Source of the DNA: Patescibacteria group bacterium
GTDB taxonomy: Bacteria; Patescibacteriota; WWE3; 0-14-0-20-40-13
Direction: 5' to 3'
NCBI GenBank assembly: GCA_018896215.1
Contig: JAHINB010000003.1
Coordinates: 3,776 to 67,775, forward strand
Length of the DNA: 64,000 bases
In this document: in pieces, positions 1 to 64,000 of the stretch
Position numbering within the stretch: position 1 is the first letter of the stretch
How the letters are laid out: every line of letters begins with the position of its first letter
Made by a program: the position numbers and the translations under genes
Notes under the pieces: model-generated
What the model was told of the DNA's origin: nothing
The model's database searches: none
What the model saw: only the letters and a program-made list of their open reading frames with translations

Positions 1-368
1 CCAAAGAAGCACTAGACGAAAGTTTGGAGCGGGAGATAACAAAAAAACGCTCTTTAATCGGTCCGCACAGGGACGATTTTTTGTTTCTTAAAGATGGTTG
101 GGATTTGGGGCTTTATGGTAGCCGAGGAGAACAGCGAACAGCGGTATTTGCTCTAAAACTTTGCGAGCTGGCTTTTTTAGAAAGCAAGATTGAGGGGAGA
201 GTAACTTTACTCTTGGATGATATTTTTTCGGAGCTGGATAAGTTTTATCGAGAAAAAGTGCTGGATACCATAGAGGATAGACAGTCTTTTATTACAACCG
301 CAGAAGAAAACCTAATTCCTAAAAAACTTTTGGATAGGGCAAAACTTTTTAGACTAAATACCCAATGA
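1..368 (+). CDS. recF: DNA replication/repair protein RecF, C-terminal part (5' end lies upstream of the window)
   Basis: The frame is open from base 3 and translates to ...SLIGPHRDDF...SRGEQRTAVFALKLCELAF...LLLDDIFSELD. This matches the RecF signature GPHRDD plus the ABC-like signature and Walker B region. It ends TGA at 366-368, overlapping the next ATG. Confidence 0.85.
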   Translation, partial: KEALDESLEREITKKRSLIGPHRDDFLFLKDGWDLGLYGSRGEQRTAVFALKLCELAFLESKIEGRVTLLLDDIFSELDKFYREKVLDTIEDRQSFITTAEENLIPKKLLDRAKLFRLNTQ

Positions 369-2461
369 TAGTTTTATATCTTATTTTAATTGGGACAATA
401 GTTGCCTACCTTTTAACAAAAACTCTTTTGGCGATAAGCTTTTTGGGGCTTTTGCCGATTGTATTTTTGGTTTTTCGCGCCTCAAAAACTTTTAAATTCA
501 GAATTGTCGTTACCCTCAAAAAGGCAACAGTGGCAACACTTATGGTATTTTTAATTCTTTCTAACTTCTGGGCGTTCATATTCTCTATTGGTAACAAGAT
601 ACCCTTTAATCCAGTTGGTTTTAACGAATCTCTTTTGGTTGCTTTGATCATCGGAGTTTTGATTACAGGGGGGATGTATTTAGTGGCGTTTCTGCTGGGA
701 ACAATGGTTAAAGGTGTTGGTTTAATTGAGAAAACAGTCGTGGGATTTTGCTTTTTGTCTTTACTGTTTTTAGTTCTTGCTTCCTTTAAAATCTTTTATA
801 TTCCTTTAATCACCCTTATTTTTATTATTCCAATAATTTTACAAAGGAAACTACTTCATCAATTAGTAATAAATATCAAAAGTACACTCTCTCACCAATG
901 GGTTTTTTCTGGAAACAATGCAATCTATTTTATAATTTTAGTTTTGTTTGGAGGAATACTTCTTACCCAATCATTAAAAGGTTTTGTGGAAGGACCAGAT
1001 GGTTTGCGGGCATATTTAAATTTAACTAAATTTATCGCCCAAAATTTCCGAGTTCCCAGTCCTGGGGCGTTTGTGGGAATTCCTTTTCCCTTCGAACTTC
1101 TATCTGCGTTACCCTTTAAATTGGGTGGAATTCCTGTAGCCAAATTCTTTGCTAATTCTTTTTATCTAGTTTTGTTACTAGAGCTTATTGCCTGCGTAAA
1201 ACTGCTTGGTATTAGGAAAAACGCTTTTCCAATTATCTTTGCTTTAGCTTGCCATCCCATTTTGTACTATTTCTTATCGGTGGAATTTAAGACCGACATC
1301 TTTGTTCTAGTTGTAATGCTTGGAGCGCTTCTTTCGTTTTTCCGCAAGTCGCCAGGGACATTGTTTTTGCTGGTTTTTGCGGTTGTGGCTAAGTTCTCGG
1401 CGATTTTTTTTGCTTTGCCTTTGGGGCTATTTTATCTTGCCACAATATTTAAAACTCATCCGCGCAAAAAATTAATCACCAGTTTGGCTTTTTCCACAAT
1501 CCCGCTGTTGTTTTGGTTGGTGTTTTATCGCGCTTCTTACCCCTTTGTTGGACAATTTGGTTTGTACGGCAGTAACTATTCTTATGATACAAGCCTAACT
1601 GATACCTGTCACAGGGAGATTGAGGCGTACGAGACCACAAAATTCTACGAGGCAAAAAAGGGGTTTTTGGGGATAGTAACTCTCCCCTTTGCCAAACTTT
1701 TTGTGGTCAGCGGTAGGGGCGCGATAACCTCTCTAAACGATCCGGGGGTGTTGTATTTTTTGCTTTTATTACCTTTAATCTACCTCTATGTTAAGAACCG
1801 TCCTAAAGTCCCACCTGTGATTAAATGGGATAACCCTGTCACTGCAATATTTTTAAGCACTTTTATCTCTTTTATTCTTTGGGCAAGTGTTAGATCTGAT
1901 GCCATTTGGTATAACCTTGCGGGGTTTATCTTATTAATTTTATTTTTATATAAAGGTGTAGAAAGAGTAGCAACAGAGAAGCAATTTAATGTCATTGTAA
2001 AATTTGTTGGGTTTATTTCTGTATTACATCTTTTAACCTATATTTTTGTTGATCCCTTTGCAACTTATATTCCAACTAATGTAAACGCCCAAACTCTATA
2101 TGGCGGAGCAATTTTGAAGGAAGCTCGGCAACGCTCGTATGACGATATTTATCAAATAGAAAAGGCCACTAATTTGGATCGCAGAAAGATTTTGTTTTCT
2201 AGTGGAATAGCCTTTGTGCGCTTAAATTACTTTGTGGATAATTCGGCAGAAAGAGTTGTCTATTTTGATGGATTAGACACTGGTAAACTCAAAATTGAGG
2301 ATTTTGGTTGGGGGGTCTATTTTAAATACCCCGATTCATTAAAAATCCCCTGCGTCACAGCAACACAACAGAAAGCCAAGAAGTTGTTTGAATCGGCTGG
2401 AGCTGTGATTGTGGATAACCCTTCCGCCACAGTTTATCGTTTTATAGGGTTTCAACCCTGA
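365..2461 (+). CDS. Large polytopic membrane protein (about 15 predicted TM helices plus a C-terminal soluble domain); possibly a GT-C-type glycosyltransferase, function uncertain
   Basis: 698-aa ORF with many long hydrophobic segments and no recognisable catalytic motif. Its ATG overlaps the recF stop. Confidence 0.45.
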   Translation: MIVLYLILIGTIVAYLLTKTLLAISFLGLLPIVFLVFRASKTFKFRIVVTLKKATVATLMVFLILSNFWAFIFSIGNKIPFNPVGFNESLLVALIIGVLITGGMYLVAFLLGTMVKGVGLIEKTVVGFCFLSLLFLVLASFKIFYIPLITLIFIIPIILQRKLLHQLVINIKSTLSHQWVFSGNNAIYFIILVLFGGILLTQSLKGFVEGPDGLRAYLNLTKFIAQNFRVPSPGAFVGIPFPFELLSALPFKLGGIPVAKFFANSFYLVLLLELIACVKLLGIRKNAFPIIFALACHPILYYFLSVEFKTDIFVLVVMLGALLSFFRKSPGTLFLLVFAVVAKFSAIFFALPLGLFYLATIFKTHPRKKLITSLAFSTIPLLFWLVFYRASYPFVGQFGLYGSNYSYDTSLTDTCHREIEAYETTKFYEAKKGFLGIVTLPFAKLFVVSGRGAITSLNDPGVLYFLLLLPLIYLYVKNRPKVPPVIKWDNPVTAIFLSTFISFILWASVRSDAIWYNLAGFILLILFLYKGVERVATEKQFNVIVKFVGFISVLHLLTYIFVDPFATYIPTNVNAQTLYGGAILKEARQRSYDDIYQIEKATNLDRRKILFSSGIAFVRLNYFVDNSAERVVYFDGLDTGKLKIEDFGWGVYFKYPDSLKIPCVTATQQKAKKLFESAGAVIVDNPSATVYRFIGFQP

Positions 2462-2542
2462 GCTTGTCGAAGGGTCAGACCCTAAAATAATTGGGAATTT
2501 AACCCCCCCATTCCAGTATTTTTCTTGTGATAAAATAATATT

Positions 2543-3088
2543 ATGAAAGCATACAGATTTAGTCCGATAAAGAGCAAAGAAGAATTGTTTGAGGCTATTA
2601 ACCACATACATTTTGAATGTAATAAACTTTGTAAACAATCATTTGGAAAGTATCTTCCCAATGCCGGTAATATGGGTATATTTTGCCATTATGATAATGA
2701 GTATGAATTCTTAATTAATATTAGAAAGGATTTAACAGAACCTTCAAACAGTCCAAACCAAAAATACTTTACACTTTATGAACCTGTTGTCATTCCAGCA
2801 AAAAATGATGTACCAGAAACAACTTATAAATACTTGTATATTAGAAAACCTGATCCATATCGCCACCATGTAGGAGATCTGGATTTTTATTTAGAACCAG
2901 AAAAATACAAAGAACTAAAACAATCTATGATTGGTGGAAGGATGATTAAAGGGGCAAGGGTATTTGATCGTCAAGATCTCGATATGATCGAGTTGTACGA
3001 TCCAGATGTTGATGTTTTAGGTTATGTGAGTACAGAAATCATGTCTACAGCGGTTAGAATCAAGCTTTCCGACGCAACAAAGTTATAA
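2543..3088 (+). CDS. Hypothetical protein
   Basis: 181-aa ORF in a locally AT-rich stretch with no recognisable motif. Confidence 0.45.
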   Translation: MKAYRFSPIKSKEELFEAINHIHFECNKLCKQSFGKYLPNAGNMGIFCHYDNEYEFLINIRKDLTEPSNSPNQKYFTLYEPVVIPAKNDVPETTYKYLYIRKPDPYRHHVGDLDFYLEPEKYKELKQSMIGGRMIKGARVFDRQDLDMIELYDPDVDVLGYVSTEIMSTAVRIKLSDATKL

Positions 3089-3139
3089 AGCTGTGTTTGA
3101 CAAAACACATGAATTTGGTATAATCTGAATGTTTAAACA

Positions 3140-4291
3140 TTGGAACTTAGGATAATCTATATGGCGATAATAGCACGAGATATATCAAAGATAGTAGAGA
3201 AATACCTCTTTAAGGGGAAGATAATTATTGTTTATGGGGCTCGCCAAGTAGGCAAAACAACCCTTGTAAGAAACATCCTTAATTCCAGCGATAGCTCCAA
3301 TGGCTATTTTAATTGTGAATTGCTAAGTGTAAAAAGGCAATTGGAGTCTTTAGAGCCTTACAAAACAAAGGAGTTTTTGGGTGATAGCAAAATAATAATT
3401 CTTGATGAAGCTCAGAAAGTAGAAAATATTGGTTTGGCGTTAAAGCAATTAATTGATACCTTTCCAGATATTCAGATAGTAGCTACTGGGTCGTCAAGTT
3501 TTGATCTGTCAAACAAGATTAACGAGCCTTTAACTGGTCGTGCTTTTGAATTTAAGTTATACCCTTTATCTATTCAGGAACTCGTTAAATACTCCGATAA
3601 AAAAATAGTTTTGGAATCATTGGACAAAATACTAACTTATGGTTTATATCCCGAGGTATATTTGTCTGGTAGGAACTTAGCCCAAAAGCTTATAGAGACT
3701 ATATCCAGTCAGTACTTGTATAAAGATGTTTTAGAAATTGAGCAAATAAAAAAGCCACAAACAATTATTCGTTTGTTAGAGTTACTGGCTATGCAATTGG
3801 GAAGTGAAGTGTCGATCACCGAATTAGCCACAACCTTGCAAATTAACTACGATACTGTAGAGCGATACCTGGATTTGCTGGAAAAGTCCTTTGTAATCTT
3901 TAGACTAAGGTCTTTTAGTCGCAACTTAAGAAAAGAAATAACCAAAAAACATAAAGTGTACTTTTATGATGTTGGAATAAGAAATGCCATTTTAAATAGG
4001 TATAACGCATTGTCTTTAAGGGAAGATATTGGTGGGTTGTGGGAGAATTTTCTTATCGCCGAAAGAATTAAATACTTGGATGGTAAAGAAATACCGTTTA
4101 ATAATTACTTCTGGCGAACCCACGATCAAAAAGAAGTTGATTATATAGAAGAAATAAATGGCAAGATACATGCCTACGAATTTAAATGGAAAGAAGAGGG
4201 AGCTAAAATCCCCGTGGAGTTTTTAAACACCTATAAAAACGCTTCGTTTAAGGTAATAAATAAAGACAACTTTTTGTCTTTTCTTGTTTAA
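3140..4291 (+). CDS. AAA+ ATPase, AAA_14/DUF4143 family (paralog 1 of 3)
   Basis: Walker A GARQVGKTTL and Walker B IIILDEAQ. The C-terminal region is typical of DUF4143 ATPases. Confidence 0.8.
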   Translation: MELRIIYMAIIARDISKIVEKYLFKGKIIIVYGARQVGKTTLVRNILNSSDSSNGYFNCELLSVKRQLESLEPYKTKEFLGDSKIIILDEAQKVENIGLALKQLIDTFPDIQIVATGSSSFDLSNKINEPLTGRAFEFKLYPLSIQELVKYSDKKIVLESLDKILTYGLYPEVYLSGRNLAQKLIETISSQYLYKDVLEIEQIKKPQTIIRLLELLAMQLGSEVSITELATTLQINYDTVERYLDLLEKSFVIFRLRSFSRNLRKEITKKHKVYFYDVGIRNAILNRYNALSLREDIGGLWENFLIAERIKYLDGKEIPFNNYFWRTHDQKEVDYIEEINGKIHAYEFKWKEEGAKIPVEFLNTYKNASFKVINKDNFLSFLV

Positions 4292-4307
4292 ATCTACCAC
4301 CGTTTAA

Positions 4308-4339
4308 TAGGGTTGAACCCCATTTAGGGTTCAACCCTA
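4308..4339. repeat. Perfect 13-bp-arm palindrome TAGGGTTGAACCC-CATTTA-GGGTTCAACCCTA (REP-like, GGGT-N4-ACCC pattern)
   Basis: Read directly from the sequence. It lies between the AAA ATPase and the methyltransferase, with no flanking T-run. Confidence 0.5.
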
Positions 4340-4384
4340 AAACAAGTAATATACCCAGTTTATTCTAAAGGAGATTTAGTCACT

Positions 4385-5002
4385 ATGAATCCAGCAGATA
4401 AAGAAAAACAGACGATAGATTTTTATGATAGAAAAGCCGAAGAGTGGGCAAACGCTCATTCTGGCTACGAAAAGATTTCTTGGTGGATAGAAGAAATGCA
4501 GATATTTCATAACCTTCTGCCTACTGGTAAAATCCTGGAAATTGGGGCTGGAACAGGGAGAGACGCTTCAAATCTAGTAGATTTAGGTTACGACTACACA
4601 GGAACAGACGCTTCGTTTGGTCTTCTGGAAATTGCGAAAAAAAGAAACCCGCAAGTAAACTTTAAATTGGTAGGGGTATGCGAATTGGACTTTCCGAAAC
4701 ACGAATTTGATGGGTTTTAGACTGTAGCAACCCTTTTGCATATACCTAAAAACACTATCGATAAGGCGTTGCAGATTATCAGAACCCAAATTAAGCCTAA
4801 TGGGATAGGTTTTATATCATTGAAGGCTGGAGCAGATGAAAGGGAGGATTCGGAAACAGGAAGGTGGTTTTCTTATTACTCACTAAAGGAGTTTAAAAAA
4901 CTACTCGAAAAAAACGGATTTGAGGTGATAAAGCAAAAGACACGCAAGGGGGAAAGAGATTGGTGGCTGTGTTATTGGGTTAAGACAAAAGCCAATGTTT
5001 AG
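4385..5002 (+). pseudogene. Class I SAM-dependent methyltransferase interrupted by an in-frame TAG at 4718-4720
   Basis: The N-part carries motif I (LEIGAGTGRD). The C-part (...TVATLLHIPKN...) continues in the same frame right after the TAG, and both halves align as one methyltransferase fold. Confidence 0.6.
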
Positions 5003-5030
5003 CTTAATTTGAGTGTGATAGAATAATGTC

Positions 5031-5606
5031 ATGGTTGCATTTTCTGCATTTTTGGAATCTCCAAAAAATGTTAGTTTTGAATCTCAAGAAAAGGGGGAAT
5101 TGATTATCTTTTTGCTAAGAAGGCATTGGATTACTAATGTTCCTTGGATACTCTTTTCTTTTGTGTTACTCTCCTTTCCACTTTTGTATCGGGTAATTTT
5201 ATCTAATGACAGCTTTTTTTCTTTGCTACCTTCCAAGTACGCTCTAGTTGCTGGACTAATTTGGTATTTGTTTACCTTTTTATTTATTTTAGAAAACTAT
5301 TTAATTTGGTATTTTAATGTTTACATTTTGACGGATAAACGGGTCATCGACATGGACTTTTACGGCATAATCCACAAAAAAGTTTCCGAAACACCACTTC
5401 GCAACATAGAAGATTCTACCTACTTTGTAAGTGGTATATTCCCAACACTTTTTGATTTTGGAAATATTAAAATTCAGACTGCAGCCGAATCCCCCGAGTT
5501 TGAATTTGAACAGGTTCCAAACCCTGCCCAAGTTCACGATAGAATAAACGATTTAATAACAGATATTCATAAAACAAGAGGGAGGACAAAAAGTGGAAGC
5601 AAATAA
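5031..5606 (+). CDS. Membrane protein with a bacterial PH (bPH_2, YdbS/YdbT-like) domain
   Basis: Two N-terminal TM helices followed by ...YILTDKRVIDMDFYGIIHKKVSETPLRNIEDS...FGNIKIQTA..., typical of bPH_2. Confidence 0.6.
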   Translation: MVAFSAFLESPKNVSFESQEKGELIIFLLRRHWITNVPWILFSFVLLSFPLLYRVILSNDSFFSLLPSKYALVAGLIWYLFTFLFILENYLIWYFNVYILTDKRVIDMDFYGIIHKKVSETPLRNIEDSTYFVSGIFPTLFDFGNIKIQTAAESPEFEFEQVPNPAQVHDRINDLITDIHKTRGRTKSGSK

Positions 5607-5862
5607 CCCCTTGGATCTTTCAATCCAAATACCTTTTCCTAATATCAATATCTCTGTGAGTGTGTGGTATGTAATTGAGCTCCTTCTAATTTTGGCATTT
5701 ATAATTTACATTAGCTTTGCGGCATTGGTGGTAAAACAGGTGTATATTATGGACGAGGCGTTGTCTACCGGTGGGGTATCATCTTACCTAAAAACTTTTG
5801 CTTGGTTACACTTTGTGGCGTCAATAATGGTTTTTGTATTTGTACTGTTTTATTTATTGTAA
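5593..5862 (+). CDS. Small membrane protein, hypothetical
   Basis: 89-aa ORF with two hydrophobic helices, overlapping the upstream gene by 14 nt. Confidence 0.35.
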   Translation: MEANNPLDLSIQIPFPNINISVSVWYVIELLLILAFIIYISFAALVVKQVYIMDEALSTGGVSSYLKTFAWLHFVASIMVFVFVLFYLL

Positions 5863-7509
5863 ATGGAATCAACATTTTCGGTTCGGACACAACAAATTAT
5901 TGGATCGCCTAACCCTCTGCGCGGAGGATTGTGTCGTATTTTAGATATAACTCCGGACTCCTCCGAAGTCTTCGAATCTCGAGGTCGCATGTTTGTACTT
6001 TTGGAACTTTATGATGCTTCGGCTTCTTGTGATCTTACCCTTACCATGTCGCTGATTGCCGACGCTTTGCAAGAATCTTACTTTAGTGTTTTGGATGGAA
6101 CGCCAATTACAGCTTTAGAAAAGGCTGTTTTAGATGTCAAACAAAAGCTTGCGGCGTTGCAACAAAGTTCGGCAAACCCCGCATCATCGCTTTATATTGG
6201 ACTTTCAGTCGTGGTGGTTTGGGGCAAGGTGGTTTATATTTCCCAACTTGGGGATAACAGCATCACGCTTTTGCGCAAAGGAGAACAGAAAGTTATTGCC
6301 GAAAAAGCTGGGGGCGATGTGAATGTTTCTTCGGGAATTTTGGAGGAGGGGGATGTTTTAATCTGCGCTACCGATAATTTTGTTAAAAGATTTCCTTATG
6401 ACTTTATTGTTAAAAACAGTTCTCGTATAGAGCAGGAGGTAGGCTCGTTTGAAGACTCACAAAGGCTTGGTTGCCTTATTGTTTCGGTTGCGACTAAGAA
6501 TATTCTTGCCAAAAGCAGTTTGGTAAATATTATTACCCCCAAAAGAAGTAAGCCAAAAAAGATTTCCAAAAAAGCTGTTTCTGCGGTAGTAGCAGTTGCT
6601 ACAGCAATGTCTTTAATTGGAGTTATCTTTTCGAGACCAATTTCAATTAAAAAGGACGAGAATAACATAGCACAACAAACAGAAAGTACGGTGTCGATTT
6701 CTCAAGTAGAAACAAGTCAAGATGTAATACCTACACCTCTCGTTGACTTTAAAAGGAGACTTGCTAAAGACATAAATCTTTTGAGCTTTGTAGTTTTAGG
6801 TAAAACCGTATCGGCAGTTGTGCAGGACAGTGGGGAGGGATACATAGTGGATTTAGAGTCAGATGAAACAGATGGGATAAAAGAACTAGAAATCTCGCAA
6901 AGCAAAGTGTACGGGCTTTCTTATTTAGAGGGCAAGTACTATATCTTAACCGAGGGTGGCGTTTACGCAGGAGGGGATTTGTCAACCATGGTTTTGCAGA
7001 AAGTTAATGGAGACCTTCCAAAAGATATTACAGGCTTTGCAGTTTACAACGGCAATATTTACATTTTATCCCCCGCCGAAAACCAAATTTATAAGCTTGC
7101 GGCAACAGCGGATGGGTATGCTGTTAGCTCTTGGATTACGGGAGAGGTGGCAATTGCTTCTGCCAAAAGTATTGCGGTTGATTACTATGCTTTCGTGCTT
7201 TTGCGAGACGGAACGGTGCTACAACTTTTAAAGGGTGAGAAAACTAATTGGAGTTTAACCAATGCTCCAGCAACTACCGTCGATGCTATCAGCTTATTTG
7301 CTCCTTCCGAAACAACCTATCTTTATCTGCTTTACAGTAATGGGGAGGTGGCACAGTTTAGTAAAGAGGGCGTTTTTGTAAAAACATTTAAATCGGGCAA
7401 GTCTTTAGAAAAAGCGGAAATAAAAAGCTTTTTTGTTGACGAAAGCAATGCCGAATCTCCACAAATTTATCTTTTAAACTCTAATCAGGTATTTAAGCTT
7501 GAGGACTAG
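5863..7509 (+). CDS. Hypothetical membrane-anchored protein; the N-terminal domain may be PPM/SpoIIE-like, the C-terminal region has beta-propeller-like repeats
   Basis: 548 aa with a single TM near residues 235-255. Five C-terminal repeats of the form hydrophobic-Y-[IL]-L-x-x-G (GKYYILTEGG, GNIYILSP, YAFVLLRDG, TYLYLLYSNG, PQIYLLNSN). Confidence 0.45.
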   Translation: MESTFSVRTQQIIGSPNPLRGGLCRILDITPDSSEVFESRGRMFVLLELYDASASCDLTLTMSLIADALQESYFSVLDGTPITALEKAVLDVKQKLAALQQSSANPASSLYIGLSVVVVWGKVVYISQLGDNSITLLRKGEQKVIAEKAGGDVNVSSGILEEGDVLICATDNFVKRFPYDFIVKNSSRIEQEVGSFEDSQRLGCLIVSVATKNILAKSSLVNIITPKRSKPKKISKKAVSAVVAVATAMSLIGVIFSRPISIKKDENNIAQQTESTVSISQVETSQDVIPTPLVDFKRRLAKDINLLSFVVLGKTVSAVVQDSGEGYIVDLESDETDGIKELEISQSKVYGLSYLEGKYYILTEGGVYAGGDLSTMVLQKVNGDLPKDITGFAVYNGNIYILSPAENQIYKLAATADGYAVSSWITGEVAIASAKSIAVDYYAFVLLRDGTVLQLLKGEKTNWSLTNAPATTVDAISLFAPSETTYLYLLYSNGEVAQFSKEGVFVKTFKSGKSLEKAEIKSFFVDESNAESPQIYLLNSNQVFKLED

Positions 7510-7532
7510 CGATTTTTTTGGTATAATAACCT

Positions 7533-7988
7533 TTGCCGATGCCTGTAATTGCTGAAAACAAAAAGGCCTACTTTGAATATTTTATCGAAAAGGAATTTGA
7601 AGCGGGTTTAAAGCTGTTAGGGCACGAGGTTAAAGCTTGCAGATTGCAAGGAGCGTCCCTTGTGGGATCGTTCGTTCGGGTGGTAAAAAATGAAGCGTTT
7701 GTAATAAATGTTCTAATTCCAGTGTATAAAAAGGCTGGTGGGTCAGTAGTAGGATTGTACGACCCAAAAAGATCTCGCAAGCTCCTTTTGCATAAAGGAG
7801 AAATAAATGCCATAATTGGCGCACAAAGTCGCAAGGGATATGCGATTGTACCTTTAAAACTTTATACGGAAGGTGATTTGATAAAAATTAAGATTGGGAT
7901 TGGGCGGGGCAAAAAGTTGTATGATAAGAGGGAAGAGTTAAAGAAAAGACAGATTCAAAGAGAGATGATGAGAGAAGCTAAAGAATAG
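7533..7988 (+). CDS. smpB: SsrA-binding protein SmpB
   Basis: AENKKAYFEY...KLLGHEVK...PKRSRKLLLHK...; this is canonical SmpB, and it sits next to the tmRNA. Confidence 0.9.
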   Translation: MPMPVIAENKKAYFEYFIEKEFEAGLKLLGHEVKACRLQGASLVGSFVRVVKNEAFVINVLIPVYKKAGGSVVGLYDPKRSRKLLLHKGEINAIIGAQSRKGYAIVPLKLYTEGDLIKIKIGIGRGKKLYDKREELKKRQIQREMMREAKE

Positions 7989-8018
7989 CGAGATTATAAT
8001 TAGCCCATCCTTCGTTCC

Positions 8019-8041
8019 GACATGTGGTCGGAACTTCGGAG
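8019..8041 (+). terminator. Hairpin GTTCCGAC-ATGTG-GTCGGAAC after smpB (no strong T-run)
   Basis: Inverted repeat read directly from the sequence. Confidence 0.3.
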
Positions 8042-8088
8042 GGCATTGTAAATTCTAAGTTCGCTGTTGCTCTCTAAGACTTTACAAT

Positions 8089-8486
8089 GGGGATGATGGG
8101 AATCGATTGGTAAACAAGGCGTAAAAATCAAGCCGAAAATGTTGGGTATTTTCGTTAAGATCCCAACAAAACACAAATGCTGAAGAAGCAAGTTTCGTTC
8201 CTGTAGAAGAGTACGCTTTGGCGTACGCCTAAACAGGTGTTTGGCGCCGTTTTCTTTTAGCGGACGCGCCAGGCACAACCAGAGCTAAAAGAGGTTAGAA
8301 TAGTTATGCAGGTTATCTATATTTTAATCTGATTGGGTTTCCAATCGAACTTATAACCCGGTGAGGGGGTTTTTCTTGTTCTTTTACCCCCAAAATCGCG
8401 ACTTCATTAAAAGAATAAACAAGCTTGTAAAAATTTTTGCGATATTGTTTGTCAACACGGGGGTTCAACTCCCCCCATCTCCACCA
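8089..8486 (+). ncRNA. ssrA: tmRNA (ssrA)
   Basis: The 5' GGGGATG pairs with the 3' CATCTCC-ACCA. The 3' tRNA-like T-arm is GGGGGTTCAACTCCCCC followed by ...CCACCA. An internal tag-like frame ends ...EEYALAYA-TAA, resembling the canonical ...ENYALAA. The gene sits immediately downstream of smpB. Confidence 0.8.
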
Positions 8487-8624
8487 TGCTTCACTAAAGT
8501 TTCGCATGGCGCAGCCACATATAAGGAATTTTCCAAATCGGCGAAGCCATGAGAAAATTTAGGCTGAAGCATGAGTGCCCTTCGTAGCTCCGAACTAAGC
8601 GAGGAGCGTAGTAGGGCTATTGTT

Positions 8625-8900
8625 ATGTCCATGTACTATGTATATATAATTCAGAGTGTATCCAACCCAAATAAAACTTATGTTGGATATACAGAGGATC
8701 TCAAAAAGAGAATCTTTGAACATAATATTGGAGCGAACAAATCTACAGAAAATTTTAAACCGTGGAAGCTTCTTTCCTACATAGCCCTTACAGATAAATA
8801 TCAAGCGTTACAATTAGAGAAGTATCTAAAACAAGGATCTGGAAAAGCTTTTATGAACAAGCATCTAATAACTATAAGCTCCCCCCATGAACAACTATAA
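8625..8900 (+). CDS. GIY-YIG nuclease family protein (small stand-alone)
   Basis: MYYVYIIQS...YVGYTEDLKKRIFEHN is a GIY-YIG motif. The ORF-track start at 8571 is probably too far upstream; the likely start is MSMYYVY. Confidence 0.65.
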   Translation: MSMYYVYIIQSVSNPNKTYVGYTEDLKKRIFEHNIGANKSTENFKPWKLLSYIALTDKYQALQLEKYLKQGSGKAFMNKHLITISSPHEQL

Positions 8901-9657
8901 GATACCACATCACAAACACCCTTATATAAAGCGGATATTTGGCATTGTTAATAAGTGGTTAACAGTCATATACAACTGGATTTTGGACTTTGTTTTTCCT
9001 AAAAAATGCGTCGGTTGCAAAATCGACGGTTCGTTTTTATGTTCCGCTTGCGAAGGAAAAATCGAGTATCTAACAACCCAAGTTTGTCTTGTTTGTCAAA
9101 AGCCCTCCGTTAAAGGTTTTACTCATCCAAATTGCGCCACAATTTACACCCCTGAACGCCTTTACAGCCCTTTTGTTTATAAGGGAGTTATCAGAAATGC
9201 TATTTTGGAAACTAAGTACTCCGGGGCTTTTGCGGTTTTGGATCCGCTTTTAAATATCTTTGTTGAGGCAGTTTTGGAATCAGCGCTTGAAATTGGGGAT
9301 AAAGCAATAGTCATCCCCATTCCGTTGCATAGATCCCGTTATACCAAGAGGGGTTTTAATCAGGCAACATATATTGCGAGCAGAATTGCTGACGCCTTTA
9401 ATGTTTCCTGCCATACCAATATTTTACAAAGAATTGTTAATACTAAATCGCAAGTTGGTTTGGATAAAGAAGCAAGACGGGAGAATGTTAAAAATGCCTT
9501 TGGTATCAACCCCAAAACTTCCTCGATTCTCAAAGATTCTGATATTGTTTTGGTGGATGATGTGGGAACCTCGGGAGCAACCATGCTTTCCGCCTCAAAA
9601 GCTCTAAAACGAGCCGGTTGCAGGTATATTTATTGCCTTTGCCTGGCTAAAGATTAG
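8887..9657 (+). CDS. comFC: ComF family protein (phosphoribosyltransferase domain, competence protein ComFC-like)
   Basis: N-terminal Cys-rich zinc ribbon (CVGCK...CSACEG...CLVCQ...HPNC) and the PRTase motif VLVDDVGTSGATM. Confidence 0.8.
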   Translation: MNNYKIPHHKHPYIKRIFGIVNKWLTVIYNWILDFVFPKKCVGCKIDGSFLCSACEGKIEYLTTQVCLVCQKPSVKGFTHPNCATIYTPERLYSPFVYKGVIRNAILETKYSGAFAVLDPLLNIFVEAVLESALEIGDKAIVIPIPLHRSRYTKRGFNQATYIASRIADAFNVSCHTNILQRIVNTKSQVGLDKEARRENVKNAFGINPKTSSILKDSDIVLVDDVGTSGATMLSASKALKRAGCRYIYCLCLAKD

Positions 9658-9659
9658 CT

Positions 9660-10589
9660 CTAATCCTTTTTAGCAACCTTCTTTGTTCCCCTAAAAAAGA
9701 GTACTTTAACAATAAGGACAATAGGAAGCCACATTAAAGCAAATGCGGCAACCCAGATAAAGGCAACTGCCACAAAGTACAGCACATCTAGGATTTTATT
9801 TCCAGCTTCTTTGAGCGTTTCCAAAAGATCCGGTCTTTGTGGTGTTTGACTCGGATTAAAGTACTTTTCGGAATTTGCCACTACCAGGCTTAGTGTGGCA
9901 TAACTTGTTTTGGTTTCTACTGTGTTTACTTGAGATGTGGCGGAAGCAATTTGAGATTCCAGTCTTTGTATTTCGTATTCAATTTGTTTCTTTTCGATAT
10001 CGGTTCTGGCTGCCAAGAGCTCTAACTCCTTTTTGGTCTTTTCCTCGTTAAGTCTGGTTAACTCATCGCTAGCCTGTTTTAGGGCTCCTGTTTCGTCAAG
10101 GGAGTTTATGTTTTCATAATAGGTTTTTTTGATGTCCGTCTTAACCCGCATGTTGGCCTCGTCAAATTTTTCCACAGGAACTTTTACGGTTAGCGAAGCC
10201 ACAATTGTTTTATCGGAAGTATTAAGATTGGAAGATAATATCCTTCCGCCAATGCTCAAAAAATAGCTGGTTAGGTTGGAGGTGTACTTTTCCACACTAT
10301 CAACCACAACGCTAAAGCTAGAATATTTTTCGTAGACTCGGTTAACTACATCTAACGCGGCATCAGGAGTTATGTATGGGGGCATAATGGAGGTGGTGGG
10401 TCTTTCGATCATCATTTTAGCCCCACTCTCTTGCGAATATCCCGTTGAACCACTATTTACAGCTTGGATTAATGAAGGCGCTCCTTTAATGGCCACCACA
10501 GCAGTGTTCTTTACAGTAACAAAAATAAAAGCCGGAATGGCGGTAATAACAGCAAGTATTAGAACAATAACGAGAGTTTTTTTATTCAT
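9660..10589 (-). CDS. Membrane protein with an N-terminal TM, an extracellular coiled coil and C-terminal TM helices (DUF4349-like), hypothetical
   Basis: Hydrophobic N- and C-termini and a heptad-rich middle region (LNEEKTKKELELLAARTDIEKKQIEYEIQRLESQI). It converges on comF. Confidence 0.5.
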   Translation of the reverse strand: MNKKTLVIVLILAVITAIPAFIFVTVKNTAVVAIKGAPSLIQAVNSGSTGYSQESGAKMMIERPTTSIMPPYITPDAALDVVNRVYEKYSSFSVVVDSVEKYTSNLTSYFLSIGGRILSSNLNTSDKTIVASLTVKVPVEKFDEANMRVKTDIKKTYYENINSLDETGALKQASDELTRLNEEKTKKELELLAARTDIEKKQIEYEIQRLESQIASATSQVNTVETKTSYATLSLVVANSEKYFNPSQTPQRPDLLETLKEAGNKILDVLYFVAVAFIWVAAFALMWLPIVLIVKVLFFRGTKKVAKKD

Positions 10590-10719
10590 ATGTTTTTTAA
10601 CTTCTAGTAATATGTTAAATATATTATCTTAGGGTTTTAAAGTCAAATTTTGCCTTCTTTGCTTATAGAAGGTTTTGCACCAAGTTGTTCGAGCATCTGT
10701 TTAGTATTATCCATGTCTA

Positions 10720-11481
10720 TTAAGAGAATTTCTTTTTTATGTAGTCGGTAATATAGATAAATAATTTAGCAAGATTTTCTCTCTCATTTATTCTAATAAA
10801 GGGTTTTAAGTCCTGAATAAATTCCTTTTCGTTAAAGGCTGTAAGTCTCTCAATAAACTCCTTTTTATTGAATTTCTCTCTATAGTAGGCAAGCTTTTTG
10901 TCAATTAGGTTAAAATCAATTTTTCCACCTAGTTCTATTAAAACCCATAAATCATAAAGATCCCGCATTTTTTTGCGAGTTAAGATTGCCCTAACCTTCT
11001 CAGCAATAATTTCATTAATGCTTAACGAGTTAATGTAATTTTTAACGATTATGGGATAGACAGTTTCCATAATTCTATTTTGTGGCTCGATTACGCTTTC
11101 TCTAAAGGAAAAATCCAGTTTTACATATACTGGTGTTTTAAATCCCAAGATAGTTGTGGTCAAAAGATATGACTTACCAACCAAAGCTTTTTTGGCTTTG
11201 CATTTAATGGGGTATTTACTCTCTACATCAGAAAAAACTTTTAAAATCTCGCTTTCAAAAACGGGGAGATCTAAATTTGCAGTAAAATCTAAATCTTCCG
11301 AGAAACGACTTCCTCCATATAACAACCTAATTGCAGTACCACCTTTAAAATAGATATCTCTAGAAAATTTATATGAGTAAAGTTCGTTTAAGAAAAGTAT
11401 TTGAATAAACTCCCGAGCAATAACACTTTCGTCAATTTTGTTTTTACTTGCCAACTCTTTTATTTGATCTAGAGAAATCAT
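10720..11481 (-). CDS. Nucleotidyltransferase AbiEii/AbiGii toxin family (type IV TA toxin, DUF1814)
   Basis: FKGGTAIRLLYGGSRFSEDLDFT is the hallmark NTase motif of AbiEii. Confidence 0.8.
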   Translation of the reverse strand: MISLDQIKELASKNKIDESVIAREFIQILFLNELYSYKFSRDIYFKGGTAIRLLYGGSRFSEDLDFTANLDLPVFESEILKVFSDVESKYPIKCKAKKALVGKSYLLTTTILGFKTPVYVKLDFSFRESVIEPQNRIMETVYPIIVKNYINSLSINEIIAEKVRAILTRKKMRDLYDLWVLIELGGKIDFNLIDKKLAYYREKFNKKEFIERLTAFNEKEFIQDLKPFIRINERENLAKLFIYITDYIKKKFS

Positions 11482-12068
11482 AAATATTTATCAATTAACA
11501 CCGCGATTCCACTTTTGCTATTAGCAGAGACTAAAGGTAAATACAATCTGATCTTTTCTTTTGATAATTGCGATAAGTCCATCTCACTAAGGTAATTTTC
11601 TGTCCTAAAAGACTTGGTAACGAAGTAAAAATAGTCAAATAAAGCTTTTTCGGGGTAGGCAATTAAGAAGTTGTTTTTTGATTCGTAACCAGTTAAAAGC
11701 TCCTTTTTTATTTGTGAATAACTAAATATTTTATCGTTAATGTTTTTAACACAAGTTTTCTTTGTTGTGATAGCAGTAATTTCAAAAGGGAATTGGCTTA
11801 AGATTCCGTAGTAATTTAAAGCCGATTCCAAGGAAATATAGGATGGATTATACAAGTAGCTACTAGTAGCAAAATCCGAGGGGGCGTTTTGTTTTAAATA
11901 ATATTTTCCTCTTTCTAATTGGACAAACAGACCAGAGCCGATAAGACTACTGATAGTATTCTCCAGAGATCTCGCATTCTCAATTTTAAGAATAACAGCA
12001 ATATCTCTAGTATTAAAAAAGGTTTTTTTTGTTTCCAAGAGTTTATCGATCTGCAAGTACGCTTCCAT
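11478..12068 (-). CDS. AbiEi-like antitoxin/transcriptional regulator (type IV TA)
   Basis: Lies upstream of the AbiEii gene with a 4-nt ATGA overlap. An N-terminal wHTH-like region is typical of AbiEi. Confidence 0.55.
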   Translation of the reverse strand: MEAYLQIDKLLETKKTFFNTRDIAVILKIENARSLENTISSLIGSGLFVQLERGKYYLKQNAPSDFATSSYLYNPSYISLESALNYYGILSQFPFEITAITTKKTCVKNINDKIFSYSQIKKELLTGYESKNNFLIAYPEKALFDYFYFVTKSFRTENYLSEMDLSQLSKEKIRLYLPLVSANSKSGIAVLIDKYL

Positions 12069-12174
12069 ATACCACCAATATTAGGTGGTTTATGGAAGCG
12101 TGTCAAGCTGCGAGATTCTTCGAAGATACAAACATGGTAAAATCTACCAGACCATCACATAACACCAAATGTAG

Positions 12175-12264
12175 AGGAGGGGTGCGGGAGCGGTTTAACC
12201 GGCTGGTTTCGAAAACCATGCGGGGCGAAAGTCTCACGAGAGTTCAAATCTCTCCCCCTCCGCC
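12175..12264 (+). tRNA. tRNA-Ser (anticodon CGA), type II with a long variable arm
   Basis: GGAGGGG acceptor, anticodon loop TT-CGA-AA, long variable arm, T-arm GAGAG-TTCAAAT-CTCTC, acceptor CCCCTCC-G-CCA. Confidence 0.8.
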
Positions 12265-12319
12265 AGCTTCTAATGGCTGTGCCACGTTAAATTTTTGTGT
12301 TATCACAAAAATTTGTACA

Positions 12320-12395
12320 TGGTGCCCCCAAGAGGACTCGAACCTCTAACCTTTGCGTCCGCAACGCAATGCTCTATCCATTAAGCTATGGGGGC
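12320..12395 (-). tRNA. tRNA-Arg (anticodon GCG)
   Basis: The reverse complement gives GCCCCCA-TA-GCTT...TTGCG-TTGCGGA-CGCAA...TTCGAGT...TGGGGGC-A-CCA. The anticodon loop is T-T-GCG-G-A, with G37 as expected for CGN decoders. Confidence 0.7.
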
Positions 12396-12399
12396 AAGT

Positions 12400-13326
12400 T
12401 TAAGATTTATTTAATTCCTCGAGAATCTTTTTTTGATTATAGGAGATCCGGCTGGGGACAACAAGCGCTACCTGGACAAAATGGTCGCCACGATGACTAC
12501 CCCTTACATTGGGAAAACCTTGTCCTCTAATTCTAAAGGTGGTTCCGTGTTGCGTTCCCGCGGGAATTTTAAGTTTAATTTTTTTGGTGCCAGATGGGGA
12601 ATTTGGGTCAATTGATTCAATCTCGATATTGTCTCCCAAAACAGCTTGGGGGTAGGAAATTTGGGCAAGAGAATAAGCGTTAGATGACTCATCTCGCTGA
12701 ATGCTTGTGTGAGTCTGTACTTTAATGACGATAAACAAATCACCAGGGATTCCTCCTTGAGGGGCGGGTTCTCCTTCTCCAGAGTATTTAATTTGCGAAC
12801 CGCTTGCCACCCCCGCGGGAATTTTTATCTTTAGGGGTTTTCCGCGAATGACAATTTGTTTTTGACAACCATGAATTGCTTCGGCAAATGAGATTGCCAG
12901 TTCATATTGCAGGCTTTTGCCCTTTTTTTCTCTTCTGGTGCCAAAGCCTCGGGATCCAAAAACTTGCTCAAAAACATCAAAAGGGTCAAAATCGCCACCA
13001 AAATCAAAGCCGTTGTTTGATCCTTGAGAGGAATAAGTATAAGTAAACGGTCCCCAGGATCCGCCGTAAGCGCCCCCTCCCCGTGCTGAGCCCGCCTGTT
13101 GAGCCGTCGAAGCATGACCAAATTGGTCGTACGATCGGTGTTTTTCGGGATTAGATAATATCTGGTAAGCTTCGTTAATCTCTTTAAACTTTTCCTCGGC
13201 GAGTTTTTTATCTTTGGCTACATCGGGGTGATATTCTTTGGCAAGTTTTTTATAAGCTCGTTTGATTTCGTCATCGCTGGCGTTTTTAGAGATCCCAAGT
13301 ATTTCATAATAGTCCCGTTTGCTCAT
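12400..13326 (-). CDS. J-domain co-chaperone (DnaJ/CbpA class, no zinc-finger repeats)
   Basis: DYYEILGISKNASDDEIKRAYKKLAKEYHPD is a J domain with HPD, followed by a G/F-rich region. The start overlaps the dnaK stop. Confidence 0.8.
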   Translation of the reverse strand: MSKRDYYEILGISKNASDDEIKRAYKKLAKEYHPDVAKDKKLAEEKFKEINEAYQILSNPEKHRSYDQFGHASTAQQAGSARGGGAYGGSWGPFTYTYSSQGSNNGFDFGGDFDPFDVFEQVFGSRGFGTRREKKGKSLQYELAISFAEAIHGCQKQIVIRGKPLKIKIPAGVASGSQIKYSGEGEPAPQGGIPGDLFIVIKVQTHTSIQRDESSNAYSLAQISYPQAVLGDNIEIESIDPNSPSGTKKIKLKIPAGTQHGTTFRIRGQGFPNVRGSHRGDHFVQVALVVPSRISYNQKKILEELNKS

Positions 13327-15230
13327 TACTCAACAACCTCTCCCTCCTTCGGCTCGTCTGGTTTTGATTCACCGTCTTCCGGTTTGTTGTCTGTGGGATT
13401 ATCTTCTTGCGGACCACCTTCGGGGGTTTTTTGCTCACCTTGCCCATAGATAGATTGTCCGATTTTTTGCAATTCAAGCGACAATTCCTGGGTTTTGTTT
13501 TTGATTTCATCAAGAGTTCCAGTCGCCACAATGTCTTTGAGAATCTTGGCTTTTTCTTCAACCGATTTTTTAACATCTTCTGGTACTTTATCTCCCGCAT
13601 CTCTTAAAGACTTTTCGGCGGTGTAAACCATATTGTCTGCAATATTTCGGGCTTCGGCTACCTCTTTCTTTTTTTGATCCTCTTCTTTATTCTTTTCGGC
13701 ATCAACAACCATTTTTTCGATATCTTCTTTGGATAAACCCGTTCCCGATTGGACGGTGATTTTTTGCTCTTTGCCCGATGCCTTGTCTTTTGCCGAAACG
13801 GCCACAATGCCATTGGCGTCAATGTCAAATTTGACCTCTACTTGGGGAACGCCCCGAGGCGCTGGCGGAATGCCATCTAAAATAAATCGACCCAAAGATT
13901 TGTTGTCCCCCGCCATCTCTCTTTCTCCTTGCAAGACATTTATCTCCACCGAAGTTTGGCTGTCGGCGGCGGTGCTAAAGACTTGAGAAGCCGAGGTGGG
14001 TATGGTGGTGTTCCTTTTAATTAAAGGCGTTGCCACCCCACCCAGTGTCTCTATTCCCAATGTTAAAGGAGTTACATCGAGCAACAAGACATCTTTGACA
14101 TCTCCGGTTAAGACGCCCCCTTGAATTGCCGCCCCTACCGCCACCACCTCGTCGGGATTGACTCCTTTGTGGGGCTCTTTGCCAAAAAGGGTTTTTACGG
14201 TTTCGACGACCTTAGGCATTCTAGTCATACCGCCAACAAGGACAACTTCATCAATATCGCCAATTTTGAATTTGGCGTCTTTTAGCGCCGACTCGCAAGG
14301 AGGGACACTCTTTTTAATGAGATCGTCTGTCAACTGTTCCAGCTTGGCACGAGACAGCATTACTGTTAAGTGCTTTGGTCCTGATTGGTCAGCTGTAATA
14401 TAGGGAACGCTAACCTGGGTTTCTTGCGTGCTGGAAAGCTCTATTTTGGCTTTTTCTGCCGCGTCCTTTAAGCGTTGCATGGCTTGACGGTCATTGGAGA
14501 TGTCCACCCCGTTTTCTTTTTTAAACTCCGCAAGCAACCACTCAATAATTTTATTGTCAAAATCGTCTCCGCCGAGGTAAGTGTCCCCATTGGTGCTTTT
14601 AACCTCAAAAACGCCATCACCTATCTCTAGAATGGAGATGTCAAAAGTGCCCCCGCCTAAATCGTAAATCGCTATTTGCTCGTTTTTCTTTTTATCTAGC
14701 CCATAAGCAAGGGAAGCGGCGGTGGGTTCGTTAATAATCCTTTTTACATCAAAGCCAGCAATAAGGCCTGCCTCTTTGGTGGCTTGTCTTTGACTATCGT
14801 CAAAGTAGGCGGGAACAGTAATAACCGCTTCGGTGATAGGTTGTCCAATGTATGCCTCGGCATCAGCCTTTAGTTTGGCAAGAATTGATGCGGAAATTTG
14901 CTGGGGAGTAAACTCCTTGCCTTCAATTTCTAAGACCGCCAGACCGTTTTTATCAGCTTTTACTGTGTAGGGAAGGCTTTTAATGGCTTTTTGCACAGCC
15001 GGATCATTAAATCTGCGACCCATTAAACGCTTTACGGAGTAGACAGTATTTTTGGGATTTACCACCTGCTGTCTTTTTGCCGAAACGCCGACCAAATTGC
15101 GAATAGGATCCACTATTGATGGGGTGGTTCTGCCACCCTCACTATTGGGAATTACTTTAGGGGTGCCACTTTCCATAATTGCCATGCAAGAATTGGTGGT
15201 ACCAAGATCGATACCTAGTATTTTAGACAT
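13326..15230 (-). CDS. dnaK: Molecular chaperone DnaK (Hsp70)
   Basis: [18 protein letters not shown]..., [12 protein letters not shown] and other Hsp70 signatures along the full length. Confidence 0.97.
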
Positions 15231-15233
15231 AAA

Positions 15234-15704
15234 TTAATTAGAGTTTGTTTCTTGCGGATTGTTTACAGAATCAGAAGAAGCAAACTTTTTTCCAACTATA
15301 ACTTTTGCCGGTCGTAGGATCCGGCTTCGGAGTTTATAACCAGTTTCTAATACTTTTAAAATTTTATTTTCCTCACCTTTTGCCAGCTCTACCGCCTCGT
15401 GGTGTCTGGGGTCAAAATTGTCTCCCTCCGCCTCAATTGTTTCTACCCCTTCTTGCTTTAATAATTCTTTAAAATTGGTAATTACCAGTTGCAATCCCTC
15501 GTCTTTTAAATGCTCCTGCGCTTTTTCTAAATTATCTAGTATAGGTAAAAGCTCTCTTAAAAAATTAGAAAGGGCGTATTTGGCAAATTCTGTTTTTTCT
15601 TCTGTCACCCGCTTTTCTAAATTTTTGTAATCCGCCAAAGCCCTTCTCCAATTTGTCTCCATTTCGGAGACCTCACTCTTTTCCATTTCTTCGTGTGTTT
15701 TCAT
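15234..15704 (-). CDS. grpE: Nucleotide exchange factor GrpE
   Basis: Its size, position between hrcA and dnaK, and coiled-coil N-terminus with a C-terminal beta region (ILRPAKVIVGK) fit GrpE. Confidence 0.85.
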   Translation of the reverse strand: MKTHEEMEKSEVSEMETNWRRALADYKNLEKRVTEEKTEFAKYALSNFLRELLPILDNLEKAQEHLKDEGLQLVITNFKELLKQEGVETIEAEGDNFDPRHHEAVELAKGEENKILKVLETGYKLRSRILRPAKVIVGKKFASSDSVNNPQETNSN

Positions 15705-15705
15705 C

Positions 15706-16446
15706 TTACCAATTGCCTCCCAACTCGCAGATTAAATTTTTTAAATATCTTACCTCGGGAATAATTTTGGCGTAAGGCATTCTGTAAGGACCTACAACGC
15801 TTAACCTTCCCTGCGTTCTTCCGCAACTATAGCGAGCAGTTACCATTCCAGCCAGATCCAAATGGGGAATTTCCATTTCGGGTCCAATAATTACGGTAAT
15901 GTCTTGCCCGTGGCGCATTTTGGAAAATACGCTTTGGTATGCTTCGAAGTCATCTAAAATTCCAAAAATAGATTTTGCCGCGTCAATATCTAAAAATTCT
16001 GGATGCTCCAAGATATTTACTGTCCCAGCGCTGTACATTCTGCCATCATCGGTATCAACAATAGAAAGCAGTCCCGAAGCTTCGGCAAGAGATAAAGCCA
16101 CTTGGCGTAAAAATTTGTCTTGCTCATAGCGTTCCTGCCAAACCCGTTGTTTTATGGCAACTTCTTGCAAAACCGGAACTTCTTTTTCGTCCACCAGATT
16201 TTGAATGTAATATCTTATGCCCAAAGGCGTTGGTGTTCTTCCTGCCGAAGTGTGGGGAACCTCTAGATAACCCTTGCGCATCAATTCTGCCATTTCGTTG
16301 CGAACCGTGGCAGGGCTAATTTTTAGATTGTGTTTGGAAACTAAATCTTCAGAACCAACAGGCTTCGCCGAATCAATATGATCATCAATAATTGCTTTTA
16401 GAATAACAATTTGTCTCGGTGTTAGATTTTCCATAATAGATGTCAA
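15706..16446 (-). CDS. hrcA: Heat-inducible transcription repressor HrcA (the likely true start is the ATG at 16434, MENLTPRQ...)
   Basis: N-terminal wHTH (LTPRQIVILKAIIDDHIDSAKPVGSEDL...ATVRNEMAELMRKGYL) and its position first in the hrcA-grpE-dnaK-dnaJ operon. Confidence 0.9.
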   Translation of the reverse strand: MTSIMENLTPRQIVILKAIIDDHIDSAKPVGSEDLVSKHNLKISPATVRNEMAELMRKGYLEVPHTSAGRTPTPLGIRYYIQNLVDEKEVPVLQEVAIKQRVWQERYEQDKFLRQVALSLAEASGLLSIVDTDDGRMYSAGTVNILEHPEFLDIDAAKSIFGILDDFEAYQSVFSKMRHGQDITVIIGPEMEIPHLDLAGMVTARYSCGRTQGRLSVVGPYRMPYAKIIPEVRYLKNLICELGGNW

Positions 16447-16447
16447 C

Positions 16448-16483
16448 TGGCACTAATATAGTACGAGTGATAATTATTGTCAA
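16448..16483 (-). promoter_or_regulatory. Sigma70-type promoter TTGACA-N17-TATATT for hrcA, overlapping a degenerate CIRCE-like inverted repeat
   Basis: On the minus strand, TTGACA is at 16483-16478 and TATATT at 16460-16455 with a 17-nt spacer. On the plus strand 16448-16474 reads CTGGCACTA-N9-GAGTGATAA against the CIRCE consensus TTAGCACTC-N9-GAGTGCTAA (6/9 and 8/9). Confidence 0.45.
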
Positions 16484-16509
16484 CAGGAATTTTAGGGTAC
16501 AATTGCGAT

Positions 16510-17301
16510 ATGTTCTTAGAGCCAAAAAAGTCCCTGGGGCAAAATTTTTTAAAGTCGCCAAAAGTCTTAAATGACTTTATTCAGGCGTGTGATTTATCGA
16601 AAAACGATGTGGTACTGGAAGTTGGAGCAGGAACTGGGGCAGTGACTAGAGAGCTTGCCGAGGTTGCAGGCAAGGTAATTGCTGTTGAGTTTGATCGAGA
16701 TCTTGTGGAAGCACTTAAGGAATCATTAAAAGATTATTCTAATGTGGAGATCGTTAACGATGATATTTTACAAATTTTCCCTACTTCGCTCGCCGTTGGT
16801 GAGCTACACAGGGCAGGCAATTTAAAGATAGTGGGGTCGATTCCATATAGTATTACTTCGCCATTGATTGGCAAAATTTATGAACTTAAACAAAAGCCAA
16901 CCTTAATCTGTTTAATTGTGCAGTGGGAAGTGGCAAAAAAGATTTGCGCTAAACCGCCCAACGCCAGTTATTTGTCCAATCTTGTGGCAACATTTGGAGA
17001 AGCAAAAATTATAAGAAAAATCCCACCGGGAGCGTTTTGCCCAGCACCACGAGTTGACTCCGCGATTCTACGAATCGTCACGCATAATAAATATCCTGAT
17101 ATCAGGACAAAAGAATTCTCTCAGTTTCTCCATAAGGGGTTTAAACATCCTCGGAAAAAAATCAAGCAGGTTTTCACGCTAGAAGAACTGTTAAAGGTTG
17201 GGATAGATCCAAGCCTCCGCCCCGAAAATCTTTCTTTGCTGAACTGGCTAAACCTTTTTAATTTGGGAGTATCCCATTTGGGATACTCCCATATGAGATA
17301 A
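16510..17301 (+). CDS. rsmA: 16S rRNA (adenine1518/1519-N6)-dimethyltransferase RsmA/KsgA
   Basis: SLGQNFL and VLEVGAGTGAVT motifs. An ATG at 16510 is preferred over the TTG at 16477. Confidence 0.9.
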   Translation: MFLEPKKSLGQNFLKSPKVLNDFIQACDLSKNDVVLEVGAGTGAVTRELAEVAGKVIAVEFDRDLVEALKESLKDYSNVEIVNDDILQIFPTSLAVGELHRAGNLKIVGSIPYSITSPLIGKIYELKQKPTLICLIVQWEVAKKICAKPPNASYLSNLVATFGEAKIIRKIPPGAFCPAPRVDSAILRIVTHNKYPDIRTKEFSQFLHKGFKHPRKKIKQVFTLEELLKVGIDPSLRPENLSLLNWLNLFNLGVSHLGYSHMR

Positions 17302-17364
17302 GGAAATATGAGGGGATCATGCGCGTTTCGTATTTGGTACAATGAATCTAGGAATCAAAAAACT

Positions 17365-18318
17365 ATGAATTTAGAAAATTTACCAGAACATTTGGTGCAG
17401 TCCCCAATTTGGGGAAAATTTAAGACCCAAATGGGAACGCCAGCGTACACCGCGGGCGGTGTGCAATTTACCCTCCACAAATTACCTCTTTTGCCTTACT
17501 ACTTGGCATATGCTCCCAAGATCAATCTCAAGAATATTAACTATGAGGAAGTGGGTAAAGTTGCCGAATCAAAAAATGCGGTAGCCGTGCGTTTTGATGC
17601 ACCTAATGTTGTTTTGGCTGATGATACAGCAAAAAGTCGGGTACTACCCGATTCGGGTAGTACCCGATATAATGTTGTACCTGCGCCAAAAGATACTTTT
17701 GCTAAGTACAATATTCTTTTAGATTTAACTCCAAACGAAGAAACGCTTTTTAAAAATCTTAAATCCAAAACCCGTTACAACATCAGACTTGCCCAAAAAA
17801 ATGGCGTTGTAGTCAAGAAATCGAACGACATAAATACATTTTTAGAGCTCAATCGCAAAACCGCAAAAAGGCAGGGTTTTTTTGTCCACGCAGATTCTTA
17901 TTACAAAACTATGTTCGAGATCTTGCAAAAGGAAGGTTTGGCCTATCTATTTATTGCTTATTTAAATAACGAGCCACTTGTTGCTTGGATTCTAATCTGC
18001 TATCAAGGGGTTTTGTATTATCCTTACGGAGCTTCTTCCGAAAAACACAAAGAGGTTATGGCGTCCAACCTAATGATGTGGGAGGCAATAAAATTTGGAA
18101 AAGAAAAAGGTTGTAAACTGTTTGATATGTGGGGGGCAACTAACGATGAAAAAGACCCCTGGTGGGGGTTTACGAGATTTAAGTTGGGATATGGGGGAGA
18201 GTTGGTTAAATACATGGACTCCTTCGATCTCGTTATTAATAAACCGATATATAGACTATTTAATGGGGTGTATAGATTATTTTGGTTTTTTCTCAATTTA
18301 AAAAAGCTATGGATCTAA
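17365..18318 (+). CDS. FemAB-family aminoacyltransferase (peptidoglycan interpeptide bridge formation), copy 1
   Basis: FemAB-like layout: ...SKTRYNIRLAQKNGV..., acceptor-type fold. It contains the 31-nt REP-like palindrome at 17637-17667 within the reading frame. Confidence 0.7.
   Translation: MNLENLPEHLVQSPIWGKFKTQMGTPAYTAGGVQFTLHKLPLLPYYLAYAPKINLKNINYEEVGKVAESKNAVAVRFDAPNVVLADDTAKSRVLPDSGSTRYNVVPAPKDTFAKYNILLDLTPNEETLFKNLKSKTRYNIRLAQKNGVVVKKSNDINTFLELNRKTAKRQGFFVHADSYYKTMFEILQKEGLAYLFIAYLNNEPLVAWILICYQGVLYYPYGASSEKHKEVMASNLMMWEAIKFGKEKGCKLFDMWGATNDEKDPWWGFTRFKLGYGGELVKYMDSFDLVINKPIYRLFNGVYRLFWFFLNLKKLWI
17637..17667. repeat. 31-nt perfect palindrome TCGGGTACTACCCGA-T-TCGGGTAGTACCCGA inside the FemAB CDS (REP-like)
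   Basis: Read directly from the sequence. A copy identical over 30 of 31 nt occurs at 46435-46465 in an intergenic region. Confidence 0.6.
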
Positions 18319-19208
18319 GGCAAACAAAACACTGGGGAGAGTATTTAAAAGCTTTAGGCTGGGACTCTTTAGAAACAAAAGGCAATAATTTGAGGATAAA
18401 AAAGCTAGGAGTATTGGGGAGTATTATAAAAATCCAAAGACCGCGGGAGCTAAACGAAAAAATTCTCCAACAAATTGCCACAATTGCCCAAAAAGAAAGG
18501 GCAATTATTGTTAAACTAGAGCCTAATTTGGGGTTTAATGACGAAAGATTGCTTGCAAAGTATGGTTATAAAAAAGATACCTGGCCCACAGTTCCTGCCC
18601 ACACTATCATTTTAGACTTGAGTGACAACATTCCCAACACTTACACAAAAGACGCCCGATATTCTATTAGAAAAGCCGAAAAAGCGGGCATTCTCACCAA
18701 GTTTTTTAAAACCACAAACCCCCAAGCTCAAAAAGAATTTTATAAACTCTATAAAGAATCCGCCAAGGGAAAGTTTTTTGTGTCCTCATTTGAAAAGGAT
18801 TTTATTCCCAAATGCCAGGCGCTGGATAAGAGCTCATTTATAGCGTTAGCCTCGTGTGACAACAAGAATAAGGGATTATCCCAAATTTGGGATAATCCCT
18901 ATTCAGGGGCGTTTGTTTGTGTGGTTGGTGATACGGCACACTATCTGCACGCAGGTACCACTCAAGAGGGTAAGGACACAGGCGCCCCTTACAAGTTAAT
19001 CTTGGAGATTTGTCAAAAACTAAAAAAAGATAAAGTTAAGTATTTGGACTTGGAAGGAATTTATGATCCCAGATATCCTAAATTTACCAAAGGTTGGCAG
19101 GGGTTTACCCATTTTAAAAGCCAATTCGGTGGGCGCATCATGGAATTTCCGCCGTCATATACAAAGTACCGTGGCTTGCTTAAACTTCTTGCTAGTTTTA
19201 GCTATTAA
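18309..19208 (+). CDS. FemAB-family aminoacyltransferase, copy 2
   Basis: Paralogous to the upstream gene (...DARYSIRKAEKAG...). Its ATG overlaps the upstream stop. Confidence 0.65.
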   Translation: MDLRQTKHWGEYLKALGWDSLETKGNNLRIKKLGVLGSIIKIQRPRELNEKILQQIATIAQKERAIIVKLEPNLGFNDERLLAKYGYKKDTWPTVPAHTIILDLSDNIPNTYTKDARYSIRKAEKAGILTKFFKTTNPQAQKEFYKLYKESAKGKFFVSSFEKDFIPKCQALDKSSFIALASCDNKNKGLSQIWDNPYSGAFVCVVGDTAHYLHAGTTQEGKDTGAPYKLILEICQKLKKDKVKYLDLEGIYDPRYPKFTKGWQGFTHFKSQFGGRIMEFPPSYTKYRGLLKLLASFSY

Positions 19209-19223
19209 TTGTAGACTTTATGT

Positions 19224-19523
19224 ATGTTCTTTAATAACGCCCTAGCTTATACAATTTCTAACCCCACGCAGTACGGCGATATTGGATCTATTGTCACGAC
19301 CCTTATTCCCAACATCTATATGGTTGCGGGACTGATTTTCTTTTTCCTATTGGTAATGGGAGGGATTAATTATATGATGGCAGGGGGCGATGACAAGGCT
19401 ATTAACAAAGCCAAAAACACCCTCACCGCCGCGGTGATTGGTTTTGCTATAGTATTTGGAAGTTTGTTTGTGATTAAAATTTTAGAAATTGTTTTGGGGA
19501 TTAAATTGTTTTCCATAGGATAA
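19224..19523 (+). CDS. Pilin-like small membrane protein (VirB2/TrbC-like, T4SS-pilin-like), array member 1
   Basis: Hydrophobic helix - GGINYMMAGGDDKAINKAKNTLT - second hydrophobic helix. Shares the core motif with the eight downstream paralogs. Confidence 0.6.
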   Translation: MFFNNALAYTISNPTQYGDIGSIVTTLIPNIYMVAGLIFFFLLVMGGINYMMAGGDDKAINKAKNTLTAAVIGFAIVFGSLFVIKILEIVLGIKLFSIG

Positions 19524-20147
19524 ATGTCTACAAATAATTATTCTGCTAGGTTGATTGCGGTTCTCCTTGGAGTCTTTTTGGGTTTAATTTTTGTGTCCCG
19601 AAGCGTTCTGGCCTATTGCGAGGATAGTACTGGTCAAAGATATGATGTTTTGTGCAATACAGATAGTCAATGTCAACAGGATACAGTTGTTATTGGCGGA
19701 GTCGGGGAGAGAATCTGTATGGTAGGAATTATTTGTCAGCTAAATGTTGCTGCTCCTGTCGGTGCCAGGATGGCTCCAGGTTTTAACAATGCTCTTCCTG
19801 CCTCCGAAAAGGGAGTCTGTGTGTCTTCGTTGGGGTATATAAACATTGCTCGAAACAAAATTGTTGGCGGATACAGTTTAACGGGAACTGGTTTGCGGGA
19901 TCTGATTAACAATGTTACCTTGGCGGTGGGTGTTGTTGTGGGGCTAATATTTTTTGTGATGCTGATTTTGGGTGGAATTGCGTACATGATGAGTAGTGGA
20001 GACGAAAAACAGCTAACTAAAGCTAAGCAACAAATAACCGCAGGACTCATTGGGCTGGTGATTGTTTTTATGGCGTGGTGGGTGGTAAAAATAATTAGTG
20101 TAATTTTTGGAATTAATATTTTACAACCGTCATTTACAGGTCCTTGA
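19524..20147 (+). CDS. Pilin-like protein, array member 2, with an N-terminal Cys-rich extension
   Basis: Signal peptide, a roughly 90-aa region with 7 Cys, then the core ...GGIAYMMSSGDEKQLTKAKQQITAGLIG..., ending PSFTGP-TGA. Confidence 0.6.
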   Translation: MSTNNYSARLIAVLLGVFLGLIFVSRSVLAYCEDSTGQRYDVLCNTDSQCQQDTVVIGGVGERICMVGIICQLNVAAPVGARMAPGFNNALPASEKGVCVSSLGYINIARNKIVGGYSLTGTGLRDLINNVTLAVGVVVGLIFFVMLILGGIAYMMSSGDEKQLTKAKQQITAGLIGLVIVFMAWWVVKIISVIFGINILQPSFTGP

Positions 20148-20150
20148 TAT

Positions 20151-20528
20151 ATGAATATTTTACTTGCAAGAACATTTGATCTTTTTGATAAAACTAAACC
20201 CGCTGATGGTATTTTCGGAGTGATCCCAGGCTCTCAAAAAGATGCCGCCCTTGGAGGTAGTGCGAATTTGTTTGTTGAGACAATAAGTTATGTGGTTATT
20301 GCTGCGGGAGTTGTTGCGGGGCTGATACTATTGGGAATGTTGATAATGGGAGCAATAACTTACATGACGAGTGCGGGAGACGAAAAGGTTTTAACTAGAG
20401 CCAAACAACAGATGACTAACGCCGTTATTGGGTTTGTTATTATAGCTATGTCTTATTGGATTGTTAGAATTATTGGTACAATTTTTGGATTACCGAATAT
20501 TTTAAAACCAACATTTATAGGTCCATAA
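20151..20528 (+). CDS. Pilin-like protein, array member 3
   Basis: Core ...GAITYMTSAGDEKVLTRAKQQMTNAVIG..., ending PTFIGP-TAA. Confidence 0.6.
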   Translation: MNILLARTFDLFDKTKPADGIFGVIPGSQKDAALGGSANLFVETISYVVIAAGVVAGLILLGMLIMGAITYMTSAGDEKVLTRAKQQMTNAVIGFVIIAMSYWIVRIIGTIFGLPNILKPTFIGP

Positions 20529-20531
20529 AAT

Positions 20532-20891
20532 ATGACAAAAAACTTATTGGCGATAACAGAATTTAAACCGGATAAATATATTGGTGGGGTGCTTCCTAGC
20601 CAGAGTTCCGGCGCTACCCAGCCCGCCGAGTCAATTTTTGGTCAAACGGTGCAGTATATAATTTCTGCTGCATTTGTCATCTCGGGACTTGCCTTTCTGG
20701 TGACTTTTATTATGGGGGCGTTTACTTACCTATCCAGCGCTGGGGATGAGAAGCAGTTGGATAAGGCCAAAAAGACTATGACTAATGGCGTGATAGGCTT
20801 TGTAATTATGGCAGTAACATTTTTGATCGTTAACCTATTAGAGAATATCTTTGGGATAGCGCTTACTACTTTTACATTTGAAGGACTTTAA
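20532..20891 (+). CDS. Pilin-like protein, array member 4
   Basis: Core ...GAFTYLSSAGDEKQLDKAKKTMTNGVIG... Confidence 0.6.
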   Translation: MTKNLLAITEFKPDKYIGGVLPSQSSGATQPAESIFGQTVQYIISAAFVISGLAFLVTFIMGAFTYLSSAGDEKQLDKAKKTMTNGVIGFVIMAVTFLIVNLLENIFGIALTTFTFEGL

Positions 20892-20897
20892 AATATT

Positions 20898-21512
20898 ATG
20901 ACTACTAATTATGGGAATTTAAATCCAGTTGGGTACTTTGGTAGCGCCATAAAAACTGGGCAATTTGTTTCGGTGATTATTACGGTAATAACTGTTGTTG
21001 CTGGGCTGTACTTTTTAGTTAACCTTGCCATGGGGGGTTTAAGCTACGCCACAAGTGCGGGGGACGAAAAGGAGCTTGCCAAGGCTAGAAAAACACTTAG
21101 CAACGCGCTATTGGGGTTTCTTCTTGTGGTATCTTCATATTTTATTTCTGGTTATGTGGCTTTAAGACTTGGAATGCAAGATATTCTAAAACCTGCCATT
21201 AATACCGCAAGCAATACCTCCCTTGTATGTGTAAATATTACTATGACTCCAGCGAACCCGTCTACCACAGTTGCCTCTTATGATATATATCTGCACTCTG
21301 CTGGTGTAGACTTTTACAAATCACACTGGACAAAGACGGTTGGTGAGGATGTCATATCTTTAAGTTTTTCTAAATCTGCATTTCCAGTTGTAGCAGTGAC
21401 AGCACTTGTGGTACCTATTATTCCAGGTGCTGGAGCCCAGCCTCCGAAAATAGGAATGTTGGGCGCGTATGATGCGAATGGATGCTACTTTACAGAATTT
21501 GATAATTTGTAA
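20898..21512 (+). CDS. Pilin-like protein, array member 5, with a roughly 90-aa C-terminal extension
   Basis: Core ...GGLSYATSAGDEKELAKARKTLSNALLG..., followed by an extra domain (LVCVNITMTPANPST...). Confidence 0.6.
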   Translation: MTTNYGNLNPVGYFGSAIKTGQFVSVIITVITVVAGLYFLVNLAMGGLSYATSAGDEKELAKARKTLSNALLGFLLVVSSYFISGYVALRLGMQDILKPAINTASNTSLVCVNITMTPANPSTTVASYDIYLHSAGVDFYKSHWTKTVGEDVISLSFSKSAFPVVAVTALVVPIIPGAGAQPPKIGMLGAYDANGCYFTEFDNL

Positions 21513-21518
21513 TCAATT

Positions 21519-21869
21519 ATGGAGAAAAAATTTCTAACATTTAGCCTAGGGGATGTAAAAAACAACGCTATACCTAACGCAGTTCCGCAAACTGGTAGTA
21601 ATACATATACTGGGAACATAGAGTCTATCATCAGTGTTATTATTGGAACGATAACAATTATTGCTGGTGTTGCCTTGTTGCTCTACTTGGCGATGGGGGC
21701 GTTTACCTATATGACAGCAGGGGGGGACGAAAAGGCGGCGACCAAAGCTAAAGGCATGATCACGGATGCGGTGATTGGACTGATTATAGTTGTTGCCAGC
21801 ATGACCATTGCGACAATTTTATTAAAGATTTTTGGATTAGATATTAAAGCCCTGCCCTGGTATTCCTAA
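21519..21869 (+). CDS. Pilin-like protein, array member 6
   Basis: Core ...GAFTYMTAGGDEKAATKAKGMITDAVIG... Confidence 0.6.
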   Translation: MEKKFLTFSLGDVKNNAIPNAVPQTGSNTYTGNIESIISVIIGTITIIAGVALLLYLAMGAFTYMTAGGDEKAATKAKGMITDAVIGLIIVVASMTIATILLKIFGLDIKALPWYS

Positions 21870-21871
21870 TT

Positions 21872-22219
21872 ATGAAATTAGCTGTTATTACAAACCCCGC
21901 TCTTCCCTCCGGATCGTCGGTGCAAACCGCCTCGGGTTTTGCTAACTATGTTTCGATTGCTCTGCGCACCATGTACATTATCGGTGGTGTTGCCATGACC
22001 GTAATTTTAGTTTATGGGGGACTCATGTACATTACCAGCGTCGGCGACGATAAAGCGCTTTCTAAAGCTAAAAAAATTATGACCGACGCTATTATTGGCA
22101 TTATAATTTTGGCTTCTACCATTCCCATCGCTAAAATTTTAGAAAGTATTTTTGGCTTAAATATCTTTAATATTAGTTTTCCGGCTTTTTCTGATTTTAT
22201 TGGAGTTGGAGGAACTTAA
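21872..22219 (+). CDS. Pilin-like protein, array member 7
   Basis: Core ...GGLMYITSVGDDKALSKAKKIMTDAIIG... Confidence 0.6.
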   Translation: MKLAVITNPALPSGSSVQTASGFANYVSIALRTMYIIGGVAMTVILVYGGLMYITSVGDDKALSKAKKIMTDAIIGIIILASTIPIAKILESIFGLNIFNISFPAFSDFIGVGGT

Positions 22220-22220
22220 G

Positions 22221-22922
22221 ATGCTTGATTTAACTCAATTGATCGCCCCAGTTTACGCCGCCGTTTCTGGCGGGACAGTAGATACCAGCTCCTGGCAACC
22301 GGAAAACTTTAAAGGGCTGATAGAAATCGCCATTCGGACGCTTTTTGTGGTTGGGGGCGTAGCCTTTGTGATTTTGTTTTTAGTTGGCGCAATACGATAT
22401 ATCACTAGCGGGGGAGATGTTAAAGCGGTGGATGGGGCAAAGAAAAATATTACCGCGGCAATTGTGGGGGTTTTGATTTTAGCTTCGGTTTACACTGTGG
22501 CGTGGTTTTTAAATAGGACCCTGGGCGCGCCGACTTTTGGTGGAGTTGTTAGTTGGACAGGGAGTGGGGGTGGGTACACCAGTCCCCCTGGAGTTGGCGC
22601 AATCCCAAGTGGTTGCGCACCAGATAATTGTCCATTTGATGGTAGAACTGGCAATAACCGTTGTTTTGGAGGCTGGACTTTTGGTTGCGATTTAGTTTCT
22701 GATCCCAAACAAAAATCTAAGTGCTTTAGATTAAGCAATGCTTCTGGTGGATGGGATTCGGGAAGTCACAACAAATGGATCTTAAATGCTTGTCAAGTTC
22801 CGGGAGAAACAGATCCAGCAAAAACTCTTGTCGATTTTCCGGTTGGTGATTGGGGTGATGTCTGTGTTCCTCATGATCAAGGCGTGAGTTCTAAATCTTG
22901 TGATTGTGGACAATGCTTGTAG
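22221..22922 (+). CDS. Pilin-like protein, array member 8, with a C-terminal Cys/Gly/Trp-rich domain
   Basis: ATG at 22221 preceded by a GGAGGAA SD. Core ...GAIRYITSGGDVKAVDGAKKNITAAIVG..., then a roughly 120-aa tail with 10 Cys (GCAPDNCPFDG...CDCGQCL). Confidence 0.6.
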   Translation: MLDLTQLIAPVYAAVSGGTVDTSSWQPENFKGLIEIAIRTLFVVGGVAFVILFLVGAIRYITSGGDVKAVDGAKKNITAAIVGVLILASVYTVAWFLNRTLGAPTFGGVVSWTGSGGGYTSPPGVGAIPSGCAPDNCPFDGRTGNNRCFGGWTFGCDLVSDPKQKSKCFRLSNASGGWDSGSHNKWILNACQVPGETDPAKTLVDFPVGDWGDVCVPHDQGVSSKSCDCGQCL

Positions 22923-22996
22923 TTCCGAATGCTTGCAAAGAGATTAGTTGTTAGTTACAATGATTAAAGTTTAACTTGGGAGGTGAGTAAATTACT

Positions 22997-23410
22997 ATGA
23001 ACTTCAAAAAAATACTCGGATCGGTGTCGCTTGCCACAGCAACCGCCTTGTCTTTGGTCAAAGGTGTGTTTGCGGCTGGTGTGGATTTGTCCATACAAAC
23101 AGGAACTTTTCCAACTGGTTCGCAAAGGTCGTTTGGAAGCTTTTTTAGCTTTGCCATCAGAATACTGTTTGCCTTGGGCGGAATCCTGATGCTGGTCTTT
23201 TTGATTATGGGTGGGATTCGCTACATTACCAGCGGAGGCGACAAATTGCAGGCGCAAGGCGCCAGAGACATGATTACCAACGCTTTAATTGGAATCATTA
23301 TTATTGCCGCATCTTACGCTATAGCAACTTTGCTGAATAGCTTGTTTGGAATTGATATCTTTAATGCTACAATCAGTATTCCAATGACCAATCCTGTTGT
23401 TTCACCATAA
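22997..23410 (+). CDS. Pilin-like protein, array member 9
   Basis: Strong GGGAGGTGA SD, a clear signal peptide (MNFKKILGSVSLATATALSLVKGVFA), and core ...GGIRYITSGGDKLQAQGARDMITNALIG... Confidence 0.6.
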   Translation: MNFKKILGSVSLATATALSLVKGVFAAGVDLSIQTGTFPTGSQRSFGSFFSFAIRILFALGGILMLVFLIMGGIRYITSGGDKLQAQGARDMITNALIGIIIIAASYAIATLLNSLFGIDIFNATISIPMTNPVVSP

Positions 23411-23411
23411 A

Positions 23412-23465
23412 CTCAAATCGCGCGATTTGAGACGCAAAAGCCGCGGTTTTTACCGCGGTTTTTGG
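23412..23465. terminator. Bidirectional terminator region between the pilin array (+) and the serine hydrolase gene (-)
   Basis: Perfect 20-nt palindrome CTCAAATCGCGCGATTTGAG at 23412-23431, then CCGCGG-TTTTTA-CCGCGG-TTTTT at 23441-23463. T/A runs flank it on both strands. Confidence 0.6.
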
Positions 23466-24367
23466 TTGTAGTCAAAAACTCCCTTAGAAATTAAAGCGAT
23501 TCTTTCCATGGCATCTGGCGGGGAGTCGCTTTGCGACATTACCACTAGAATATAATTTCCGTTATCCGTAAAAACTATTCCAGCATCATGCTTAAAAGAG
23601 TCAATCTCTCCTGTTTTATGGGCAACTTTTACTGTGGGGGGTAAATATTTTGGCAACCCATTATTTAATTGCTGGTTTGCCAAAAGATTAAGCATTTCTT
23701 GAGTGTTTTGCTGATTGGCAAGTTCGCTTTGATAGAGTTTTTTAAAAAAGAGAGCCGTATCGTAGGGTGTGGTTGTAGGGGGAGTGTTGTATGATCCCAA
23801 ATTTGATTTGGTAAGACCATTTTCTTTTAAAAATGTGGCAACAGCGGATAAACCCACTTTTTCGGTTAAAAGTAGCGCCGTGTAATTGTCCGAAACGGTA
23901 ATCATTTGGGTTAAGGCATCAGCGACTGTAAAGGTAACTTCCCCTTCGGTTTGTTCGGCAGAATTTGCATCAATATTAAATTCTTGATTTAGTACAGTCG
24001 CATCCTGACTTAAAACCTGGTTTTCTTGTAACTGTCCATTTTTAATTTGCTGGTAAGCTGTTGCCATAACCCAGAGTTTATACAAGCTTCCAGCGTCAAA
24101 AACAATCTGTTCGTTAGAATAGTAAGTTTCGCCGGTTTTAAGATTCTGGATAACTATCCCATATGTTCCAGTTGCTCCTTCCAAGGCGGTATTAACAATA
24201 TCTTTTAAAGGGGTCGTTTGATTAAGATTCGTCTCTTCTTTCGTTAGGACGAACCTATTGCCACTAATTTTAACGGCAGGACTTAAGAGCAAAAAAACAC
24301 CAAGCACTCCTACAAGTAACAATGGTAAAAGTTTAACAACTCGTTTTTTCTTGTTTTTCATGACCAA
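23450..24367 (-). CDS. Secreted serine hydrolase with a class A beta-lactamase-like fold
   Basis: Signal peptide, S-x-x-K (SLYK), SDN (VSDNYTA) and KTG (HKTGEI) motifs in the canonical order. Confidence 0.75.
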   Translation of the reverse strand: MVMKNKKKRVVKLLPLLLVGVLGVFLLLSPAVKISGNRFVLTKEETNLNQTTPLKDIVNTALEGATGTYGIVIQNLKTGETYYSNEQIVFDAGSLYKLWVMATAYQQIKNGQLQENQVLSQDATVLNQEFNIDANSAEQTEGEVTFTVADALTQMITVSDNYTALLLTEKVGLSAVATFLKENGLTKSNLGSYNTPPTTTPYDTALFFKKLYQSELANQQNTQEMLNLLANQQLNNGLPKYLPPTVKVAHKTGEIDSFKHDAGIVFTDNGNYILVVMSQSDSPPDAMERIALISKGVFDYNQKPR

Positions 24368-24377
24368 ATTGTATCAT

Positions 24378-24659
24378 TTAAAGCGTACCCTCTATTTTTA
24401 TGGCTTTTCCTTGAATAATTGCCTGGGCAATCTTTTTACTGGCACTGCCTAATAGTCTAGCAAAGGTTGGCTGGGAGATTTTCATTTTTTCCGAAGCTTT
24501 CATCTGCTCTAATCCGTCAATCTCATGTAGTTTTAAGGCCTCTAACTCATCAGGCAACAAAACTACTTCCTCAAGAACCCGTAAAGGAATCCCTTGAGGT
24601 TTAAAGTAGTAAACGGTTGGTTTAAACCGCAAACAGCGGGGTTTTTTTGGTCTGGACAT
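24378..24659 (-). CDS. DUF134 (UPF0251) family putative DNA-binding protein
   Basis: MSRPKKPRCL...FKP.G.P...LE.VLL..DE.EA.RL.D..GL.QE.AA..M.VS..T..R is the characteristic DUF134 pattern. Confidence 0.6.
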   Translation of the reverse strand: MSRPKKPRCLRFKPTVYYFKPQGIPLRVLEEVVLLPDELEALKLHEIDGLEQMKASEKMKISQPTFARLLGSASKKIAQAIIQGKAIKIEGTL

Positions 24660-24663
24660 ATTG

Positions 24664-24888
24664 TTAATCCTGCTTTTGCAAATTAGCAAGTTCTTTTTCG
24701 GTTTCTTCTATTTCTTCTTGCAGGGCTTTACGGTATGCTTTAATATCCTCAACCTTCTCCTCTTTTGTTTGAGGAACATTCCATCCAAAGTATCTACCTA
24801 ACCCTCTGCCGTATCCACGGCATCTGCCAAATCTCATTCCGGTCATTGGACCTTGTCCTTGCGGACCTGTTTTATCTAATGCTGGCAT
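24664..24888 (-). CDS. DUF5320-like small protein (Gly/Arg-rich N-terminus, coiled-coil C-terminus)
   Basis: MPALDKTGPQGQGPMTGMRFGRCRGYGRG... then an acidic coiled coil. This family commonly partners with DUF134. Confidence 0.5.
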   Translation of the reverse strand: MPALDKTGPQGQGPMTGMRFGRCRGYGRGLGRYFGWNVPQTKEEKVEDIKAYRKALQEEIEETEKELANLQKQD

Positions 24889-25177
24889 ATTTTTATATCA
24901 CCCCTTTCAAATTTGTAATGAATATGTATTCATATTATCAAGGGAGTTGTTCTTTGTCAAACCAAAAAAATATTTCTTCCACTTCAGAGGTGGGGGATCC
25001 TAGTTGATAATTATATATTATTAGTAAATGAAGAAATAGTTCGTATTAAAGGGCTAAAAATACTATGCGCCTTGTGGCTTGTTCCGACCCAGGGTCGTGG
25101 AGAAGAATGGGTGCAGTCTCCATATATTCCGTCAATATGGAGTTTCCAACTCCATAAACGCTTGACATTGTGGTTCG

Positions 25178-26359
25178 GTGGGTTACACTGTACCTAACAT
25201 GATAAAAAGACAAATAATCTTGCCTCAAAATACAAGCTTTTTTCTTTTCGGACCACGCGGTACTGGAAAATCTTATCTTATAAAGGAGCGTTATCCTAAA
25301 TCTGTGTACATAGACTTACTAGAATCCGATACATACCGACAGCTACTAGCAAAACCAGAGAGATTAAGGGAATACGCAACATTAAACAAGAATCTTCCTG
25401 TAGTTATTGACGAAATACAAAGAGTTCCAAATCTATTAAACGAAGTTCACCGCCTAATCGAAAACGAAAAGATAAACTTTGTACTTACTGGATCGAGTGC
25501 TAGAAAACTTAAAGAAACGCAAGCCAATTTACTTGCAGGTAGGGCATTAAAATACAATCTATTTCCACTAACTCTTTCGGAGATAGGGAAAGATGTATCT
25601 TTAGATAGGATTTTAAAAGACGGTCTATTGCCAACTATTTACGACCCTAATAAAAATATCGATCCAGCTAAGTATCTGGAGAGCTATGTACAGATTTACC
25701 TAGAGGAAGAAGTTTTACAGGAGGGTTTAACTAGAAACTTAGCCAATTTTTCGCGTTTCCTAGAAATTGCAAGTTTTTCTCAAGGGCAACAACTAAATGT
25801 GTCAGAAGTAGCAAGAGAATCATCTATAAACAGAAAGGTTGCTGAATCCTACTTTAGAATTTTGTATGATTTACTAATTGCTTACGAACTTCCAGTTTTT
25901 AAAAAAAGAGTAAAAAGAAAACTGGTATCTCAAAGCAAGTTTTATTACTTTGATGTCGGAGTTTATTCCACAATAAAGCCAAAGGGGTTTTTGGATAGGA
26001 GAGAAAATGGAGAAGGCATACTTTACGAAAGCCTTGTTCTCCAGGAAATTGTGGCTACCAACTCTTATCTAGGCTCAAAATACGAAATTAGTTACTGGAG
26101 AACAAAAAGTGGTGTCGAGGTAGATTTTGTGCTTTACGGGGAAGACAAATTAATTGCAATAGAGGTTAAAAGAAAAGATAATATTTTAAAAAGTGATATT
26201 ACTGGGTTGTTAACATTTAAAACCGATTATCCTATGGTAAAGTCGTTTGTCTTTTACGGAGGAGATAAGATATTAAATATAAATGGTGTTATAGCTATAC
26301 CAATAAAAGAGGCTCTTTTGAACTTAACGGAGATATTCCAAGGAAGCTATCCAGGTTAG
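25178..26359 (+). CDS. AAA+ ATPase, AAA_14/DUF4143 family (paralog 2)
   Basis: Walker A GPRGTGKSYL and Walker B VVIDEIQ, with a DUF4143-like C-terminus. Confidence 0.8.
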   Translation: MGYTVPNMIKRQIILPQNTSFFLFGPRGTGKSYLIKERYPKSVYIDLLESDTYRQLLAKPERLREYATLNKNLPVVIDEIQRVPNLLNEVHRLIENEKINFVLTGSSARKLKETQANLLAGRALKYNLFPLTLSEIGKDVSLDRILKDGLLPTIYDPNKNIDPAKYLESYVQIYLEEEVLQEGLTRNLANFSRFLEIASFSQGQQLNVSEVARESSINRKVAESYFRILYDLLIAYELPVFKKRVKRKLVSQSKFYYFDVGVYSTIKPKGFLDRRENGEGILYESLVLQEIVATNSYLGSKYEISYWRTKSGVEVDFVLYGEDKLIAIEVKRKDNILKSDITGLLTFKTDYPMVKSFVFYGGDKILNINGVIAIPIKEALLNLTEIFQGSYPG

Positions 26360-26402
26360 ATTATAAAAGACAAATTTTCTGCAATCTAGCTCCACATACA
26401 GT

Positions 26403-26615
26403 TTATTTCTTTCTCATCGCAATAATCAAACCTTCATGATGCCCGTACTTTCCGCCTTTCCACCGATTAGTTTCCACCTTTACTATGTCAAAATATTTTC
26501 CATATTGTTTTTTAACATCTTCAATGCTGCGGCAACCTAGGTTATTATAGTTTGGATCTTTAGCGATGTTTGCTTTGTATCCCGGATGGTTTTTACTGAA
26601 CCCAAAATACATCAA
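26403..26615 (-). CDS. Hypothetical small protein
   Basis: 70-aa ORF between two DUF4143 ATPase genes with no recognisable motif. Confidence 0.3.
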   Translation of the reverse strand: MMYFGFSKNHPGYKANIAKDPNYNNLGCRSIEDVKKQYGKYFDIVKVETNRWKGGKYGHHEGLIIAMRKK

Positions 26616-26785
26616 GTACCCCTTGGGTTTAAGTACACGTATGCAATTGCCGAAGGTTTAGTGTTAAACCAAGGTTTTTTGGGAACAAAGATTTCGGTAA
26701 GCTTCTGATAAAGAATATTCATTATAAGGAGGACGAACGATGTTGGAACCCCTTTCTAAAGACCTAATAACAAGAAACTGCCTTA

Positions 26786-27967
26786 CTAAAGAACAACTGG
26801 TGATAAAAACCCTGGTTTTTCCAGAAATCTTTTTGAGACGACATAATTTTGAGATATTCCAAGTTCTAAAGATAAAGTGGAGAGTTTGGAAAAATCCCGC
26901 ACTGTTCCAGTAAGTTTTATCTCGAAAGCAATATGTTTATCTAAAATAGCGTCAATCTCGGCGGTATTGCGTTTATTATAGAAACTGATTTTATTGTAGC
27001 CCGAAAGTTGGTTTATAACAGCATTCTCAAATACCTGTGCTTCGCTCACTTTTCCAATCACATTCAAAAGTCCAGTGTCCGTAAAGAAGACCTTTTTACC
27101 TCCTGCTACGGCTCTATCAATACTATTGCTAAATCTTGGCAAAAGCCGAATAAAAAATGTCCCCTGCAAAAATTCAAGAAAACGATATATCTTTACTCTA
27201 TCAATAGAGAGCTCACTGGATAAACGGGTTACATCAAGCATTGACCCAACTCGGGGAACCAGAAGTAAAATCATATCTCGAAGTTCTCGAATATCTGTGT
27301 AGTCTGATAATATTTTAATATTTTTTTCAAAAAACGATGCGAAGATATTTTTGAGAACCATCACCTTCATATTTTTATCCTCTGTTGTTACCACTTCAGG
27401 AAAGCCACCGTATGTGAGAAAATCATCATATTCTGCAACACGCGCTTTATGAGTAAAAATACTATTTTTACTTGGCGCATCTTGTAAAGTAAGATTTAGA
27501 ATTTCCTTTAGAGAAACAACATCTCTAAAGTAGAGATATTCTTGGAAGCTTAATGGAGGAAGTTCGTACAAGAATTTACGACCAGATAAAGACTCGGGAA
27601 ATAGGGTTTTTAAGTAATAGTTGGAAGAACCTGTTAGATAGAATTTAACACTATAATGGTCGATTAGATACTTAATAACTTTAGTTATCTCAGGGAAATT
27701 TTGAATTTCGTCAATAAACACAGATAAATTACTAGCCTTTTTTCCCATGTCAGTAAGTCTTTTATAGATTACTCTGTAATCTTCGTCTTCAAATATTTTC
27801 TGATCGAGTGGGTTACCAAAATCAAACCACAATTTTGGCTCTTTTACTTCTTCGTATATCTGGCGCATTAGAGTTGTCTTTCCGACTTGTCGCATACCAG
27901 TAATAAGAAGTGCGTTTTTATGATTGAGATGTTTTATTAATTCGTAATACAGAAGTCTCTTTTTCAT
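26786..27967 (-). CDS. AAA+ ATPase, AAA_14/DUF4143 family (paralog 3)
   Basis: Walker A GMRQVGKTTL and Walker B VFIDEIQ. Confidence 0.8.
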   Translation of the reverse strand: MKKRLLYYELIKHLNHKNALLITGMRQVGKTTLMRQIYEEVKEPKLWFDFGNPLDQKIFEDEDYRVIYKRLTDMGKKASNLSVFIDEIQNFPEITKVIKYLIDHYSVKFYLTGSSNYYLKTLFPESLSGRKFLYELPPLSFQEYLYFRDVVSLKEILNLTLQDAPSKNSIFTHKARVAEYDDFLTYGGFPEVVTTEDKNMKVMVLKNIFASFFEKNIKILSDYTDIRELRDMILLLVPRVGSMLDVTRLSSELSIDRVKIYRFLEFLQGTFFIRLLPRFSNSIDRAVAGGKKVFFTDTGLLNVIGKVSEAQVFENAVINQLSGYNKISFYNKRNTAEIDAILDKHIAFEIKLTGTVRDFSKLSTLSLELGISQNYVVSKRFLEKPGFLSPVVL

Positions 27968-28047
27968 GGTGTAAATATATTGTTACAAATCTGCGTTAAT
28001 TTGTAAAGAGTTGTTTTTTATGTGCTTTGGTTATATTAAGTACCAAC

Positions 28048-28122
28048 TGGCTCCGCGGCCTGGATTTGAACCAGGAACCATCTCGTTAACAGCGAGCCGC
28101 GCTACCGTTGCGCCACCGCGGA
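28048..28122 (-). tRNA. tRNA-Asn (anticodon GTT)
   Basis: The reverse complement gives TCCGCGG-TG-GCGC...GCTCG-CTGTTAA-CGAGA...CCTGG-TTCAAAT-CCAGG-CCGCGGA-G-CCA. Confidence 0.85.
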
Positions 28123-28134
28123 ATACATTATATC

Positions 28135-28836
28135 TTATACCACAAAACTATCAAAAATCCCAGCCATCCACCCATTTAATAACCTTTTTACTTTAGCGTT
28201 GCCAACTCTAATAGAAAAGACTCCGTAACTGTGTATATTTTTTCTTATCTTATTACTATTGTTTTTAGGTTTTACCTTGTAGGTTTTGTGAAATCTTTCT
28301 ACTGGTATCCCAGATATTTTCGACCAAAATTCCTTAGCTTTATTTTCGTCTAAATTATCGTGAATCCATATAGCCCCCTTTAGTTTTTTATCATCCATAT
28401 CACAAAACTCTCTAAACCACCCTGCCATAAAGCTAATTACTTTGGGATCAGTGTTTGCAAATCCTATGGACTTATCACCTTTGGTACCTTCTGCACAATA
28501 AAGTGCTACCCCAATTACAAACCGATCTCTTTTTGTAAGTTTTCCTACTTGATTCTTTCCAATTTGGCGCAAATCCTCGATTTGCTTTATTCTTCTTGCC
28601 TGTTGCCTTTTTGCACCGATTATTCTACCTCTTTCTGCTCCTAATAATTTCTTTTTTGACAATCGTAAAGCTTGCTCTTCGGTTAAAGCTATATCCCTAC
28701 ACCACACGCTAAGAGTACCTTTAGAAACTACAATCTTCTCTCTAATTTCTCTGTAGGAATATCCCGAAGCCCTCATTTTTTGTGCCAGTAATTTTCTTTC
28801 GAGATCTTTGTAACCACCCATTTCTAAATGGAGCAT
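28135..28836 (-). CDS. HTH-domain protein with a possible LAGLIDADG-type homing-endonuclease motif, function uncertain
   Basis: N-terminal HTH (SYREIREKIVVSKGTLSVW), then VIGVALYCAEGTKGDKSIGF, which resembles a single LAGLIDADG/LYxAEGS motif. It lies immediately next to tRNA-Asn. Confidence 0.4.
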   Translation of the reverse strand: MLHLEMGGYKDLERKLLAQKMRASGYSYREIREKIVVSKGTLSVWCRDIALTEEQALRLSKKKLLGAERGRIIGAKRQQARRIKQIEDLRQIGKNQVGKLTKRDRFVIGVALYCAEGTKGDKSIGFANTDPKVISFMAGWFREFCDMDDKKLKGAIWIHDNLDENKAKEFWSKISGIPVERFHKTYKVKPKNNSNKIRKNIHSYGVFSIRVGNAKVKRLLNGWMAGIFDSFVV

Positions 28837-28871
28837 TGGCGTTTTTGTATATTGTATTAATCGCCTGTATT

Positions 28872-29111
28872 ATGAATTTTGGGTCAAAAAGCATGTCTCG
28901 ACCCAATTCCTTTGTTGCTCCAATTGCTTTTATTTCTCTTTTTACATTGTCAACCGCTGTTATGGGTTATTTGTTTGGTTACTTGCCCGCAACACTCTAT
29001 TTTGACGGTAAAAAGAAACAGGCCGTCAATATGTTTTTACAAACAGTCGCCGTCTTTGCGGGGCTTACGGTTGTAACTTTTGCAATTCTTTTTTCTGGTG
29101 TTATATCTTAG
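28872..29111 (+). CDS. Small membrane protein, hypothetical
   Basis: 79 aa from ATG 28872, with two hydrophobic helices. Confidence 0.35.
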   Translation: MNFGSKSMSRPNSFVAPIAFISLFTLSTAVMGYLFGYLPATLYFDGKKKQAVNMFLQTVAVFAGLTVVTFAILFSGVIS

Positions 29112-29241
29112 GACTTGATCGATAAGGAAATTTGCGTAAGAGAATTTTTTATAAATTCGTTATCAACTTTAAAACCCTCCATCATATAGTCTAGAAACTG
29201 TAATGCATACAGCGCTGTGGCTCTTTGATTGTTCTTTAGGG

Positions 29242-29985
29242 TTAGATTTGCGTTTTAGAAAACAACCAGCTTCCAACCGTTAGAAAAAGCGCGCAAAGCA
29301 AAGAAAGAACTGCAAAATCTGGCAAAATCCCAAAATGAGAGGTTCCAGTAAGGGCCGCGCGTAACCCATCTACCCCGTAAGTTAGCGGGTTTATTCGAGT
29401 TATCACATCTACCGCTTTTGGAAGATTGTTTAAAGGAAACAAAGCTCCCGACAGGAAAAACATTGGCATAACAAGAAAATTCATAATAAGTTGGAATCCC
29501 TGCATATCCTCTAATTTAGAAGCAATAGCGGTCCCAAGTGCTGTAAAAGTTAGAGCTATGAGAAAAATAAAAACCAGAGCCAACGGTAACATAAGCCAAT
29601 TTGATACCTTAAAACCAATCAATAAGGCTATTATAAATACCAAAAGACCCTGAAATGTGGCGACGGTTGCCCCTCCCAAGGTTCTGCCAATAATAATTTC
29701 TAAACGGGAAACTGGAGCAACCAGCGTTTCTTTTAAAAAGCCAAACTGCTTGTCCCAAATAACCTCAATTCCGCTAAAAAGCGAAGTAAAAAGCACCGAT
29801 TGGGAAATAACTCCCGGGACCAAAAATTGCAGATAATTTCCCGCTCCAGCTTTGGCAAAAACTGGACCAAATCCAAACCCCAAAGCTACCATAAAAAGTG
29901 CCGGCTGTCCCAAAGCCCCGATAATTCTTGATCGAGAACGGGCGTATCTTTTTATTTGGCGCAACCATAATGTATAAATTACCAT
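29242..29985 (-). CDS. ABC-2 type transporter permease
   Basis: Six hydrophobic helices, and its position directly downstream of an ABC ATPase. Confidence 0.8.
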   Translation of the reverse strand: MVIYTLWLRQIKRYARSRSRIIGALGQPALFMVALGFGFGPVFAKAGAGNYLQFLVPGVISQSVLFTSLFSGIEVIWDKQFGFLKETLVAPVSRLEIIIGRTLGGATVATFQGLLVFIIALLIGFKVSNWLMLPLALVFIFLIALTFTALGTAIASKLEDMQGFQLIMNFLVMPMFFLSGALFPLNNLPKAVDVITRINPLTYGVDGLRAALTGTSHFGILPDFAVLSLLCALFLTVGSWLFSKTQI

Positions 29986-29990
29986 AGTAT

Positions 29991-30800
29991 TTAACGATGA
30001 AACAGCCTTCTGCGGTTTCTTAAATGATCTAGATGATTAGCCTCTTCCTCTCGAATAACATTTCCTGTTAGCTTAAGAAACGCCTCTTCCAAACTTGTTG
30101 CTTGAGTTTCTTTTTTTAATTTCTCCAAAGATCCGTGTCCCACAATTTTTCCGTGGTCAATTATAGCTATTTCCTTGGCCATTTTTTCGGCTTCTTCCAT
30201 ATAGTGAGTGGTAAAAAATACGGTGATTCCCTCGGACACATTTAAGTTTTTTATATAATTCCAAATTTGGTTTCGGGTTTGCGGATCAAGTCCCAGCGTT
30301 GGTTCATCTAAAATAAATATTTTAGGGCGATGAAGCAATCCCCTGGCTATTTCTAGCCTTCTTTTCATGCCACCGGAAAAGGTTTTAACAAGGTTGTCTT
30401 TTCGTACCCAAAGCTCCACAATAGTAAGAAGCTCTTTAATTCTTTGTTGTCTTAAATCCTTGGGTACTTTGTATAAAGCGCCATGAAAGTCCATGTTCTC
30501 GTAGGCGGTTAGCTCATCATCTAAACTGGGGTCCTGAAAGACTATTCCAAAAGATTTTCTTGTCTCGTCGGGGTTTTGGGTTGGATCAAACCCATTTAGA
30601 AGCATCTTTCCCGAAGTCGGTGAAAGTAGTGTAGTAAGCATTTTTATTGTGGTGGACTTTCCCGCTCCATTAGGTCCTAAAAAGGCAAATATCTCTCCCT
30701 TTTCTACTGTAAAAGAGATATCGTCAACGGCGGTAAAATTTCCGTATTTTTTGACTAAATTTTTGACCTCGATAATGTTTTTCATATTATAAAACAACAA
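29991..30800 (-). CDS. ABC transporter ATP-binding protein
   Basis: Walker A GPNGAGKST, signature LSGGMKRRL and Walker B IFILDEPT. Confidence 0.9.
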   Translation of the reverse strand: MLFYNMKNIIEVKNLVKKYGNFTAVDDISFTVEKGEIFAFLGPNGAGKSTTIKMLTTLLSPTSGKMLLNGFDPTQNPDETRKSFGIVFQDPSLDDELTAYENMDFHGALYKVPKDLRQQRIKELLTIVELWVRKDNLVKTFSGGMKRRLEIARGLLHRPKIFILDEPTLGLDPQTRNQIWNYIKNLNVSEGITVFFTTHYMEEAEKMAKEIAIIDHGKIVGHGSLEKLKKETQATSLEEAFLKLTGNVIREEEANHLDHLRNRRRLFHR

Positions 30801-31194
30801 GCACCGCTCCTATTGCCATTAATGCGCCACCTAAAGCAATTGTTAGGGTGACTTTTTCTTTTAAAATAAAGGTTGCAAGTAAAATAGTAAATATAAGGCT
30901 TAGTTTATCTATTGGCGCAACTTGAGAGGCTTTTCCTAGTTGTAAGGCTCTAAAGTAAAAAATCCAAGATAATCCTGTGGCAATTGCCGAAAGAACTAAA
31001 AACGCCAAAGAGAAGCGGGATAAAGACGACATCTGTTTATAAGTGCCTTGTCAGAACACAATACCCCAAGCAAAAAACAAAATTACCACCGTTCTTATGG
31101 CGGTGGCAAGGTTGGAATCAACTCCTTTAACCCCAATTTTGGCAAATATTGTGGTAAATGCGGCAAAAACAGCAGAAAGCAAAGCATAAATTAA
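30787..31194 (-). pseudogene. Small EamA/DMT-family transporter interrupted by an in-frame TGA (plus strand 31042-31044)
   Basis: The N-part MTWLIYALLSAVFAAFTTIFAKIGVKGVDSNLATAIRTVVILFFAWGIVF stops at TGA. The same frame continues QGTYKQMSSLSRFSLAFLVLSAIATGLSWIFYFRALQLGKASQVAPIDKLS..., so together they make a typical roughly 135-aa 4-TM EamA protein. Confidence 0.55.
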
Positions 31195-31269
31195 CCAAGT
31201 CATTAAATAATTGTACTCTACATCGGGAATCTATTGTAGTTTTTAGATATTTACCCTAAACTTTTCCCA

Positions 31270-31824
31270 ATGGATTATTTTGACAGAAACAAACTCGTTT
31301 ATTACCCGCTAGACCTGCTCGGAATAAAAAGAGAACTTCCTCTTGTTGCTATTTCTCCAAAATTAAAAATCGCCTCCGTAAACCTTCTTGGAGATGTGGA
31401 GTTGGTAAATGTTTCGGCAAAAGAAATTGCCAAAAAAATTAAAAACTTAGATTATGACATGTTGGTTGGCCCCGAAGTTAAGGTTGTCCCGCTGATTCAT
31501 CAGTTGGCTACAATTACAAAATCTAAAAACTACATTATCTTTAGAAAGAATATTATGGGCTATATGGTAAAACCAGTTATGTCCTTTGGTAAGGATAAAT
31601 TGGTTCTGGATGGGCGAGATGCCGAATTGTTAAAAGGTAAAAAGGTTATTATTGTAGATGATGTGGTCTCAAGTGGTAAAACCACCCATGCCATAATTGC
31701 CCTTTTAAAAACCCTCAATACCAAAGTTGTTTGTGTAGTCTCAATATTTAAACAAGGCGATGATGAGATGTTAGATATTCCAAACTTTATTTATTTAGCA
31801 AAACTTCCCCTTTTAAAATCTTAA
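31270..31824 (+). CDS. Type I phosphoribosyltransferase (APRT/purine PRT-like)
   Basis: PRPP-binding motif KVIIVDDVVSSGKTT. Confidence 0.65.
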   Translation: MDYFDRNKLVYYPLDLLGIKRELPLVAISPKLKIASVNLLGDVELVNVSAKEIAKKIKNLDYDMLVGPEVKVVPLIHQLATITKSKNYIIFRKNIMGYMVKPVMSFGKDKLVLDGRDAELLKGKKVIIVDDVVSSGKTTHAIIALLKTLNTKVVCVVSIFKQGDDEMLDIPNFIYLAKLPLLKS

Positions 31825-32198
31825 ATAAGTTTGTAACGCTTTCGCTTCGCGAAACATTTTAGTATTTTTTCTCTAATCTTGTTATAGAAACTAGTTGACT
31901 TGGCTAGTTTAATAATTTAATGTAAGGTTGTTAGGATTACATTACAATATCCCTCGCCGAGGGAAAAAGCAGATGCTTAACTATAAATTGGCAAAATTAA
32001 TGACCACCTGTTTTTGGGTTTTTACCGAGGGTGGTTTTTTAGTCTCTAGCACTTTAAAAACTGAATATCTCATTAATTAAGCGGTAGCAAAATGCTCATC
32101 TCTTTTGAGTTGGCTATTTTGCTATCGCTTAAGCGTGGCTCCACAATTACTTTGTGGAAAGACAATTCCACTTTCAGTTCAGTTTTAGGAGGTTTTCC

Positions 32199-33287
32199 AT
32201 GTCTCGCTCAAAGATCGCTGTGTTGTTCGGCTTATCCCTTCTCGTGCTCATGAGTTCGTGCGCGAGTCCTGCCACCCCACAAGTGGTGGAAAAGATCGTT
32301 GAGAAGGTGGTCGTGGTCACTGCACAACCAGTTCCTGTAATCAAGCTCGTGCATCTCAATGTCCCGCTAGGGTGGGTAAACAATGACGAGTTCGTGGCGC
32401 TACAGGTGGCTCAAGCCAAGGGGTTCTATGCCGAGGCAGGCCTCGATGTCAACTTGATCTCTGGCGGTGGCTCCACCGGGTTCGATCCTCTGGTTGCCAT
32501 CATGGGTTTCGATGACAGTATTCGGATCGGTGTGCCGGCGGCAATGAGCTTGGTCGTCAAGGCCAAGTCGGAGGGTATTGATGTGGTAGCAGTGGCTGCC
32601 CTGACTCAAGAAGAGCCGGGCGGTTTCATTGCTCTTACCAAGTACGCCCCCCAGGCCACCGGGCTCTGTGACTTTAAGGGCAAGGTCGTCTCCATGCAAA
32701 CGGAGGCGACATGGTATGTAGATGCACTCGGAAAGCAATGCGTCACCGGTGCCCTAGTTGCTGGCGAGGACTTTACCGTCGTGCCGGCTGGTTGGACACC
32801 TGATTGCCTTCTGGCCACCGGCGCCAACCGTTGCGATTTTTATTGTGGTTGGGCGACCAACCAGGTGTTCGGTCTCGAGCAACAGGGGTTGAAGCTCGGA
32901 GTGGACTTCCAGTTCTTTCTGGCGAGCAAGTATCTGCCGTTTCACTATGCTGATGTCATCGTGGTGAACGGCGCCTGGGCCAGGAAAAACCCGGAGATCG
33001 TTCGTGGCTTCGTTCAAGCCTCGATGAAAGGGTTGCAATATACCCTCGATCATCCTGACGAAGCGGTACAGATTTCTGGTGCGGTACCGGGGATGGATCT
33101 GGCTCACGCCACCTGGCGTATCCCGATTCAGAACAGACTCGTTACCAACGAAGACACCGCCAAATTCGGTGTTGGGTACATCGATGTGGGCAAGGTTCAG
33201 GATATGATCAACCTTCTCGCCGAGAAGGACCAGATCAAGACCGAGTTCGATGCCAGCACCGTCGTCGACAGCTCGTATCTGAAGTAG
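32199..33287 (+). CDS. ABC transporter substrate-binding lipoprotein, NMT1/THI5-like (NitT/TauT family); part of the GC-rich island
   Basis: Lipobox LLVLMSSC and an NMT1-like periplasmic binding fold. Its GC-rich codon usage is unlike the flanking genes. Confidence 0.7.
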   Translation: MSRSKIAVLFGLSLLVLMSSCASPATPQVVEKIVEKVVVVTAQPVPVIKLVHLNVPLGWVNNDEFVALQVAQAKGFYAEAGLDVNLISGGGSTGFDPLVAIMGFDDSIRIGVPAAMSLVVKAKSEGIDVVAVAALTQEEPGGFIALTKYAPQATGLCDFKGKVVSMQTEATWYVDALGKQCVTGALVAGEDFTVVPAGWTPDCLLATGANRCDFYCGWATNQVFGLEQQGLKLGVDFQFFLASKYLPFHYADVIVVNGAWARKNPEIVRGFVQASMKGLQYTLDHPDEAVQISGAVPGMDLAHATWRIPIQNRLVTNEDTAKFGVGYIDVGKVQDMINLLAEKDQIKTEFDASTVVDSSYLK

Positions 33288-33320
33288 TTCTATGTTCTAC
33301 TATGAAATATGGAGGGTGAA

Positions 33321-34094
33321 ATGAACGCACTCGGGATTCAAGATCTGACCGTACGGTTCGGTAATCTAATTGCTCTTTCGCAAGTATCGTTGACAGTGCA
33401 AGAGCATGAGATCGTCGCCCTTATCGGTCCATCTGGATGCGGAAAGTCCACCCTCTTGCGTGCAACAGTCGGCATTGTGCCTGGCATGGTGCCGACTGCT
33501 CACTTAGAAGGCGGGATTGACCTCTTTGGAAAATCGCCGATCGAACGCCACAACGGCGAGGTCGATATGGTTTTCCAAGAGTCTTGTCTCCTGCCCTGGA
33601 GAACAACCCAAGCCAATATCAGGTTGGGTTTGGAAATTCTTGGCAGGAATGCAAATAACGGCACTTTACCGACCATCCTGGAAGCCATTGGGCTGACAGA
33701 CTTTGCCAATTGTAAACCCCGCGCGCTATCAGGTGGTATGCGCCAACGCGCCAGCTTGGCCACATCACTTGTGACTCACCCAAAACTCTTACTCATGGAT
33801 GAGCCTTTTGCCAACCTCGACTCCTTAACCAGAGAACAGATGTGGCAACTCGTAGAGCATCTACATTTGGATGATAAAATCCAAGCCGCATTGTTGGTAA
33901 CCCACTCCATTGAAGAGGCTGTTGCTTTGGCTGATCGGGTACTGGTAATGAGTGAGCGACCCGGTCAAATCATCGGTGAAGTGGTTGTAAGACTTCCTCG
34001 TCCTCGGATCACTCCAGAGGGGTTGTTGGTCGAAGGCTTTGGGGCGGTAGCCAACCAAGTCCGTCGTTTCATCCGCCACGGAGGTGAAGTATGA
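33321..34094 (+). CDS. ABC transporter ATP-binding protein (NitT/TauT family); GC-rich island
   Basis: GPSGCGKSTLLR, LSGGMRQRASLA and LLLMDEPFANLD motifs. SD GGAGGG precedes the ATG at 33321. Confidence 0.85.
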   Translation: MNALGIQDLTVRFGNLIALSQVSLTVQEHEIVALIGPSGCGKSTLLRATVGIVPGMVPTAHLEGGIDLFGKSPIERHNGEVDMVFQESCLLPWRTTQANIRLGLEILGRNANNGTLPTILEAIGLTDFANCKPRALSGGMRQRASLATSLVTHPKLLLMDEPFANLDSLTREQMWQLVEHLHLDDKIQAALLVTHSIEEAVALADRVLVMSERPGQIIGEVVVRLPRPRITPEGLLVEGFGAVANQVRRFIRHGGEV

Positions 34095-34834
34095 AAAGGT
34101 CACAATGGCTGGTACCGCTGGTGACCCTCACCTTCCTGCTTGTGGCCTGCGAAGTGTCACTGACGCTGGCGCGAGTATCAACCTTCATTTTCCCCAAGCC
34201 AACGCTGATCGTCAAAGCGTTGGTTGAAAACTGGGGTTGGATCGTTGCCAACTTGCAAGTCACAGCCATGGAAGCAGTTGTCGGTTTCGCCCTTAGTATT
34301 GTGCTTGGGATAACACTGTCGACGGTTTGTCTGTTTGTCCCGCAAGCCGAGAACCTCGTCGTGCCTTTCGCCATCGCCATTCGCAATGTGCCGTTTGTTG
34401 CTTTGGCGCCGATTCTCTTCATGACGATGGGATATGGTCCCTGGCCCAAGATCATCATCGTTATGATCGTTAGTTTCTTTCCAATCATGACCAATCTTAC
34501 GGCTGGATTTGCAAGCGCAGAAGTCGCTCAAAAGGAAAGATTCTTTGTATGGCGAGCGACCCGTTGGCAGATGTTTGTCAAGCTTCAACTGCCTTCGGCT
34601 ATCCCGTATTTTGTGGCAGGGTTGGAAATCGCGGTTAGTAACATCATCATTGCCGCGATCGTTGGCGAATTGATGGGAACGACCAAGGGCTTAGGATTGG
34701 TCATTATTATGGCCGTGTCCCAGTACCGGTTTCCTTTGCTGATGGCAACCGTAGTGGTTACGACAGCACTGTCAATTGTGACTACATGGTTGCTACGCCA
34801 GGCAATGCGAATTGCCTTTTCACCTTGGAATTAA
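34091..34834 (+). CDS. ABC transporter permease (BPD_transp_1, NitT/TauT family); GC-rich island
   Basis: Six TM helices and an EAA-like loop region. Its start overlaps the ATPase stop. Confidence 0.8.
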   Translation: MKRSQWLVPLVTLTFLLVACEVSLTLARVSTFIFPKPTLIVKALVENWGWIVANLQVTAMEAVVGFALSIVLGITLSTVCLFVPQAENLVVPFAIAIRNVPFVALAPILFMTMGYGPWPKIIIVMIVSFFPIMTNLTAGFASAEVAQKERFFVWRATRWQMFVKLQLPSAIPYFVAGLEIAVSNIIIAAIVGELMGTTKGLGLVIIMAVSQYRFPLLMATVVVTTALSIVTTWLLRQAMRIAFSPWN

Positions 34835-34846
34835 GGAGAGTACACC

Positions 34847-35764
34847 GTGGACTACCAATCAATCCTGGATGTTTGTAGAAGTCAGTTTGAGGCTGATGCG
34901 GCGCGAACCGCATCTGTCGGAGGTTCCGGTACCCTTGCACTGGACAAGCGTGGAGGCATCGGTTTTCCCGAGGCCCTCACTTGTGTTTGCAACGATCGGA
35001 TTCTTCGATTCGAAGAGGTGTCAACGCCATTTGGGGATGTTCCGATGGTCAAACTCTTCGCAGTCAACGGCCAACCGGTCGTGCGGATTCCGATGCACGG
35101 TTGGCGATTGCCAGTGGCGACGCTCGAACACACTCAAGCAACCTTTTGGCTACTGGATCAGCTTGGCGTTCATCAAGTGCTCGTTGACGCTAGCGTTGGT
35201 GGGATCGGAGCCAAACCCATGGATGTCGTCATCCCCGATGATGTCTACAACCACGAGCCTGCCAAGATCGCTATGGCAAAGTTGGCCTTTGAATTGGGAA
35301 GAGACCCCTGGGTTCGGATGTATCAACCCTTCTGTCCCCGCTTAAGAAGCAAGTTGGTTACCTCAGTTCGTCAGGTTAAGACGGAAGGTCATGAACTTGG
35401 CGATCTCGTCGACGGCGGGGTCTACTGGACCACGCCTCTTGGTCCGTTTGAAACGGCTTTCGAGATAGCCACCTTCAAGACTCTTGGGGCTACCATCGTT
35501 GGCCAATCATCGGGGCAGGAAGCCCTAGCCGCTCGTATTCTTGGAATGTGTTTGGCTGTGGCCAACCCGGTTGTTAACTTTGCCGAAGGGCTCAACAACG
35601 CAGGCTGGTCTGGGGACAAAGGCATGGATTCCATGTACGAAGCCATCTCTATGCCCATGGCCCTCATGGTTTACTACACTCTTGAGCGAATCGTCAGCCA
35701 GACCCGCACCTGCGACTGCCAAACCATTGCTCACAGCCCTGATTTAGCTGGGCTGACATCGTAA
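34847..35764 (+). CDS. PNP/MTAP-family nucleoside phosphorylase-like protein; GC-rich island
   Basis: The C-terminal ...GATIVGQSSGQEALAARILGMCLAVANPVVNFAEG... parallels the MTAP/PNP family-1 active-site region (G..VG.T.VPE..LA.E.G.C...A.V.N.A). GTG start with an AAGGAG SD. Confidence 0.5.
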   Translation: MDYQSILDVCRSQFEADAARTASVGGSGTLALDKRGGIGFPEALTCVCNDRILRFEEVSTPFGDVPMVKLFAVNGQPVVRIPMHGWRLPVATLEHTQATFWLLDQLGVHQVLVDASVGGIGAKPMDVVIPDDVYNHEPAKIAMAKLAFELGRDPWVRMYQPFCPRLRSKLVTSVRQVKTEGHELGDLVDGGVYWTTPLGPFETAFEIATFKTLGATIVGQSSGQEALAARILGMCLAVANPVVNFAEGLNNAGWSGDKGMDSMYEAISMPMALMVYYTLERIVSQTRTCDCQTIAHSPDLAGLTS

Positions 35765-35783
35765 TTAGGATTAGGAGGAACCT

Positions 35784-36314
35784 GTGTCCAACATTCAAGT
35801 CCTAGCTACCGAGAGGCAAATCAGGCAAGCCGTGAGAAGGATTGCTCGAGAAGTCTCTCGGCGGTACCAGGAGGAGTCGATTCTTCTGGTTGGAGTTCTC
35901 ACCGGCGCTTTCGTTTTCATGGCGGATCTGGCGAGGGAGCTCTACCGTATGGGGATGACAGATGTCGAAATCGAGTTCATCGACATATCTTCGTATAGTG
36001 GTACGGAGTCTGGGCAGATCCGTTTCGATCGTGACCTGACCGTTCCCATCAGCGGTCGGCATGTGGTGATTGTGGAGGATATCATCGATACCGGGGCAAC
36101 GCTGGCGTTCCTGTTGAAGCTCCTCGAAGTCAGGGAACCAGCCAGTTTGATTGTAGTTGCCCTGTTCAACAAGGTCACCCGGCGGGTTGAAACCCTCCCG
36201 TCAGAACGGATCATAACGGGAATTGACCTGCCTAACAAGTTCGTGGTCGGCTACGGTCTTGACCGTAACGGAAAGTTTCGGCATCTCCCTTTTGTGGGGA
36301 TTGTCGCAAGTTGA
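35784..36314 (+). CDS. hpt: Hypoxanthine(-guanine) phosphoribosyltransferase; GC-rich island
   Basis: VVIVEDIIDTGATLAFLL PRPP motif and an HPRT-like length. GTG start with an AGGAGGAA SD. Confidence 0.85.
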   Translation: MSNIQVLATERQIRQAVRRIAREVSRRYQEESILLVGVLTGAFVFMADLARELYRMGMTDVEIEFIDISSYSGTESGQIRFDRDLTVPISGRHVVIVEDIIDTGATLAFLLKLLEVREPASLIVVALFNKVTRRVETLPSERIITGIDLPNKFVVGYGLDRNGKFRHLPFVGIVAS

Positions 36315-36325
36315 GGAGAGAGACC

Positions 36326-36378
36326 AACGACCAGTTGCTTGTGGATGCTTTCACAGACAACTGGTCGTTATTTTTTTA
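36326..36378 (+). terminator. Rho-independent terminator ending the GC-rich island operon
   Basis: AACGACCAGTTG - 20-nt loop - CAACTGGTCGTT, followed by ATTTTTTTAT. Confidence 0.75.
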
Positions 36379-36396
36379 TCAAGTTGCAAATTACCC

Positions 36397-36426
36397 TTGA
36401 CAAGAAATTTTTTGTGAATGTATAGT
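36397..36426 (+). promoter_or_regulatory. Sigma70-like promoter TTGACA-N18-TATAGT
   Basis: TTGACA at 36397-36402 and TATAGT at 36421-36426, upstream of the 36438 ORF. Confidence 0.45.
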
Positions 36427-36437
36427 TAAATCCCAGA

Positions 36438-37871
36438 GTGCCTAATTACAAAAAACGAAAATTAAAATCGCAAAAGTTTCTGGAGCCAAAAAGGCTCCTT
36501 TTTTTTGTCCCAAAGATATTAAAATACGGTTTTGTTTATAAAGTCTCCGCGGGTTTGCAAATTGATTTAAACACGGTTATTAAAAAGACTCCCAAAGGCT
36601 TTGTTGAACAACACTTATGCGATCACAATTGCAGTTTAGACTGCGGTAACTACCAATGCCCCGCCGCGTTTACAGAAAACAAAGGGGCAGATCCAAAAAG
36701 TTTAATGAGTTTAGAGGAAGTCCAAAAATCTCTTAAGGTTGCATTAGAAGGGCTAAAGCTGGCTAACAAACTGTTTTTGGAAAAAGAATTTAGCAAGTAC
36801 TGTGCCGACTTTAAAATACCAGGACAGGTTCAAGACGAAATCAGGGAAACGCTAAAAAACGGTGGTTACGAGCTTAACCTTTTTGGAGGAAACCCCGAAC
36901 TCCACCCAAACTTTTTGGAAATCGTAAAAAACGCCAAAGAAATGGGTTGGGTCGTTACGGCCACAACGACAGGTAAAAAGTTCATCTACAATGACAACTT
37001 TGTTCGAGGGTTTTTGCGGAACCCACCCGATCTTTTAGCTATGTCGGCGGACGATTACGAAGACATTAACGAGCTGAACGAACTTCTTAAGATGAATGCC
37101 GAGGATCTTAAAAAATATTGGCAGAAGGCTAATCCGCTTTACGGTCAAAGAAAAAAGGCTTTCGAATCTTTATATGTAGCTAAAATTTCTAAATCGCTCA
37201 AGAGCTTTCCTAAAATACTTTTTAATATCGTAATCCATCCCGGAAACCTGCCCCACATTTTCAAATTTATCAGCGCCTTAAGGCAACGCTTTCCCAATAT
37301 CATCATAAACCCCTATCCGGCGCAATCCAGCTTTTGTTACGAAAGTCCTGTTTGGAAAACAAGGCACCTCTTACCTTTAGAAAAGGTAGTCGATTACATG
37401 ATCCAAAACCAGACAAATTCCAGGGAGAAAAATTTTGTTTCCAGGCTTCATTATTGGCTTGTTTTAAAAAGCGTGTTTCTTACCAAAATGAGCAACAAAG
37501 ACAGAACAAAACTTCTTAGTGGATGGGGAATCTGGAGTTGTTATAAAAATAGCGGGGCGGGGAGATACCTTCAAGCGGGATCTTCAAACATCATAAAAAA
37601 AGAAGTTTTCAGAGTGGGTGGTCATCCGGGATGTTTTTGGAATCGCCAGACTGTAACAGAAGCATCGAAACAACTCTGGACTATGGACAAAAAACAAGTG
37701 GTTCGTTATTTAATTAATTCTAAAATTACGCTCCCAAAAACCGCGCCAAAACCCTGCCCGGGGTGTATTATGCCCCGCCTGATGTTTGATGGCATTTCCA
37801 CGGAATTAGGGCTTTCCTCTAAATTGATTCCGGCTTATTTAAAGTTACGAAAGGAACATTATGGTTTTTAA
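36438..37871 (+). CDS. Hypothetical protein with an N-terminal Cys cluster (C-x3-C-x3-C-x4-C), possibly a non-canonical Fe-S/radical-SAM-like enzyme
   Basis: HLCDHNCSLDCGNYQCP and later NLFGGNPELHP (GGEP-like). The start codon is uncertain (GTG at 36438 or a later site). Confidence 0.4.
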   Translation: MPNYKKRKLKSQKFLEPKRLLFFVPKILKYGFVYKVSAGLQIDLNTVIKKTPKGFVEQHLCDHNCSLDCGNYQCPAAFTENKGADPKSLMSLEEVQKSLKVALEGLKLANKLFLEKEFSKYCADFKIPGQVQDEIRETLKNGGYELNLFGGNPELHPNFLEIVKNAKEMGWVVTATTTGKKFIYNDNFVRGFLRNPPDLLAMSADDYEDINELNELLKMNAEDLKKYWQKANPLYGQRKKAFESLYVAKISKSLKSFPKILFNIVIHPGNLPHIFKFISALRQRFPNIIINPYPAQSSFCYESPVWKTRHLLPLEKVVDYMIQNQTNSREKNFVSRLHYWLVLKSVFLTKMSNKDRTKLLSGWGIWSCYKNSGAGRYLQAGSSNIIKKEVFRVGGHPGCFWNRQTVTEASKQLWTMDKKQVVRYLINSKITLPKTAPKPCPGCIMPRLMFDGISTELGLSSKLIPAYLKLRKEHYGF

Positions 37872-38487
37872 AGTCGACCACCCTTTTATTACAGATTCCT
37901 TAACGCATTTAAGAGACCAGCAAACGGAACTGGCAAAATTTAGAAGGTATTCTAACAAGCTCTGTCAGTTATTGTTTGCCGAAGCAATAAGAGGTTTAGA
38001 TTTTAATGAGGTTGATATTACCACACCGTTGGAAATAACTATCAAATCAAAAAAACTTAAAGATGAGGTGATTATAATTCCCGTTTTGCGATCCGGTCTC
38101 GCCATGCTTTTTGGAGCGCTTGATTTATTGCCCAAATCAAAAATTGGTTTTATGGGGTTAGAAAGGGATGAAAAAACCGCTGTAGCAAAGGAATATTACT
38201 GCAAACTACCTAAAATAAGAGAAAATTCTGTGGTTATTATTACCGATCCGATGTTGGCAACTGGGGGGTCAATTTTGCAGGTGCTAAGAAAGTTACGGGG
38301 CTTTAAACCCAAAGACATAAGAATTGTAAGCGTGGTTTCGGCTCCCGAGGGAATAGCGTTAATTCAAAAAGAGTTTCCCAAGGTGGCTATTTTTACTTCT
38401 GCCGTGGATGACCATCTTAACAATAATAAATATATAGTTCCTGGCATTGGCGATTACGGCGATCGCTATTTTGGAACAAGCGTCTAA
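37861..38487 (+). CDS. upp: Uracil phosphoribosyltransferase
   Basis: IIIPVLRSGLAM, ITDPMLATGGS and YIVPGIGDYGDRYFGT are canonical UPRTase motifs. Confidence 0.9.
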   Translation: MVFKVDHPFITDSLTHLRDQQTELAKFRRYSNKLCQLLFAEAIRGLDFNEVDITTPLEITIKSKKLKDEVIIIPVLRSGLAMLFGALDLLPKSKIGFMGLERDEKTAVAKEYYCKLPKIRENSVVIITDPMLATGGSILQVLRKLRGFKPKDIRIVSVVSAPEGIALIQKEFPKVAIFTSAVDDHLNNNKYIVPGIGDYGDRYFGTSV

Positions 38488-39100
38488 CATTTTGTTTCCA
38501 AATACCACCTTCCACAATTTTGCTATACTAGATAGTAGAGTGAAAAATCATCGAAAAAGAAAATATAAAAATATTGTTATTGTTGTAATAAGCTTGGTTT
38601 TTGCGTTTGTTCTTTCTCGCGTAGACGCCTTTCATTCTTTGCTATTAAGCCTGGGGGGGTTGGGGTATATTGGCGCCTTTATTGCCGGTATTCTTTTTGT
38701 TTCTACTTTTACCGTAGCCACGGGATCTTTAATCCTTTTAATACTTGCCGAAACTTTATCTCCCATAGAACTAGGGTTAATTGCTGGACTTGGGGCTGTT
38801 GTTGGGGATTTACTTATTTTTAGATTTATAAAAGACGGTTTGGCAGAAGAAATCGAGTTGGTTTATAACAAAATTGACGGTGGTCCCCACCTTAAAAAAC
38901 TTTTGCATTCCAAATACTTTAATTGGATGCTACCCGTGATGGGGGCAATAATTATTGCTTCACCACTACCCGATGAATTAGGCGTGAACCTTATGGGTCT
39001 TTCCAAAATAAGCACTTCTCGATTTATTCTTCTTTCTTACTTTTTGAATTCCCTGGGAATATTTTTAGTTGTTTCGGCATCGGTGTTTATTAAACCCTAG
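38447..39100 (+). CDS. Membrane protein (4-5 TM), hypothetical
   Basis: Hydrophobic ORF overlapping the upp 3' end. The start is likely an alternative codon. Confidence 0.4.
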   Translation: MAITAIAILEQASNILFPNTTFHNFAILDSRVKNHRKRKYKNIVIVVISLVFAFVLSRVDAFHSLLLSLGGLGYIGAFIAGILFVSTFTVATGSLILLILAETLSPIELGLIAGLGAVVGDLLIFRFIKDGLAEEIELVYNKIDGGPHLKKLLHSKYFNWMLPVMGAIIIASPLPDELGVNLMGLSKISTSRFILLSYFLNSLGIFLVVSASVFIKP

Positions 39101-39107
39101 AAAAATT

Positions 39108-41543
39108 ATGCTACTAAGTGACCAAGGATTGTCTAGCAAAGAGGTTGCAAAAAGACAGCACAAATATGGTTTAAATGTTTTACCCGAAAAACCACCCTTG
39201 GGAAATTTTTTTCTTCTCCTGCGACAACTTAAAAACCCATTAATTTATGTTCTACTCTTGGCGGGAGCAGTGACTTTAATTATTGGGCATTTTCCTGACG
39301 CTACAATTATTTTACTTGCCGTAGCTGTTAATACTGTTTTAGGATTTATTCAAGAAAAAAAGGCTTCTAATGCCCTGCGAGCCCTAAAAAACTATGTTAC
39401 TAGTTGGGTAATTGTGATTCGAGATGGAAAGCGCAAATCGATAAAAACTGGGGAAGTTGTTCCAGGGGATATTGTAATCCTCAGCCAAGGGGTAAAGGTA
39501 CCGGCTGATGGCAGGATTGTTTCCGCCAACCGTTTTTATTTAGATGAATCCGTACTTACCGGAGAAAGCGTGTCTGTAAAAAAATCCCCAAACGAGCCTG
39601 TTTTTATGGGAACAACAGTTTCTTCTGGGCAGGCCACAATGCTGGTTAAAGGTATTGGGGCGAGTACTAAGATGGGGGCAATTGCCTTGCAAATTCAAGA
39701 AACGGAGGGAGACACTCCCCTTCAAAGACAGCTTAAAAGGTTTAGTCAACAATTAGTTTTGGTGGTAGGTGTGTTGATTACTCTTGTGTTTGCGATTGGC
39801 ATTCTTTATCGGTTCAGCGTTATGGATATGTTTATTACCTCGGTAGCTTTGGCAGTGTCGAGTATTCCAGAAGGTCTAGCCGTTTCGTTAACAGTGGTGT
39901 TGACTATTGGAATGCAAAAAATTCTCAAGCGGCGAGGTCTGGTAAAAAAACTTGCCACGGCCGAAACTTTGGGAGGAGTGACGGTTATCTGTGTTGATAA
40001 AACAGGAACCCTAACCCACGGAAAAATGAAAGTCGTGGATGTAATTGGAAATAAAAGAGATCTAGCGGAGCAAGTATTATTGGCAAACGATTTAGACGAT
40101 CCAATTGTTATTTCGGCGTTCGAGTGGGGGCGAACAATAATTAGCGATTTTGTTTCTGAACATCCGCGACTTGATAGCTTACCCTTTTCTTCTAAAGAGA
40201 AATTCTTTGCTAGTTTAAACAAATGGTCGAATAATAAAAACAAACTTTATGTAAACGGAGCACCCGATCTCCTGCTTAAGTGGACAACCCTATCGGAAAA
40301 AGAAAGGAATGAGGTTTACTCTGTCATAGATAACCTTACAAAACAGGGTAAGCGGGTTATCGGGTTTGCCCAAAAAGATGTTTCTGGCAACAAACGCGAT
40401 TTAGAAAACTATAACATCAAGGAGGATCTTGTGTGGGTTGGGATGCTGGCTTTTTCTGATCCTGTTCGTGCTGGAGTCAAAGATGCCTTGGAACAGGCAA
40501 CAATGGCTGGTGTTCGTACGATAGTTGTTACAGGAGATTACTCTAAGACTTCGGAGTTTGTTATGCTGGACTTGGGAATTCCTCTTAAAAGCTATGAAAT
40601 TATTACCGGAGATGAACTAAAAACTCTTTCTGCTGGTGAGCTTGCTAATAAAGTTAAAACGGTGCGCTTGTTTGCCAGAACCACGCCAGATCAAAAATTG
40701 GCAATTGTAGAGGCGTTAAAGAAAAACGGTGAGATAGTGGCAATGATGGGAGATGGAGTAAATGATGCCCCAGCGTTACATGTTGCCGATATTGGAATAG
40801 CCGTAGGCGAAGCTACCGATGTTGCTAAAGAATCTGCGGATTTAGTACTTCTGGATTCTAACTTTTCTACAATAGTCGGGGCAATAGAGGAGGGGAGAGC
40901 GATGTTCGAAAATATTAGAAAAATTATTCTCTATCTAATGTGCGACGCTTTTTCGGAAATCGTAGTTGTCTTGGGAGGTATTGTCTTGGGCCTACCTTTG
41001 CCAATAACTGCCGTACAAATTTTATGGGTCAATCTTATTTCGGACGGGTTTCCCGATCTTGCGCTAACAATTGATCCAAAAAGGGCAACCATTATGAAGG
41101 AAAAACCCCGTTTTTCTGGGGAGCATTTGGTAAACAAATGGATGGCTACTCTTATTGGATTTGTAAGTTTAGTGGCTGGGGTAATCACCTTAGGCGCTTT
41201 TATAATCGTATATAGCGTGTCTCAAGATATTAATACAGCTCGTTCCATGGCTTTTATAGTGTTAGGTTTAAATTCCCTTGCTTATGTCTTTTCGGTCAGA
41301 GCGCTTATGACACCTTTTTGGAAGAATCATCTTTTTGAAAACCGTTGGTTAATTGTCGCGGTTGTTGCTGGATTCGGATTACAAGTGTTGCCGTTCTCGT
41401 CCCCTAGTTTAAGACAGTTTTTTGGATTGCATAGTCTTAATTTAATATATTGGGTAGTGGCAATAACTCTTTCGGTTTTGATGTTTTTTGTAATAGAAGT
41501 ATTTAAGTTTGTTTATCAACATAGAAGACGGTTGTACTACTAA
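39108..41543 (+). CDS. Cation-transporting P-type ATPase (type II, Ca2+/Mg2+-like)
   Basis: TGES, DKTGTLT and GDGVNDAPAL motifs and 10 TM helices. The N-terminus ...LSSKEVAKRQHKYGLNVL is typical. Confidence 0.9.
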   Translation: MLLSDQGLSSKEVAKRQHKYGLNVLPEKPPLGNFFLLLRQLKNPLIYVLLLAGAVTLIIGHFPDATIILLAVAVNTVLGFIQEKKASNALRALKNYVTSWVIVIRDGKRKSIKTGEVVPGDIVILSQGVKVPADGRIVSANRFYLDESVLTGESVSVKKSPNEPVFMGTTVSSGQATMLVKGIGASTKMGAIALQIQETEGDTPLQRQLKRFSQQLVLVVGVLITLVFAIGILYRFSVMDMFITSVALAVSSIPEGLAVSLTVVLTIGMQKILKRRGLVKKLATAETLGGVTVICVDKTGTLTHGKMKVVDVIGNKRDLAEQVLLANDLDDPIVISAFEWGRTIISDFVSEHPRLDSLPFSSKEKFFASLNKWSNNKNKLYVNGAPDLLLKWTTLSEKERNEVYSVIDNLTKQGKRVIGFAQKDVSGNKRDLENYNIKEDLVWVGMLAFSDPVRAGVKDALEQATMAGVRTIVVTGDYSKTSEFVMLDLGIPLKSYEIITGDELKTLSAGELANKVKTVRLFARTTPDQKLAIVEALKKNGEIVAMMGDGVNDAPALHVADIGIAVGEATDVAKESADLVLLDSNFSTIVGAIEEGRAMFENIRKIILYLMCDAFSEIVVVLGGIVLGLPLPITAVQILWVNLISDGFPDLALTIDPKRATIMKEKPRFSGEHLVNKWMATLIGFVSLVAGVITLGAFIIVYSVSQDINTARSMAFIVLGLNSLAYVFSVRALMTPFWKNHLFENRWLIVAVVAGFGLQVLPFSSPSLRQFFGLHSLNLIYWVVAITLSVLMFFVIEVFKFVYQHRRRLYY

Positions 41544-41560
41544 AAGGAGGTGATATTTTT

Positions 41561-42175
41561 ATGAAAAAGCTAATTTTTGTACTTTATGTATTTTTGGTCT
41601 TTGGTTTTGTTTCTTTAGTTAACGCTAAAAATGAGGATGCTGGAAACCAAAATCAAATTAAGACTCAAAATGCGGGTGAGGATTCCAACATTAAAACTAG
41701 CAATCAAGAGCAAGAAAATACAGGAATGCCAAAGGGGGCATCGCCACGAAGTGAAACTGCCAAAGAAAACATGGGCGCGGTTTCTTTAAAGGTTGAGGAG
41801 TTACTCACCACCAAAGTTACACAAGGAGGTATTGGTGAACAAGTAAGACTGGTGGCTCAAGAGCAAAAACAAGCTCAAGATAGGATCAGTGCCGGGCTGG
41901 AAAAAATCGACAGCAGGGGCGGTCTGCTTAAATCTTTAATTGGTCCCAACTATTTGGCTCTAAAGAATATGCAGGAGCAGATGGAGCAAAACAGGTTGCG
42001 GATTATGCAACTTGAGAAACTTGAGATCCAACTTGTGAATTTGGGCGATGCGGCTCTTGTGCAAGAGACAATTCAGACACTAACCGAGCAAAACACAGCA
42101 CTTATAGATAAGGTGGCTTTGGAGGAGCAATCTAGCAGTTTGCTGGGGTGGTTATTTAAGATTCTGGCTAAGTAG
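41561..42175 (+). CDS. Secreted coiled-coil protein, hypothetical
   Basis: Strong SD AAGGAGGTGA, a signal peptide (MKKLIFVLYVFLVFGFVSLVNA) and a Q/E-rich coiled coil. Confidence 0.55.
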   Translation: MKKLIFVLYVFLVFGFVSLVNAKNEDAGNQNQIKTQNAGEDSNIKTSNQEQENTGMPKGASPRSETAKENMGAVSLKVEELLTTKVTQGGIGEQVRLVAQEQKQAQDRISAGLEKIDSRGGLLKSLIGPNYLALKNMQEQMEQNRLRIMQLEKLEIQLVNLGDAALVQETIQTLTEQNTALIDKVALEEQSSSLLGWLFKILAK

Positions 42176-42484
42176 ATGCACTATATCTATCTGGTGCGTT
42201 GTGTGGATAATTCCTTGTACTGTGGGCAAACCACGGATTTGTCTCGTCGTGTCAATGAGCATAATTTTGATGGTAAAAAATCTGCCAAGTACACCAAAGG
42301 CAGAAGACCAGTAATTCTCGTCTATTCTGAAGAATTTGCCACATTCTCTGAAGCCTTAAAACGGGAATTAAAAATTAAACGCCTTCCAAAAGCAAAAAAG
42401 GAGGTCTTGGTTAATTCGGGATACTCCCATGAAAAACGCAATTATTTTATTGGAATTGTCCCAAATGGGACAGACCCGATTTAG
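42176..42484 (+). CDS. GIY-YIG nuclease family protein (second small stand-alone copy)
   Basis: IYLVRCVDNSLYCGQTTDLSRRVNEHN is a GIY-YIG motif. Confidence 0.65.
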   Translation: MHYIYLVRCVDNSLYCGQTTDLSRRVNEHNFDGKKSAKYTKGRRPVILVYSEEFATFSEALKRELKIKRLPKAKKEVLVNSGYSHEKRNYFIGIVPNGTDPI

Positions 42485-43109
42485 ACAACCAGTTCTTTTT
42501 AGTAAGTATCGTGGGAACTATCAAAACTGTAGTTAGAGACCAGAGACCGACCAAGTATCCGGCTAAGACATCAGTTGGGTAATGGACGCCTAAATAAACT
42601 CGGCTAAATCCGATTAGTGTAACCCAAATACAGACACCCATTACGGAATATAATTTAATCGATCTGCTTTTACCGTAACGGGAAATGTAATAAACAATCA
42701 TTCCATAAAGAAAAATATTGTTCATAGCATGACCCGAGGGGTAGGAAAAATCGTGTAGTACCGTCAAAGCGGAAACATTTGGGCGCGGTATCATAAAAAT
42801 TAATTTTAGTGCGTGGTTTGCTATTTCCACAATTATTAGCGACAGGGAAAAAATCACTGCATCTCTTTGGTGTTTTTTAATAACTAAAAATAAAACTACC
42901 AAAAGTGATATCACTATCCCAGCGTATATGTCACCGAGGAAAGAAATCACAGACATCACAGTCGTCAAAAGTGATGTTCGTAAAGAATAAACAAAAAATG
43001 AGAACGATTGATCAAAGCTGTGTGTTTTTCCTGTTAAAACAGCAAGCGTTAGCAGAACGAATAATGAGAGGAGAGTTAGATTTAGAAGAATCTTTTTTGA
43101 GTAAGTCAT
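42447..43109 (-). CDS. PAP2-family phosphatase (undecaprenyl-diphosphatase/phosphatidate phosphatase-like)
   Basis: KxxxxxxRP (KLIFMIPRP), PSGH (SYPSGHAM) and SRxxxxxHxxxD (SRVYLGVHYPTD) motifs. Confidence 0.8.
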   Translation of the reverse strand: MTYSKKILLNLTLLSLFVLLTLAVLTGKTHSFDQSFSFFVYSLRTSLLTTVMSVISFLGDIYAGIVISLLVVLFLVIKKHQRDAVIFSLSLIIVEIANHALKLIFMIPRPNVSALTVLHDFSYPSGHAMNNIFLYGMIVYYISRYGKSRSIKLYSVMGVCIWVTLIGFSRVYLGVHYPTDVLAGYLVGLWSLTTVLIVPTILTKKNWLSKSGLSHLGQFQ

Positions 43110-43720
43110 GAGAAAACGGTTTGAGACTTTTTAAGAAAGAATCGTTTTATTTTCTCCCAATCGTAGTCTTTTAACATTGTAACCTTATCTTGAGCGTCAT
43201 CAAAATAAGTTAAACTTTTAGCCAAATGGATAAAGTTATAATTTTTTTTGGCAACCTTTTCTCTAAACATTTCTAATAACCCATCAAGTGGAATAACTTC
43301 TTGGGTTATAAAATAAAGGTCCACAAAATCTTTTTTAAGTCCTCGACCCGAAATAGCATCCAATTTCATACACCCAACATCTACTGGGTTTGCAATGCTA
43401 ATACCTAAAAAATCATCTGTGGGTTTTAGAAGAGGCAACTCGTAATAAAAAAAGCTTAATTTTGTCCCATTAAAATTGCCCAAGAATGTTTTTGTGGTTT
43501 GCACATCTACAGTTAAAGTTCCAAGGGAAGAAAGGGAATTAACAATTTGGAACAGATCAAAATTTTTGTTGGAGAAAAAGTCCAAATCCTCCGAAATTCG
43601 ATGACCTAGGTTTAACGCCAGAGAGCTACCTCCCGCAAGGTAAAAATCTTTGGCAAGACCCGATTTGCCTAATAAGGCCAGATTTTTTCTAGTTGTTTCG
43701 TTAAGGGCTTTTGGAAACAT
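43106..43720 (-). CDS. Nucleotidyltransferase AbiEii/AbiGii toxin family (second copy)
   Basis: LAGGSSLALNLGHRISEDLDFF NTase motif. Confidence 0.75.
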   Translation of the reverse strand: MFPKALNETTRKNLALLGKSGLAKDFYLAGGSSLALNLGHRISEDLDFFSNKNFDLFQIVNSLSSLGTLTVDVQTTKTFLGNFNGTKLSFFYYELPLLKPTDDFLGISIANPVDVGCMKLDAISGRGLKKDFVDLYFITQEVIPLDGLLEMFREKVAKKNYNFIHLAKSLTYFDDAQDKVTMLKDYDWEKIKRFFLKKSQTVFS

Positions 43721-43968
43721 TTTGTTTGGTCCTTTGGGATACCAAAATAATATGTCCAGTAATTGGCGCTTTTTTTTGATATTTCCCTTGAGTTTATTAG
43801 CGTTTCAACGATTAAGTTTTTGTCAAAATTGGCAAAAAGCCATTCAACAGCTTTTGTATCTCCTAAGTCCAGAACTCTTGAGATAAGATGGGGATAAAAT
43901 TCTTTTTGTGCGGGGTTATCTAATTTTGCTTCCCAAAAGTACTTTTGGATGTAATTTGGTATTTCCAT
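43669..43968 (-). CDS. Putative cognate antitoxin of the adjacent NTase (small AbiEi-like partner), hypothetical
   Basis: 99-aa ORF immediately upstream of the NTase gene and overlapping it. The call rests on position only. Confidence 0.35.
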   Translation of the reverse strand: MEIPNYIQKYFWEAKLDNPAQKEFYPHLISRVLDLGDTKAVEWLFANFDKNLIVETLINSREISKKSANYWTYYFGIPKDQTKCFQKPLTKQLEKIWPY

Positions 43969-44020
43969 AATGGTAACTATATTTTACCACGATATTAGTT
44001 ACACATGATATACTTTTTAC

Positions 44021-45082
44021 ATGCAAAACATTGTTATCTGTGGGGGACACCACAATTCTGCCTTACCACTAGCCAAAAAATTTAAAGAAAATGGTTACCA
44101 GGTAATTTTCGTGGGGCACAAAACCACGCAAAAAAATAATCGCGAATTGAGTAGTGAGTATAAAGAAGTTACTGGATACGGTTTTTCGTTTGTAAATCTT
44201 ATTGCACCCAAATTCTATAGAAACAAAAATCCCCTAAAATATTTTCTATTGATATTTTCTCTGGTCAATGCTCTTGCGATTTTAATTAAATATCATCCTA
44301 AACTGGTTTTAAGTTACGGGGGGTATTTGGCGGTTCCAGTATGTTTAGTTGCAAAAGTATTGCAAGTTAAGATTGCTACTCACGAGCAAACAGTAACTAT
44401 TGGAATGGCGAATAAACTAATTGCTAAAGTTGCAGATAAAGTTTTTCTCTCATGGTCCACGACCATTTCCCTTGGTGAGAAATATCACTTCGTTGGTTTA
44501 CCGTTACGGGAAGAAATACTTTCTATCCTACCCCGCAAAAAATACGGTGAGTTTAGGACATTATTTATTACTGGTGGAAAACAGGCAAGCCATATTTTTA
44601 ATGAGTTTGTATTTGCCAATATTGATAACTTGGTATCTCAATTTAGAATTATCCATCAAACAGCTAAGAATTCCCAAAACAACGACTATAGCCTAGCGCA
44701 AATCTTGATGGAAAAATACGGTAAAAATAAATATTTGGCGTTTGATTATTGTTACGGGGAAGACTACAGCAAAGTGCTACAAGAATCCGATTTTTTGCTC
44801 TCGCGATCGGGGGCTCACATTACTTACGAAATGGCTCATCTTAAAATTCCAGCAATTTTAGTTCCTATTCCTTGGGTTTCGCAAAACGAGCAAATGTTAA
44901 ATGCCCAAACGGCAAAAAACTATTTTCCTAGTGTAATTTTGGAGGAGAAAGATTTAAATTGGGAAAATTTCATCGATTCCGCTACAAAGTTAAAAGAAAT
45001 TACACATCAAGATAAACATTACAAGACTGTACCAACAGATGCTGGGGAGAAAATGTTTGAGATTTTGTCATCTAATTTATGA
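44021..45082 (+). CDS. murG: MurG-like glycosyltransferase (GT28; undecaprenyl-PP-MurNAc-pentapeptide GlcNAc transferase)
   Basis: ...GGYLAVPVCLVAKVLQVKIATHEQTVTIGMANKLIAKVADKV... parallels the MurG motif G.Y.S.P...A.....P...HEQN...G..N..L...A..V. Confidence 0.7.
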   Translation: MQNIVICGGHHNSALPLAKKFKENGYQVIFVGHKTTQKNNRELSSEYKEVTGYGFSFVNLIAPKFYRNKNPLKYFLLIFSLVNALAILIKYHPKLVLSYGGYLAVPVCLVAKVLQVKIATHEQTVTIGMANKLIAKVADKVFLSWSTTISLGEKYHFVGLPLREEILSILPRKKYGEFRTLFITGGKQASHIFNEFVFANIDNLVSQFRIIHQTAKNSQNNDYSLAQILMEKYGKNKYLAFDYCYGEDYSKVLQESDFLLSRSGAHITYEMAHLKIPAILVPIPWVSQNEQMLNAQTAKNYFPSVILEEKDLNWENFIDSATKLKEITHQDKHYKTVPTDAGEKMFEILSSNL

Positions 45083-45750
45083 TACCTTTGCGTGATCACA
45101 ACTACCACATCACCACTCCCATAATCACCAACATTATAATTGGTCTTAATGTGGTGGTTTTTTTGTTCACACTGCTTGCTCCCCACGGTTTGGGGGATTA
45201 TATTGCTTACTCGTACTCAATTATCCCCGCTCGTTTAGATTTAATTACCCTTATAACCTCGCAATTTTTGCACGCCAGCTTTGGGCATATTATTGGCAAC
45301 ATGTTGTTTTTACATATCTTTGGCCATAGTTTAGAAGACTATTTCGGGCATGTTAAGTTTTTACTTTTTTACCTTTTTTGTGGGGTTGTGGCCGGTCTTG
45401 GTCAAGTTGCGGTTTCTCCAGGGTCGCTAGTTCCAATTCTTGGGGCAAGTGGAGCAATTGCTGGTCTTATGGGGGCTTATTTGGTGCTGTTTCCCTATTC
45501 GGAGGTTGATGTGTTTATTCCCTTTGGTTTGTTTTCGCAAACTGCCACGGTTTCGGCAAAGTTTATGCTTTTATATTGGGTTGGAGCGCAATTTTTGTAT
45601 GGAATTGGATCAATTGGTATTGGCGGGGGTGGAATTGCTTATACAGCGCATATTGTAGGTTTTGGAATAGGTTGGCTTATAGCGAAAAAACTGCCACCCA
45701 AGCCCGAAATTATCCCCCCCAGTAGCAACTATTGGCAATCAAGATTTTGA
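45079..45750 (+). CDS. Rhomboid-family intramembrane serine protease
   Basis: LHASFGHIIGNMLFL, the GASGAIAGLMGAY catalytic Ser motif, and AHIVGFGIGW (His). Confidence 0.85.
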   Translation: MIPLRDHNYHITTPIITNIIIGLNVVVFLFTLLAPHGLGDYIAYSYSIIPARLDLITLITSQFLHASFGHIIGNMLFLHIFGHSLEDYFGHVKFLLFYLFCGVVAGLGQVAVSPGSLVPILGASGAIAGLMGAYLVLFPYSEVDVFIPFGLFSQTATVSAKFMLLYWVGAQFLYGIGSIGIGGGGIAYTAHIVGFGIGWLIAKKLPPKPEIIPPSSNYWQSRF

Positions 45751-45766
45751 TGTGAAAATATAAAAT

Positions 45767-46309
45767 ATGAAAGTGCTTATAATCAATGGTTCACATAGAA
45801 AAGGAAATACGGATATTATTACTAACAAAGTAAAAGAAGAGCTCGTAATCAACCAAATAGAAACAATGGAACTTGTTCTAAGAGATATAGAAATAAAACT
45901 TCCCGATGGTTGTGAGCAGTGTGCGAATGGAGGGGTTTGTCCAAATGTAAAAGACGAATTTTCGGAAAATATTGAACCTGCAATAAGAGATTACGATATT
46001 TATATTATTGCAACTCCAACTTGGAGTGATAATGTCACACCCCTAACGAAAATATTTTGGGACAGAATTGTTTCTTGGTGTAGCGAAGATAAAATGTATT
46101 TAAAGAATAAAAAACTAGCGGTGATAACTCACGGAATGGCAAATGATAAATCCTGGGACAATGTTATAAACTGGGTTAAAAGCATTTGTGTTTGGGAACA
46201 ATGCAAATTTGGTAGTAGTTTAACTGCAAAATCCGGAGGAAAAGTTGGCGATATTGAACTGAAAGAAGGTAAAGTAAAGAGCTTTGTTTTGGAATTAATA
46301 AAGCAATAA
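45767..46309 (+). CDS. Flavodoxin-like NAD(P)H-dependent FMN reductase / iron-sulfur flavoprotein-like
   Basis: MKVLIINGSHRKGNT... flavodoxin-like fold plus a Cys cluster CEQCANGGVCP. Confidence 0.6.
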   Translation: MKVLIINGSHRKGNTDIITNKVKEELVINQIETMELVLRDIEIKLPDGCEQCANGGVCPNVKDEFSENIEPAIRDYDIYIIATPTWSDNVTPLTKIFWDRIVSWCSEDKMYLKNKKLAVITHGMANDKSWDNVINWVKSICVWEQCKFGSSLTAKSGGKVGDIELKEGKVKSFVLELIKQ

Positions 46310-46334
46310 AACCTTTCTAGGTAAAGATACTATT

Positions 46335-46367
46335 TAGGCTCGGAGCCAAATTGAGCCTATTTTTTTT
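46335..46367 (+). terminator. Rho-independent terminator after the flavoprotein gene
   Basis: TAGGCTC-GGAGCCAAATT-GAGCCTA followed by T8. Confidence 0.65.
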
Positions 46368-46434
46368 GCTACAACTACAACATTAAAACCGCACTTCAAA
46401 TAATGCTTTAATGGCAAGATATTATCGGGTACTA

Positions 46435-46465
46435 CCCGATTCGGGTAGTACCCGCATTCCGACAA
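46435..46465. repeat. REP-like palindrome TCGGGTACTACCCGA-T-TCGGGTAGTACCCG(C); second copy of the element at 17637
   Basis: 30/31 identical to 17637-17667. It lies in the intergenic leader of the NTase-deaminase operon. Confidence 0.6.
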
Positions 46466-46501
46466 TGAAAAATCTCCTTTTGCACATTCAGTTATCTATG
46501 C

Positions 46502-46526
46502 AGTCGTCGACAATTTGTCGACGACT
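46502..46526. promoter_or_regulatory. 25-nt perfect palindrome AGTCGTCGACAA-T-TTGTCGACGACT (candidate operator)
   Basis: Read directly from the sequence. It is unique in the window and lies 23 nt upstream of the NTase start. Confidence 0.4.
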
Positions 46527-46548
46527 TAATTCGTGGTAAAATTCAACC

Positions 46549-46845
46549 ATGATATCAAGACAAAAGATAGAAAAAATTAGAGAAATTTGTCAGTCACAAC
46601 CAATTGAATTTTTGGGTCTTTTTGGTTCCATGGCAAGGCAGGAACAAACCAAAACCAGCGATGTAGACTTACTTATAAGGTATCAAAATACCAGCCATCC
46701 AAGTATTTCCGACCATGTAAGAATAGAAGATCAGTTAGAAAATGCTTTAAAAAGAAATGTTGATTTGGTAACCGAAAAATCTTTAAACGAGAGGTTAAAA
46801 CCCTATGTTTACAAAGACCTTATAACCATATATGGAAAAAGATGA
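46549..46845 (+). CDS. Minimal nucleotidyltransferase (MntA/pol-beta superfamily)
   Basis: FLGLFGSMARQEQTKTSDVDLLI fits the GS-x9-13-DxD NTase motif. The 98-aa size is typical of MNT-type antitoxin-like NTases. Confidence 0.7.
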   Translation: MISRQKIEKIREICQSQPIEFLGLFGSMARQEQTKTSDVDLLIRYQNTSHPSISDHVRIEDQLENALKRNVDLVTEKSLNERLKPYVYKDLITIYGKR

Positions 46846-47303
46846 CGCTGTATATTTGGATGATAAAGAATACCTTAAGCTTGCTATAGAAAACTCTAAA
46901 AAATCAACGGATGCAGGTAATTTTCCCGCCGGGGCATTGGTGGTAAAAAACGAAAAGATCCTATCTTCCACTGTTAGTTCTCCTTACCCTGGTCTATTTC
47001 ACGCCGACTCAAAAGCAATTACGGAAGCTTTTAGTAAAAACGGTTATTTAGAAGGGTCAACACTATACGTTGGTTTAGAATCTTGTTTAATGTGGTACTA
47101 GCATAGCCTACTGGGCAGGGATTGAAAGGATTGTTTATGCCGTTTCCAAATCTGAAGTGTCTGGTAATTATTACGAAATGTCAGAGAGCAATCGTCACTT
47201 GTTCGAGAGATTCAACAGAAAAATAAAGTTCGTACATATTAGGGGGTTGGAAAAGGAAGCCTTAAAGATTATTAGGCAATGGGAGATAAAGCAAAGCAAC
47301 TAA
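46832..47303 (+). pseudogene. Cytidine/deoxycytidylate (TadA-like) deaminase disrupted by a +1 frameshift near 47090
   Basis: The first frame reads ...PAGALVVKNEKIL...LFHADSKAI...TLYVGLESCLM then TAG. The +1 frame continues CGTSIAYWAGIERIVYAVSKSE..., matching the deaminase zinc motif region (HAE...PCxxC...AG...R.VYG). His-Ala-Asp replaces the usual His-Ala-Glu. Confidence 0.55.
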
Positions 47304-48721
47304 ATCAACATCTCTTTAGCAATTTCGATTCTTTTTAGGGTTTCAGATTTTCCGAGCACTTCTATTACTTCTCCAAGCGGAGGAGAGAAAGAACCGCCAC
47401 AAAGAGCAATTCGAATAGGCATAAAAAACTGGCGGGGAGGTGTCCCCGATTCTTTTTGGAACTTGTGAAGCTCTTCGTCAATCTCTTTGGCAATCCAATG
47501 AGCGGGCTTTAAGTTGCTTAAGTAAGTTAAGTTAGTTGCGGTTAAGGGAGCCGACAATTTTGATTCTGAAAGCATTAATTTTATCAGCTCCTCCTTAGGC
47601 GTTTTTGTCTCATTAAAAAAATACCCCGCCAAATCCCAAAATTCATTAAGTCGTTTTAGGCGGTCTTTAATAAGAGGTAACACTTTATCCAATATCATCC
47701 CATCAAGATTTTTAATTGTAGTATCGAATTGAATTAATTTGTTTTTTAATTCCTCAACAGAAAGGTTTCTAATATAAACGCCGTTTATCCAATCAAGTTT
47801 TACAATATCAAAAACAGGGGCAGCCATCCGAACATCCTCAAATTTAAATTCTTTAATCATGGTATCCAAATCAAAAATTTCTTTTTCTTTATCTCTGCCC
47901 CAAATAGTTAGTGCCAAAAAGTTAATTAAAGCCTCTGGAAGGTAACCCTGTTCCTTGTACCAAAAAACCGAAGTGTGACCTTTGCGTTTAGAAAGTTTAC
48001 TTTTATCCAAATTTCTAAATAATGGCAGATGAACCCAAATAGGCTCCTGCCATCCAAAATAGCGATATAAAAGAACATGTTTGGGAGCTGATGACAACCA
48101 CTCCTCGCCTCTTATCACATACGTTATTCCCATCAAATGATCATCCACTGTAGCAGCCAGATGGTAGGTTGGAAATCCATCGGATTTAATTAAAACCTGA
48201 TCGTCAACAGAGTCGGAATTAAAGTGCACATCGCCTCTTAGCAAATCTTTAATCACAAGATCTTCGTTATCAGGAATAATCATTCTAATTACAAAAGGTT
48301 CCCCATTTTCCACTCTCTTTTTGGCTTCTACAGGATTTATTTTGCGACAGGTTCTATCATACATTGGAGGAAGTCTGCTTTCTTGTTTTTCCTTTCGTAT
48401 TTGTTCCAGCCGTTCCTTAGAGCAAAAGCAATAATAAGCCCGACCCTTATCAATCAACTGTTTGGCGTGCTCTTGATAGATTGGTAGCCTTTCTGATTGT
48501 TTATAAGGACCTTCATCATACTTGAGACCCAGCCAGTCCAGGGCATCAAAGATTGCTTTTTCTCCTTCGGCAACATATCTAGTTTTGTCAGTATCCTCAA
48601 TCCTTAAAATAAACTTTCCGCCAGATTCCTTTCGTGAGTACACAAAATCAAAAATTGGTTGTGAGATATTACCCACATGCAAAATTCCCGTGGGGGATGG
48701 GGCAAATCTGGTTATTATCAT
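47300..48721 (-). CDS. gltX: Glutamate--tRNA ligase
   Basis: Class I HIGH-like PSPTGILHVGN and KLSKRKG (KMSKS), with full-length GluRS layout. Confidence 0.95.
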   Translation of the reverse strand: MIITRFAPSPTGILHVGNISQPIFDFVYSRKESGGKFILRIEDTDKTRYVAEGEKAIFDALDWLGLKYDEGPYKQSERLPIYQEHAKQLIDKGRAYYCFCSKERLEQIRKEKQESRLPPMYDRTCRKINPVEAKKRVENGEPFVIRMIIPDNEDLVIKDLLRGDVHFNSDSVDDQVLIKSDGFPTYHLAATVDDHLMGITYVIRGEEWLSSAPKHVLLYRYFGWQEPIWVHLPLFRNLDKSKLSKRKGHTSVFWYKEQGYLPEALINFLALTIWGRDKEKEIFDLDTMIKEFKFEDVRMAAPVFDIVKLDWINGVYIRNLSVEELKNKLIQFDTTIKNLDGMILDKVLPLIKDRLKRLNEFWDLAGYFFNETKTPKEELIKLMLSESKLSAPLTATNLTYLSNLKPAHWIAKEIDEELHKFQKESGTPPRQFFMPIRIALCGGSFSPPLGEVIEVLGKSETLKRIEIAKEMLI

Positions 48722-48749
48722 ATTTCAAATTGTATCATAGAATAGAAGT

Positions 48750-51464
48750 ATGCCCCCGCAAAGTTCTAGCGTACTCATTGCAAGAGGAAATAATTTAGTT
48801 GGTCGCAAGCTTACCGAAAGGCTGCTTAGTAGTGGCTTTAAAGTTAGTCTAACTGCTACCCCATCACCTTTAGAAGAAATAAAGCTAAAGCCTTTTTTAG
48901 ATAATCCCAATTTTAAACTTTTAGCTTTAGGCAATATCGAAAAGATTAAAAAGGAATGCAACGATACCAAAGTTATCTACTATTTTATTAATGAGGCACA
49001 GCTCGATCCTAAAGAAACCCAAGATTTTGACAATATCCTAAATTTTGCAGTAACAATCAAAGCTCGGGTTATTTTAGTGTCTGATTTGTCTGTCTATCAG
49101 GGTGTTGTTTCATCTGCCAGCTTAGATGAATATTTTGGTACCAGCGAAAACGACGAAAAAAGATTTTCTCAAGTAGAGCATAAAAGATATTTGGAGGCGG
49201 TGGCATGGAAAGTCTTTAAGAACAAACAATTAGACTTAGCTTTAGTTCGGCTATCTACTGTTTACGGTTCCCAAATGGAATTTACCCAGTATCCAATGGG
49301 TTCTATGGTTAAAGATGTGTTAGAAAACCGCCCAATTGTGGTAAAGGGTAATGGGCTTTCGAAGCACTACTTTATGCATGTTGATGATGCAACAGAAGCG
49401 TTAATTAAAGTTTCTAGTCTTAGCGACTTTTCGGGAAAAATTTTAGTTGCAATTGACAAAAATCTTGTTGCCGAAATAGAAATTGCCTATCTGTTAAAAG
49501 CACTATCCAAAAAGAAAATCGAAATTAAATTTACTCCTGCAACAGACGAAATTGTGTTTACCGAACCACCCGCCTTAGATTTTGTGGATCTAAAAACAGT
49601 AGGTTTTTCTCCCAAAATTTCTTTAAAAGAAGGGCTTATGGGGGTGCTAGAGTACTACGGTTTTTTTAATTCTCTTCCCATTGTGGAACAAGTCTTACCA
49701 CAGGCTAGCTCAAGTTCAAAAAGTTCCTTGGAAGGGGTAGAGGGGGATAAGAAAGAGCAGAAGGATAAGGTAGGGAAGGTTAGGTTTGCTTTAATTTCAA
49801 TTGTTCTTTTTGCTCTGCTTGCACACCCATTAGTTTATACAGCTAAAGCTTATTTCGGGATTTCCTATTTTTACAAGTCTCTTAATTTTTTAAATGAATT
49901 AGATGTCGAAAAAGCGCAGTACAATGCTGCAAGAGCTTATAGCTTGCTCAAGCAAACATCCAAACCTCCTGCCTATTTAAATTACTTGCAGTTATCTAGC
50001 TTTCTAAAGGTCCATCTTTATGCGGTAACAGCAGAGATTAATTATTTAAAAGCTTATGATGCTTTTCCTGCAAATTACGAGGAGTCCGTTGCTTATACAA
50101 CACTTGCTGACACCAATTTAAGTCTGGCGCAAACAGAAAGTAAAAAGGTTTCCCAAAATTTCTTAAAGTCAAAAATGAACCAGCTTTTAAATCTTAATAG
50201 CTTATCAGTTTTGACCTCTAACCTTCCAGATCTTGTTAAGTCTTTGTATCAAATTATGGGATACGATAAACCAAAGTCGTACATCTTGTTATTTACCGAT
50301 ACCGCAAAACTGCGACCTACGGGAGGTACAATTGTTTCTTATGCCAAAGTATCTTTGGATAAAGGAAAGGTTATAAGTGTAGATGTAGATGATGGGAAAG
50401 CTGTGGATGGTACGCTACAAGAAAAGGACCTTCAAACAAAATCCCCCGAGCCTCTAGAGGTCTTACAGAAAGAACCAAATTTTGTCTTTTCTGACATGTT
50501 ATGGGAACCCTTTTTTCCAAGCAACGCAGGTTTTATTTTAGATACATTTAACAATATGGATAGAAAGGAATATTCGGGGGTGGTATCTTTAAATTCTCAA
50601 ATATTTAGCGAGTTGCTAAATGTAACTGGTGAAATTTATGTTTCCGCCAACGATCGATTGGTAAACGCGAACAATGTTCAAGGGGTGCTTAAATCGTATT
50701 TGGAGCAAGAAGGCAACGGTGTTAGTTTTGGGAATAAGTCTTTTGTTTCCAATTTAGTTTACAATATTTTCCAAAAGCTTCTAGAAGGAGGTTACTCCCA
50801 AAAACACCTCCTTAGTATTTTGTACAAAAATTTAAGCCAAAAGCAAATTTTGGCTTACATTCCGCAGACCTCATTTTTTTCCAAAATGAATTGGGATGGA
50901 AACACTCAAGCGGCGTCCCGCGCCGACTATCTTTTTGTTGTAGATGCTAACCTGTCGGGGGCAAGAACTAACGATTTTATTAAAAGGGATATCTCTTATA
51001 TTGTTAACAAATCCGATGTTGGTGACGGTCTTTCGTCGACCCTTACAATAGGCTATGGGCATACGGGAAAATCCAATGCTTGGCCCGGCGGATCGTATGT
51101 AAATTACTTAAGGGTTCTTGTTCCTTATGGATCAAAAGTGGTAGGCGCTAAAATAATTGATGCTACCAGCCAAAAAAGTACAAATATTTTAAACGGGATT
51201 GCTACAAACAAAAAAGGGTTTCTGACCAGTTTTGAGACAAGCTTTGAAATTAAAGCTCAAGAAAAAATTAAAGTGCAATTAGTCTACGATTTACCACTTA
51301 CAGTTTTTGATTCATCCCGTATCGAAAAAGGTTATTCGTTGGTAGTTCAAAAACAATCGGGAACGGTAGCCGACCCTTTTAATTTTGTTTTTAATGCAGG
51401 TGCCGAATCGTTTAAGTCTCAAACGCTTTTAAGCGAGGACAGATATTTTGACATTAAACCTTAG
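48750..51464 (+). CDS. Large membrane-anchored protein: N-terminal NAD(P)-binding epimerase/dehydratase-like domain, one TM, and a roughly 550-aa extracytoplasmic domain (DUF4012-like)
   Basis: N-terminal Rossmann-like region (VLIARGNNLVGRKL...), a TM at about residues 345-370, and a long Ser/Asn-rich C-terminal domain. Confidence 0.45.
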   Translation: MPPQSSSVLIARGNNLVGRKLTERLLSSGFKVSLTATPSPLEEIKLKPFLDNPNFKLLALGNIEKIKKECNDTKVIYYFINEAQLDPKETQDFDNILNFAVTIKARVILVSDLSVYQGVVSSASLDEYFGTSENDEKRFSQVEHKRYLEAVAWKVFKNKQLDLALVRLSTVYGSQMEFTQYPMGSMVKDVLENRPIVVKGNGLSKHYFMHVDDATEALIKVSSLSDFSGKILVAIDKNLVAEIEIAYLLKALSKKKIEIKFTPATDEIVFTEPPALDFVDLKTVGFSPKISLKEGLMGVLEYYGFFNSLPIVEQVLPQASSSSKSSLEGVEGDKKEQKDKVGKVRFALISIVLFALLAHPLVYTAKAYFGISYFYKSLNFLNELDVEKAQYNAARAYSLLKQTSKPPAYLNYLQLSSFLKVHLYAVTAEINYLKAYDAFPANYEESVAYTTLADTNLSLAQTESKKVSQNFLKSKMNQLLNLNSLSVLTSNLPDLVKSLYQIMGYDKPKSYILLFTDTAKLRPTGGTIVSYAKVSLDKGKVISVDVDDGKAVDGTLQEKDLQTKSPEPLEVLQKEPNFVFSDMLWEPFFPSNAGFILDTFNNMDRKEYSGVVSLNSQIFSELLNVTGEIYVSANDRLVNANNVQGVLKSYLEQEGNGVSFGNKSFVSNLVYNIFQKLLEGGYSQKHLLSILYKNLSQKQILAYIPQTSFFSKMNWDGNTQAASRADYLFVVDANLSGARTNDFIKRDISYIVNKSDVGDGLSSTLTIGYGHTGKSNAWPGGSYVNYLRVLVPYGSKVVGAKIIDATSQKSTNILNGIATNKKGFLTSFETSFEIKAQEKIKVQLVYDLPLTVFDSSRIEKGYSLVVQKQSGTVADPFNFVFNAGAESFKSQTLLSEDRYFDIKP

Positions 51465-51476
51465 AATCTAAAAATA

Positions 51477-52787
51477 CTATTCCAACCTCTTATATTCTAG
51501 CGATTTTGTTTCAAAGTAGGTGGAGAAAATTTGTGGGATGCTGTTGCGAGATTGAATAGGGGAACAGGTCAAAATATCCACATGCAAAAGCATAAGTTCT
51601 GGCCAGGTGTGAATGGTCATATTGCTTTGACTAAGCACAAAATTAATTGTAATTCCGCCCCCAGGAAATTTTTTGTAGGAGCTGGTAACAGCGTTTAATT
51701 TAAGGTCCTTTAAAACTTTCTCTAGCCTTGCAATCAATTCCTTTTTATTTTCCAAAACCTTAATTGGAATCTCAAAGAGTCTTAGGGTGTGGTGCTCAAT
51801 ATAAGGAAATTTTGCAACGCTGGTATTTTGGTAGGTATAAATATCTTTCTCATTGTAATAAATAGAATCTGCCGTCGTGGTGTTAGTTGTTCTTAAAACA
51901 TAAATTGAGCTTGCGCTTCCAATGCTCTTTGCTCCAAAATAGTGGTTAAATTTGTCAATTTTATCTTCGATGACTAAATTAAAAGAATTGATAATCTCTT
52001 GAATTTTTAGAAACCTCTCGTTCGTCTTAAAGCTTGCTCCAAAACATAAAAAAATGTATTTTCCCTCACCTTTTTGTAAACCCTCAATAGCCCGCCTTAA
52101 AAAGAGGGTAATTCCCATGGGGGTATAGGGTGGGTCGGTAATTACAGTGTCAAAATTTCCTGCTGATCTTAAAGGTTTTCTTAAGTCTGCTTCGACTATT
52201 TTTATCTCCCAACCACGAGATTCCTTCTCATCATTGATAATTTTAATGATATCGGGATCAATTTCGTAAACTGTGGTAAGACTGGGCTTTCCAACTAAAT
52301 TTGCTGTAAGCGAGACCAAATCGTCGTCGCCCAGTATCAGTAGCCTTTTTTTGTCTAACGCCCCCTTGGTTTTCATGATCAGGGATTTGGCAACCGAAGT
52401 TTTGGGGGTGGCAAAAAACTGGTCGTATTCTCTTTTGGCAGTAAGTTTGTGTTTTTCTCTTACGATTTTAATCGACTCTTCAATCGCTACATCATCAAAG
52501 TTTACTAGACTCCAAATGTAGGGAGAAAAATCGTTATTGTTGATGAATTCTTTAGGAAGCCCGTTAATCTTGGTCAATAAGTTTTGGAGAGTCGCTTCGG
52601 GAACGCCAGTTTGTAGAATCAAATCGGAGAACTCTAATTTTCCAGCACTTTTAATTAAATTTAGAACACCTTCCACCTCGGCTTCTTTAAGCCCTGTTTG
52701 TTGTGCTAGTTGTCCGATTATTTTTTCCATGCCTCTGATTTTATCAGAAAGGACAGACTCTTGCGTTTTTGTTAGAAATATACTCAT
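51477..52787 (-). CDS. Fusion protein: DUF43/BpsA-like aminopropyltransferase domain plus a C-terminal AdoMetDC-like (SpeH-type) domain
   Basis: wHTH N-terminus, LILGDDDLVSLTA and DPPYT motifs (DUF43/BpsA-like), then ...GGGITINFVLSQSNMTIHTWPE...HVDILTCS resembling the prokaryotic AdoMetDC core (ES-H-ISIHTWPE...DVFTCG). Confidence 0.5.
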   Translation of the reverse strand: MSIFLTKTQESVLSDKIRGMEKIIGQLAQQTGLKEAEVEGVLNLIKSAGKLEFSDLILQTGVPEATLQNLLTKINGLPKEFINNNDFSPYIWSLVNFDDVAIEESIKIVREKHKLTAKREYDQFFATPKTSVAKSLIMKTKGALDKKRLLILGDDDLVSLTANLVGKPSLTTVYEIDPDIIKIINDEKESRGWEIKIVEADLRKPLRSAGNFDTVITDPPYTPMGITLFLRRAIEGLQKGEGKYIFLCFGASFKTNERFLKIQEIINSFNLVIEDKIDKFNHYFGAKSIGSASSIYVLRTTNTTTADSIYYNEKDIYTYQNTSVAKFPYIEHHTLRLFEIPIKVLENKKELIARLEKVLKDLKLNAVTSSYKKFPGGGITINFVLSQSNMTIHTWPELMLLHVDILTCSPIQSRNSIPQIFSTYFETKSLEYKRLE

Positions 52788-52843
52788 AATAGTTGGTAAC
52801 TCCCCCTTCTTTAAATTAGTAGGAAGATTTGTTAAATCTTGGT

Positions 52844-54193
52844 ATGAAAAAAATTTATGAGGTCATAATTGTTGGCGCTGGTCCCGCTGGTCTTTTTGCC
52901 GGATTAGAGCTTGCAAAACAGGGTGTAACAGATGTTTTAATTTTGGAAAAAGGAAATAGCATTAAAACCAGAACAAAGCAGGAAACCATGTGGGGAGTGG
53001 GTGGTTCGGGAACTTTTAGTGACGGCAAATTGCATTTTAGTTTAAATTTAAGCCAAGAAAGGCTTTTGGATTTTGTAGAAAGAGATGAGGCTCAAGAGCT
53101 TTTGGATTATGTAGAAAGCACGCTTTTGGATTTTGGGGTTACGGCTCCTGTTACCCCAACCAATCTGGAGGATGCTACTTGCTTTGTTAAAAACTGCCAA
53201 AGAAATAACATAAAACTTTATACCCGTAAGTGTCGTCATGTAGGAAGCGATGTTTTGCCTAGTATTATTGGCAATATTACAGATAGTCTTGCGAAATCGA
53301 GGATACAAATAAAACCCAACTGCGAAGTCACGGAGTTTAAAAAGGAGAAAAATATCTTTAATATTAAAACCAACCAGGGAGACTACCGTGCAAAAGTACT
53401 ACTTGTTGCTCCTGGACGAGGGGGAACCAAGTGGCTTCAAAATATTGCCAAAGATTTAAAAATTGGCTATGAATACCAAAAAGTTGAGATTGGCATCCGT
53501 CATGAATTCCCTGCTTCGGTTACCGAGGAACAATCAAAGGTAATGTACGAGGCAATTTATAGTGTACAAACCCCAACTTTTGATGATACCGTTCGGACAC
53601 TTTGCCCTTGTCCTAATGGTCTTGTAGCAGTTGAGGATTACGGGTCTTATATTTGTGTCAACGGGCATTCCAGTTCCAAAAACGAATCCCCCAATAGTAA
53701 TTTTGCTCTGGTGCAAGAGGTGGTTTTAACCGAGCCTGTGGAAAACACCACTGATTATGCAATTTCTATCGCAAAGTTGGCAACAACTCTTGGCGGGGGA
53801 AGACCTTTAATTCAGCGGTTGGCTGATTTGCAGAGTGGTAGAAGAAGCACGCAATCCAGAATTGCCAAAAGCAATATTACCCCAAGTTTAAAAGACGCTA
53901 CCCCCGGAGATATCTCCATGGCGCTACCATACAGAATCGTGAGAAACCTTTTGGAGACGCTGGAGATTTTGGATAAAGTTTTACCGGGAATTAACGCTGG
54001 TTCCAATTTTTTATACGCGCCAGAAATAAAACTGCGAGGCTCCAGAATTATAACCAATAAATTTTTGGAGACACAAATTAAAGGGTTGTTTGTGGCGGGA
54101 GATGGGGCGGGGGTTTCGGGTAACATTGTCGGCGCCGCCGCAACCGGTGTTATCGCCGCAAGGGGAATTAACTCTGTTTTTCTCAAAAAATAG
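52844..54193 (+). CDS. FAD-dependent oxidoreductase (COG2509-like uncharacterized FAD-dependent dehydrogenase)
   Basis: VIIVGAGPAGLFAGLELAKQG dinucleotide-binding motif and the C-terminal FVAGDGAGVSGNIVGAAATG. Confidence 0.75.
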   Translation: MKKIYEVIIVGAGPAGLFAGLELAKQGVTDVLILEKGNSIKTRTKQETMWGVGGSGTFSDGKLHFSLNLSQERLLDFVERDEAQELLDYVESTLLDFGVTAPVTPTNLEDATCFVKNCQRNNIKLYTRKCRHVGSDVLPSIIGNITDSLAKSRIQIKPNCEVTEFKKEKNIFNIKTNQGDYRAKVLLVAPGRGGTKWLQNIAKDLKIGYEYQKVEIGIRHEFPASVTEEQSKVMYEAIYSVQTPTFDDTVRTLCPCPNGLVAVEDYGSYICVNGHSSSKNESPNSNFALVQEVVLTEPVENTTDYAISIAKLATTLGGGRPLIQRLADLQSGRRSTQSRIAKSNITPSLKDATPGDISMALPYRIVRNLLETLEILDKVLPGINAGSNFLYAPEIKLRGSRIITNKFLETQIKGLFVAGDGAGVSGNIVGAAATGVIAARGINSVFLKK

Positions 54194-54300
54194 TTTGCTT
54201 TATGTAACTTATAGCCATTGTTGTTTATCTTGTGTAGATCGTATAAAATTTGGCAGTTCAAAACAACACTAGGTTGCATCACTCACACAAGGAGGAGGAA

Positions 54301-55386
54301 ATGAACACAGGTGCCGTATTGGTAGGGGACGCTTTTTGGGGCGACAGTGGCAAGGGTAAAGGTGCCGCCTGGCTTGCGCTGATGTATAGCGCACAGATAG
54401 TTCTTCGTGGGGGCGGGGGTCCCAACGCCGAACATGGGATCTTTGTGGGAGAGCACTATGTTCGAACCAACCAGCTTCCGCTTAGTTGGATTTTAGCAGG
54501 ATGTCCGATTGCGATTGGGTCTGGGACTGCAGTGGATCCAGTCAAGTTGCTTTCCGAGATGGAAAGATTTGGTCTTGGTTCTGATAGAGTCCACATAGAT
54601 CCCCGTTGCCCTATAGTGGAAAGCAGGCACATAGCACAAGAGGTAGCAGATGCGGATATGGAAGCCATTGGTTCGACAAAGAGTGGGACGGGAGCCACAC
54701 TGGTCGAATTTCTACGACGAGGAGAAGAGGTACGGCAAGCAAAAGATGTACCGCAACTTGCACCACTTATCCAAGATGTTGTGGTACTCTCCAACAAACT
54801 GGCAAGGGATGGGGTTGTGGTCGTTGAGGATGGCCAGGGATTTTGGCTGTCCTCGCGCTATGGAGAATATCCTAATGTGACCTCCAAGAACTGTACAACT
54901 GGGGCCATGATCGATGCCATAGGTCTGGGTTGGAGGTTAATCGGGGAAGTTTGGCTTATGGTGAAATCAAAACCCACGAGAGAGGGGAAGGGTGGTATGG
55001 GAAAATGCAGAGAGCTTACACTAAAAGAGATGAGACGGAGGGGGTTAGTGGAAGCCAGTTCGATTGGGGGTGTTCCCAGAAGGAAAGTTGATGGGATCGA
55101 CTTCGACCTGCTGAAATACGCAGTTATGGTCAATGCACCGACTCACATTGCGTTGACCTTCGCAGAGCACCACGACCCCGAAGTTTCTGGGGTTACGAGT
55201 GCCGATAAGCTTACGCCAAAGACGAGGGAACTCATCGCAAGAGTTGAGAGGGAAACGGGGGTGCCGGTGGGGATGGTCGACACGGGAAAGCAGTTCAACC
55301 ATGTTGTCAGTATCCCCCCGACGATGCCTATTCCCGAGCTGGACGAGAAAACGCTTGCCCGTTTGGCGTCGTATGTAGGGAGGTAG
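54301..55386 (+). CDS. purA: Adenylosuccinate synthetase-like protein, short (archaeal-type length, about 361 aa), in a GC-richer segment
   Basis: P-loop-like GDAFWGDSGKGKG (compare QWGDEGKGK), GGGGPNAEHG (compare GG.NAGHT) and GSTKSGTGAT (compare TT.RGIGPAY). SD AAGGAGGAGG precedes the ATG at 54301. GC is clearly above the flanks. Confidence 0.7.
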   Translation: MNTGAVLVGDAFWGDSGKGKGAAWLALMYSAQIVLRGGGGPNAEHGIFVGEHYVRTNQLPLSWILAGCPIAIGSGTAVDPVKLLSEMERFGLGSDRVHIDPRCPIVESRHIAQEVADADMEAIGSTKSGTGATLVEFLRRGEEVRQAKDVPQLAPLIQDVVVLSNKLARDGVVVVEDGQGFWLSSRYGEYPNVTSKNCTTGAMIDAIGLGWRLIGEVWLMVKSKPTREGKGGMGKCRELTLKEMRRRGLVEASSIGGVPRRKVDGIDFDLLKYAVMVNAPTHIALTFAEHHDPEVSGVTSADKLTPKTRELIARVERETGVPVGMVDTGKQFNHVVSIPPTMPIPELDEKTLARLASYVGR

Positions 55387-55405
55387 ATAGGTAGTAGTGG
55401 CCTTG

Positions 55406-55466
55406 GGGGACACAACGGATACAGCGCTAAGGTAGCGTTCCGTTGCTTGTCCCCTGTTGTTTTTGT
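55406..55466 (+). terminator. Terminator hairpin after the purA-like gene
   Basis: GGGGACA...ACGGA...TCCGT...TGTCCCC followed by TGTTGTTTTTGTGG. Confidence 0.5.
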
Positions 55467-55494
55467 GGTAAAATAGATGCGGAGGTGAGGATTT

Positions 55495-56079
55495 ATGATA
55501 TTTTTACTGCTCTTTGTTCCCTTAATCGCCATGGCTTTATATGCCATTGGCGTCTACAACTTTTTAGCTACGGCAAAAGTTAGAATCAAAGCTTCTATCC
55601 AAGAAATTGGCAACCAGTTAAAACGCCAAGCGGAGTTAATTCCAAATTTAGAGGAGTCTGTTAAAGGCTATCTTAAGCACGAGAAGGAAATATTTGCCCT
55701 TTTAACATCAGCTAGAAAGAGCGTAGCGTCTGCCATAGACTCCAATAATTTAGGAGAGATGGTAAAGGCTAGCGACTCTCTGGCAAAAATTTTGCCTTCT
55801 ATTCAAGCGACCTTCGAGAGTAATCCCGAAATAAAAGCTTCGGAGTTGGTCAAAAACCTAATGTCAAATCTGACTGATACTGCGGACAAAGTTTCCTACT
55901 CAAGAAGGCTTTTAATTGATTTGACAGCGGATTATAATGCCAAATTGGTGACTTTTCCCTCGAGCGTTGTTGCCAATTTGTTTGGGTTTAAAGCCGAGGC
56001 AGGTCTTACGACACCAGAAACGGGAAGCCATGTAGAAGTTTCGTCGACCGATGTAATTACTCCAAAGGTTAAACTTTAG
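55495..56079 (+). CDS. lemA: LemA family protein
   Basis: An N-terminal TM then ...YNFLATAKVRIKASIQEIGNQLKRQAELIPNL... is a typical LemA. It is paired with htpX. Confidence 0.85.
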   Translation: MIFLLLFVPLIAMALYAIGVYNFLATAKVRIKASIQEIGNQLKRQAELIPNLEESVKGYLKHEKEIFALLTSARKSVASAIDSNNLGEMVKASDSLAKILPSIQATFESNPEIKASELVKNLMSNLTDTADKVSYSRRLLIDLTADYNAKLVTFPSSVVANLFGFKAEAGLTTPETGSHVEVSSTDVITPKVKL

Positions 56080-56082
56080 GCT

Positions 56083-56988
56083 ATGTCTACGGTTGTAAAT
56101 TTTTACGAAAGGCAAGAGGAAAACACCCTAAAAACCCTGCTTTTGTTTGTGGGGTTTGTGGTGGTGCTGTGCCTTTTTGGTTATTTTATTGGTTACATTT
56201 ATAATGATTCCCAATATTTAGTGCCTTTAGCCTTTTTATTTTCGCTTACCACCTCTTTTTTTAGTTACTATTTTAGCGATTCGGTTATTTTGTCACTCTC
56301 CAAAGCAACAGTTGCCAATAAAAAGCAGTATTTTGACTACTACAGCGTGGTGGAAAATATTTGTTTGGGAACAGGGTTGCCAATGCCCCGATTGTATGTG
56401 ATTAATGATACCAGCCCCAACGCCTTTGCTACAGGAAGAGACAAAAATCACGCTACAATTGTTGCTACAACCGGGCTTTTGGACCAGCTTTCTCGACCAG
56501 AATTAGAGGGGGTTATGGCACACGAGCTTTCTCATGTTGGCAATAACGATATGTTGCTAATGACCGTAGTTGCGGTATTGGTAGGAACTGTGGTTATGGT
56601 AATGGACTGGTTTTGGAGGGTAAGAGTGAGAATCAATGATAATGACAACAAGCAAGCGGGGGCTATTTTTATGATACTGGCGTTGTTATTTGCAATTTTG
56701 ACTCCAATTATTGCTCAACTTATTAAATTTGCTATATCAAGACAACGAGAATTTATGGCTGATGCCACAGCTGTGCGCTATACCCGCAATCCTAATGGTT
56801 TAATATCTGCCCTCACCAAAGTTGCTTCCTCCAAAGAACCCTTGGAAGTTGCCAACAAGGCCACCGCCCATTTATATTTTGAAAATCCTTTGGATAATGT
56901 GGAAGGCGATGGGGTCGGTCGCTTTAAAAACCTCTTTTCCACCCACCCACCTGTTTCCGAAAGGATAAAAAGATTAAAAGCAATGTAG
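56083..56988 (+). CDS. htpX: Zinc metalloprotease HtpX (M48 family)
   Basis: HELSHVGNND (HExxH), four TM helices, and its position downstream of lemA. Confidence 0.85.
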   Translation: MSTVVNFYERQEENTLKTLLLFVGFVVVLCLFGYFIGYIYNDSQYLVPLAFLFSLTTSFFSYYFSDSVILSLSKATVANKKQYFDYYSVVENICLGTGLPMPRLYVINDTSPNAFATGRDKNHATIVATTGLLDQLSRPELEGVMAHELSHVGNNDMLLMTVVAVLVGTVVMVMDWFWRVRVRINDNDNKQAGAIFMILALLFAILTPIIAQLIKFAISRQREFMADATAVRYTRNPNGLISALTKVASSKEPLEVANKATAHLYFENPLDNVEGDGVGRFKNLFSTHPPVSERIKRLKAM

Positions 56989-56993
56989 CAATC

Positions 56994-58655
56994 TCACTCA
57001 ATTTTTAAATCTTTAATGGTTGTTTCGATTGCAGTTTTTCCATTAAAAGTGTTTTCGGAGATAGAGTAAGCAACTGATACATTTTGTCCCAGTGATAGCT
57101 TATCGTAGTGATTTTCCGCCCCATTAAAAACCTTGCCCACAATTTTAAAGTTTGAGTTTTCTCCGTCACACAAAACAATTTTTAGATGATTAGATGCTTT
57201 GCCAAATCTGGAGAATCCGCAAACCTTAACCTGCGTGGAGTAAAAAACTGGAGTGGGGTTGCCAAGACCAAACGGCTCCATTTGTTTAATTAGTGCCAAC
57301 AGATTAGCCTTTACTAAACCTAATGGAATTTCGGTATCTACCTCTACAAAAGGCAAAAGCAATTTGGGATCAATCTCTTTTTCCGCTAGATCTTGCGCCT
57401 GCTTGATAAATTTTTGCAGCTTATCCGATTTTAAAGAGAATCCGGCAGCGGCTTTATGACCGCCAACGCTCCCAAAAACACCCTTAATTTTACGGAGGAA
57501 ACTAGTAAGATCAAATCCAGGAACGGATCTTGCCGACGCTTTGCAGTTTTCTCCGTTTACGCTAATAACAATTGCGGGTAAAAAATACTTTTGAGTTAAT
57601 TTTTGTGCCACTAACCCAATGACTCCTTCATGAAACCCTTCACCATAACAAACAATAAGTTTCTTGCCTATTATCTTTTTGACCTCCTCATCGGCATTTA
57701 AAAATATCTCGTCGGTTGTGGCTTGCCTTTCTAAATTTATCTCGTTGAGACTTTTGGCAATTTCCTCACCCTGCTTGGCATTATTTGTACATAAAAGCCT
57801 TAAAGCGTCAATCCCATGAGAAATTCTTCCAGCGGCGTTTAATCTTGGTCCAATAATCCACCCGACTTCGTAGGGGGTGATAATTTTATTTTCTATTCCT
57901 GCTACTTTAATAAGTTCTTTTATACCAACTCTGTTGGATTTTGATAGATGTGGTAGTCCGTATTTTACAATACTGCGATTGATATCCAGTAATGGTTGTA
58001 GATCAGCAATAGTTGCCAGTGTTGCTAAATCTAAGGAATCTTCATCACTTTTGTTATGAATATACGATGAGAGCATGTAGGCAATTCCTCCAGAGCAAAG
58101 TTTTAGAGTGTGTAGAATGACTTTGGCATCAGGTAACTTTTTTGGAAGTTCGTGATGATCAATTATGGCAACGGTAAATCCTAATGATTTGGCGTATGCA
58201 ACTTCGTCAACTGCTGTAATTCCACAATCAATAGCAATCAATAATGGTTTAGCACCAACGCCAATTTTTTGAGCAATGGCGTCAATGGATTTTTTGGTTA
58301 GTCCATAGCCATGCTCAAACCTATTGGGAATAAAAGGCAAGCAATTCCTGTGTCCTAGACTTTTGTAAATCAGTTCCCACAAAATGGCTGTTGCCGTGAT
58401 TCCATCCACATCATAATCTCCGTGGACGATTACGAATGAGTTATCGTTAATGGCTTTTCTAATCAGCTTTTCTAATTTGGAAAGGCTTGGAGCGTATTTT
58501 CCAAAAATTTCTTTGGGTTTACCCAGATATGTATAAGGGTGTGGGGGATTAAGAAAGGCCTCAACATCTTCCCCTGCTCGGTTTTCCAATAGAATTTCTT
58601 CCACCTGTTTTAAATTTGTCGTGATCGCCTTACTATTTTTATTTCGTATCTCCAT
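56994..58655 (-). CDS. recJ: Single-stranded-DNA-specific exonuclease RecJ (DHH/DHHA1)
   Basis: VHGDYDVDGITA (DHH motif I), IAIDCG and IIDHH motifs. Confidence 0.85.
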   Translation of the reverse strand: MEIRNKNSKAITTNLKQVEEILLENRAGEDVEAFLNPPHPYTYLGKPKEIFGKYAPSLSKLEKLIRKAINDNSFVIVHGDYDVDGITATAILWELIYKSLGHRNCLPFIPNRFEHGYGLTKKSIDAIAQKIGVGAKPLLIAIDCGITAVDEVAYAKSLGFTVAIIDHHELPKKLPDAKVILHTLKLCSGGIAYMLSSYIHNKSDEDSLDLATLATIADLQPLLDINRSIVKYGLPHLSKSNRVGIKELIKVAGIENKIITPYEVGWIIGPRLNAAGRISHGIDALRLLCTNNAKQGEEIAKSLNEINLERQATTDEIFLNADEEVKKIIGKKLIVCYGEGFHEGVIGLVAQKLTQKYFLPAIVISVNGENCKASARSVPGFDLTSFLRKIKGVFGSVGGHKAAAGFSLKSDKLQKFIKQAQDLAEKEIDPKLLLPFVEVDTEIPLGLVKANLLALIKQMEPFGLGNPTPVFYSTQVKVCGFSRFGKASNHLKIVLCDGENSNFKIVGKVFNGAENHYDKLSLGQNVSVAYSISENTFNGKTAIETTIKDLKIE

Positions 58656-58658
58656 TTT

Positions 58659-58707
58659 ATTCGGGTTCGTCCCATTCGGGTTCGTCCCATTTGGGACGAA
58701 CCCGAAT
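58659..58707. repeat. REP element: direct repeat ATTCGGGTTCGTCCC x2 followed by the inverted partner TTTGGGACGAACCCGAAT (hairpin)
   Basis: Read directly from the sequence, immediately downstream of the RAYT gene. Confidence 0.7.
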
Positions 58708-58713
58708 TAGGAA

Positions 58714-59343
58714 CTAAATAAATATTCCTTGTTTTGGATTATATTCTATTTCTTTAGCGTAAGAATCTATCTTACTCCAGTTAGTAGATTGAACTAAAGT
58801 TGGATGTAGGTTTAACCAGGGTAAATCTCGGTTATTTATGTAATTTTGTAACGAAGAGTACTTATATTCAGACGACCCACCAACAATCCCCGACTTGTAT
58901 GGGTTTAAGTGAATATATCTTCCTACATGGATAAGTTGAGCTTCTGTAATTATTGGAACTGCTCTGTAACACCCTTGGATTAAAGGTCCCTCCCTTGAAT
59001 ATTTCTCATTAAAGAACCCCGCATACACGGAGAGAATTCTTTTGGAAAATTCTTTTATTCCATAGTCTACTAAATTCTTACATAAAATGTGAAAGTGGTT
59101 GGGCATTAGGCAATATGCATAGAGCTCAAGTTGTCCAAAAACGCTGTTGGCTGGAATTTCTACTTCTTTCTTAGCAATTATTCTGCTTTCTTTAAAATCT
59201 TTAGTTAGGTATTTCTTAAGAAGGTAGATAAAGAATATGTAATCTTCGTGATCCAAAAACATCTCACACCTGTTAATTCCACGACCGTAAATGTGGAAAG
59301 TAATATCTGGCTTGTGGGTTTTACAGCGATTTTTATATGGCAT
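58714..59343 (-). CDS. REP-associated tyrosine transposase (RAYT; IS200/IS605-like HUH Y1 transposase)
   Basis: HUH motif YCLMPNHFHIL and C-terminal RYIHLNPYKSGIV (compare Y..NP..AGLV of IS200/RAYT). REP hairpins flank it on both sides. Confidence 0.75.
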   Translation of the reverse strand: MPYKNRCKTHKPDITFHIYGRGINRCEMFLDHEDYIFFIYLLKKYLTKDFKESRIIAKKEVEIPANSVFGQLELYAYCLMPNHFHILCKNLVDYGIKEFSKRILSVYAGFFNEKYSREGPLIQGCYRAVPIITEAQLIHVGRYIHLNPYKSGIVGGSSEYKYSSLQNYINNRDLPWLNLHPTLVQSTNWSKIDSYAKEIEYNPKQGIFI

Positions 59344-59348
59344 TTTTC

Positions 59349-59380
59349 ATTCGGGTTCGTCCCATTTGGGACGAACCCGA
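59349..59380. repeat. REP element hairpin ATTCGGGTTCGTCCCA-TT-TGGGACGAACCCGA
   Basis: Read directly from the sequence, 5 nt upstream of the RAYT start codon. Confidence 0.7.
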
Positions 59381-59392
59381 TTTAGAAAAAGT

Positions 59393-59965
59393 TTACGATG
59401 GTTTAATTAAAAGTGCAAGAAATTCTGTATTTCCACCTTTTGATCCGACAATTGGTGATCTTACAATTTCTAAAATTTTTCCACCTTCTTGCTCAATATC
59501 TCTTTTAACTTTATTTAATACTACTTGAGTAAACTTGTCTTCTAATCTGCCTCGGGTAAGCATTCCCCTTTCTGCCTCGTAGTGAGGTTTTATCAAAGAG
59601 ACTATTTTTCCTTGGGGTTTTAAATTAGCCAGCGCATTGGGAATAATTTTACTTTGAGGAGTCCAGCCGACATCAACGGTAATAAAATCTACAGGTTCGG
59701 GGAGGTTTATAAAAATAGCGTTGGTTTTTTCTAGCACTTTTACCCTAGCGTCATTCCTCAACTTCCAATCTAATACCCCATACCCTGTGTCAACGGCATA
59801 AACTTTTGTAGCCCCGTGTTGTAGCATGCAGTCAGTAAAGCCTCCAGTTGAGCATCCAAAATCCGCGCAGATTTTATCCTTCAAGTCAATTTTAAATGTA
59901 TTAAGGGCGTGTTCTAACTTTTCCCCCGCTCGGGATACAAACATTTTATCTGTAGATGATTGCAT
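59393..59965 (-). CDS. tlyA: TlyA-family rRNA 2'-O-methyltransferase (FtsJ-like domain, no S4 domain)
   Basis: ...CADFGCSTGGFTDCMLQHGATKVYAVDTGYG... SAM-binding motif typical of TlyA/FtsJ. Confidence 0.7.
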   Translation of the reverse strand: MQSSTDKMFVSRAGEKLEHALNTFKIDLKDKICADFGCSTGGFTDCMLQHGATKVYAVDTGYGVLDWKLRNDARVKVLEKTNAIFINLPEPVDFITVDVGWTPQSKIIPNALANLKPQGKIVSLIKPHYEAERGMLTRGRLEDKFTQVVLNKVKRDIEQEGGKILEIVRSPIVGSKGGNTEFLALLIKPS

Positions 59966-59996
59966 TGGAAAATTTTAGCACAATACGATTAAATTA

Positions 59997-60052
59997 TTAG
60001 GGAGAGTCCCTAAAAACGGGATCAGAGGTATTTAAGGGACTCTCCCTAAAAA
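59997..60052. repeat. Inverted repeat TTAGGGAGAGTCCCTAAAAA ... TTTAAGGGACTCTCCCTAAAAA (long imperfect hairpin)
   Basis: Read directly from the sequence, in the intergenic region upstream of tlyA. No T-run follows the stem. Confidence 0.4.
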
Positions 60053-60136
60053 TCAATAAATACAATTTGTATAATTGGATAAATTAGAATAATTGGAAGT
60101 TGTGATGGTCGTGTGAGTCTAAAAACAGGGTTTTTT

Positions 60137-60847
60137 CTAGTTGGTAAATTTAAAGGTGGAGAGAATTTTATTGCCAATCTCAAATAACTCTTCCTTATTA
60201 GGGTTTCTGTAGTCAATTGACAACTCAATGTCGTATAATAGCCCGTTTTTCTCAAAACGAAGATCTACTCGAGATGCTTTACTCGAAGAATCAGAATAAA
60301 TCCATGTAAGCTTATAACCATTTGCTCCATCTGTTGTAGTCTCTTCTCCCTTTCCTTGATAGTTCTTTTCCCAAGAATCCAAAACATTTTTAGCCATTTG
60401 TAGGTTACTGTTTATTGATGTAGCTATTGTTGATATAGAAATCCTATCATTAAAAGGTGTTTTAGAATACTCCACTTTTGCAACGGAGTTCATTCCCATA
60501 TCAATACTTGGTCTATAATTCTCGTCATCTTCCTCGCTCCTAAGTAACCACCCCTCTGGGTACTTAATAGAATATTTTCCTTTGATACTAGTATATGTTT
60601 TCCAGCCGGCGGTGGGGTCGGGTGATGGGGCAACAGATACAGCTGTTGTGTCAGTTGGTTTTGTGGTTGGAGTTAATGCTTTTTTGTAAACTACAATTCC
60701 AGCAATGGTTAAGACGATAATTAGCAAAACGGCAATTAGTACTTTTGGAAGACTAGATTTTGCTTTTGGTTCTTCTTGTTGTGGGATTTGGATAGGTTGT
60801 TCAACTGGGGCTTGTTCTATTGGGGTTGGGTCGGTTTGGTTTTCCAT
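60137..60847 (-). CDS. Membrane-anchored extracytoplasmic protein, hypothetical
   Basis: Pro/Gln-rich N-terminus, a single TM (VLIAVLLIIVLTIAGIVVY), a Thr/Pro linker and a globular domain. Confidence 0.55.
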   Translation of the reverse strand: MENQTDPTPIEQAPVEQPIQIPQQEEPKAKSSLPKVLIAVLLIIVLTIAGIVVYKKALTPTTKPTDTTAVSVAPSPDPTAGWKTYTSIKGKYSIKYPEGWLLRSEEDDENYRPSIDMGMNSVAKVEYSKTPFNDRISISTIATSINSNLQMAKNVLDSWEKNYQGKGEETTTDGANGYKLTWIYSDSSSKASRVDLRFEKNGLLYDIELSIDYRNPNKEELFEIGNKILSTFKFTN

Positions 60848-60906
60848 ATTTTAAATACTACCACCGCTTTTTAGTCAATGCAATAATTGCAATTTGGATG
60901 ACTTTT

Positions 60907-60957
60907 TCGGGTGAGACCCCGATACAAAAAGCAAATACCCTTTGGGGTCTCACCCGA
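60907..60957. repeat. REP-like hairpin TCGGGTGAGACCCC - 23-nt loop - GGGGTCTCACCCGA
   Basis: 14-bp perfect arms that share the TCGGGT...ACCCGA ends with the other REP-like elements. It lies just downstream of secF. Confidence 0.5.
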
Positions 60958-60962
60958 TAGAA

Positions 60963-61832
60963 TCATTTCTTTTTGGCTAACTGTTTCCAGACAACCAGAA
61001 GTGGAGCGGCGGTGAAAGTGGAGGAGTAGGTTCCGGAAATTGTTCCCACCAAAAGCGCCAAAACAAACCATTTAATAGTCTCTCCTCCCAGCAAAAATAG
61101 AGCCAACAACATAAAAATTATGGTCATGGAGTTATTAAACGACCTAGTGATTGTTTCTGTTAACGCTTTATTGACTAAATTTTCAAATTTGGCGTTTGGC
61201 TGGTGCTTTAACGACTCTCTAATTCTATCATAAACTACAATCGTGTCATGAACACTAAAAGAAAGAATCGTCAAAACTGCGGTAACTATCAAAACATCAA
61301 TCTCTACCCCCTTAAAATGTCCCAAAAAGCTAAAAACGCCAAGCAAAATTATAGTGTCGTGAAACATAGCAATAATTGCCGAAATTCCAAACATCTTATC
61401 TTTAAATTGCCTTGCCACATGTAGCAAAATAAAAAACGAGGCAAGAATAACCGCAGCCACAGTCTTAAACACCAATTCTTTGCCAACTGAAGGTCCCACG
61501 CTTTCAAACGATATTTCCTGGAACTCACCGCCAGCCTCCTTAATTTTGCTTTGAAATGTAGAATATTGGCTTTGCGTAACCTCTTTGGATTTAATTAGGT
61601 AAATACCTTGTTGATTGGTAAAATTTGATATTTCTATACCAGATTCTTTGGCGAATGCTTTAACTTGCTCGTCTTGAAAATTGGAATTTGATAATTGGAA
61701 TTTTAAAGCCGTCCCGCCGGTAAACTCAACCGAGGGTTTTAAGCCCCACATGGCAAGCCCAAAAATAGAAGGAAGAACAAACGACAGCGAAAAGGCAAAA
61801 TAGTAATATTTAAAACGCATAAAATTGATCAT
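60963..61832 (-). CDS. secF: Protein translocase subunit SecF
   Basis: ...EFTGGTALKFQ... and six TM helices. Its start overlaps the secD stop. Confidence 0.9.
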   Translation of the reverse strand: MINFMRFKYYYFAFSLSFVLPSIFGLAMWGLKPSVEFTGGTALKFQLSNSNFQDEQVKAFAKESGIEISNFTNQQGIYLIKSKEVTQSQYSTFQSKIKEAGGEFQEISFESVGPSVGKELVFKTVAAVILASFFILLHVARQFKDKMFGISAIIAMFHDTIILLGVFSFLGHFKGVEIDVLIVTAVLTILSFSVHDTIVVYDRIRESLKHQPNAKFENLVNKALTETITRSFNNSMTIIFMLLALFLLGGETIKWFVLALLVGTISGTYSSTFTAAPLLVVWKQLAKKK

Positions 61833-63211
61833 TTTCGTATACGATAGAAAACTCTAATTAAATTGCGCGAGACCACAATTCCGGTAAAAAGAGAAATCAC
61901 AATTCCCAAAAACAGTGTCAGCGCAAAGCCTCTTATTGGTCCGGAAGTATGTAGAAATGACCAGTTAAAAGGATTAAACAAAATGAAAGCGGTAATAATG
62001 GTGGCAATATTGGAATCTCTTATCGAATCCCAGGCCCTGCCAAACCCCAGTTCCATAGCAATAGAAAGAGGCTTTCCCATTCTTATTTCTTCTTTAATTC
62101 GCTCAAAAATTAAAATATTAGCATCCACCGCCATCCCAATAGACAAAATAAATCCTGCAATTCCCGATAGGGTCAGGGTAACCGGTATCAGTTTATAAAT
62201 TGCTAAAGTAATTAGACCATAGATAATAAGAGCTATATCAGCAAGGATTCCTAATCTGCCGTAAAGCGCAACCATAAAGATCATAACAATTAAAAGTCCC
62301 ACAATTCCCGCAACCGCGCTTTTTTTAACCGATTCTAAACCAAGAGTTGGAGGGACATTCTCTTGGCTTAATATAGTAAGAGGTACTGGAAGTGATCCGG
62401 CATTAAGTAGTCGTACTACTTGATTAATCTCTGCAAGAGTGAACTCGCCAGTAATTTGTGCCTGACCACCACTTATCGTTTCTTTGACCATTGGTGATTG
62501 CAGAACCCTTTCGTCAAGCATAATCGGTAGCATTCTATCTACATTTTTAGCGGTAACCTCCTCGAACTTTTTCCCTCCCTCGGTGGTAAATTCCAACGAG
62601 ATGTAAGGTTTATTATTATTAGGATCAAAAGCAACACTGGCCCTTTTTAAATCTTTTCCCGAAAGTCCTGCGGGTTCAAAATCATCTATAGTTGTGGGTG
62701 TATCAATACCTTCTTTTAATTGTCTAAATTCCAAAAATGCCACCTGTGAAAGTTCGTTAATTGCCTGTTGCGGATCTGTTACTCCTGGAAGTTCCACGAC
62801 AATTCTGGAGTAGTCTTTACTTTTTAAAGTTAATATCGAGGGTTCCGAGACTCCCAAGGAATTAATTCTGCGCTCAATTATGGCTCTTGCCGATTCCAAA
62901 CTAGCAGTTTGATTCGCCGTTTCTACTTGAGACATATCGGCGTTTAGCGTAACCCTGACACCGCCTTTTATATCTAATCCTTGCTTAATTTGTAAATCTC
63001 TGACAAATCGTCCGCCAAAAAGGTTTAGGCTATAGCCGCCAATTTCGGTGTCAATTTTAAAGTTTTCGTAGGAAAATTTAAGAGGTATTTTGGGAAGATC
63101 GATTAACAGAGAAACACCAGATAACAAAATAACCGCCAGCAATGTAATTTTCGGAGTAATAGGCATCTTATTTGAGGGATTAAATCTTGCAGTACTTATC
63201 CTCTTCGCCAA
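61829..63211 (-). CDS. secD: Protein translocase subunit SecD
   Basis: An N-terminal TM, a large periplasmic domain and a C-terminal 5-TM bundle (...LDIKGGVRVTL...GLDLQGGV-like). Confidence 0.9.
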   Translation of the reverse strand: MAKRISTARFNPSNKMPITPKITLLAVILLSGVSLLIDLPKIPLKFSYENFKIDTEIGGYSLNLFGGRFVRDLQIKQGLDIKGGVRVTLNADMSQVETANQTASLESARAIIERRINSLGVSEPSILTLKSKDYSRIVVELPGVTDPQQAINELSQVAFLEFRQLKEGIDTPTTIDDFEPAGLSGKDLKRASVAFDPNNNKPYISLEFTTEGGKKFEEVTAKNVDRMLPIMLDERVLQSPMVKETISGGQAQITGEFTLAEINQVVRLLNAGSLPVPLTILSQENVPPTLGLESVKKSAVAGIVGLLIVMIFMVALYGRLGILADIALIIYGLITLAIYKLIPVTLTLSGIAGFILSIGMAVDANILIFERIKEEIRMGKPLSIAMELGFGRAWDSIRDSNIATIITAFILFNPFNWSFLHTSGPIRGFALTLFLGIVISLFTGIVVSRNLIRVFYRIRK

Positions 63212-63758
63212 TAAAAATAATTCTAGCTTGGGTTAGAACTTTTACAATAAAGGGGTCGAGGCGTTTTTTTCTAAAGTCAAATTCATCTTCTCCCATAACG
63301 CAGTAGTTTATTTCGCGCCCCAGCTTTTCTTGCTGTTTTTCAATAATTGCTTTTAATACTTTTACATCTATAGTGCCAACTAAAAGCAAATCAACATCTT
63401 CGGCCCCGCTTTTACGACCAGTAATAAATTCTTTGGATACGAGCGCAAATTTAACTTTTCCTAGCGATTTTTGCTCGTTTAAAATTTTAGATGCTAAACC
63501 TTGTTCTTTTTCCCAACAGGACAAAAGATCCCAGTAGTAGGGATATTCTTTTTTTATTCTGTAGTAAACTCGATTTCCTTGAGTTTCTCTTCTTATCAGA
63601 CCCGCTTTAAACAAATTGTCTAATTCACGCCTGATGGCATTAATTTCTGTTCCAACTCGCCTTGTTATTTCTCTTACATGAAGACCAGTATTATCTTGAG
63701 ACAAAAACAACGAGAGGATTTTAACCCTTACTTTAGAAGTAATCAAATCTTGTAGCAT
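63180..63758 (-). CDS. Winged-HTH transcriptional regulator with a C-terminal uncharacterized domain
   Basis: LHVREITRRVGTEINAIRRELDNLFKAGLIRR is a wHTH. Confidence 0.5.
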   Translation of the reverse strand: MLQDLITSKVRVKILSLFLSQDNTGLHVREITRRVGTEINAIRRELDNLFKAGLIRRETQGNRVYYRIKKEYPYYWDLLSCWEKEQGLASKILNEQKSLGKVKFALVSKEFITGRKSGAEDVDLLLVGTIDVKVLKAIIEKQQEKLGREINYCVMGEDEFDFRKKRLDPFIVKVLTQARIIFIGEEDKYCKI

Positions 63759-63760
63759 TT

Positions 63761-64000
63761 TTAAGTTGTCTGGTAAGAGACAGTATTACCAGATGGAACT
63801 ATTTCGATCCAAATTTGCCCGCGGTTTAATTCTACAGGAACTCCAGCAGAATCGAAATACTTTGTTCGTGATCTTGACGATTGCTTTGACCAAGTAGCCA
63901 CAATTCTTTGACCATCTCGATATATTTCGGCTTGTCCAGTACCTAGCGTTTGGTACATCAGGTGGTTCTTTTTGTCGCCAACGGAAGTCTCCTTCTCAAA
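63761..64000 (-). CDS. C-terminal fragment of a protein whose start lies beyond the window end (DUF3048-like C-terminus, hypothetical)
   Basis: The frame stays open to position 64000 on the minus strand. The tail ...IYRDGQRIVATWSK...GQIWIEIVP resembles DUF3048 C-termini. Confidence 0.4.
   Translation of the reverse strand, partial: FEKETSVGDKKNHLMYQTLGTGQAEIYRDGQRIVATWSKQSSRSRTKYFDSAGVPVELNRGQIWIEIVPSGNTVSYQTT

Follow-up and report, generated by a model that had tools for sequence, protein, structure and literature searches.

How does a group of genes whose composition departs from all that surrounds it come to lie inside an AT-rich bacterial chromosome, and what would these genes do for their host? 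We addressed this question in a 64-kb stretch of DNA (the window, meaning the whole stretch that was analysed), in which five forward-strand genes encode an ABC importer, a nucleoside phosphorylase-like protein and a phosphoribosyltransferase. We favour the reading, at roughly two chances in three, that these genes form an operon that was horizontally acquired into a Parcubacteria (Patescibacteria/CPR) chromosome, between a native APRT-like phosphoribosyltransferase (PRT) gene and native rSAM-like and upp genes, and that the operon serves purine import and salvage.

Composition, boundaries and contiguity of the segment

The segment at 32199-36314 is compositionally foreign DNA. Its GC content is 53.2%, against 38.8% in the rest of the window, a z of 6.2 relative to every other window of 4.1 kb, of which the richest reaches 44.4%. 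The sequence-only reading had placed it at about 55-60%, which is right in direction and slightly high, as the individual genes range from 50 to 56% and 58.5% is reached only by 200-nt windows; of its two spot counts, the 57% given for 32401-32460 becomes 55%, and the 32% given for 3181-3240 is close to the measured 31.7%. The abrupt switch in composition and codon usage that it described is borne out by GC, GC3, codon usage and tetranucleotides alike: composition across the window is not uniform, and the segment is an outlier on these measures. GC3 is 0.52-0.66 across the five genes, compared with 0.33 for the PRT gene, 0.42 for the rSAM-like gene, 0.36 for upp and 0.26-0.49 for nearly all other ORFs, and of the approximately 76 ORFs in the window, just one more (54250-55386) has a value above 0.5. 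The tetranucleotide distance between the segment and the rest is 0.052 (other 4-kb windows, 0.0148 +/- 0.0022) and its GC-normalised dinucleotide distance is 0.183 (0.047 +/- 0.019), so that both signatures stand 7-17 SD away from those of the host. Lysine is encoded by AAG at a fraction of 0.73 in the segment and 0.27 in the host, and isoleucine by ATC at 0.59 and 0.18; the encoded proteins are depleted in K, N and Y and enriched in A, G and V relative to the host, and strong Shine-Dalgarno (SD) sequences precede five of five genes compared with 2 of 17 neighbours.

The compositional transitions are sharp, falling at about 32150-32200 on the left and 36315-36380 on the right. The left flank is the PRT gene (31270..31824, forward strand), a member of the APRT-like PRK07322 subfamily (165 bits against NCBIfam NF005592, cutoff 143) with native composition (34.8% GC). 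Between it and the first gene of the segment lies an AT-rich leader of 374 nt (31825..32198) that is strongly structured (predicted RNA fold -90 kcal/mol, z = -5.7), with a terminator-like hairpin and T-run at 32008-32034, a hairpin with 26-bp arms at 32077-32132 and another immediately before the SD at 32154-32171. Searched against Rfam, the leader matched no family even at E values up to 10, the NMT1 motif riboswitch included, and it could not be aligned to the leaders of two related loci in other genomes (L018 and L019). On the right, the strong terminator proposed earlier at 36326-36378 proved to be a forward-strand intrinsic terminator with 18-nt arms (36326-36343 and 36352-36369) followed by a T-run (dG -30.8 kcal/mol, z -6.5). 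The right compositional boundary is also an allele boundary at 36315-36321, where one assembled contig (L010) starts at 36321 and the identity of a variant contig (L024) to the window jumps from 81% to 98%. Beyond it, a strong sigma-70-like promoter at 36397..36426 (forward strand; TTGACA-18-TATAGT, matching at 11 of 12 positions) is predicted to serve the native rSAM-like and upp genes downstream, and positions 36383-36507 are identical even in a strain with 88.6% overall identity.

Six independently produced assemblies run through both junctions at 99.9-100% identity, and several others reach across a single one; counted together, at least 10, taken from Logan runs, ENA and MAGs at NCBI, cover one or both. 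The two-junction contigs include ENA ERZ928008, GCA_043825695.1, GCA_043827225.1 and Logan SRR26275510, which differ in sample and assembler; the one-junction contigs are ERR2191545, SRR27458548, SRR26275509, SRR35107410, SRR35106543 and SRR27458547. With this many assemblies running across its junctions, the segment is not a chimera, and the earlier claim of an insertion between host-like AT-rich flanks, as opposed to a chimeric contig end, is upheld. A GC-rich fragment of another organism misjoined or misbinned into an AT-rich contig would fit the way in which several contigs break close to or at the boundaries (starts at 31886 in L002 and L004 and at 36383 in L012/L022 and L023, and an end at 35826 in L006, in addition to L010) and the failure of the GTDB species-representative scan to return the host genome. 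However, the crossing of both junctions by contigs of different samples and assemblers, together with the integration of the operon leader and terminator with host promoter and terminator elements, makes such an artefact extremely improbable and effectively refutes it.

The predicted import and salvage route

The gene content is as first described, with NMT1, ABC_tran, BPD_transp_1, PNP_UDP_1 and Pribosyltran/HGPRTase domains in genes separated, in order, by 21 or 33, -4, 12 and 19 nt. GGAGG or AGGAG precedes all five, as the sequence-only reading had noted, but the GTG starts that it reported occur in only two of them, the phosphorylase and HPRT genes. The first gene (32199..33287; 55.6% GC, GC3 0.66) encodes the substrate-binding lipoprotein (SBP) of an ABC importer with the NMT1/THI5 (ThiY-like) fold (PF09084, 1.3e-30), whose best PDB matches are 4nmy and 3ix1 (ThiY, FAMP-binding) and whose solved relatives also include THI5. 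It most likely starts at ATG 32199, where an AGGAGG lies 7 nt upstream and a lipoprotein signal with lipobox (MSRSKIAVLFGLSLLVLMSSC) follows, and not at GTG 32154 as originally proposed. The ATPase gene (33321..34094; PF00005, 3.6e-28) could also start at 33309, giving 261 aa, though 33321 has GGAGGG upstream and is chosen by most gene callers; among NCBIfam models its product comes nearest to SsuB, TauB and NrtCD, without reaching any of their cutoffs. The permease gene (34091..34834; PF00528, 2.9e-21) overlaps the ATPase stop by 4 nt, and its product is SaoP/SsuC/NtrB-like in NCBIfam, again below cutoffs.

The fourth gene (34847..35764), annotated by NCBI as a hypothetical protein, encodes a divergent nucleoside phosphorylase of the PNP/MTAP fold (PF01048, 6e-17), a fold common to trimeric PNPs (PunA, XapA, human PNP) and MTAP/MTIP. 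It falls below every NCBIfam equivalog cutoff (e.g., 78 bits against 275 for MTAP) and shares just 16-21% identity with solved structures, yet its AF2 model (pLDDT 91) matches trimeric PNP and MTAP with a Foldseek probability of 1.0 and a TM score of about 0.7. The family is rare, with 43 cluster representatives at E <= 1e-30 among 1.84 billion. It retains the GGSG, R..HG, DASVGG, FET and N-x-AEG motifs, and it resembles MTAP in its N-terminal half and PNP/XapA in its C-terminal half; most members differ from PNPs in carrying Gln in place of the Met of 'GMS', and the protein has an additional conserved C-terminal Cys-x-Cys and the Cys of 'PFCPR'. Two residues are invariant in the family: E202, which aligns with the FET glutamate, and N244, which aligns with the Asn of 'TN[ML]A[AE]G' in PNP and XapA, positions that PNPs use for 6-oxopurines. 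We therefore predict from these two aligned residues that the enzyme splits a 6-oxopurine nucleoside, likely inosine, guanosine or xanthosine, with a 5'-modified inosine as a possible substrate. The fifth gene (35784..36314; 53.5% GC, GC3 0.62) encodes a hypoxanthine(-guanine) phosphoribosyltransferase, HPRT (TIGR01203, 156.2 bits, cutoff 150).

On this gene content, transcription would begin in the structured leader, cover the five tightly packed genes as a single message and stop at the hairpin at 36326-36369. Outside the cell, the lipoprotein would bind a nucleoside or a purine-type heterocycle, which the permease and ATPase would then import; inside, the phosphorylase, using phosphate, would cleave a 6-oxopurine nucleoside to its base and ribose-1-phosphate, and HPRT would join hypoxanthine or guanine to PRPP to yield IMP or GMP. 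The neighbouring PRT and a PurA-like enzyme encoded elsewhere in the window may extend this route. The theme of purine uptake and salvage proposed earlier thus fits the domain content, and the locus is itself salvage-themed, as the operon lies between an APRT-subfamily PRT gene and upp.

Two other assignments of function must be weighed against this predicted route. The importer might, like ThiXYZ, carry a thiamine pyrimidine (HMP/FAMP), or else a solute of the sulfonate, nitrate or bicarbonate type, with the phosphorylase and HPRT merely co-located, as the FAMP-binding relative of the SBP, its THI5 relative and the top-scoring models of the ATPase and permease might suggest. Those scores lie far under the equivalog cutoffs, however (SsuA_fam, 35 against 163 bits; SsuB, 168 against 395), and the phosphorylase gene directly follows the SBP, ATPase and permease genes in each of the seven loci examined, which come from two phyla; the measured gaps are 4-17 nt, and a PRT gene usually adjoins. 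An independent neighbourhood on a Polaromonas plasmid likewise combines genes for an NMT1-type ABC system, a nucleoside deaminase and an MTIP-type phosphorylase, and in Proteobacteria xanthine riboswitches control NMT1/tauA-type transporter genes and tie them to purine metabolism (PMC7373994); we consider a non-purine importer decidedly unlikely. Somewhat unlikely, in our judgement, is that the phosphorylase acts not as a general inosine/guanosine phosphorylase but on MTA, 5'-deoxyadenosine or methylthioinosine, recycling SAM by-products (for instance from the adjacent rSAM-like enzyme) with the adenine salvaged by the APRT-like PRT. MTAPs and MTIP are its best whole-protein family and PDB sequence matches, JGI calls some family members MTA phosphorylase, and the rSAM-like gene lies directly 3' and the PRT gene 5' of the operon. 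Against this, MTAP has adenine-contacting Ser and Asp ('RFST...VTDY') at the positions of the invariant Glu and Asn, the C-terminal half is nearer to PNP/XapA than to MTAP, and the rSAM-like gene is native in composition and absent from the other loci that have the module.

Purine import and salvage by these proteins would have precedents in part. With ThiXYZ and the NitT/TauT systems (SsuABC, TauABC, NrtABCD), the transporter shares the SBP fold family PF09084, a three-component architecture and a heteroaromatic ligand class, but it is encoded alongside a nucleoside phosphorylase and PRTs rather than thiamine or sulfur genes. The logic resembles that of Bmp/PnrA-type nucleoside importers, whose lipoprotein SBP and ABC transporter work with salvage enzymes to provide nucleotides that the bacterium cannot make, although here the SBP is NMT1/THI5-like instead of Bmp (PF02608), the transporter is of the NitT/TauT type and its role in purine uptake is a predicted one. 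The genes under the xanthine (NMT1 motif) riboswitch similarly connect NMT1/THI5-like, tauA-type SBPs with purines and not thiamine, but reports of that motif are confined to Proteobacteria and the genes it accompanies concern purine oxidation (PMC7373994), in contrast to the salvage predicted for this operon, whose leader has no Rfam riboswitch.

The module and its locus in other genomes

The SBP, ATPase, permease and phosphorylase genes constitute a conserved but rare four-gene module in other Patescibacteria at 47-86% amino acid identity. It occurs in L018, L019, L021, L031, L032 and the P0005 contig, with the nearest homologues (68-86%) in L021; a more distant copy (32-40%) occurs in a Chloroflexota MAG (L020) whose native GC content is 65%. 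Four of these genomes have a PRT homologue upstream of the module: L019, at a distance of 4 kb, and L018, L031 and the P0005 contig, where the two adjoin. Elsewhere the module comes without HPRT, whose nearest non-self relative (L024) is 82% identical, with all others at or below 50%; from its distribution, HPRT appears to be an extra gene joined to the module. The homology search thus found relatives without naming a donor lineage: apart from the 82% HPRT variant, no module homologue exceeded 86% and no HPRT exceeded 50%. Best hits confined to one lineage, which would have spoken against an insertion, were found in part, at the level of the phylum, but these relatives do not share the host's GC content. 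The picture of an island holds in its foreign composition and needs revision in another respect, as the segment is not one-off cargo from a distant phylum but contains a module that recurs in Patescibacteria. Because the module is conserved in other Patescibacteria, usually beside a PRT homologue, the likeliest donor pool is intra-phylum.

The earlier suggestion to look for relatives that lack the insert at this site was followed through contigs found by PRT orthology, in which the closest orthologues (73-82% identity) have no such cluster downstream. The closest orthologues (73-84%) instead adjoin GC-rich genes for Bmp SBPs, adenine deaminase and an HPRT-like protein, which in L025 lie between PRT (79%) and upp (81%), and L025 and L033 share synteny in a GC-rich Bmp-Ade-Bmp block, at identities of 75% for PRT and 59% for the Bmp proteins. 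The GC-rich purine segments of different genomes have a dinucleotide signature in common, with distances of 0.04-0.09 among themselves, 0.12-0.19 from their own hosts and 0.07-0.22 from unrelated controls of similar GC.

Could the cluster instead be a long-resident, vertically inherited set of genes, ancestral beside PRT in this part of Patescibacteria, whose high GC is upheld either by a gene-specific force, for example selection at the level of mRNA or codons, or by recurrent allelic replacement or gene conversion? The recurring adjacency to PRT would fit such a history, as would the syntenic Bmp-Ade-Bmp blocks. The same jump from a native PRT to a GC-rich SBP occurs in L031, where the cluster exceeds its host by 12 points of GC (7 in L019, and also above the host in L021) and its proteins are just 46-57% identical to those in the window; one simple, recent insertion therefore does not by itself account for the pattern. 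Nor is the segment very recent, since the L024 variant of the phosphorylase-HPRT stretch keeps a GC content of 51-55% at 81% nucleotide identity. The lack of mobility hallmarks also points this way: we found no integrase, transposase or convincing flanking direct repeats (including att-like repeats) at the segment and no tRNA directly adjoining it, the tRNA-Asn gene being 4 kb upstream. On the other hand, the cluster of L018 has the composition and signature of its host (delta* 0.052 from the flanks), as very nearly does that of L032, which means that these genes do not need a high GC content. Moreover, the cluster is missing beside the closest PRT orthologues, the window's housekeeping ORFs, the ribosomal ones included, show no GC enrichment, and GC1, GC2, amino acid usage, SD usage and the GC-normalised dinucleotide signature deviate together, as expected of foreign DNA. 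We accordingly hold vertical residence to be unlikely, although the L031 jump and the L025/L033 synteny imply either repeated transfer into one site or some means of maintaining high GC.

Under horizontal acquisition, the reading we prefer, the four-gene module would circulate patchily among Patescibacteria, typically beside the PRT family, and the copy in the window would derive from a GC-richer genome, most likely that of another, unsampled Patescibacterium. We infer this direction of transfer from composition and gene distribution, the gene trees being small neighbour-joining trees without a species tree. HPRT would have joined the module, and the landing site would be the PRT...upp locus that holds other GC-rich cassettes for purine uptake and salvage in relatives; we read this locus as a purine-salvage hotspot for horizontal acquisition. 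Genomic islands are documented in groundwater Patescibacteria, where horizontal transfer is mostly intra-phylum (PMC12455944), which matches the placement of our nearest homologues mostly in other Patescibacteria. Those islands are likewise foreign-composition segments with metabolic and transport genes in streamlined CPR genomes, but purine salvage is not mentioned in that study (PMC12455944), and the present segment differs in its lack of integrase, repeats and directly adjoining tRNA and in the different GC-rich purine cassettes that related genomes hold at the locus.

Adenylosuccinate synthetase acts in purine interconversion, on the branch from IMP to AMP. The window's only GC-rich gene outside the segment (54250..55386, forward strand; 52% GC, GC3 0.53) is also purine-themed, encoding a short, archaeal-type PurA-like synthetase (PF00709, 1e-40; 251 bits against NF003295, under the cutoff of 368), and its dinucleotide signature lies 0.075 from that of the segment and 0.154 from that of the host.

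Composition and continuity of the island

The five coding regions of the island (32199-36314), which encode an SBP, an ABC ATPase, a permease, a PNP/MTAP-fold phosphorylase and HPRT, have a GC content of 53.2% vs 38.8% in the remainder of the window (z 6.2 against all other 4.1-kb windows); the sequence-only reading was right to see a GC-rich island but slightly high in placing it at about 55-60%, and its spot count of 57% comes to 55% on recounting. The 1-kb profile stands at 51-54% over 32-36 kb and at 32-46% nearly everywhere else, and the 200-nt profile rises between ~32100 and 32250 and falls between ~36250 and 36400. GC3 is 0.66, 0.52, 0.58, 0.57 and 0.62 in the island genes in order; it is 0.33 in the upstream PRT, 0.42 in the downstream rSAM-like gene, 0.36 in upp and generally 0.26-0.49 in other ORFs, such that among the ~76 ORFs of the window only the five island genes and the gene at 54250-55386 exceed 0.5. 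The deviation from the host goes beyond GC: the tetranucleotide distance of the island to the rest is 0.052 vs 0.0148 +/- 0.0022 for other windows, its tetranucleotide correlation with the remainder of the window is -0.06 where other windows reach about 0.9, its Karlin GC-normalised dinucleotide distance (delta*) is 0.183 where other windows give 0.047 +/- 0.019 with a maximum of 0.094, and both codon choice and amino-acid usage are shifted. GGAGG or AGGAG lies upstream of 5/5 island genes vs 2/17 neighbouring genes (Fisher p ~0.001), in keeping with the SDs described from the sequence, although the GTG starts described with them hold for 2/5 genes only; the SBP gene, previously begun at a GTG at 32154, most likely starts at the ATG at 32199, which is preceded by an AGGAGG SD and opens a lipoprotein signal. 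The gene at 54250-55386 (+; GC 52%, GC3 0.53) encodes a short, archaeal-type, PurA-like adenylosuccinate synthetase-like protein (PF00709 at 1e-40) that scores 251 bits against NF003295, under the cutoff, and shows weak similarity to PurZ; its dinucleotide signature is island-like, unlike that of the host.

Such an abrupt change could be produced by a chimeric contig or another assembly artefact, an explanation that we reject since many independent assemblies are continuous across the junctions. Exact-protein look-ups recovered the locus from assemblies that include ENA ERZ928008, GCA_043825695.1, GCA_043827225.1 and several Logan runs; six contigs, 99.9-100% identical to the window, cross both junctions and several more cross one. 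At NCBI the source is named Candidatus Parcubacteria bacterium or Patescibacteria group bacterium. The continuity with AT-rich flanks proposed from the sequence is thus borne out by junction-spanning contigs from independent assemblies, and every strain at 99.9% identity to the window has the island. Contigs end recurrently at its boundaries (31886 is the start of both L002 and L004, 36321 that of L010, and 36383 that of L012/L022 and L023), which agrees with heterogeneous strains or with assembly difficulties caused by the hairpin and does not undermine continuity. In one contig, L009, a 71-bp deletion (31815-31885) takes out the PRT terminator hairpin.

A metagenome scan for island-less sister genomes with the rSAM-like gene returned just the same strain and a second strain, from a similar kind of sample, whose rSAM-like and upp genes are 88.6% identical to those of the window and whose contig begins at the junction. 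The segment 36383-36507 is identical between these strains. The rSAM-like gene itself (36438-37871, +; 477 aa) is native and resembles radical-SAM proteins only weakly (PF04055 at 3e-4, viperin-like at 2e-5), with no close families found for its protein. A contig from GCA_043812435.1, L011, was considered as an island-less variant and rejected, as it starts within a frameshifted rSAM-like gene (L011 1-1255) that is split into pieces of 204 aa and 157 aa. A 1.9-kb contig, L024 (ENA ERZ27247128 k141_228962), matches window 28048-28681 and 35278-36461: it carries the 3' half of the phosphorylase gene and HPRT at 81% nucleotide identity, with a GC content of 51-55% as in the window, its identity rises back to 98% right at the stop codon of HPRT and the terminator, and its upstream part, joined via a 14-nt overlap, is 99.4% identical to 28048-28681 (tRNA-Asn and the neighbouring gene). 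We read L024 as one of two things: a divergent allele of the island that has lost 6.6 kb, or a chimera. Because of the L024 allele and the 88.6% strain, we conclude that the island, or its 3' part at least, extends beyond a single clone and is not of very recent origin.

Recurrence of the module and the PRT...upp interval

We scanned GTDB species representatives for the phosphorylase and added L021, L031 (a 925-kb contig of GCA_040961665.1), L032 and the P0005 contig by look-ups. The phosphorylase occurs in three GTDB representative genomes only, namely L018 and L019 (Microgenomates ADurb.Bin219), both Patescibacteria, and L020, from Chloroflexota; with these two Patescibacteria and one Chloroflexota, the scan names no donor lineage. 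Since the phosphorylase gene directly follows SBP-ATPase-permease in all other loci found, the four genes form a conserved module, to which HPRT does not belong outside the window. Module proteins are 47-86% identical to those of the window within Patescibacteria (46-57% in L031) and 32-40% identical in Chloroflexota, and small neighbour-joining trees place the window and L021 together inside a Patescibacteria clade with Chloroflexota as outgroup and with GC-rich and GC-poor copies interspersed. The sequence-only reading had treated the PRT (31270-31824) as a mere flank, a view that must be revised as the module usually associates with a PRT homologue in other genomes, which lies immediately 5' of the module in L018, L031 and the P0005 contig and 4 kb 5' of it in L019.

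The composition of these copies bears on whether high GC might be an intrinsic property of the module. GC is 48-54% in the L031 module (GC3 0.52-0.64) and 35-43% in its flank, native-looking PRT included (GC3 0.27-0.42); it is 51.6% against a flank of 44.2% in L019, and 45-51% against 35% in L021, where the flank is a 355-nt tail only. The Chloroflexota module (L020) is native, at 65% in both module and flank, and the copies in L018 (delta* 0.052 to its flanks) and L032 are close to their hosts in GC. We reject an intrinsic origin of the high GC on account of these host-like copies in L018 and L032, and the best reading of the GC-rich copies is that they arrived comparatively recently from genomes of higher GC. 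At L031 6551-10930, in a distant Patescibacterium and a locus flanked by SerRS, AspRS, GreA and Lon, a PRT of native composition (GC3 0.34) is followed by the GC-rich module with a jump as in the window. This boundary of a native PRT and a GC-rich SBP gene, at ~50% protein identity, is striking and incompletely explained.

Patescibacterial PRT orthologues form a smooth identity series (98, 82, 79, 77, 73 and 60%), as would be expected of a native gene. The contigs with the closest PRT orthologues (73-82%) have no NMT1 module 3' of the PRT and carry other GC-rich purine genes beside it instead. In L025 the order is PRT (40% GC), IMPDH (39%), a Bmp SBP (61%, GC3 0.79), adenine deaminase (59%), an HPRT-like gene (52%; 37% identical to the window HPRT) and upp (43%; 81% identical to the window upp), whereas L033 has PRT, Bmp (59%), adenine deaminase (58%) and Bmp (57%), L027 has PRT and an 885-aa Bmp protein (58%), and L029 has PRT and a Bmp fragment (61%). 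These PRT-adjacent segments (L025 12477-16538, L033 6971-11806, L027 10921-13578 and L029 6214-6852) stand 10-20 GC points higher. The PRT...upp interval is a hotspot that takes up GC-rich purine cassettes of different kinds. The GC-rich purine segments of different genomes, although partly non-homologous, lie at delta* 0.04-0.09 among themselves, vs 0.12-0.19 from their own host flanks and 0.07-0.22 from controls of similar or higher GC (E. coli, Polaromonas, Neorhizobium, Chloroflexota). For segments of 1-4 kb, this shared dinucleotide signature hints at a common donor type but does not prove it.

Together, these findings support in substance the horizontal acquisition of the island, as read from the sequence alone, and correct the picture in that the core recurs as a module among Patescibacteria and probably came from inside the phylum, with HPRT as an add-on. 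Genomic islands and mainly intra-phylum transfer have been documented in groundwater Patescibacteria, in a study that does not discuss purine salvage (PMC12455944). A broader proposal would go further, and we consider it unlikely, at roughly one chance in four: that the purine uptake and salvage genes of this Patescibacteria branch (the NMT1-ABC and PNP-like module, HPRT, Bmp SBPs, adenine deaminase and the PurA-like synthetase) form a distinct, compositionally coherent GC-rich pool, repeatedly delivered to one hotspot by the APRT-like PRT and upp from a single GC-richer donor type, conceivably the symbionts' own host organisms. If it were true, unknown hosts of Parcubacteria could be traced by the foreign signature, and nucleotide dependence would be met by serial gene capture.

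A candidate purine uptake and salvage route

Domain matches agree with the five genes originally described. The SBP is NMT1/THI5-like (PF09084 at 1.3e-30), with 4nmy and ThiY (3ix1) as its closest solved relatives; the PF09084 SBP, BPD_transp_1 permease and ABC_tran ATPase all exceed Pfam gathering thresholds, their genes are adjacent or overlapping, and the ATPase and permease are of the NitT/TauT type. Against the characterised equivalogs SsuABC, TauABC, NrtABC, ThiXYZ and SaoXPA, all NCBIfam scores lie far under cutoff (SsuA_fam 35 vs 163, SsuB 168 vs 395, SaoP 72 vs 295). HPRT scores 156.2 bits against TIGR01203 (cutoff 150), which covers residues 6-174 of 176. Its relatives are a 99% copy, an 82% variant and, at <=50%, others from many phyla; the named matches, at 45-50% identity in Actinomycetota, Chloroflexota, Bacillota and Atribacterota, are uninformative on the donor. 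The upstream native PRT belongs to the PRK07322 'adenine phosphoribosyltransferase' subfamily (165 bits vs 143).

The phosphorylase (34847-35764), labelled 'hypothetical protein' by NCBI, belongs to a small family, with 31 matches in a word-indexed search and 43 cluster representatives at E <= 1e-30 among 1.84 billion. It matches PF01048 (PNP_UDP_1) at 62 bits vs a cutoff of 25, and its AF2 model (pLDDT 91, pTM 0.91) finds trimeric PNPs and MTAPs about equally in Foldseek (probability 1.0, TM ~0.7, identity 16-21%). The protein falls under every cutoff for the named equivalogs MTAP, MTIP, PunA, XapA and PNPH (NCBIfam scores: MTAP 78 vs 275, MTIP 66 vs 223, PRK08202 PNP 45 vs 218). Residues G26, S27, R80, H84, G85, A115, S116, G118, G119, E202, N244 and E247 are invariant in a 25-sequence family alignment and line up with PNP/XapA and MTAP motifs, for which we assume the roles in phosphate and base contact established in the PNP literature. 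Its N-terminal part is MTAP-like in sequence and its C-terminal part is closest to PNP and XapA, as seen in 'LGPFETAFEI...VGQSSGQEALAAR...VNFAEGL' vs 'GPNFETAAEI...VGMSVVPEVISAR...TNMAEGL' of E. coli XapA, and E202 and N244 align with the Ser and Asp of the MTAP motif 'RFST...VTDY'. In PNP enzymology Glu and Asn at these positions specify 6-oxopurines, where MTAP uses Asp for adenine; because of this Glu/Asn pair, we predict a phosphorylase of the inosine/guanosine/xanthosine type, or one for 5'-modified inosine, whose base product would pass to the downstream HGPRT. The family also conserves cysteines that are not known from classical PNP or MTAP and that could provide a metal or disulfide site: C163, within 'PFCPR', and the C-terminal pair C289-x-C291, of which C291 is invariant.

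The island genes are separated by gaps of 21 or 33, -4, 12 and 19 nt, and this tight packing, with a terminator at the end, makes a single transcript likely. The terminator reported from the sequence (36326-36378) is real: its arms are 18 nt long, its hairpin has a dG of -30.8 kcal/mol (z -6.5), and a T-run comes after it. Upstream, an AT-rich leader of 374 nt folds far better than shuffled sequences (-90 kcal/mol, z -5.7 for 31905-32200, +) and contains a terminator-like hairpin and T-run (32008-32040, hairpin 32008-32034, +) and a hairpin with 26-bp arms (32077-32132, +). No riboswitch, including the xanthine NMT1 motif, matched Rfam at gathering thresholds in the window, nor did anything relevant appear at E up to 10 in 31780-32260, and the leader could not be aligned with those of other loci (L018, L019). 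It could act in attenuation or as a cis-regulator of an unknown kind.

Known nucleoside ABC importers use, to our knowledge, Bmp/PnrA SBPs; the island differs from these in pairing an NMT1-type importer with a rare phosphorylase subfamily, an uncharacterised variant. In Proteobacteria, NMT1/THI5-like and tauA-type transporter genes have been tied to purine metabolism via a xanthine riboswitch (PMC7373994). An NMT1-type SBP, ABC ATPase and permeases also occur on the Polaromonas sp. P1-6 plasmid CP087967.1 (7343-19933), beside a LysR regulator, an S-methyl-5'-thioinosine phosphorylase (MTIP-type) and a nucleoside deaminase, an independent link between NMT1-type transport and the metabolism of purine nucleosides.

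Wider significance and neighbouring variation

Patescibacteria, as far as we know, lack de novo nucleotide synthesis and take purines from partners by a poorly defined route. The locus offers a testable candidate for this route, from an NMT1-type ABC importer through an unannotated PNP/MTAP-fold phosphorylase to HGPRT, built on a module that recurs in the phylum, and it provides evidence for the lateral gain of purine genes at a defined salvage locus. It also suggests a candidate function both for an SBP subfamily without a known ligand and for a phosphorylase family labelled 'hypothetical protein'. Purine genes that are not homologous share one compositional fingerprint across several genomes, which might reflect a common donor or host. 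The phenomenon in general is known; what is new, and open to testing, is the module, the phosphorylase subfamily and the foreign signature that the purine genes share.

As to the vehicle of transfer, there is no integrase or transposase in or adjoining the island, and a search for flanking att-like direct repeats gave just 12-21-nt matches, at chance level. A plasmid vector was considered and rejected, as tblastn of the phosphorylase against plasmids returned ordinary MTAP-like genes alone (26-29% identity), as was a phage vector, blastn of the island against phages giving no match. A 20-nt inverted repeat, 85% complementary (31977-31996 / 36410-36429), brackets the island, its right arm overlapping the -10 box of the rSAM-like promoter; this pair is unconvincing and probably due to chance. 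The nearest tRNA gene, tRNA-Asn (28048-28122), lies 4 kb off, beside a variable segment (28054-29237) that in L001/L013, otherwise 99.9% identical, is swapped for ~4 kb encoding AbiEii, a DNA_alkylation protein and others, and that looks like a tRNA-adjacent integration spot. Elsewhere in the window, an ordinary tmRNA gene (8089-8486, +), with the tag peptide AEEASFVPVEEYALAYA, confirms the bacterial chromosome context.

Follow-up and report, generated by a model that had tools for sequence, protein, structure and literature searches.

A compact, GC-rich adenylosuccinate-synthetase-like gene of a distinct bacterial and phage clade in a Patescibacteria genome

The DNA analysed here (the window) is a stretch of 64,000 nucleotides from contig JAHINB010000003.1 of a Patescibacteria group bacterium, and it carries on its forward strand a short PurA-like gene (54301..55386) encoding 361 aa plus a stop (ATG 54301; stop 55384-55386). 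The host is a member of the Patescibacteria (CPR): its DnaK is 100% identical to an NCBI Parcubacteria/Patescibacteria protein. The open reading frame is full-length and its frame intact, and the N-termini of homologues favour the ATG at 54301 over a TTG at 54250 as the start. The motifs GDSGKGKG, GGPNAEHG and GSTKSGTG, on which a first-pass annotation had based its PurA-like reading, are all found in the protein, and its estimate that bacterial PurA exceeds the product by about 70 aa is correct (361 versus 431 aa). In the numbering of the protein itself, the P-loop is G14-D15-S16-G17-K18-G19, followed by N42-A43-E44-H45-G46, G124-S125-T126, R140, Q179, T194-S195, P225-T226-R227-E228-G229, the aspartate loop S253-S254-I255-G-G-V-P-R260-R261-K262, T286-F287-A288-E289, T328-G329-K330 and a C-terminal helix at about 349-358 (LARLASY). 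Upstream on the same strand lies a gene for a FAD-dependent oxidoreductase (PF21688, FAD-depend_C; 52829..54193) of native composition (GC3 0.37), whose synteny with the PurA-like gene is conserved on other Patescibacteria contigs.

The window contains another GC-rich segment, at 32-36 kb, which had been linked to purine-nucleotide interconversion, and it does encode purine salvage genes. Its forward-strand genes comprise an ABC importer (32154..34834; NMT1-type binding protein, ATPase and permease), a divergent PNP/MTAP-family nucleoside phosphorylase (34847..35764), the nearest relatives of which are metagenome proteins of at most 68% identity, and, as the last gene, a hypoxanthine(-guanine) phosphoribosyltransferase (HGPRTase; 35784..36314) that scores above the NCBIfam cut-off (TIGR01203, 156.2 bits against 150). 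An identity of this segment as an rRNA operon was considered and rejected: the segment codes for proteins, and Rfam detects no RNAs other than a tmRNA and tRNAs.

Expression signals flank the PurA-like gene on both sides. A strong Shine-Dalgarno site, read directly from the sequence as AGGAGGAGG (54290..54298, forward strand), has a GGAGG core that ends 5 nt (or 2 nt) ahead of the ATG, as the claim of a dedicated ribosome-binding site had it. The terminator that had also been claimed is present as a terminator-like element on the forward strand (55405..55469), consisting of a long GC-rich hairpin (55405-55455) and a T-rich tract, UGUUGUUUUUGUGG; folding of a 92-nt stretch gives a ΔG of -33 kcal/mol (z -2.8), and a promoter-like site of the lemA gene (55447-55474) lies partly within the element. 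The promoter claimed for the gene fared less well. A consensus scan upstream of the open reading frame returned no site at threshold, and the best match by eye, on the forward strand at 54221..54249 (TTGTTT at 54221-54226, a 17 nt spacer and TAAAAT at 54244-54249), agrees at 8/12 positions. Since this site does not reach the threshold of the scan, the gene could equally well be transcribed together with the FAD-oxidoreductase gene ahead of it, and a promoter belonging to the PurA-like gene is only weakly suggested. The promoter-like site sits in an AT-rich spacer of native composition.

Base composition sets the gene apart from its surroundings. Its GC content is 0.527 and its GC3 0.522, against a GC3 of 0.349±0.041 (maximum 0.441) in 50 background genes (z 4.2), so that the elevated local GC previously noted holds up in the GC profile. 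The step runs from about 54280 to 55460, starting at the Shine-Dalgarno site and ATG and ending past the 3' hairpin. Codon usage is shifted as well (log-likelihood ratio +0.016 versus -0.233±0.059 in the background), as is the GARP fraction (0.315 versus 0.203±0.037), and both the codon and the amino-acid shifts run in the same direction as in the 32-36 kb segment. At 12 other loci the PurA-like gene matches the GC3 of its own genome (|z| at most 1.3), except at L007 (+2.3) and at L089, where the comparison rests on only two comparison ORFs. The GC anomaly is thus real and specific to this genome. As for insertion scars, the sole candidate is a T-rich imperfect direct repeat (12/15; 54219-54233 and 55455-55469), which may be due to chance, and neither an integrase nor a tRNA was found near the PurA-like segment.

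Membership of the PurA family is borne out by Pfam PF00709, which matches the protein with 140.5 bits (gathering threshold 27, E 8.4e-41). The predicted structure (AF2) is confident (pLDDT 93.6), and all of its top 43 PDB matches in a fold search are PurA or PurZ, with the short Pyrococcus horikoshii PurA (5k7x) superposing at TM 0.87/0.93 and an rmsd of 1.7 Å. The same P. horikoshii enzyme (339-340 aa) is the best PDB match by sequence (E 1e-60), and the best identities to PDB proteins are 36-40%; sequence and fold thus agree with the proposed short, 'archaeal-type' architecture of about 340 aa. The protein nevertheless misses the NCBIfam equivalog cut-off of every PurA model (NF003295, 251.2 versus 368; TIGR00184, 156 versus 395.55; NF002223, 125.6 versus 402), the best of these being that for the archaeal-type short PurA, PRK04293. 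It scores 85.4 bits on the NCBIfam PurZ model NF038379 (cut-off 300) and weakly matches PHROG 1211, labelled '2-aminooxy adenylosuccinate synthetase'.

Phylogenetically, the protein falls in a clade (bootstrap 99) with 105 relatives, all 43-50% identical to it, that are hosted by Patescibacteria, Anaerolineae and large phage-like contigs. Within this clade it is sister to a Patescibacteria/Anaerolineae subgroup (bootstrap 72), its closest relatives are only 50% identical, and its sequence forms a deep, unique branch. The clade signature (N-[AP]-E-H-G, P-T-R-E-G, E-x-S-S-I...R-R-K, T-F-x-[DE] and T-G-K) is complete in the protein, which also keeps Asp13, as do 139 of the 156 aligned relatives. 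Canonical archaeal short PurAs branch apart, at about 35-40% identity. The archaeal link drawn in the first-pass annotation therefore does not extend beyond chain length, since the close relatives are all bacterial (Patescibacteria, Anaerolineae) or phage-borne; the opposite prospect, that the best homologues would be bacterial paralogues of similar GC from the same lineage, was right as to their being bacterial and of the same phylum, and wrong as to GC. Contig scans with the clade alignment were swamped by the generic P-loop peptide pattern: the matches listed were mostly canonical PurA, and the clade members among them were L013 and L222-L225 only, with the genome studied here absent. A literature search, including CPR purA and purB, found nothing on the clade. 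Judged from its sequences, the clade is a distinct, uncharacterised group, evidently under its own constraint.

In E. coli adenylosuccinate synthetase (AdSS), the enzyme studied in the Honzatko and Fromm laboratories, the backbone carbonyl of G40 is a contact to Mg2+, and V273 and T301 take part in aspartate recognition. Here residue positions such as D13, H41 and R303 follow E. coli PurA numbering, transferred through a reference-anchored alignment. The clade retains D13, K16, N38, H41, T129, R143, Q224, T239 and R305, while G12, D13, K16, G17, H41, T129, R143, E221, T239, R272 and R305 are each at least 90% conserved in both the clade and canonical PurA. Asp13, His41 and Gln224, the residues singled out earlier for an alignment check, are all present in the protein (D15, H45 and Q179), as is the P-loop Lys16 (K18). 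In Helicobacter pylori AdSS, the 5'-phosphate and base of IMP are contacted by N38, T129 and T239 and by R143 of the partner subunit (PMC11276676), and these too are kept (N42, T126, T194 and R140).

The second-substrate pocket is another matter. The aspartate-binding loop spans E. coli residues 298-303 (PMC11276676), of which R303 touches both the 2'-OH of IMP and aspartate (PMC8342488). Across the clade, T301 and R303 are lost from this loop, R303 giving way to an aliphatic residue or Pro, and G40E, V273E (99%), G298S (99%) and I300 (100%) are fixed; the loop is either 8 or 14 residues long and varies in its middle part. In our protein it reads S-S-I-G-G-V-P against the canonical G-A-T-T-G-R, and V273 is E228. 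K331F and P417K are further clade changes, and at the guanine-recognition positions K331, D333 and S414 the protein has F287, E289 and D327, so that the acid is kept (D to E) and the Lys and Ser are changed. R305 is retained, with R or K at 306 (R-R-K invariant). The protein deviates privately at eight clade-conserved sites, all eight conservatively, and beside Q224 it reads E-D-G-Q-G versus E-[SG]-[ST]-Q-G. As read from the alignment, the significant changes are those in the aspartate-binding loop, V273E, G40E and the GTP-base contacts. Those flagged initially are not the telling ones: E14 is variable family-wide (E/S/G/A/C/N), and G40E is a fixed change throughout the clade. The suggestion of altered activity remains plausible, yet the residues first named in its favour are not the informative ones.

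Taking these features together, we favour, as the more probable account, a functional member of the adenylosuccinate synthetase superfamily with a role in IMP salvage, encoded by a foreign gene that replaced an earlier one in place. Its most likely function, to judge from the conserved residues, would be to activate IMP with GTP on the way to adenylosuccinate, as part of purine salvage, though its second substrate is uncertain. IMP would be bound by N42, T126, T194, Q179 and R140' of the dimer partner, together with a purine NTP that is probably GTP, given the acidic E289 kept at the D333 position. The gamma-phosphate would then pass to O6 of IMP, with D15 as base and H45 as acid, aided by K18 and Mg2+. 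In a second and less certain step the phosphate would be displaced by an amine, most simply L-aspartate, and the resulting adenylosuccinate would be converted to AMP by a lyase (PurB, with no candidate among window ORFs of at least 200 aa). Several observations count against this account: the canonical residues for L-aspartate and the IMP 2'-OH are not conserved, the PurA equivalog cut-offs are missed, the best PDB identity is 36-40%, purB is missing from the window ORFs of that size and from the surroundings of the clade members examined, the closest relatives are only 50% identical, and the FAD-oxidoreductase adjacency behind the replacement is shared by only two independent lineages.

The genomic surroundings can be readily connected to such a role. 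The HGPRTase is a likely pathway partner, supplying IMP, and the PNP/MTAP-like phosphorylase would free purine bases for it; a salvage route in this CPR genome might thus lead from the ABC importer through the phosphorylase and HGPRTase to IMP, and through the PurA-like enzyme to AMP. Neighbours that recur beside clade members all make or use IMP, and do so in independent contexts. An HGPRTase gene overlaps the clade gene upstream at L092/L094, and an HPRT-like gene is convergent at L003/L013; GMP-reductase-like genes adjoin the clade gene or lie one gene away at L096, at L302/L303 and on the P0079 contig; IMPDH adjoins it at L097; and a 5'-nucleotidase gene is convergent at L005, L007 and L088. 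No purB or Lyase_1-type protein occurs among the window ORFs of at least 200 aa, nor in about 15 clade-member neighbourhoods. In a viral scan for the PurB signature GSS[TA]MPHKxNP, none of the matches listed fell on the six PurA-like phage contigs.

This raises the question of whether the enzyme shares the first half-reaction, NTP-dependent activation of a 6-oxopurine nucleotide, and differs in its second substrate or sugar specificity, a reading that we regard as unlikely. Ammonia or another amine, not L-aspartate, would then give AMP or an N6-substituted AMP without PurB, or else the substrate would be a 2'-deoxy nucleotide. The clade-wide fixed changes fall exactly at the contacts to aspartate and the 2'-OH (PMC8342488, PMC11276676), where two new carboxylates (E40, E273) enter the pocket, T301 and R303 are gone and the loop varies in length and in its middle. 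The sub-threshold PurA scores and the lack of purB in the window (ORFs of at least 200 aa) or beside any clade member examined point the same way, and a one-enzyme route would be economical for reduced CPR genomes and for the phages that carry the clade. Weighing against such a change, the retained R305 and the R/K at 306 leave some carboxylate binding possible, E273 could simply take the place of R303 as ligand of the ribose hydroxyls, the adjacency of GuaC-like, HPRT and IMPDH genes is just what a normal PurA would show, and phages could use host PurB.

The most specific form of this idea is that the whole clade aminates 6-phosphoryl-IMP with ammonia or another amine in a re-engineered pocket, without PurB; we think it quite unlikely. 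Were it true, a one-step production of AMP or a modified adenylate would offer minimal genomes a shortcut, and would also suit AT-rich phages turning G into A nucleotides with the neighbouring GMP-reductase-like gene. More generally, curated models leave clade members unnamed. If these are ordinary PurAs, they bind aspartate by a different structural arrangement, and annotation pipelines should cover them; if they are not, they would bring new chemistry to CPR purine salvage and to phage-driven G-to-A nucleotide conversion.

Turning to the origin of the gene, distant Patescibacteria have the PurA-like gene in the same slot, directly after a PF21688 FAD oxidoreductase gene, with FAD proteins there 49-51% identical, an adjacency seen in two independent lineages only. 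The shared slot argues for replacement of a lineage-typical gene and not for a novel gain, and the composition and phylogeny suggest that the donor belonged to the same bacterial/phage clade and was an unsampled member of higher GC. A foreign gene, recently arrived in this genome as its base composition indicates, would thus most likely have replaced an older copy in place. The repeated horizontal acquisition proposed in the first-pass annotation is reasonable in so far as the composition shift and the salvage genes of the 32-36 kb segment make a foreign compositional origin of both segments reasonable; a simple new insertion is not supported, given the slot shared by distant Patescibacteria. 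That salvage genes sit at lineage-typical positions yet have a foreign, high-GC composition suggests frequent replacement in organisms wholly dependent on scavenged nucleotides.

It is improbable, in our estimation, that the high GC arose otherwise than by transfer, as a compositional property of the gene itself or through a chimeric assembly. The cassette at 32-36 kb has a high GC content in both of two widely divergent genomes (the window and L101), which would imply that some CPR salvage genes are maintained at high GC by a recurrent, non-trivial process, and the PurA-like gene of L007 shows mild GC enrichment (z +2.3). At 10 other loci with usable comparisons, however, the gene matches its own genome's GC3, and here the amino-acid composition is shifted too and the sequence is a deep, unique branch. 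A chimera is countered by the coincidence of the GC step with the unit from Shine-Dalgarno site to terminator, by the intact frame and by the occurrence of the same protein on an independent JGI contig (P0001).

Direct transfer from an archaeon is very improbable. The best solved structure is archaeal and the best NCBIfam model is PRK04293, but bacteria or phages carry all of the 120 best relatives (43-50% identity), loci from archaea (Thermococci, Bathyarchaeia) are only 31-35% identical, the bootstrap-99 clade leaves out the archaeal canonical group, and E40, E273, S298, I300, F331 and K417 are absent from archaeal enzymes; the identity ranking and the tree led us to reject an archaeal donor. 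That the gene is a decaying or non-functional relic likewise deserves very little credence: the missed curated equivalog thresholds and the unusual E-D-G-Q-G next to Q224 would fit decay, but the frame is complete and flanked by a strong Shine-Dalgarno site and a terminator, the predicted structure reaches a pLDDT of 93.6, and all clade-invariant residues are present, the sole deviations being conservative.

Asp13 is replaced by Ser in 100% of phage PurZ/PurZ0 (PMC12884076). A PurZ/PurZ0-type enzyme making the precursor of 2-aminoadenine (Z) from dGMP has next to no probability here: the weak matches to NCBIfam PurZ (85 bits) and PHROG 1211, the short PurZ-like architecture, the phage relatives and the loss of R303 are outweighed by the kept Asp13 (the Ser is at 14, not 13), which excludes PurZ, by the model score of 85 versus 300, by the branching of PurZ and PurZ0 elsewhere in the tree, by a fold search in which PurZ structures rank no higher than 32nd and by the lack of DatZ, MazZ and DpoZ genes in the window and in phage-like loci with clade members, so that we reject this identity on residue, score, tree position and gene context.

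Among known systems, P. horikoshii PurA (PH0438, PDB 2D7U/5K7X; NF003295/PRK04293) has the same fold and compact architecture, and both enzymes lack the approximately 90 residues of insertions in bacterial/eukaryotic PurA. At 36-40% identity they share the P-loop Asp/Lys, N38, H41, T129, R143, Q224, T239 and R305. They differ by G40E, T42G, V273E, K/M331F, D333E and P417K, and in the aspartate loop (S-S-I-G-G-V-P-R-R-K versus G-T-V-T-G-R-R-R-R), where our protein loses T301 and R303; it also carries an additional helix at the C-terminus, marked by an [RK]LxSY motif, and, unlike the archaeal-type short PurA, belongs to a separate, well-supported bacterial/phage clade. E. coli PurA (431 aa; TIGR00184) is of the same superfamily (PF00709), has the phosphoryl-transfer residues in common and would by analogy fill the same role in the IMP-to-AMP branch. 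Our protein shares about 22% identity with it and is some 70 aa shorter, with a different aspartate loop, V273 and guanine contacts.

A Chloroflexi-type 'DSGKGK' group of short PurA-like proteins (for example P0096 and P0110), a sister group outside the clade, shares DAFWGDSGKGK, Ser14, F331 and K417. That group keeps G40, V273 and a V-T-G-R loop, and many of its members have H41A, none of which applies here. PurZ/PurZ0 (6FM1, 7ODX, 7VF6; NF038379) resembles our protein in its archaeal-type short architecture, its phage relatives and an R303 that is not conserved, and phiVC8 PurZ likewise has an aromatic residue where our protein has Phe at the K331 position. At 26-29% identity, PurZ has Ser where our protein has Asp at position 13 and keeps both a T-T-V-T loop tip and V273, which our protein does not, and there are no Z-cluster genes near the PurA-like gene. 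The active site of PurA has been regarded as nearly invariant, and to our knowledge the one known departure is PurZ (Asp13 to Ser), which underlies a new DNA base. The clade described here, with at least 105 sequences, would be a second and sizeable departure, in which the phosphotransfer machinery is kept and the aspartate/2'-OH pocket rebuilt.

On balance we favour the view that the open reading frame running from an ATG at 54301 to a stop codon at 55384–55386 (forward strand; 361 aa) encodes a functional PurA-family enzyme, compositionally foreign to its genome and part of a previously undescribed clade of short PurA-like proteins. Such an enzyme would activate IMP with GTP and would then convert the activated IMP to adenylosuccinate, within a purine salvage route. 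The frame could also be read from TTG 54250, giving a longer protein, but homologues begin 12–13 residues ahead of the WGD motif, matching ATG 54301, which is therefore favoured. A Shine–Dalgarno sequence (AGGAGGAGG) lies upstream at 54290–54298, and a long, GC-rich, terminator-like hairpin follows at 55405–55455 with a U-rich tract behind it (92-nt stretch; ΔG −33 kcal/mol, z −2.8 versus shuffles). The first-pass annotation, largely correct on the ORF, its family, short form and GC excess and on these two signals, had also given the gene its own promoter. A consensus scan upstream found no match, and the 107-nt AT-rich spacer holds only a weak TTGTTT-17-TAAAAT; a promoter of its own is thus unproven, and transcription may run through from the gene upstream.

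As a statement of architecture, 'short, archaeal-length PurA-like' is right, given the family and fold matches. The protein scores 140.5 bits against Pfam PF00709, and its top NCBIfam model is NF003295, the short archaeal-type PurA (251 bits, curated cut-off 368; TIGR00184 gives 156 bits, cut-off 395.6). The closest solved structures are Pyrococcus horikoshii PurA entries (339–340 aa, E 1e-60), with bacterial and eukaryotic PurA ranking after them at about 1e-20. AlphaFold2, run on 25 clade sequences, gives a confident model (pLDDT 93.6, pTM 0.92), which matches the P. horikoshii PurA structure with its full set of ligands (5k7x) at TM 0.87/0.93 and 1.7 Å.

In E. coli numbering, the protein keeps G12, D13, K16, G17, N38, H41, T129, R143, E221, Q224, T239, S240 and R305, most of them at least 90% conserved in the clade and in canonical PurA alike; the catalytic residues Asp13, His41 and Gln224 are thus all in place. 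The annotation had looked elsewhere for altered activity. Its 'E to S in the P-loop' falls at position 14, which varies freely (E/S/G/A/C/N), and its 'His-Ala-Glu-like' substitution is real as G40E, a change fixed throughout the clade (100%), but leaves His41 itself present. More informative are V273E (99% of 105 clade members), G298S (99%), T/V300I (100%), the loss of T301 and R303, K331F, D333E (D or E in the clade) and P417K. In canonical enzymes residues 298–303 form the Asp-binding loop, and in Helicobacter pylori AdSS V273 and R303 contact IMP while K331, D333 and S414–416 contact GDP (PMC11276676; 9 is added to the published numbers for E. coli numbering); aspartate is bound by R303, the residue that also balances the IMP 2'-OH, and is touched by the loop tip (PMC8342488). 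Because the clade has replaced exactly these canonical aspartate and 2'-OH residues, the main alternative is an enzyme with the same first half-reaction and a different amine or sugar specificity. We consider this unlikely, though far from negligible; if the chemistry has indeed changed, the rebuilt pocket would be considerably more significant.

For the favoured reading, a PurA-type enzyme acting on IMP, gene neighbourhoods supply the strongest indirect evidence on the substrate, since every recurrent partner makes or consumes IMP. At the Patescibacteria loci (L005/L006 of GCA_019428825.1, L007 and L088/L089) the gene lies directly 3' of a PF21688 FAD oxidoreductase, as in the window (49–51% identical to the window protein), and is convergent with a 5'-nucleotidase. 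At the Anaerolineae loci (L003/L004 and L013, Brevefilum) it is convergent with an HPRT-like phosphoribosyltransferase (PRTase). Clade members also occur on phage-like contigs of 20–170 kb (L092–L099, L302–L304 and that of P0079), and many of the short-loop subgroup lie on contigs resembling large phage genomes. These contigs, six of them IMG/VR entries, have GC 0.32–0.36, a median ORF length near 95 aa and 75–93% of ORFs on a single strand, and encode Acb2/Tad1 hairpins, GIY-YIG/NUMOD3 and HNH endonucleases, integrases, DNA methylases, primase, dUTPase and ribonucleotide reductase. The partner there is an overlapping upstream HGPRTase (TIGR01203, 164 bits, cut-off 150), a GMP-reductase-like gene (about 321–332 aa) adjoining or one gene off, or a full-length downstream IMPDH (476.5 bits versus 481.5). 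Neither purB nor Z-genome genes were seen in any examined neighbourhood.

One of these partners accompanies the gene at L092/L094, L096, L097, L098, L099, L302/L303 and L304, with a pair of Acb2/Tad1-hairpin anti-defence genes immediately upstream at L092. The arrangement looks like a phage module turning hypoxanthine or GMP into adenine nucleotides, possibly feeding AT-rich genomes or countering nucleotide-depleting defences.

The foreign composition reported by the annotation was borne out. Against 50 background genes of the window the PurA-like gene has a GC3 of 0.52 (z = 4.2; background 0.349±0.041), and among 77 greedy ORFs only it and the five genes of the other GC-rich segment, a cassette at 32154–36314 (GC3 0.52–0.66), fall outside the background range of 0.26–0.46. 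Its synonymous-codon log-likelihood ratio (cassette versus background) is +0.016 per codon (z 4.2; background −0.233±0.059; cassette genes +0.03 to +0.28 by leave-one-out), and the GARP and FYMINK fractions are shifted likewise (0.315 versus 0.203±0.037 and 0.193 versus 0.322±0.041). The shift starts at the Shine–Dalgarno sequence and ends past the hairpin. In 12 other loci the gene matches its own genome's GC3, except at L007 (z +2.3) and L089 (only two comparison ORFs), so the anomaly is specific to the window lineage. It points to a gene that came in relatively recently from a source of higher GC, unsampled because all relatives, the identical P0001 aside, are at most 50% identical. As adjacency to the FAD oxidoreductase is common to a distant Patescibacteria lineage, replacement of an ancestral copy in place is the simplest history.

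An imperfect, T-rich 15-nt direct repeat (54219–54233 and 55455–55469; 12/15 matching) brackets the GC-rich segment almost exactly, and may be chance or a recombination remnant of the gene's arrival. At L007 the Patescibacteria orthologue P0016 (7441–8556) has GC3 0.42 versus 0.36±0.03 for its neighbours and is only 62% identical to P0004, while the adjacent FAD oxidoreductases are 84% identical, which hints at faster turnover of the PurA-like gene in that lineage too.

A cause of the GC excess other than transfer is improbable, and keeps what weight it has because the cassette is GC-rich both in the window, within an AT-rich genome, and in an independent CPR genome (L101, GCA_040961665.1, 7399–10930; GC3 0.52–0.64 versus flanks 0.27–0.42). 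The orthologous cassette proteins are only 47–57% identical, and both cassettes lie 3' of an orthologous low-GC APRT-like PRTase (42% identical). Each comprises an ABC importer and a PNP-like phosphorylase, with an HGPRTase included in the window; the pattern is hard to reconcile either with one ancient transfer or with separate insertions. The intergenic leader of about 330 nt ahead of the window cassette (31825–32153) includes several hairpins, of which some precede T runs, and matched no Rfam family at gathering score.

The salvage theme also stands in the rest of the window. Besides the cassette (NMT1-type binding protein, ABC ATPase, permease, PNP/MTAP-like phosphorylase, HGPRTase) there are an APRT-subfamily PRTase (31270–31824), a UPRT (37861–38487) and a ComF-like PRTase; no purB, guaA, guaB or second purA occurs among window ORFs of at least 200 aa. 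The window DnaK matches, at 100% identity, a Parcubacteria/Patescibacteria MAG protein in NCBI, its nearest named relatives being candidate division WWE3 (77%), and the window carries genes typical of CPR bacteria (T4SS pilin cluster, FemAB, AbiEii toxins, DUF4143 ATPases, tmRNA, SecDF, a BpsA–AdoMetDC fusion). This fusion (51477–52787, reverse strand) joins in a single 436-aa protein a branched-chain polyamine synthase BpsA C-terminal domain (E 1e-40) and an S-adenosylmethionine decarboxylase domain (E 3e-15). Three AAA_14/DUF4143 ATPase paralogues (3140–4291, 25178–26359, 26786–27967) and two AbiEii-type toxin genes (10720–11481, 43106–43720) in 64 kb are unusually dense for a small genome. 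About ten small ORFs on one strand (19224–23410), with a T4SS-pilin-domain protein at 19524–20147, probably form a CPR cluster of type-IV-secretion or pilus-like surface genes.

The archaeal affinity implied for the gene fails on phylogeny. Besides P0001 (JGI contig), a 100%-identical cluster, the nearest of 5.8 billion clustered proteins are merely 43–50% identical; they are metagenomic, 335–371 aa long, and the few named ones are Patescibacteria and Chloroflexi. Exhaustive searching of 1.84 billion representatives with HMMER returned only 63 clusters at E ≤ 1e-30. A neighbour-joining tree of 156 relatives and four references (E. coli PurA, confirmed at 100% identity in RefSeq, P. horikoshii PurA, phiVC8 PurZ and phage Wayne PurZ0) separates four groups: the canonical short PurA of archaea, proteins like PurZ/PurZ0 that carry Ser13, a Chloroflexi-type 'DSGHS' group in which many members have lost His41, and a large clade with E40, G42, E273, S298, I300, F331 and K417. 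The protein falls in this last clade (bootstrap 99), as sister to a Patescibacteria and Anaerolineae subgroup (bootstrap 72). With archaeal loci from GTDB genomes at 31–35% identity at most, the gene is bacterial or phage by descent, and transfer from archaea is highly improbable.

Outside the window, one Chloroflexi-type subgroup of short PurA-like proteins (P0092, P0101, P0105–P0107, P0110–P0116, P0118, P0120, P0121, P0145), most of them near 335 aa in length, retains Asp13 together with the canonical Asp loop and has Asn38 replaced by Gly and His41 by Ala (motif GTNAGAS), and so lacks the PurA catalytic acid.

Within the E40/E273 clade the Asp loop has 8 residues in 33 relatives and our protein, and 14 in 72. 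Only our protein, one of 106 clade sequences, combines the 8-residue loop, a C-terminal [RK]LxSY helix and the cellular-subgroup Glu333, a mix that fits a deep branch not sampled elsewhere. At eight sites conserved in the clade our protein alone departs, each time conservatively; this gives no sign of decay, and a pseudogene is scarcely credible. A PurZ-type enzyme is equally hard to credit: the PurZ model NF038379 gives 85 bits against a cut-off of 300, and no PurZ0 or PurZ structure comes above 32nd place among the fold matches to the model. PurZ is defined by Asp13 to Ser (PMC12884076), whereas this protein keeps Asp13.

Follow-up and report, generated by a model that had tools for sequence, protein, structure and literature searches.

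A probably domesticated RAYT-like Y1 gene bracketed by cognate palindromic doublets in a Patescibacteria genome

The stretch of DNA analysed here (the window, 64 kb from a member of the Patescibacteria) carries a gene for a 209-aa protein of the Y1 HUH nuclease type, located between tlyA and recJ on the minus strand (58714..59343). An earlier note on this DNA had claimed an HUH/Y1 protein of this length with the motif YCLMPNHFHIL, and the translation of the ORF indeed contains both this motif and RYIHLNPYKSGIV. The HuH motif corresponds to H83 and H85 (NHFH), the catalytic tyrosine is Y143 (within YIHLNP) and the tail contains S164; these residues, together with N147, are invariant across 44 homologs. 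The Pfam profile Y1_Tnp (PF01797), present in most homologs, recognises the protein by a narrow margin (23.5 bits against a gathering cut-off of 23). A search of the PDB with the single sequence gave nothing relevant and a family profile was needed for matches, the best being TnpA-REP (4ER8, E = 2.4e-6) followed by ISDra2 (E = 6e-3). The AF2 model (pLDDT 92.6), in which the tail forms three short helices, gave the same order in Foldseek: 4er8_A was at rank 1 (E = 1.5e-5, TM 0.66 on the target), then came ISDra2 and IS608, and the best 22 matches were all TnpA-REP, ISDra2, IS608 or IS200 structures. Among solved structures E. coli TnpA-REP is thus the nearest in both profile and predicted fold, with the IS200/IS608 transposases behind it. 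These searches support the view that the product is a Y1 HUH enzyme closer to RAYT/TnpA-REP than to IS200 transposases, and the RAYT-like affinity proposed in the earlier note holds to this extent. In the databases, proteins of this family are labelled 'transposase'.

The same note called the arrangement a "classic" REP-RAYT one, and this part has to be given up. The NCBIfam equivalog REP_Tyr_transpos (NF047646) scores 44.3 bits, below its cut-off of 80, the hairpins described below lack the GT[AG]G foot, and the motifs of the protein point to another branch. Class 2 of the TnpA-Y1 proteins is defined by Y-x3-NP, and its subclass 2.1 by NH[YF]H, Y[IV]HLNP and an SS tail motif (Quentin et al. 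2018, PMC6006769). Subclass 2.1 is the same as the TIRYT/TIRtron group of Di Nocera et al. (2013, PMC3733652) and as the Group 1 RAYTs of Bertels et al. (2017, PMC5581495). The Y1 protein has the class 2 signature (YIHLNP), low copy number (one copy in the 64 kb) and low inter-copy identity, and its NHFH, YIHLNP and SS motifs, the last seen as 'YSS' with the invariant S164, fit subclass 2.1 (Group 1/TIRYT) and not the canonical RAYTs, as judged from the published motif table and not from subclass HMMs. The fit is not complete, since the protein is shorter than the subclass median (209 versus 238 aa) and no Pfam match at E <= 1 was found to a C-terminal HTH-like domain (Bac_DnaA_C, HTH_23, HTH_28). 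A heterogeneous C-terminal region has been described for subgroup 2.1.2.

Both ends of the gene carry, 5-6 nt away, the same perfect hairpin, TTCGGGTTCGTCCCA-TT-TGGGACGAACCCGAA, just as had been claimed. On the upstream (tlyA) side it is a single doublet, ATTCGGGTTCGTCCCA-TT-TGGGACGAACCCGATT (59349..59382), placed 10 nt past the tlyA stop codon and 5 nt ahead of the Y1 start codon, with half-sites TTCGGGTTCGTCCCA at 59350 and, on the opposite strand and with 1 mismatch, at 59367. On the downstream (recJ) side three 15-nt units form a cluster in which two are direct and the third is inverted (58659..58707; half-sites at 58660, 58675 and, inverted, 58692), located 6 nt past the Y1 stop codon and 3 nt ahead of the recJ start codon. 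Apart from these five, the window has no copy of TTCGGGTTCGTCCCA with 0 or 1 mismatch; if up to 3 mismatches are allowed, the number of matches is 7 versus 1.35 expected, and none of 100 shuffles reaches it. When folded as single strands the flanking hairpins have energies between -18 and -23 kcal/mol, with z values between -6.4 and -7.6. Their foot is (A)TTCGGG / CCCGAA(T), i.e. there is no 5' GT[AG]G, and Rfam gave no credible family at either gathering or permissive thresholds. The downstream cluster varies by whole units: over 14.3 kb compared between strains that are 99.3% identical, the sole indel is one of its 15-nt units, which the sister strain lacks. Exact matches of the hairpin pair in 185,579 reference genomes, a collection that does not include the source genome, were found only in unrelated high-GC genomes, where they are canonical GTAG-tagged REP dimers sharing the core by coincidence and where none lies close to a member of this Y1 family.

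Palindromes of related design are found elsewhere in the window. Each consists of two inverted 11-15-nt units of the form RGG-W-NNN-W-CCY, separated by a spacer of 0-7 nt or of about 25 nt, so that the two units fold into one long hairpin. The window has 9 sites with GGG-N5-CCC units in inverted pairs, against none in 200 dinucleotide shuffles, and the scattered cognate-like palindromes of the earlier note are therefore real; however, their central 5 nt are unlike those of the type flanking the Y1 gene. About 79 kb of this genome contain 11 doublet sites with at least 9 core types, and the TTCGT type is present in 0 copies away from the Y1 gene, both in the window and in the ~79 kb of the genome lineage. 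Four of the about ten window sites lie within 2.3 kb of the Y1 gene. Beyond the two flanks, this neighbourhood includes a REPIN-like doublet with the core AGAGT/ACTCT in the gap between a psbP-like gene and tlyA (59993..60053) and another with the core TGAGA/TCTCA in the gap between secF and the psbP-like gene (60905..60959), both with spacers of about 25 nt. Intergenic doublets are found at 4308..4339 (TTGAA/TTCAA) and at 46426..46454 (TACTA/TAGTA), and a degenerate unit pair, GGGATACTCCC ... GGGACAGACCC (42415..42480), lies where the convergent GIY-YIG and PAP2 genes overlap at their 3' ends.

Three doublets lie within ORFs. The one at 17261..17294 (AGTAT/ATACT) supplies an RsmA/KsgA-like ORF (16477..17301) with its C-terminal tail and stop codon. 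The doublet at 17637..17667 is in frame within a FemAB-family ORF (17308..18318), where it encodes SRVLPDSGSTRY in a variable loop; its TACTA/TAGTA core is the one seen at 46426, and it recurs on an unrelated metagenome contig (L038). A second FemAB-family ORF (18282..19208) contains an in-frame doublet with the core ATTAT/ATAAT (18871..18900). We considered an alignment of FemX proteins as proof of a filled versus an empty site, and rejected it: the loop in which the segment sits varies in length, so that a clean insertion cannot be demonstrated. The hairpin-encoded peptide is kept in the 79% ortholog. When metagenomes were scanned with the frame conserved and the core left free, 3 contigs were returned (L038 and L039 among them), too few for statistics.

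The Y1 gene behaves as a stable resident of the chromosome. The order SecD-SecF-(x)-FtsJ/TlyA-Y1-RecJ is kept in orthologs whose Y1 proteins are 87% and 55% identical, and two other family members (P0010 and P0015) have a common position of their own, rplT|Y1|pheS. The window contains one Y1 copy. Paralogs within a genome are 40-67% identical (pairs at 67% and 40%), and among the loci examined there are neither near-identical copies at variable locations nor a tnpB gene. In our view the Y1 gene is most likely RAYT-like and domesticated, in a layout resembling a REPtron or TIRtron.

Within this Y1 family, bracketing by cognate palindromes is conserved and specific to the gene. Nine of the 10 family genes examined have their own lineage-specific repeat, with at least 13 nt common to both flanks, and this repeat is usually a doublet of RGG-W-NNN-W-CCY units. 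When 162 genes were ranked by the length of the repeat shared by their flanks, the Y1 genes came out on top (40, 33, 32, 28, 20 and 15 nt, against a background mean of 9.4), and the only non-Y1 gene with a shared repeat of 14 nt or more was an immediate Y1 neighbour. When the window is compared with the 87% ortholog, the two flanks are seen to have been replaced in concert, TTCGT/ACGAA in the window corresponding to ATAGT/ACTAT in the ortholog, with full compensation, while the AGAGT doublet beside the Y1 locus has remained unchanged. An element near-identical to this doublet, with the same spacer, occurs at the 87% ortholog locus (L004) in a different gap, so that one doublet has relocated between strains.

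Dispersal of the cognate type varies among relatives. In L050 the cognate doublet is found at both Y1 flanks and at three further sites (5 sites in 20.6 kb), in L002 there is a second copy 6.5 kb away (2 sites), and L039 has a hairpin of the window type with no Y1 gene within 2.7 kb. In four others (L040, L042, L044 and L046) the cognate repeat is at the Y1 gene only. The RGG-W-NNN-W-CCY frame is common to Y1-flanking and dispersed doublets across proteins that are just 35-40% identical. Two candidate observations were discarded, namely a conserved GTCC/GGAC apex of the Y1-flanking doublets (6/7 close relatives versus 2/7 non-flanking types, a weak trend) and a 182-aa gene call in L053, which merely reflects a later start codon in a DNA structure like that of the window. 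Among viral contigs the family profile picked up one distant relative (25% identity), which is devoid of doublets.

It is useful to compare these features with those of the known Y1 systems. The locus is similar to a canonical REPtron (E. coli TnpA-REP with REP/BIME, Pseudomonas RAYT with REPINs) in that a single-copy, vertically inherited gene is bracketed by cognate palindromes and its product finds its best profile and fold match in TnpA-REP. Inverted unit pairs forming hairpins, accompanied by singlets and clusters, are as in REPINs and BIMEs, and the doublets are, like REPs, mostly just 3' of ORFs and occasionally in frame inside genes. On the other hand, the units are only 11-15 nt long with perfect stems lacking bulges and lacking the GT[AG]G foot, there are many low-copy core variants instead of one family with tens to hundreds of copies, and the cognate type is unseen away from its gene in ~79 kb. 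The similarity to TIRYTs (subclass 2.1) lies in a Y1 protein longer than IS200 TnpA, in low copy number, divergent paralogs and a wide taxonomic spread. TIRtron genes are also flanked by repeats, some of them self-complementary over their full length and some belonging to families of moderate abundance. Several of the sister units seen here (GGGAGAG, GGGTGAG, GGGACAG, GGGTGAC, GGGAGAC) resemble the published TIRYT motif GGGGWSAS, whereas the unit that flanks the Y1 gene of the window (GGGACGAA/GGGTTCGT) does not match it. Subclass 2.1 was reported to be without REPs (PMC6006769), unlike the present family, in which doublets are dispersed here and in relatives; its literature does not cover the phylum Patescibacteria. 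Finally, in-frame, non-disruptive location in genes, at surface loops or termini, is also known for the Rickettsia palindromic elements and for intragenic REPs, but the Rickettsia elements are 100-150 nt long and those described here about 30 nt.

Taken together, we favour the view that the Y1 protein is a domesticated, vertically inherited HUH ssDNA nuclease/ligase of the RAYT branch in a REPtron/TIRtron-like arrangement, with cognate doublets on both sides and the other doublets as sister elements; we put the probability of this reading at roughly 0.62. By analogy with E. coli TnpA-REP and IS608 TnpA, the enzyme would bind the hairpin when it is extruded on single-stranded DNA, for instance at a replication fork. 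It might then cut beside the hairpin through Tyr143 and a metal held by His83/His85, giving a 5'-phosphotyrosyl intermediate that would be rejoined. In this way the activity may maintain, homogenise, copy or delete doublets instead of moving its own gene. We infer catalysis on these hairpins from the analogy, and the scattered doublets would be REP/REPIN-like sister elements of the same family, made or maintained by Y1, its paralogs or ancestors. The earlier note had the Y1 locus explain the scattered palindromes; since these have an architecture but not a sequence in common with the flanks, Y1 as the agent of their dispersal is something that we infer, and the claim is plausible though unproven. 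Several observations count against our reading, namely that TTCGT is found only at the Y1 gene in the window and in the ~79 kb of this lineage while the other doublets have other cores, that four relatives likewise have their cognate repeat at the gene only, that the score for the canonical RAYT HMM is below its cut-off and a GTAG guide is absent, that REPs were reported to be lacking in subclass 2.1, and that the flank repeats can be read as direct repeats like the LE/RE hairpins of IS200.

The last point leads to the alternative that the whole hairpin-gene-hairpin unit (~720 bp) is an IS200-like insertion sequence, active now or until recently, with the hairpins as its subterminal ends and the scattered palindromes unrelated to it. 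Size and layout, the Y1 transposase fold and the database label agree with this, as does the ~0.7 kb unit with a hairpin in direct orientation on each side, seen in IS200/IS605 elements (IS608, ISDra2). Because the flanks are palindromic, they can be read both as direct and as inverted repeats, and direct orientation by itself does not separate Y1 families. We consider this alternative highly improbable, given that the protein has Y-x3-NP and not the Y-x3-Q of subclass 1.1, is 209 aa long with a C-terminal tail and not ~150 aa, and is closest to TnpA-REP in profile and structure, and that the gene has a constant chromosomal position down to 55% identity, a single window copy, paralogs at 40-67% identity where IS copies are ~99% identical (PMC6006769), and no tnpB. 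A host role at the RNA level is also distinctly unlikely as the primary explanation; here the doublets would be terminators without a U-tract, stabilisers of mRNA 3' ends or translation attenuators, and the Y1 gene would merely happen to lie between two of them. It is true that, within runs of genes read in the same direction, most doublets begin 4-17 nt past a stop codon, that none of the gaps between secF and recJ lacks a doublet, and that REPs act in this way in other bacteria (PMC3733652). Nevertheless, the same core is found only in the two gaps flanking Y1, as is independently true for 9 of the 10 family genes and for no other gene but one Y1 neighbour; the two flanks switched core in concert, and several relatives have doublets at the Y1 gene only, within 10-20 kb. 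The earlier note held that a hairpin occurring only at this locus would be simply a terminator pair, and the confinement of TTCGT formally tells against the note on its own terms. Even so, the terminator explanation fails: the terminator scan called none of the doublets, they have no T tail (a canonical T-tailed hairpin is present elsewhere in the window, at 23435-23464), they come as close as 3-5 nt to the next start codon and three are inside ORFs. An RNA role as a secondary function is compatible with the RAYT-branch reading.

More serious, if still unlikely, is the possibility that Y1 and its flanks are a self-contained TIRtron in which the enzyme acts on its own flanks only (e.g. in autoregulation, local inversion or excision); the other doublets would then have arisen independently of Y1, through another enzyme or, for instance, through slippage or template switching at GC-clamped palindromes. 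This would suit the restriction of the cognate core to the gene flanks in our sample of this genome and in four relatives, and the many core types with one or two copies each; simple slippage could explain the 15-nt indel, and according to Di Nocera et al. (PMC3733652) many TIRYTs have no repeat family. What speaks against it is the frame common to flanking and dispersed doublets at protein identities of 35-40%, the fact that L050 and L002 have the cognate type clearly dispersed, and the crowding of four of the ~10 window sites within 2.3 kb of the Y1 gene.

We also entertain, as a tentative and rather doubtful idea, that a phylum-wide domesticated Y1 family reads only the constant frame (RGG-W ... 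W-CCY in a perfect hairpin) and accepts any central triplet. If so, the mini-elements would diversify into many low-copy, "barcoded" variants that are swapped in concert at the flanks of the nuclease and that become in-frame insertions in host proteins, FemX-like enzymes and RsmA for example. Such a REPIN-type replicator, its core running free, would contribute to variation in protein loops and operon junctions of otherwise streamlined genomes.

Work on REP/RAYT systems has dealt almost wholly with Proteobacteria, and REPs were reported to be lacking in subclass 2.1/Group 1, the largest branch of the RAYTs. Here, members of a subclass-2.1-like clade of the CPR are consistently bracketed by cognate palindromic doublets, which are dispersed in some genomes; we found no description of a REP/RAYT-type arrangement, of this non-classic subtype, for the small-genome Patescibacteria (CPR). 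With an 11-nt unit, a perfect stem, natural core variants and orthologous loci with switched cores, the family is a compact test system for Y1 enzymes. The findings also bear on annotation, as genes that carry the label 'transposase', in reduced genomes supposed to contain little mobile DNA, have the behaviour of stable genes of the host, and the doublets can be mistaken for terminators or can silently extend or interrupt ORFs.

The Y1 gene is a minus-strand ORF (58714..59343) in a window of about 37-40% GC, and its 209-aa product contains the motifs YCLMPNHFHIL and RYIHLNPYKSGIV. For the length and motifs of the protein, as well as for the half-sites on both sides of the gene, the description in the earlier note was accurate. 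In the HMM search suggested there, the protein scores 23.5 bits against Pfam Y1_Tnp, just above the cut-off of 23; its score against NCBIfam REP_Tyr_transpos (44.3) is far below the cut-off of 80. A search returned 781 relatives, chiefly from Patescibacteria, WWE3 and Saccharibacteria, most of them unnamed or called 'transposase'. Across 44 aligned relatives, H83 and H85 (HuH), Y143 and N147 (Y-x3-NP) and S164 never vary, and the profile derived from this alignment matches E. coli TnpA-REP (4ER8) at E = 2.4e-6, but ISDra2 TnpA only at 6e-3. The AlphaFold model is confident (pLDDT 92.6), and with this model Foldseek ranks 4er8_A on top (E = 1.5e-5, TM 0.66 on target), followed by the ISDra2, IS608 and IS200 transposases. 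According to Quentin et al. (PMC6006769), Y-x3-NP defines class 2, i.e. the RAYT branch, as opposed to Y-x3-Q in IS200 transposases, and subclass 2.1 is characterised by NH[YF]H, Y[IV]HLNP and an SS tail motif. This subclass corresponds to Group 1 of Bertels (PMC5581495) and to the 'TIRYT' of Di Nocera et al. (PMC3733652); REPs are unreported for it, and it has terminal inverted repeats only, some of them self-complementary (PMC6006769, PMC3733652). Judged by the published motif signature, which it fits, the protein can be termed 'subclass 2.1-like'; the difference lies in the tail domain, as the HTH-like tail of subclass 2.1 was undetected in a Pfam search.

The half-site TTCGGGTTCGTCCCA is found in exact form at 58660, 58675 and 58692 (minus strand), between the Y1 stop codon and the recJ start codon, and again at 59350 and 59367 (minus strand, one mismatch), between the tlyA stop codon and the Y1 start codon. 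There are no further exact or one-mismatch copies elsewhere in the 64 kb; with up to 3 mismatches the window contains 7 matches vs 1.35 expected, a number reached in 0 of 100 shuffles. As single strands, both flank sites form perfect stems of 13-16 bp (dG -18 to -23 kcal/mol, z -6.4 to -7.6). We call such a pair of inverted units a doublet and name it by its 5-nt core, here TTCGT. The 87% ortholog (L004/L005) has TTCGGG-ATAGT-CCCA/TGGG-ACTAT-CCCGAA and one extra unit on each side: the frame is identical to that of the window, and two core base pairs are exchanged, fully compensated in 6/6 units. Unlike the Y1 flanks, the adjacent AGAGT doublet is unchanged between the two. In the 55% ortholog, TAGGG-AGTCT-CCCTA/AGGG-AGACT-CCCTA is present on the upstream side only. 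More distant Y1 family genes are flanked by AGGG-TTGGT-CCCTA doublets (L040), TGAGG-ACCGT-CCTCA doublets with an 18-nt leader in common (L042), AGG-ACAGT-CCT...AGG-ATTAT-CCT (L044), AAGG-ATTGT-CCTT doublets (L046), AGG-TTTAA-CCT units (L049a), an unrelated 32-nt repeat (L049b) and GGG-TGACA-CCC doublets (L050). When the 162 genes of these loci were ranked by the longest repeat common to both flanks, Y1 genes came out on top (40, 33, 32, 28, 20 and 15 nt; background mean 9.4 nt). The sole non-Y1 gene at 14 nt or more directly adjoins a Y1 gene, and 9/10 Y1 genes have a flank repeat of at least 13 nt. Bracketing of this kind is thus conserved and specific to both gene and lineage, a pattern that could not come from a chance 'terminator pair'.

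We count 25 distinct doublet types over all loci that follow RGG-W-NNN-W-CCY plus its reverse complement, with A or T invariably at positions 4 and 8 and no constraint on the triplet in the centre. The scattered palindromes of the earlier note are indeed present, since GGG-N5-CCC inverted pairs occupy 9 window sites (4308, 17261, 17637, 18871, 46426, the two Y1 flanks, 59993 and 60905) vs 0 in 200 dinucleotide shuffles. A degenerate doublet (42415-42480) lies across the 3' end of a PAP2 gene, and a convergent GIY-YIG ORF (42176-42484) ends within it; this ORF is one of two small stand-alone GIY-YIG nuclease ORFs, the other being at ~8631-8900. Doublet spacers measure 0-7 nt or ~25 nt, and the long-spacer form is REPIN-like. 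Each gap from secF through recJ contains a doublet, hence 4 of the ~10 window sites are within 2.3 kb of the Y1 gene. Three doublets are inside ORFs and leave the reading frames unbroken: the one at 17261-17294 provides the end of an RsmA/KsgA-like gene (13 codons plus the stop), and those at 17637-17667 and 18871-18900 keep the frame of tandem FemAB-family genes and are translated as 'SRVLPDSGSTRY' and 'GLSQIWDNPY'. The FemX doublet segment lies in a variable-length loop and is retained in a 79% ortholog.

There is also evidence that doublets disperse and turn over. L050 has its cognate doublet at both Y1 flanks and at three other intergenic sites within 20.6 kb, and L002 has a second cognate copy 6.5 kb off, in the deoC|pgk gap. 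Directly upstream of the L050 Y1 gene, ribonucleotide reductase large-subunit ORFs are split into four consecutive pieces (1836-9904), and cognate doublets at 3800 and 5565 occupy two of the gaps among them. Over 14.3 kb the window and its sister assembly (L001) agree at 99.27%, and the sole indel in that stretch amounts to a single 15-nt unit in the Y1 cluster downstream (58675-58689 vs L001 4276-4301), whose triple form is also found in a third strain (L053) and on contig L038. The AGAGT long-spacer element is in the psbP|tlyA gap of the window and in the secF-side gap of L004, with the same spacer and two substitutions; the tlyA-proximal gap of L004 keeps a solo unit only, and L002 is without either. 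The TACTA type has two window copies (17639, 46427) and one more on the unrelated contig L038, and L039 carries a window-type hairpin with one mismatch and no Y1 gene within 2.7 kb. Core variants TTTAA, TTCAA and TTCGA occur within 6 kb in L049, where a AGGTTAAACCT/AGGTTTAACCT doublet (10452-10479) lies within the Y1 ORF itself, frame intact, resembling the REP insertions reported inside subclass 2.4 tnpA-REP genes (PMC6006769).

We favour, with a probability of roughly 0.6, the reading that Y1 is a domesticated class-2 nuclease, subclass-2.1-like, which together with its cognate palindromic doublets forms a REPtron/TIRtron-like arrangement; the scattered doublets would be sister elements of the same REP/REPIN-like family. 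The core facts taken jointly, i.e. protein class, fixed position and cognate bracketing, are highly probable, and for the mobilisation step we see an even chance: by analogy with E. coli TnpA-REP and IS608, the Y1 enzyme would bind, cut or spread the hairpins. That the gene belongs to an active IS200-like element is very improbable. The order SecD-SecF-(x)-FtsJ/TlyA-Y1-RecJ is common to orthologs at 100%, 87% and 55% identity, and the homologs P0010 and P0015 occupy another fixed position (rplT|Y1|pheS). The gene has one copy and no remnants in the window, and the check for a second RAYT copy proposed earlier found none in these 64 kb. Copies on the same contig are only 67% (P0010/P0012) or 40% (L049a/b) identical, and the flanking repeat differs for each copy. 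In L042/L040 (contig Ga0114931_10007938 and its ENA counterpart) two 67%-identical paralogs ~8 kb apart are each bracketed by their own doublet (TTGGT type, ACCGT type), in line with the 'one RAYT, one REP family' rule described for Pseudomonas. Fixed position, low copy number and divergent copies set RAYT-type genes apart from IS200 elements (PMC5581495, PMC6006769), and the Y1 gene is very probably a host-like gene, not an IS.

It is also improbable that the doublets are host RNA hairpins and the Y1 gene is incidental. The majority of doublets begin 4-17 nt past a stop codon; a T tail is absent from all of them, a terminator scan calls none, and none has an Rfam match. A GC-stem hairpin at 23435-23464 (CAAAAGCCGCGGT-tttt-ACCGCGGTTTTTG), with A/T runs on both sides and located between convergent genes, looks like a bidirectional intrinsic terminator, and this T-tailed hairpin suggests that ordinary terminators, distinct from the doublets, are used in this genome. 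Somewhat more weight, though still on the unlikely side, goes to a self-contained TIRtron with Y1-independent doublets elsewhere. Dispersal of the cognate hairpin was not borne out in ~79 kb made up of the window, the 4.9 kb that precede it on its contig and, from a 99%-identical strain, 10 kb past the other end: of the 11 doublet sites there, which comprise at least 9 types, only those at the Y1 gene belong to the TTCGT type; nor was a cognate repeat found away from the Y1 gene within 10-20 kb in four relatives. The dispersal of the cognate type in L050 and L002 counts against the self-contained TIRtron.

On the favoured reading, the Y1 gene and its doublets would work like a REP/RAYT system. 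The gene differs from canonical RAYTs in missing the HMM cut-off and the GTAG foot, for which the term 'classic' REP-RAYT does not apply, and a cognate REP in many copies was not seen in the ~79 kb covered. Canonical GTAG-tagged REP dimers (such as CGCGTAGGC-GGGTTCGTCCCCGAACCCGC) with the same core as the window's hairpin are found in unrelated high-GC genomes, namely the Armatimonadia MAG CAZZDO01 (L007, L018, L025, L036), a Chloroflexi MAG (L006, L012) and Actinocrinis MAGs (L021, L023, L028); there the core coincides by chance, and the 8-kb loci contain no Y1 gene of the family. Full-text searches of the literature turned up no REP/RAYT-type system from CPR/Patescibacteria. The locus is a well-supported, tidy example, new for its phylum as far as these searches go, of a principle that is itself already established. 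What is unusual about it is that the units are short, that the core is free and switches in concert at a fixed locus, and that some copies lie in frame.

A few other features of the window deserve mention. In this genome of 37-40% GC, a block of ~52% GC (32077-36369) carries genes for an NMT1/THI5-like binding protein, an ABC ATPase, a permease, a PNP_UDP phosphorylase and a phosphoribosyltransferase; the block is bounded by inverted repeats (32077-32132 and 36326-36369) and, given this bracketing, is probably a horizontally acquired salvage/transport island. A tmRNA gene with the tag peptide AEEASFVPVEEYALAYA is located at 8089-8486, and an AbiEii-type toxin gene with an upstream partner ORF (10720-12068) looks like a type IV toxin-antitoxin module.
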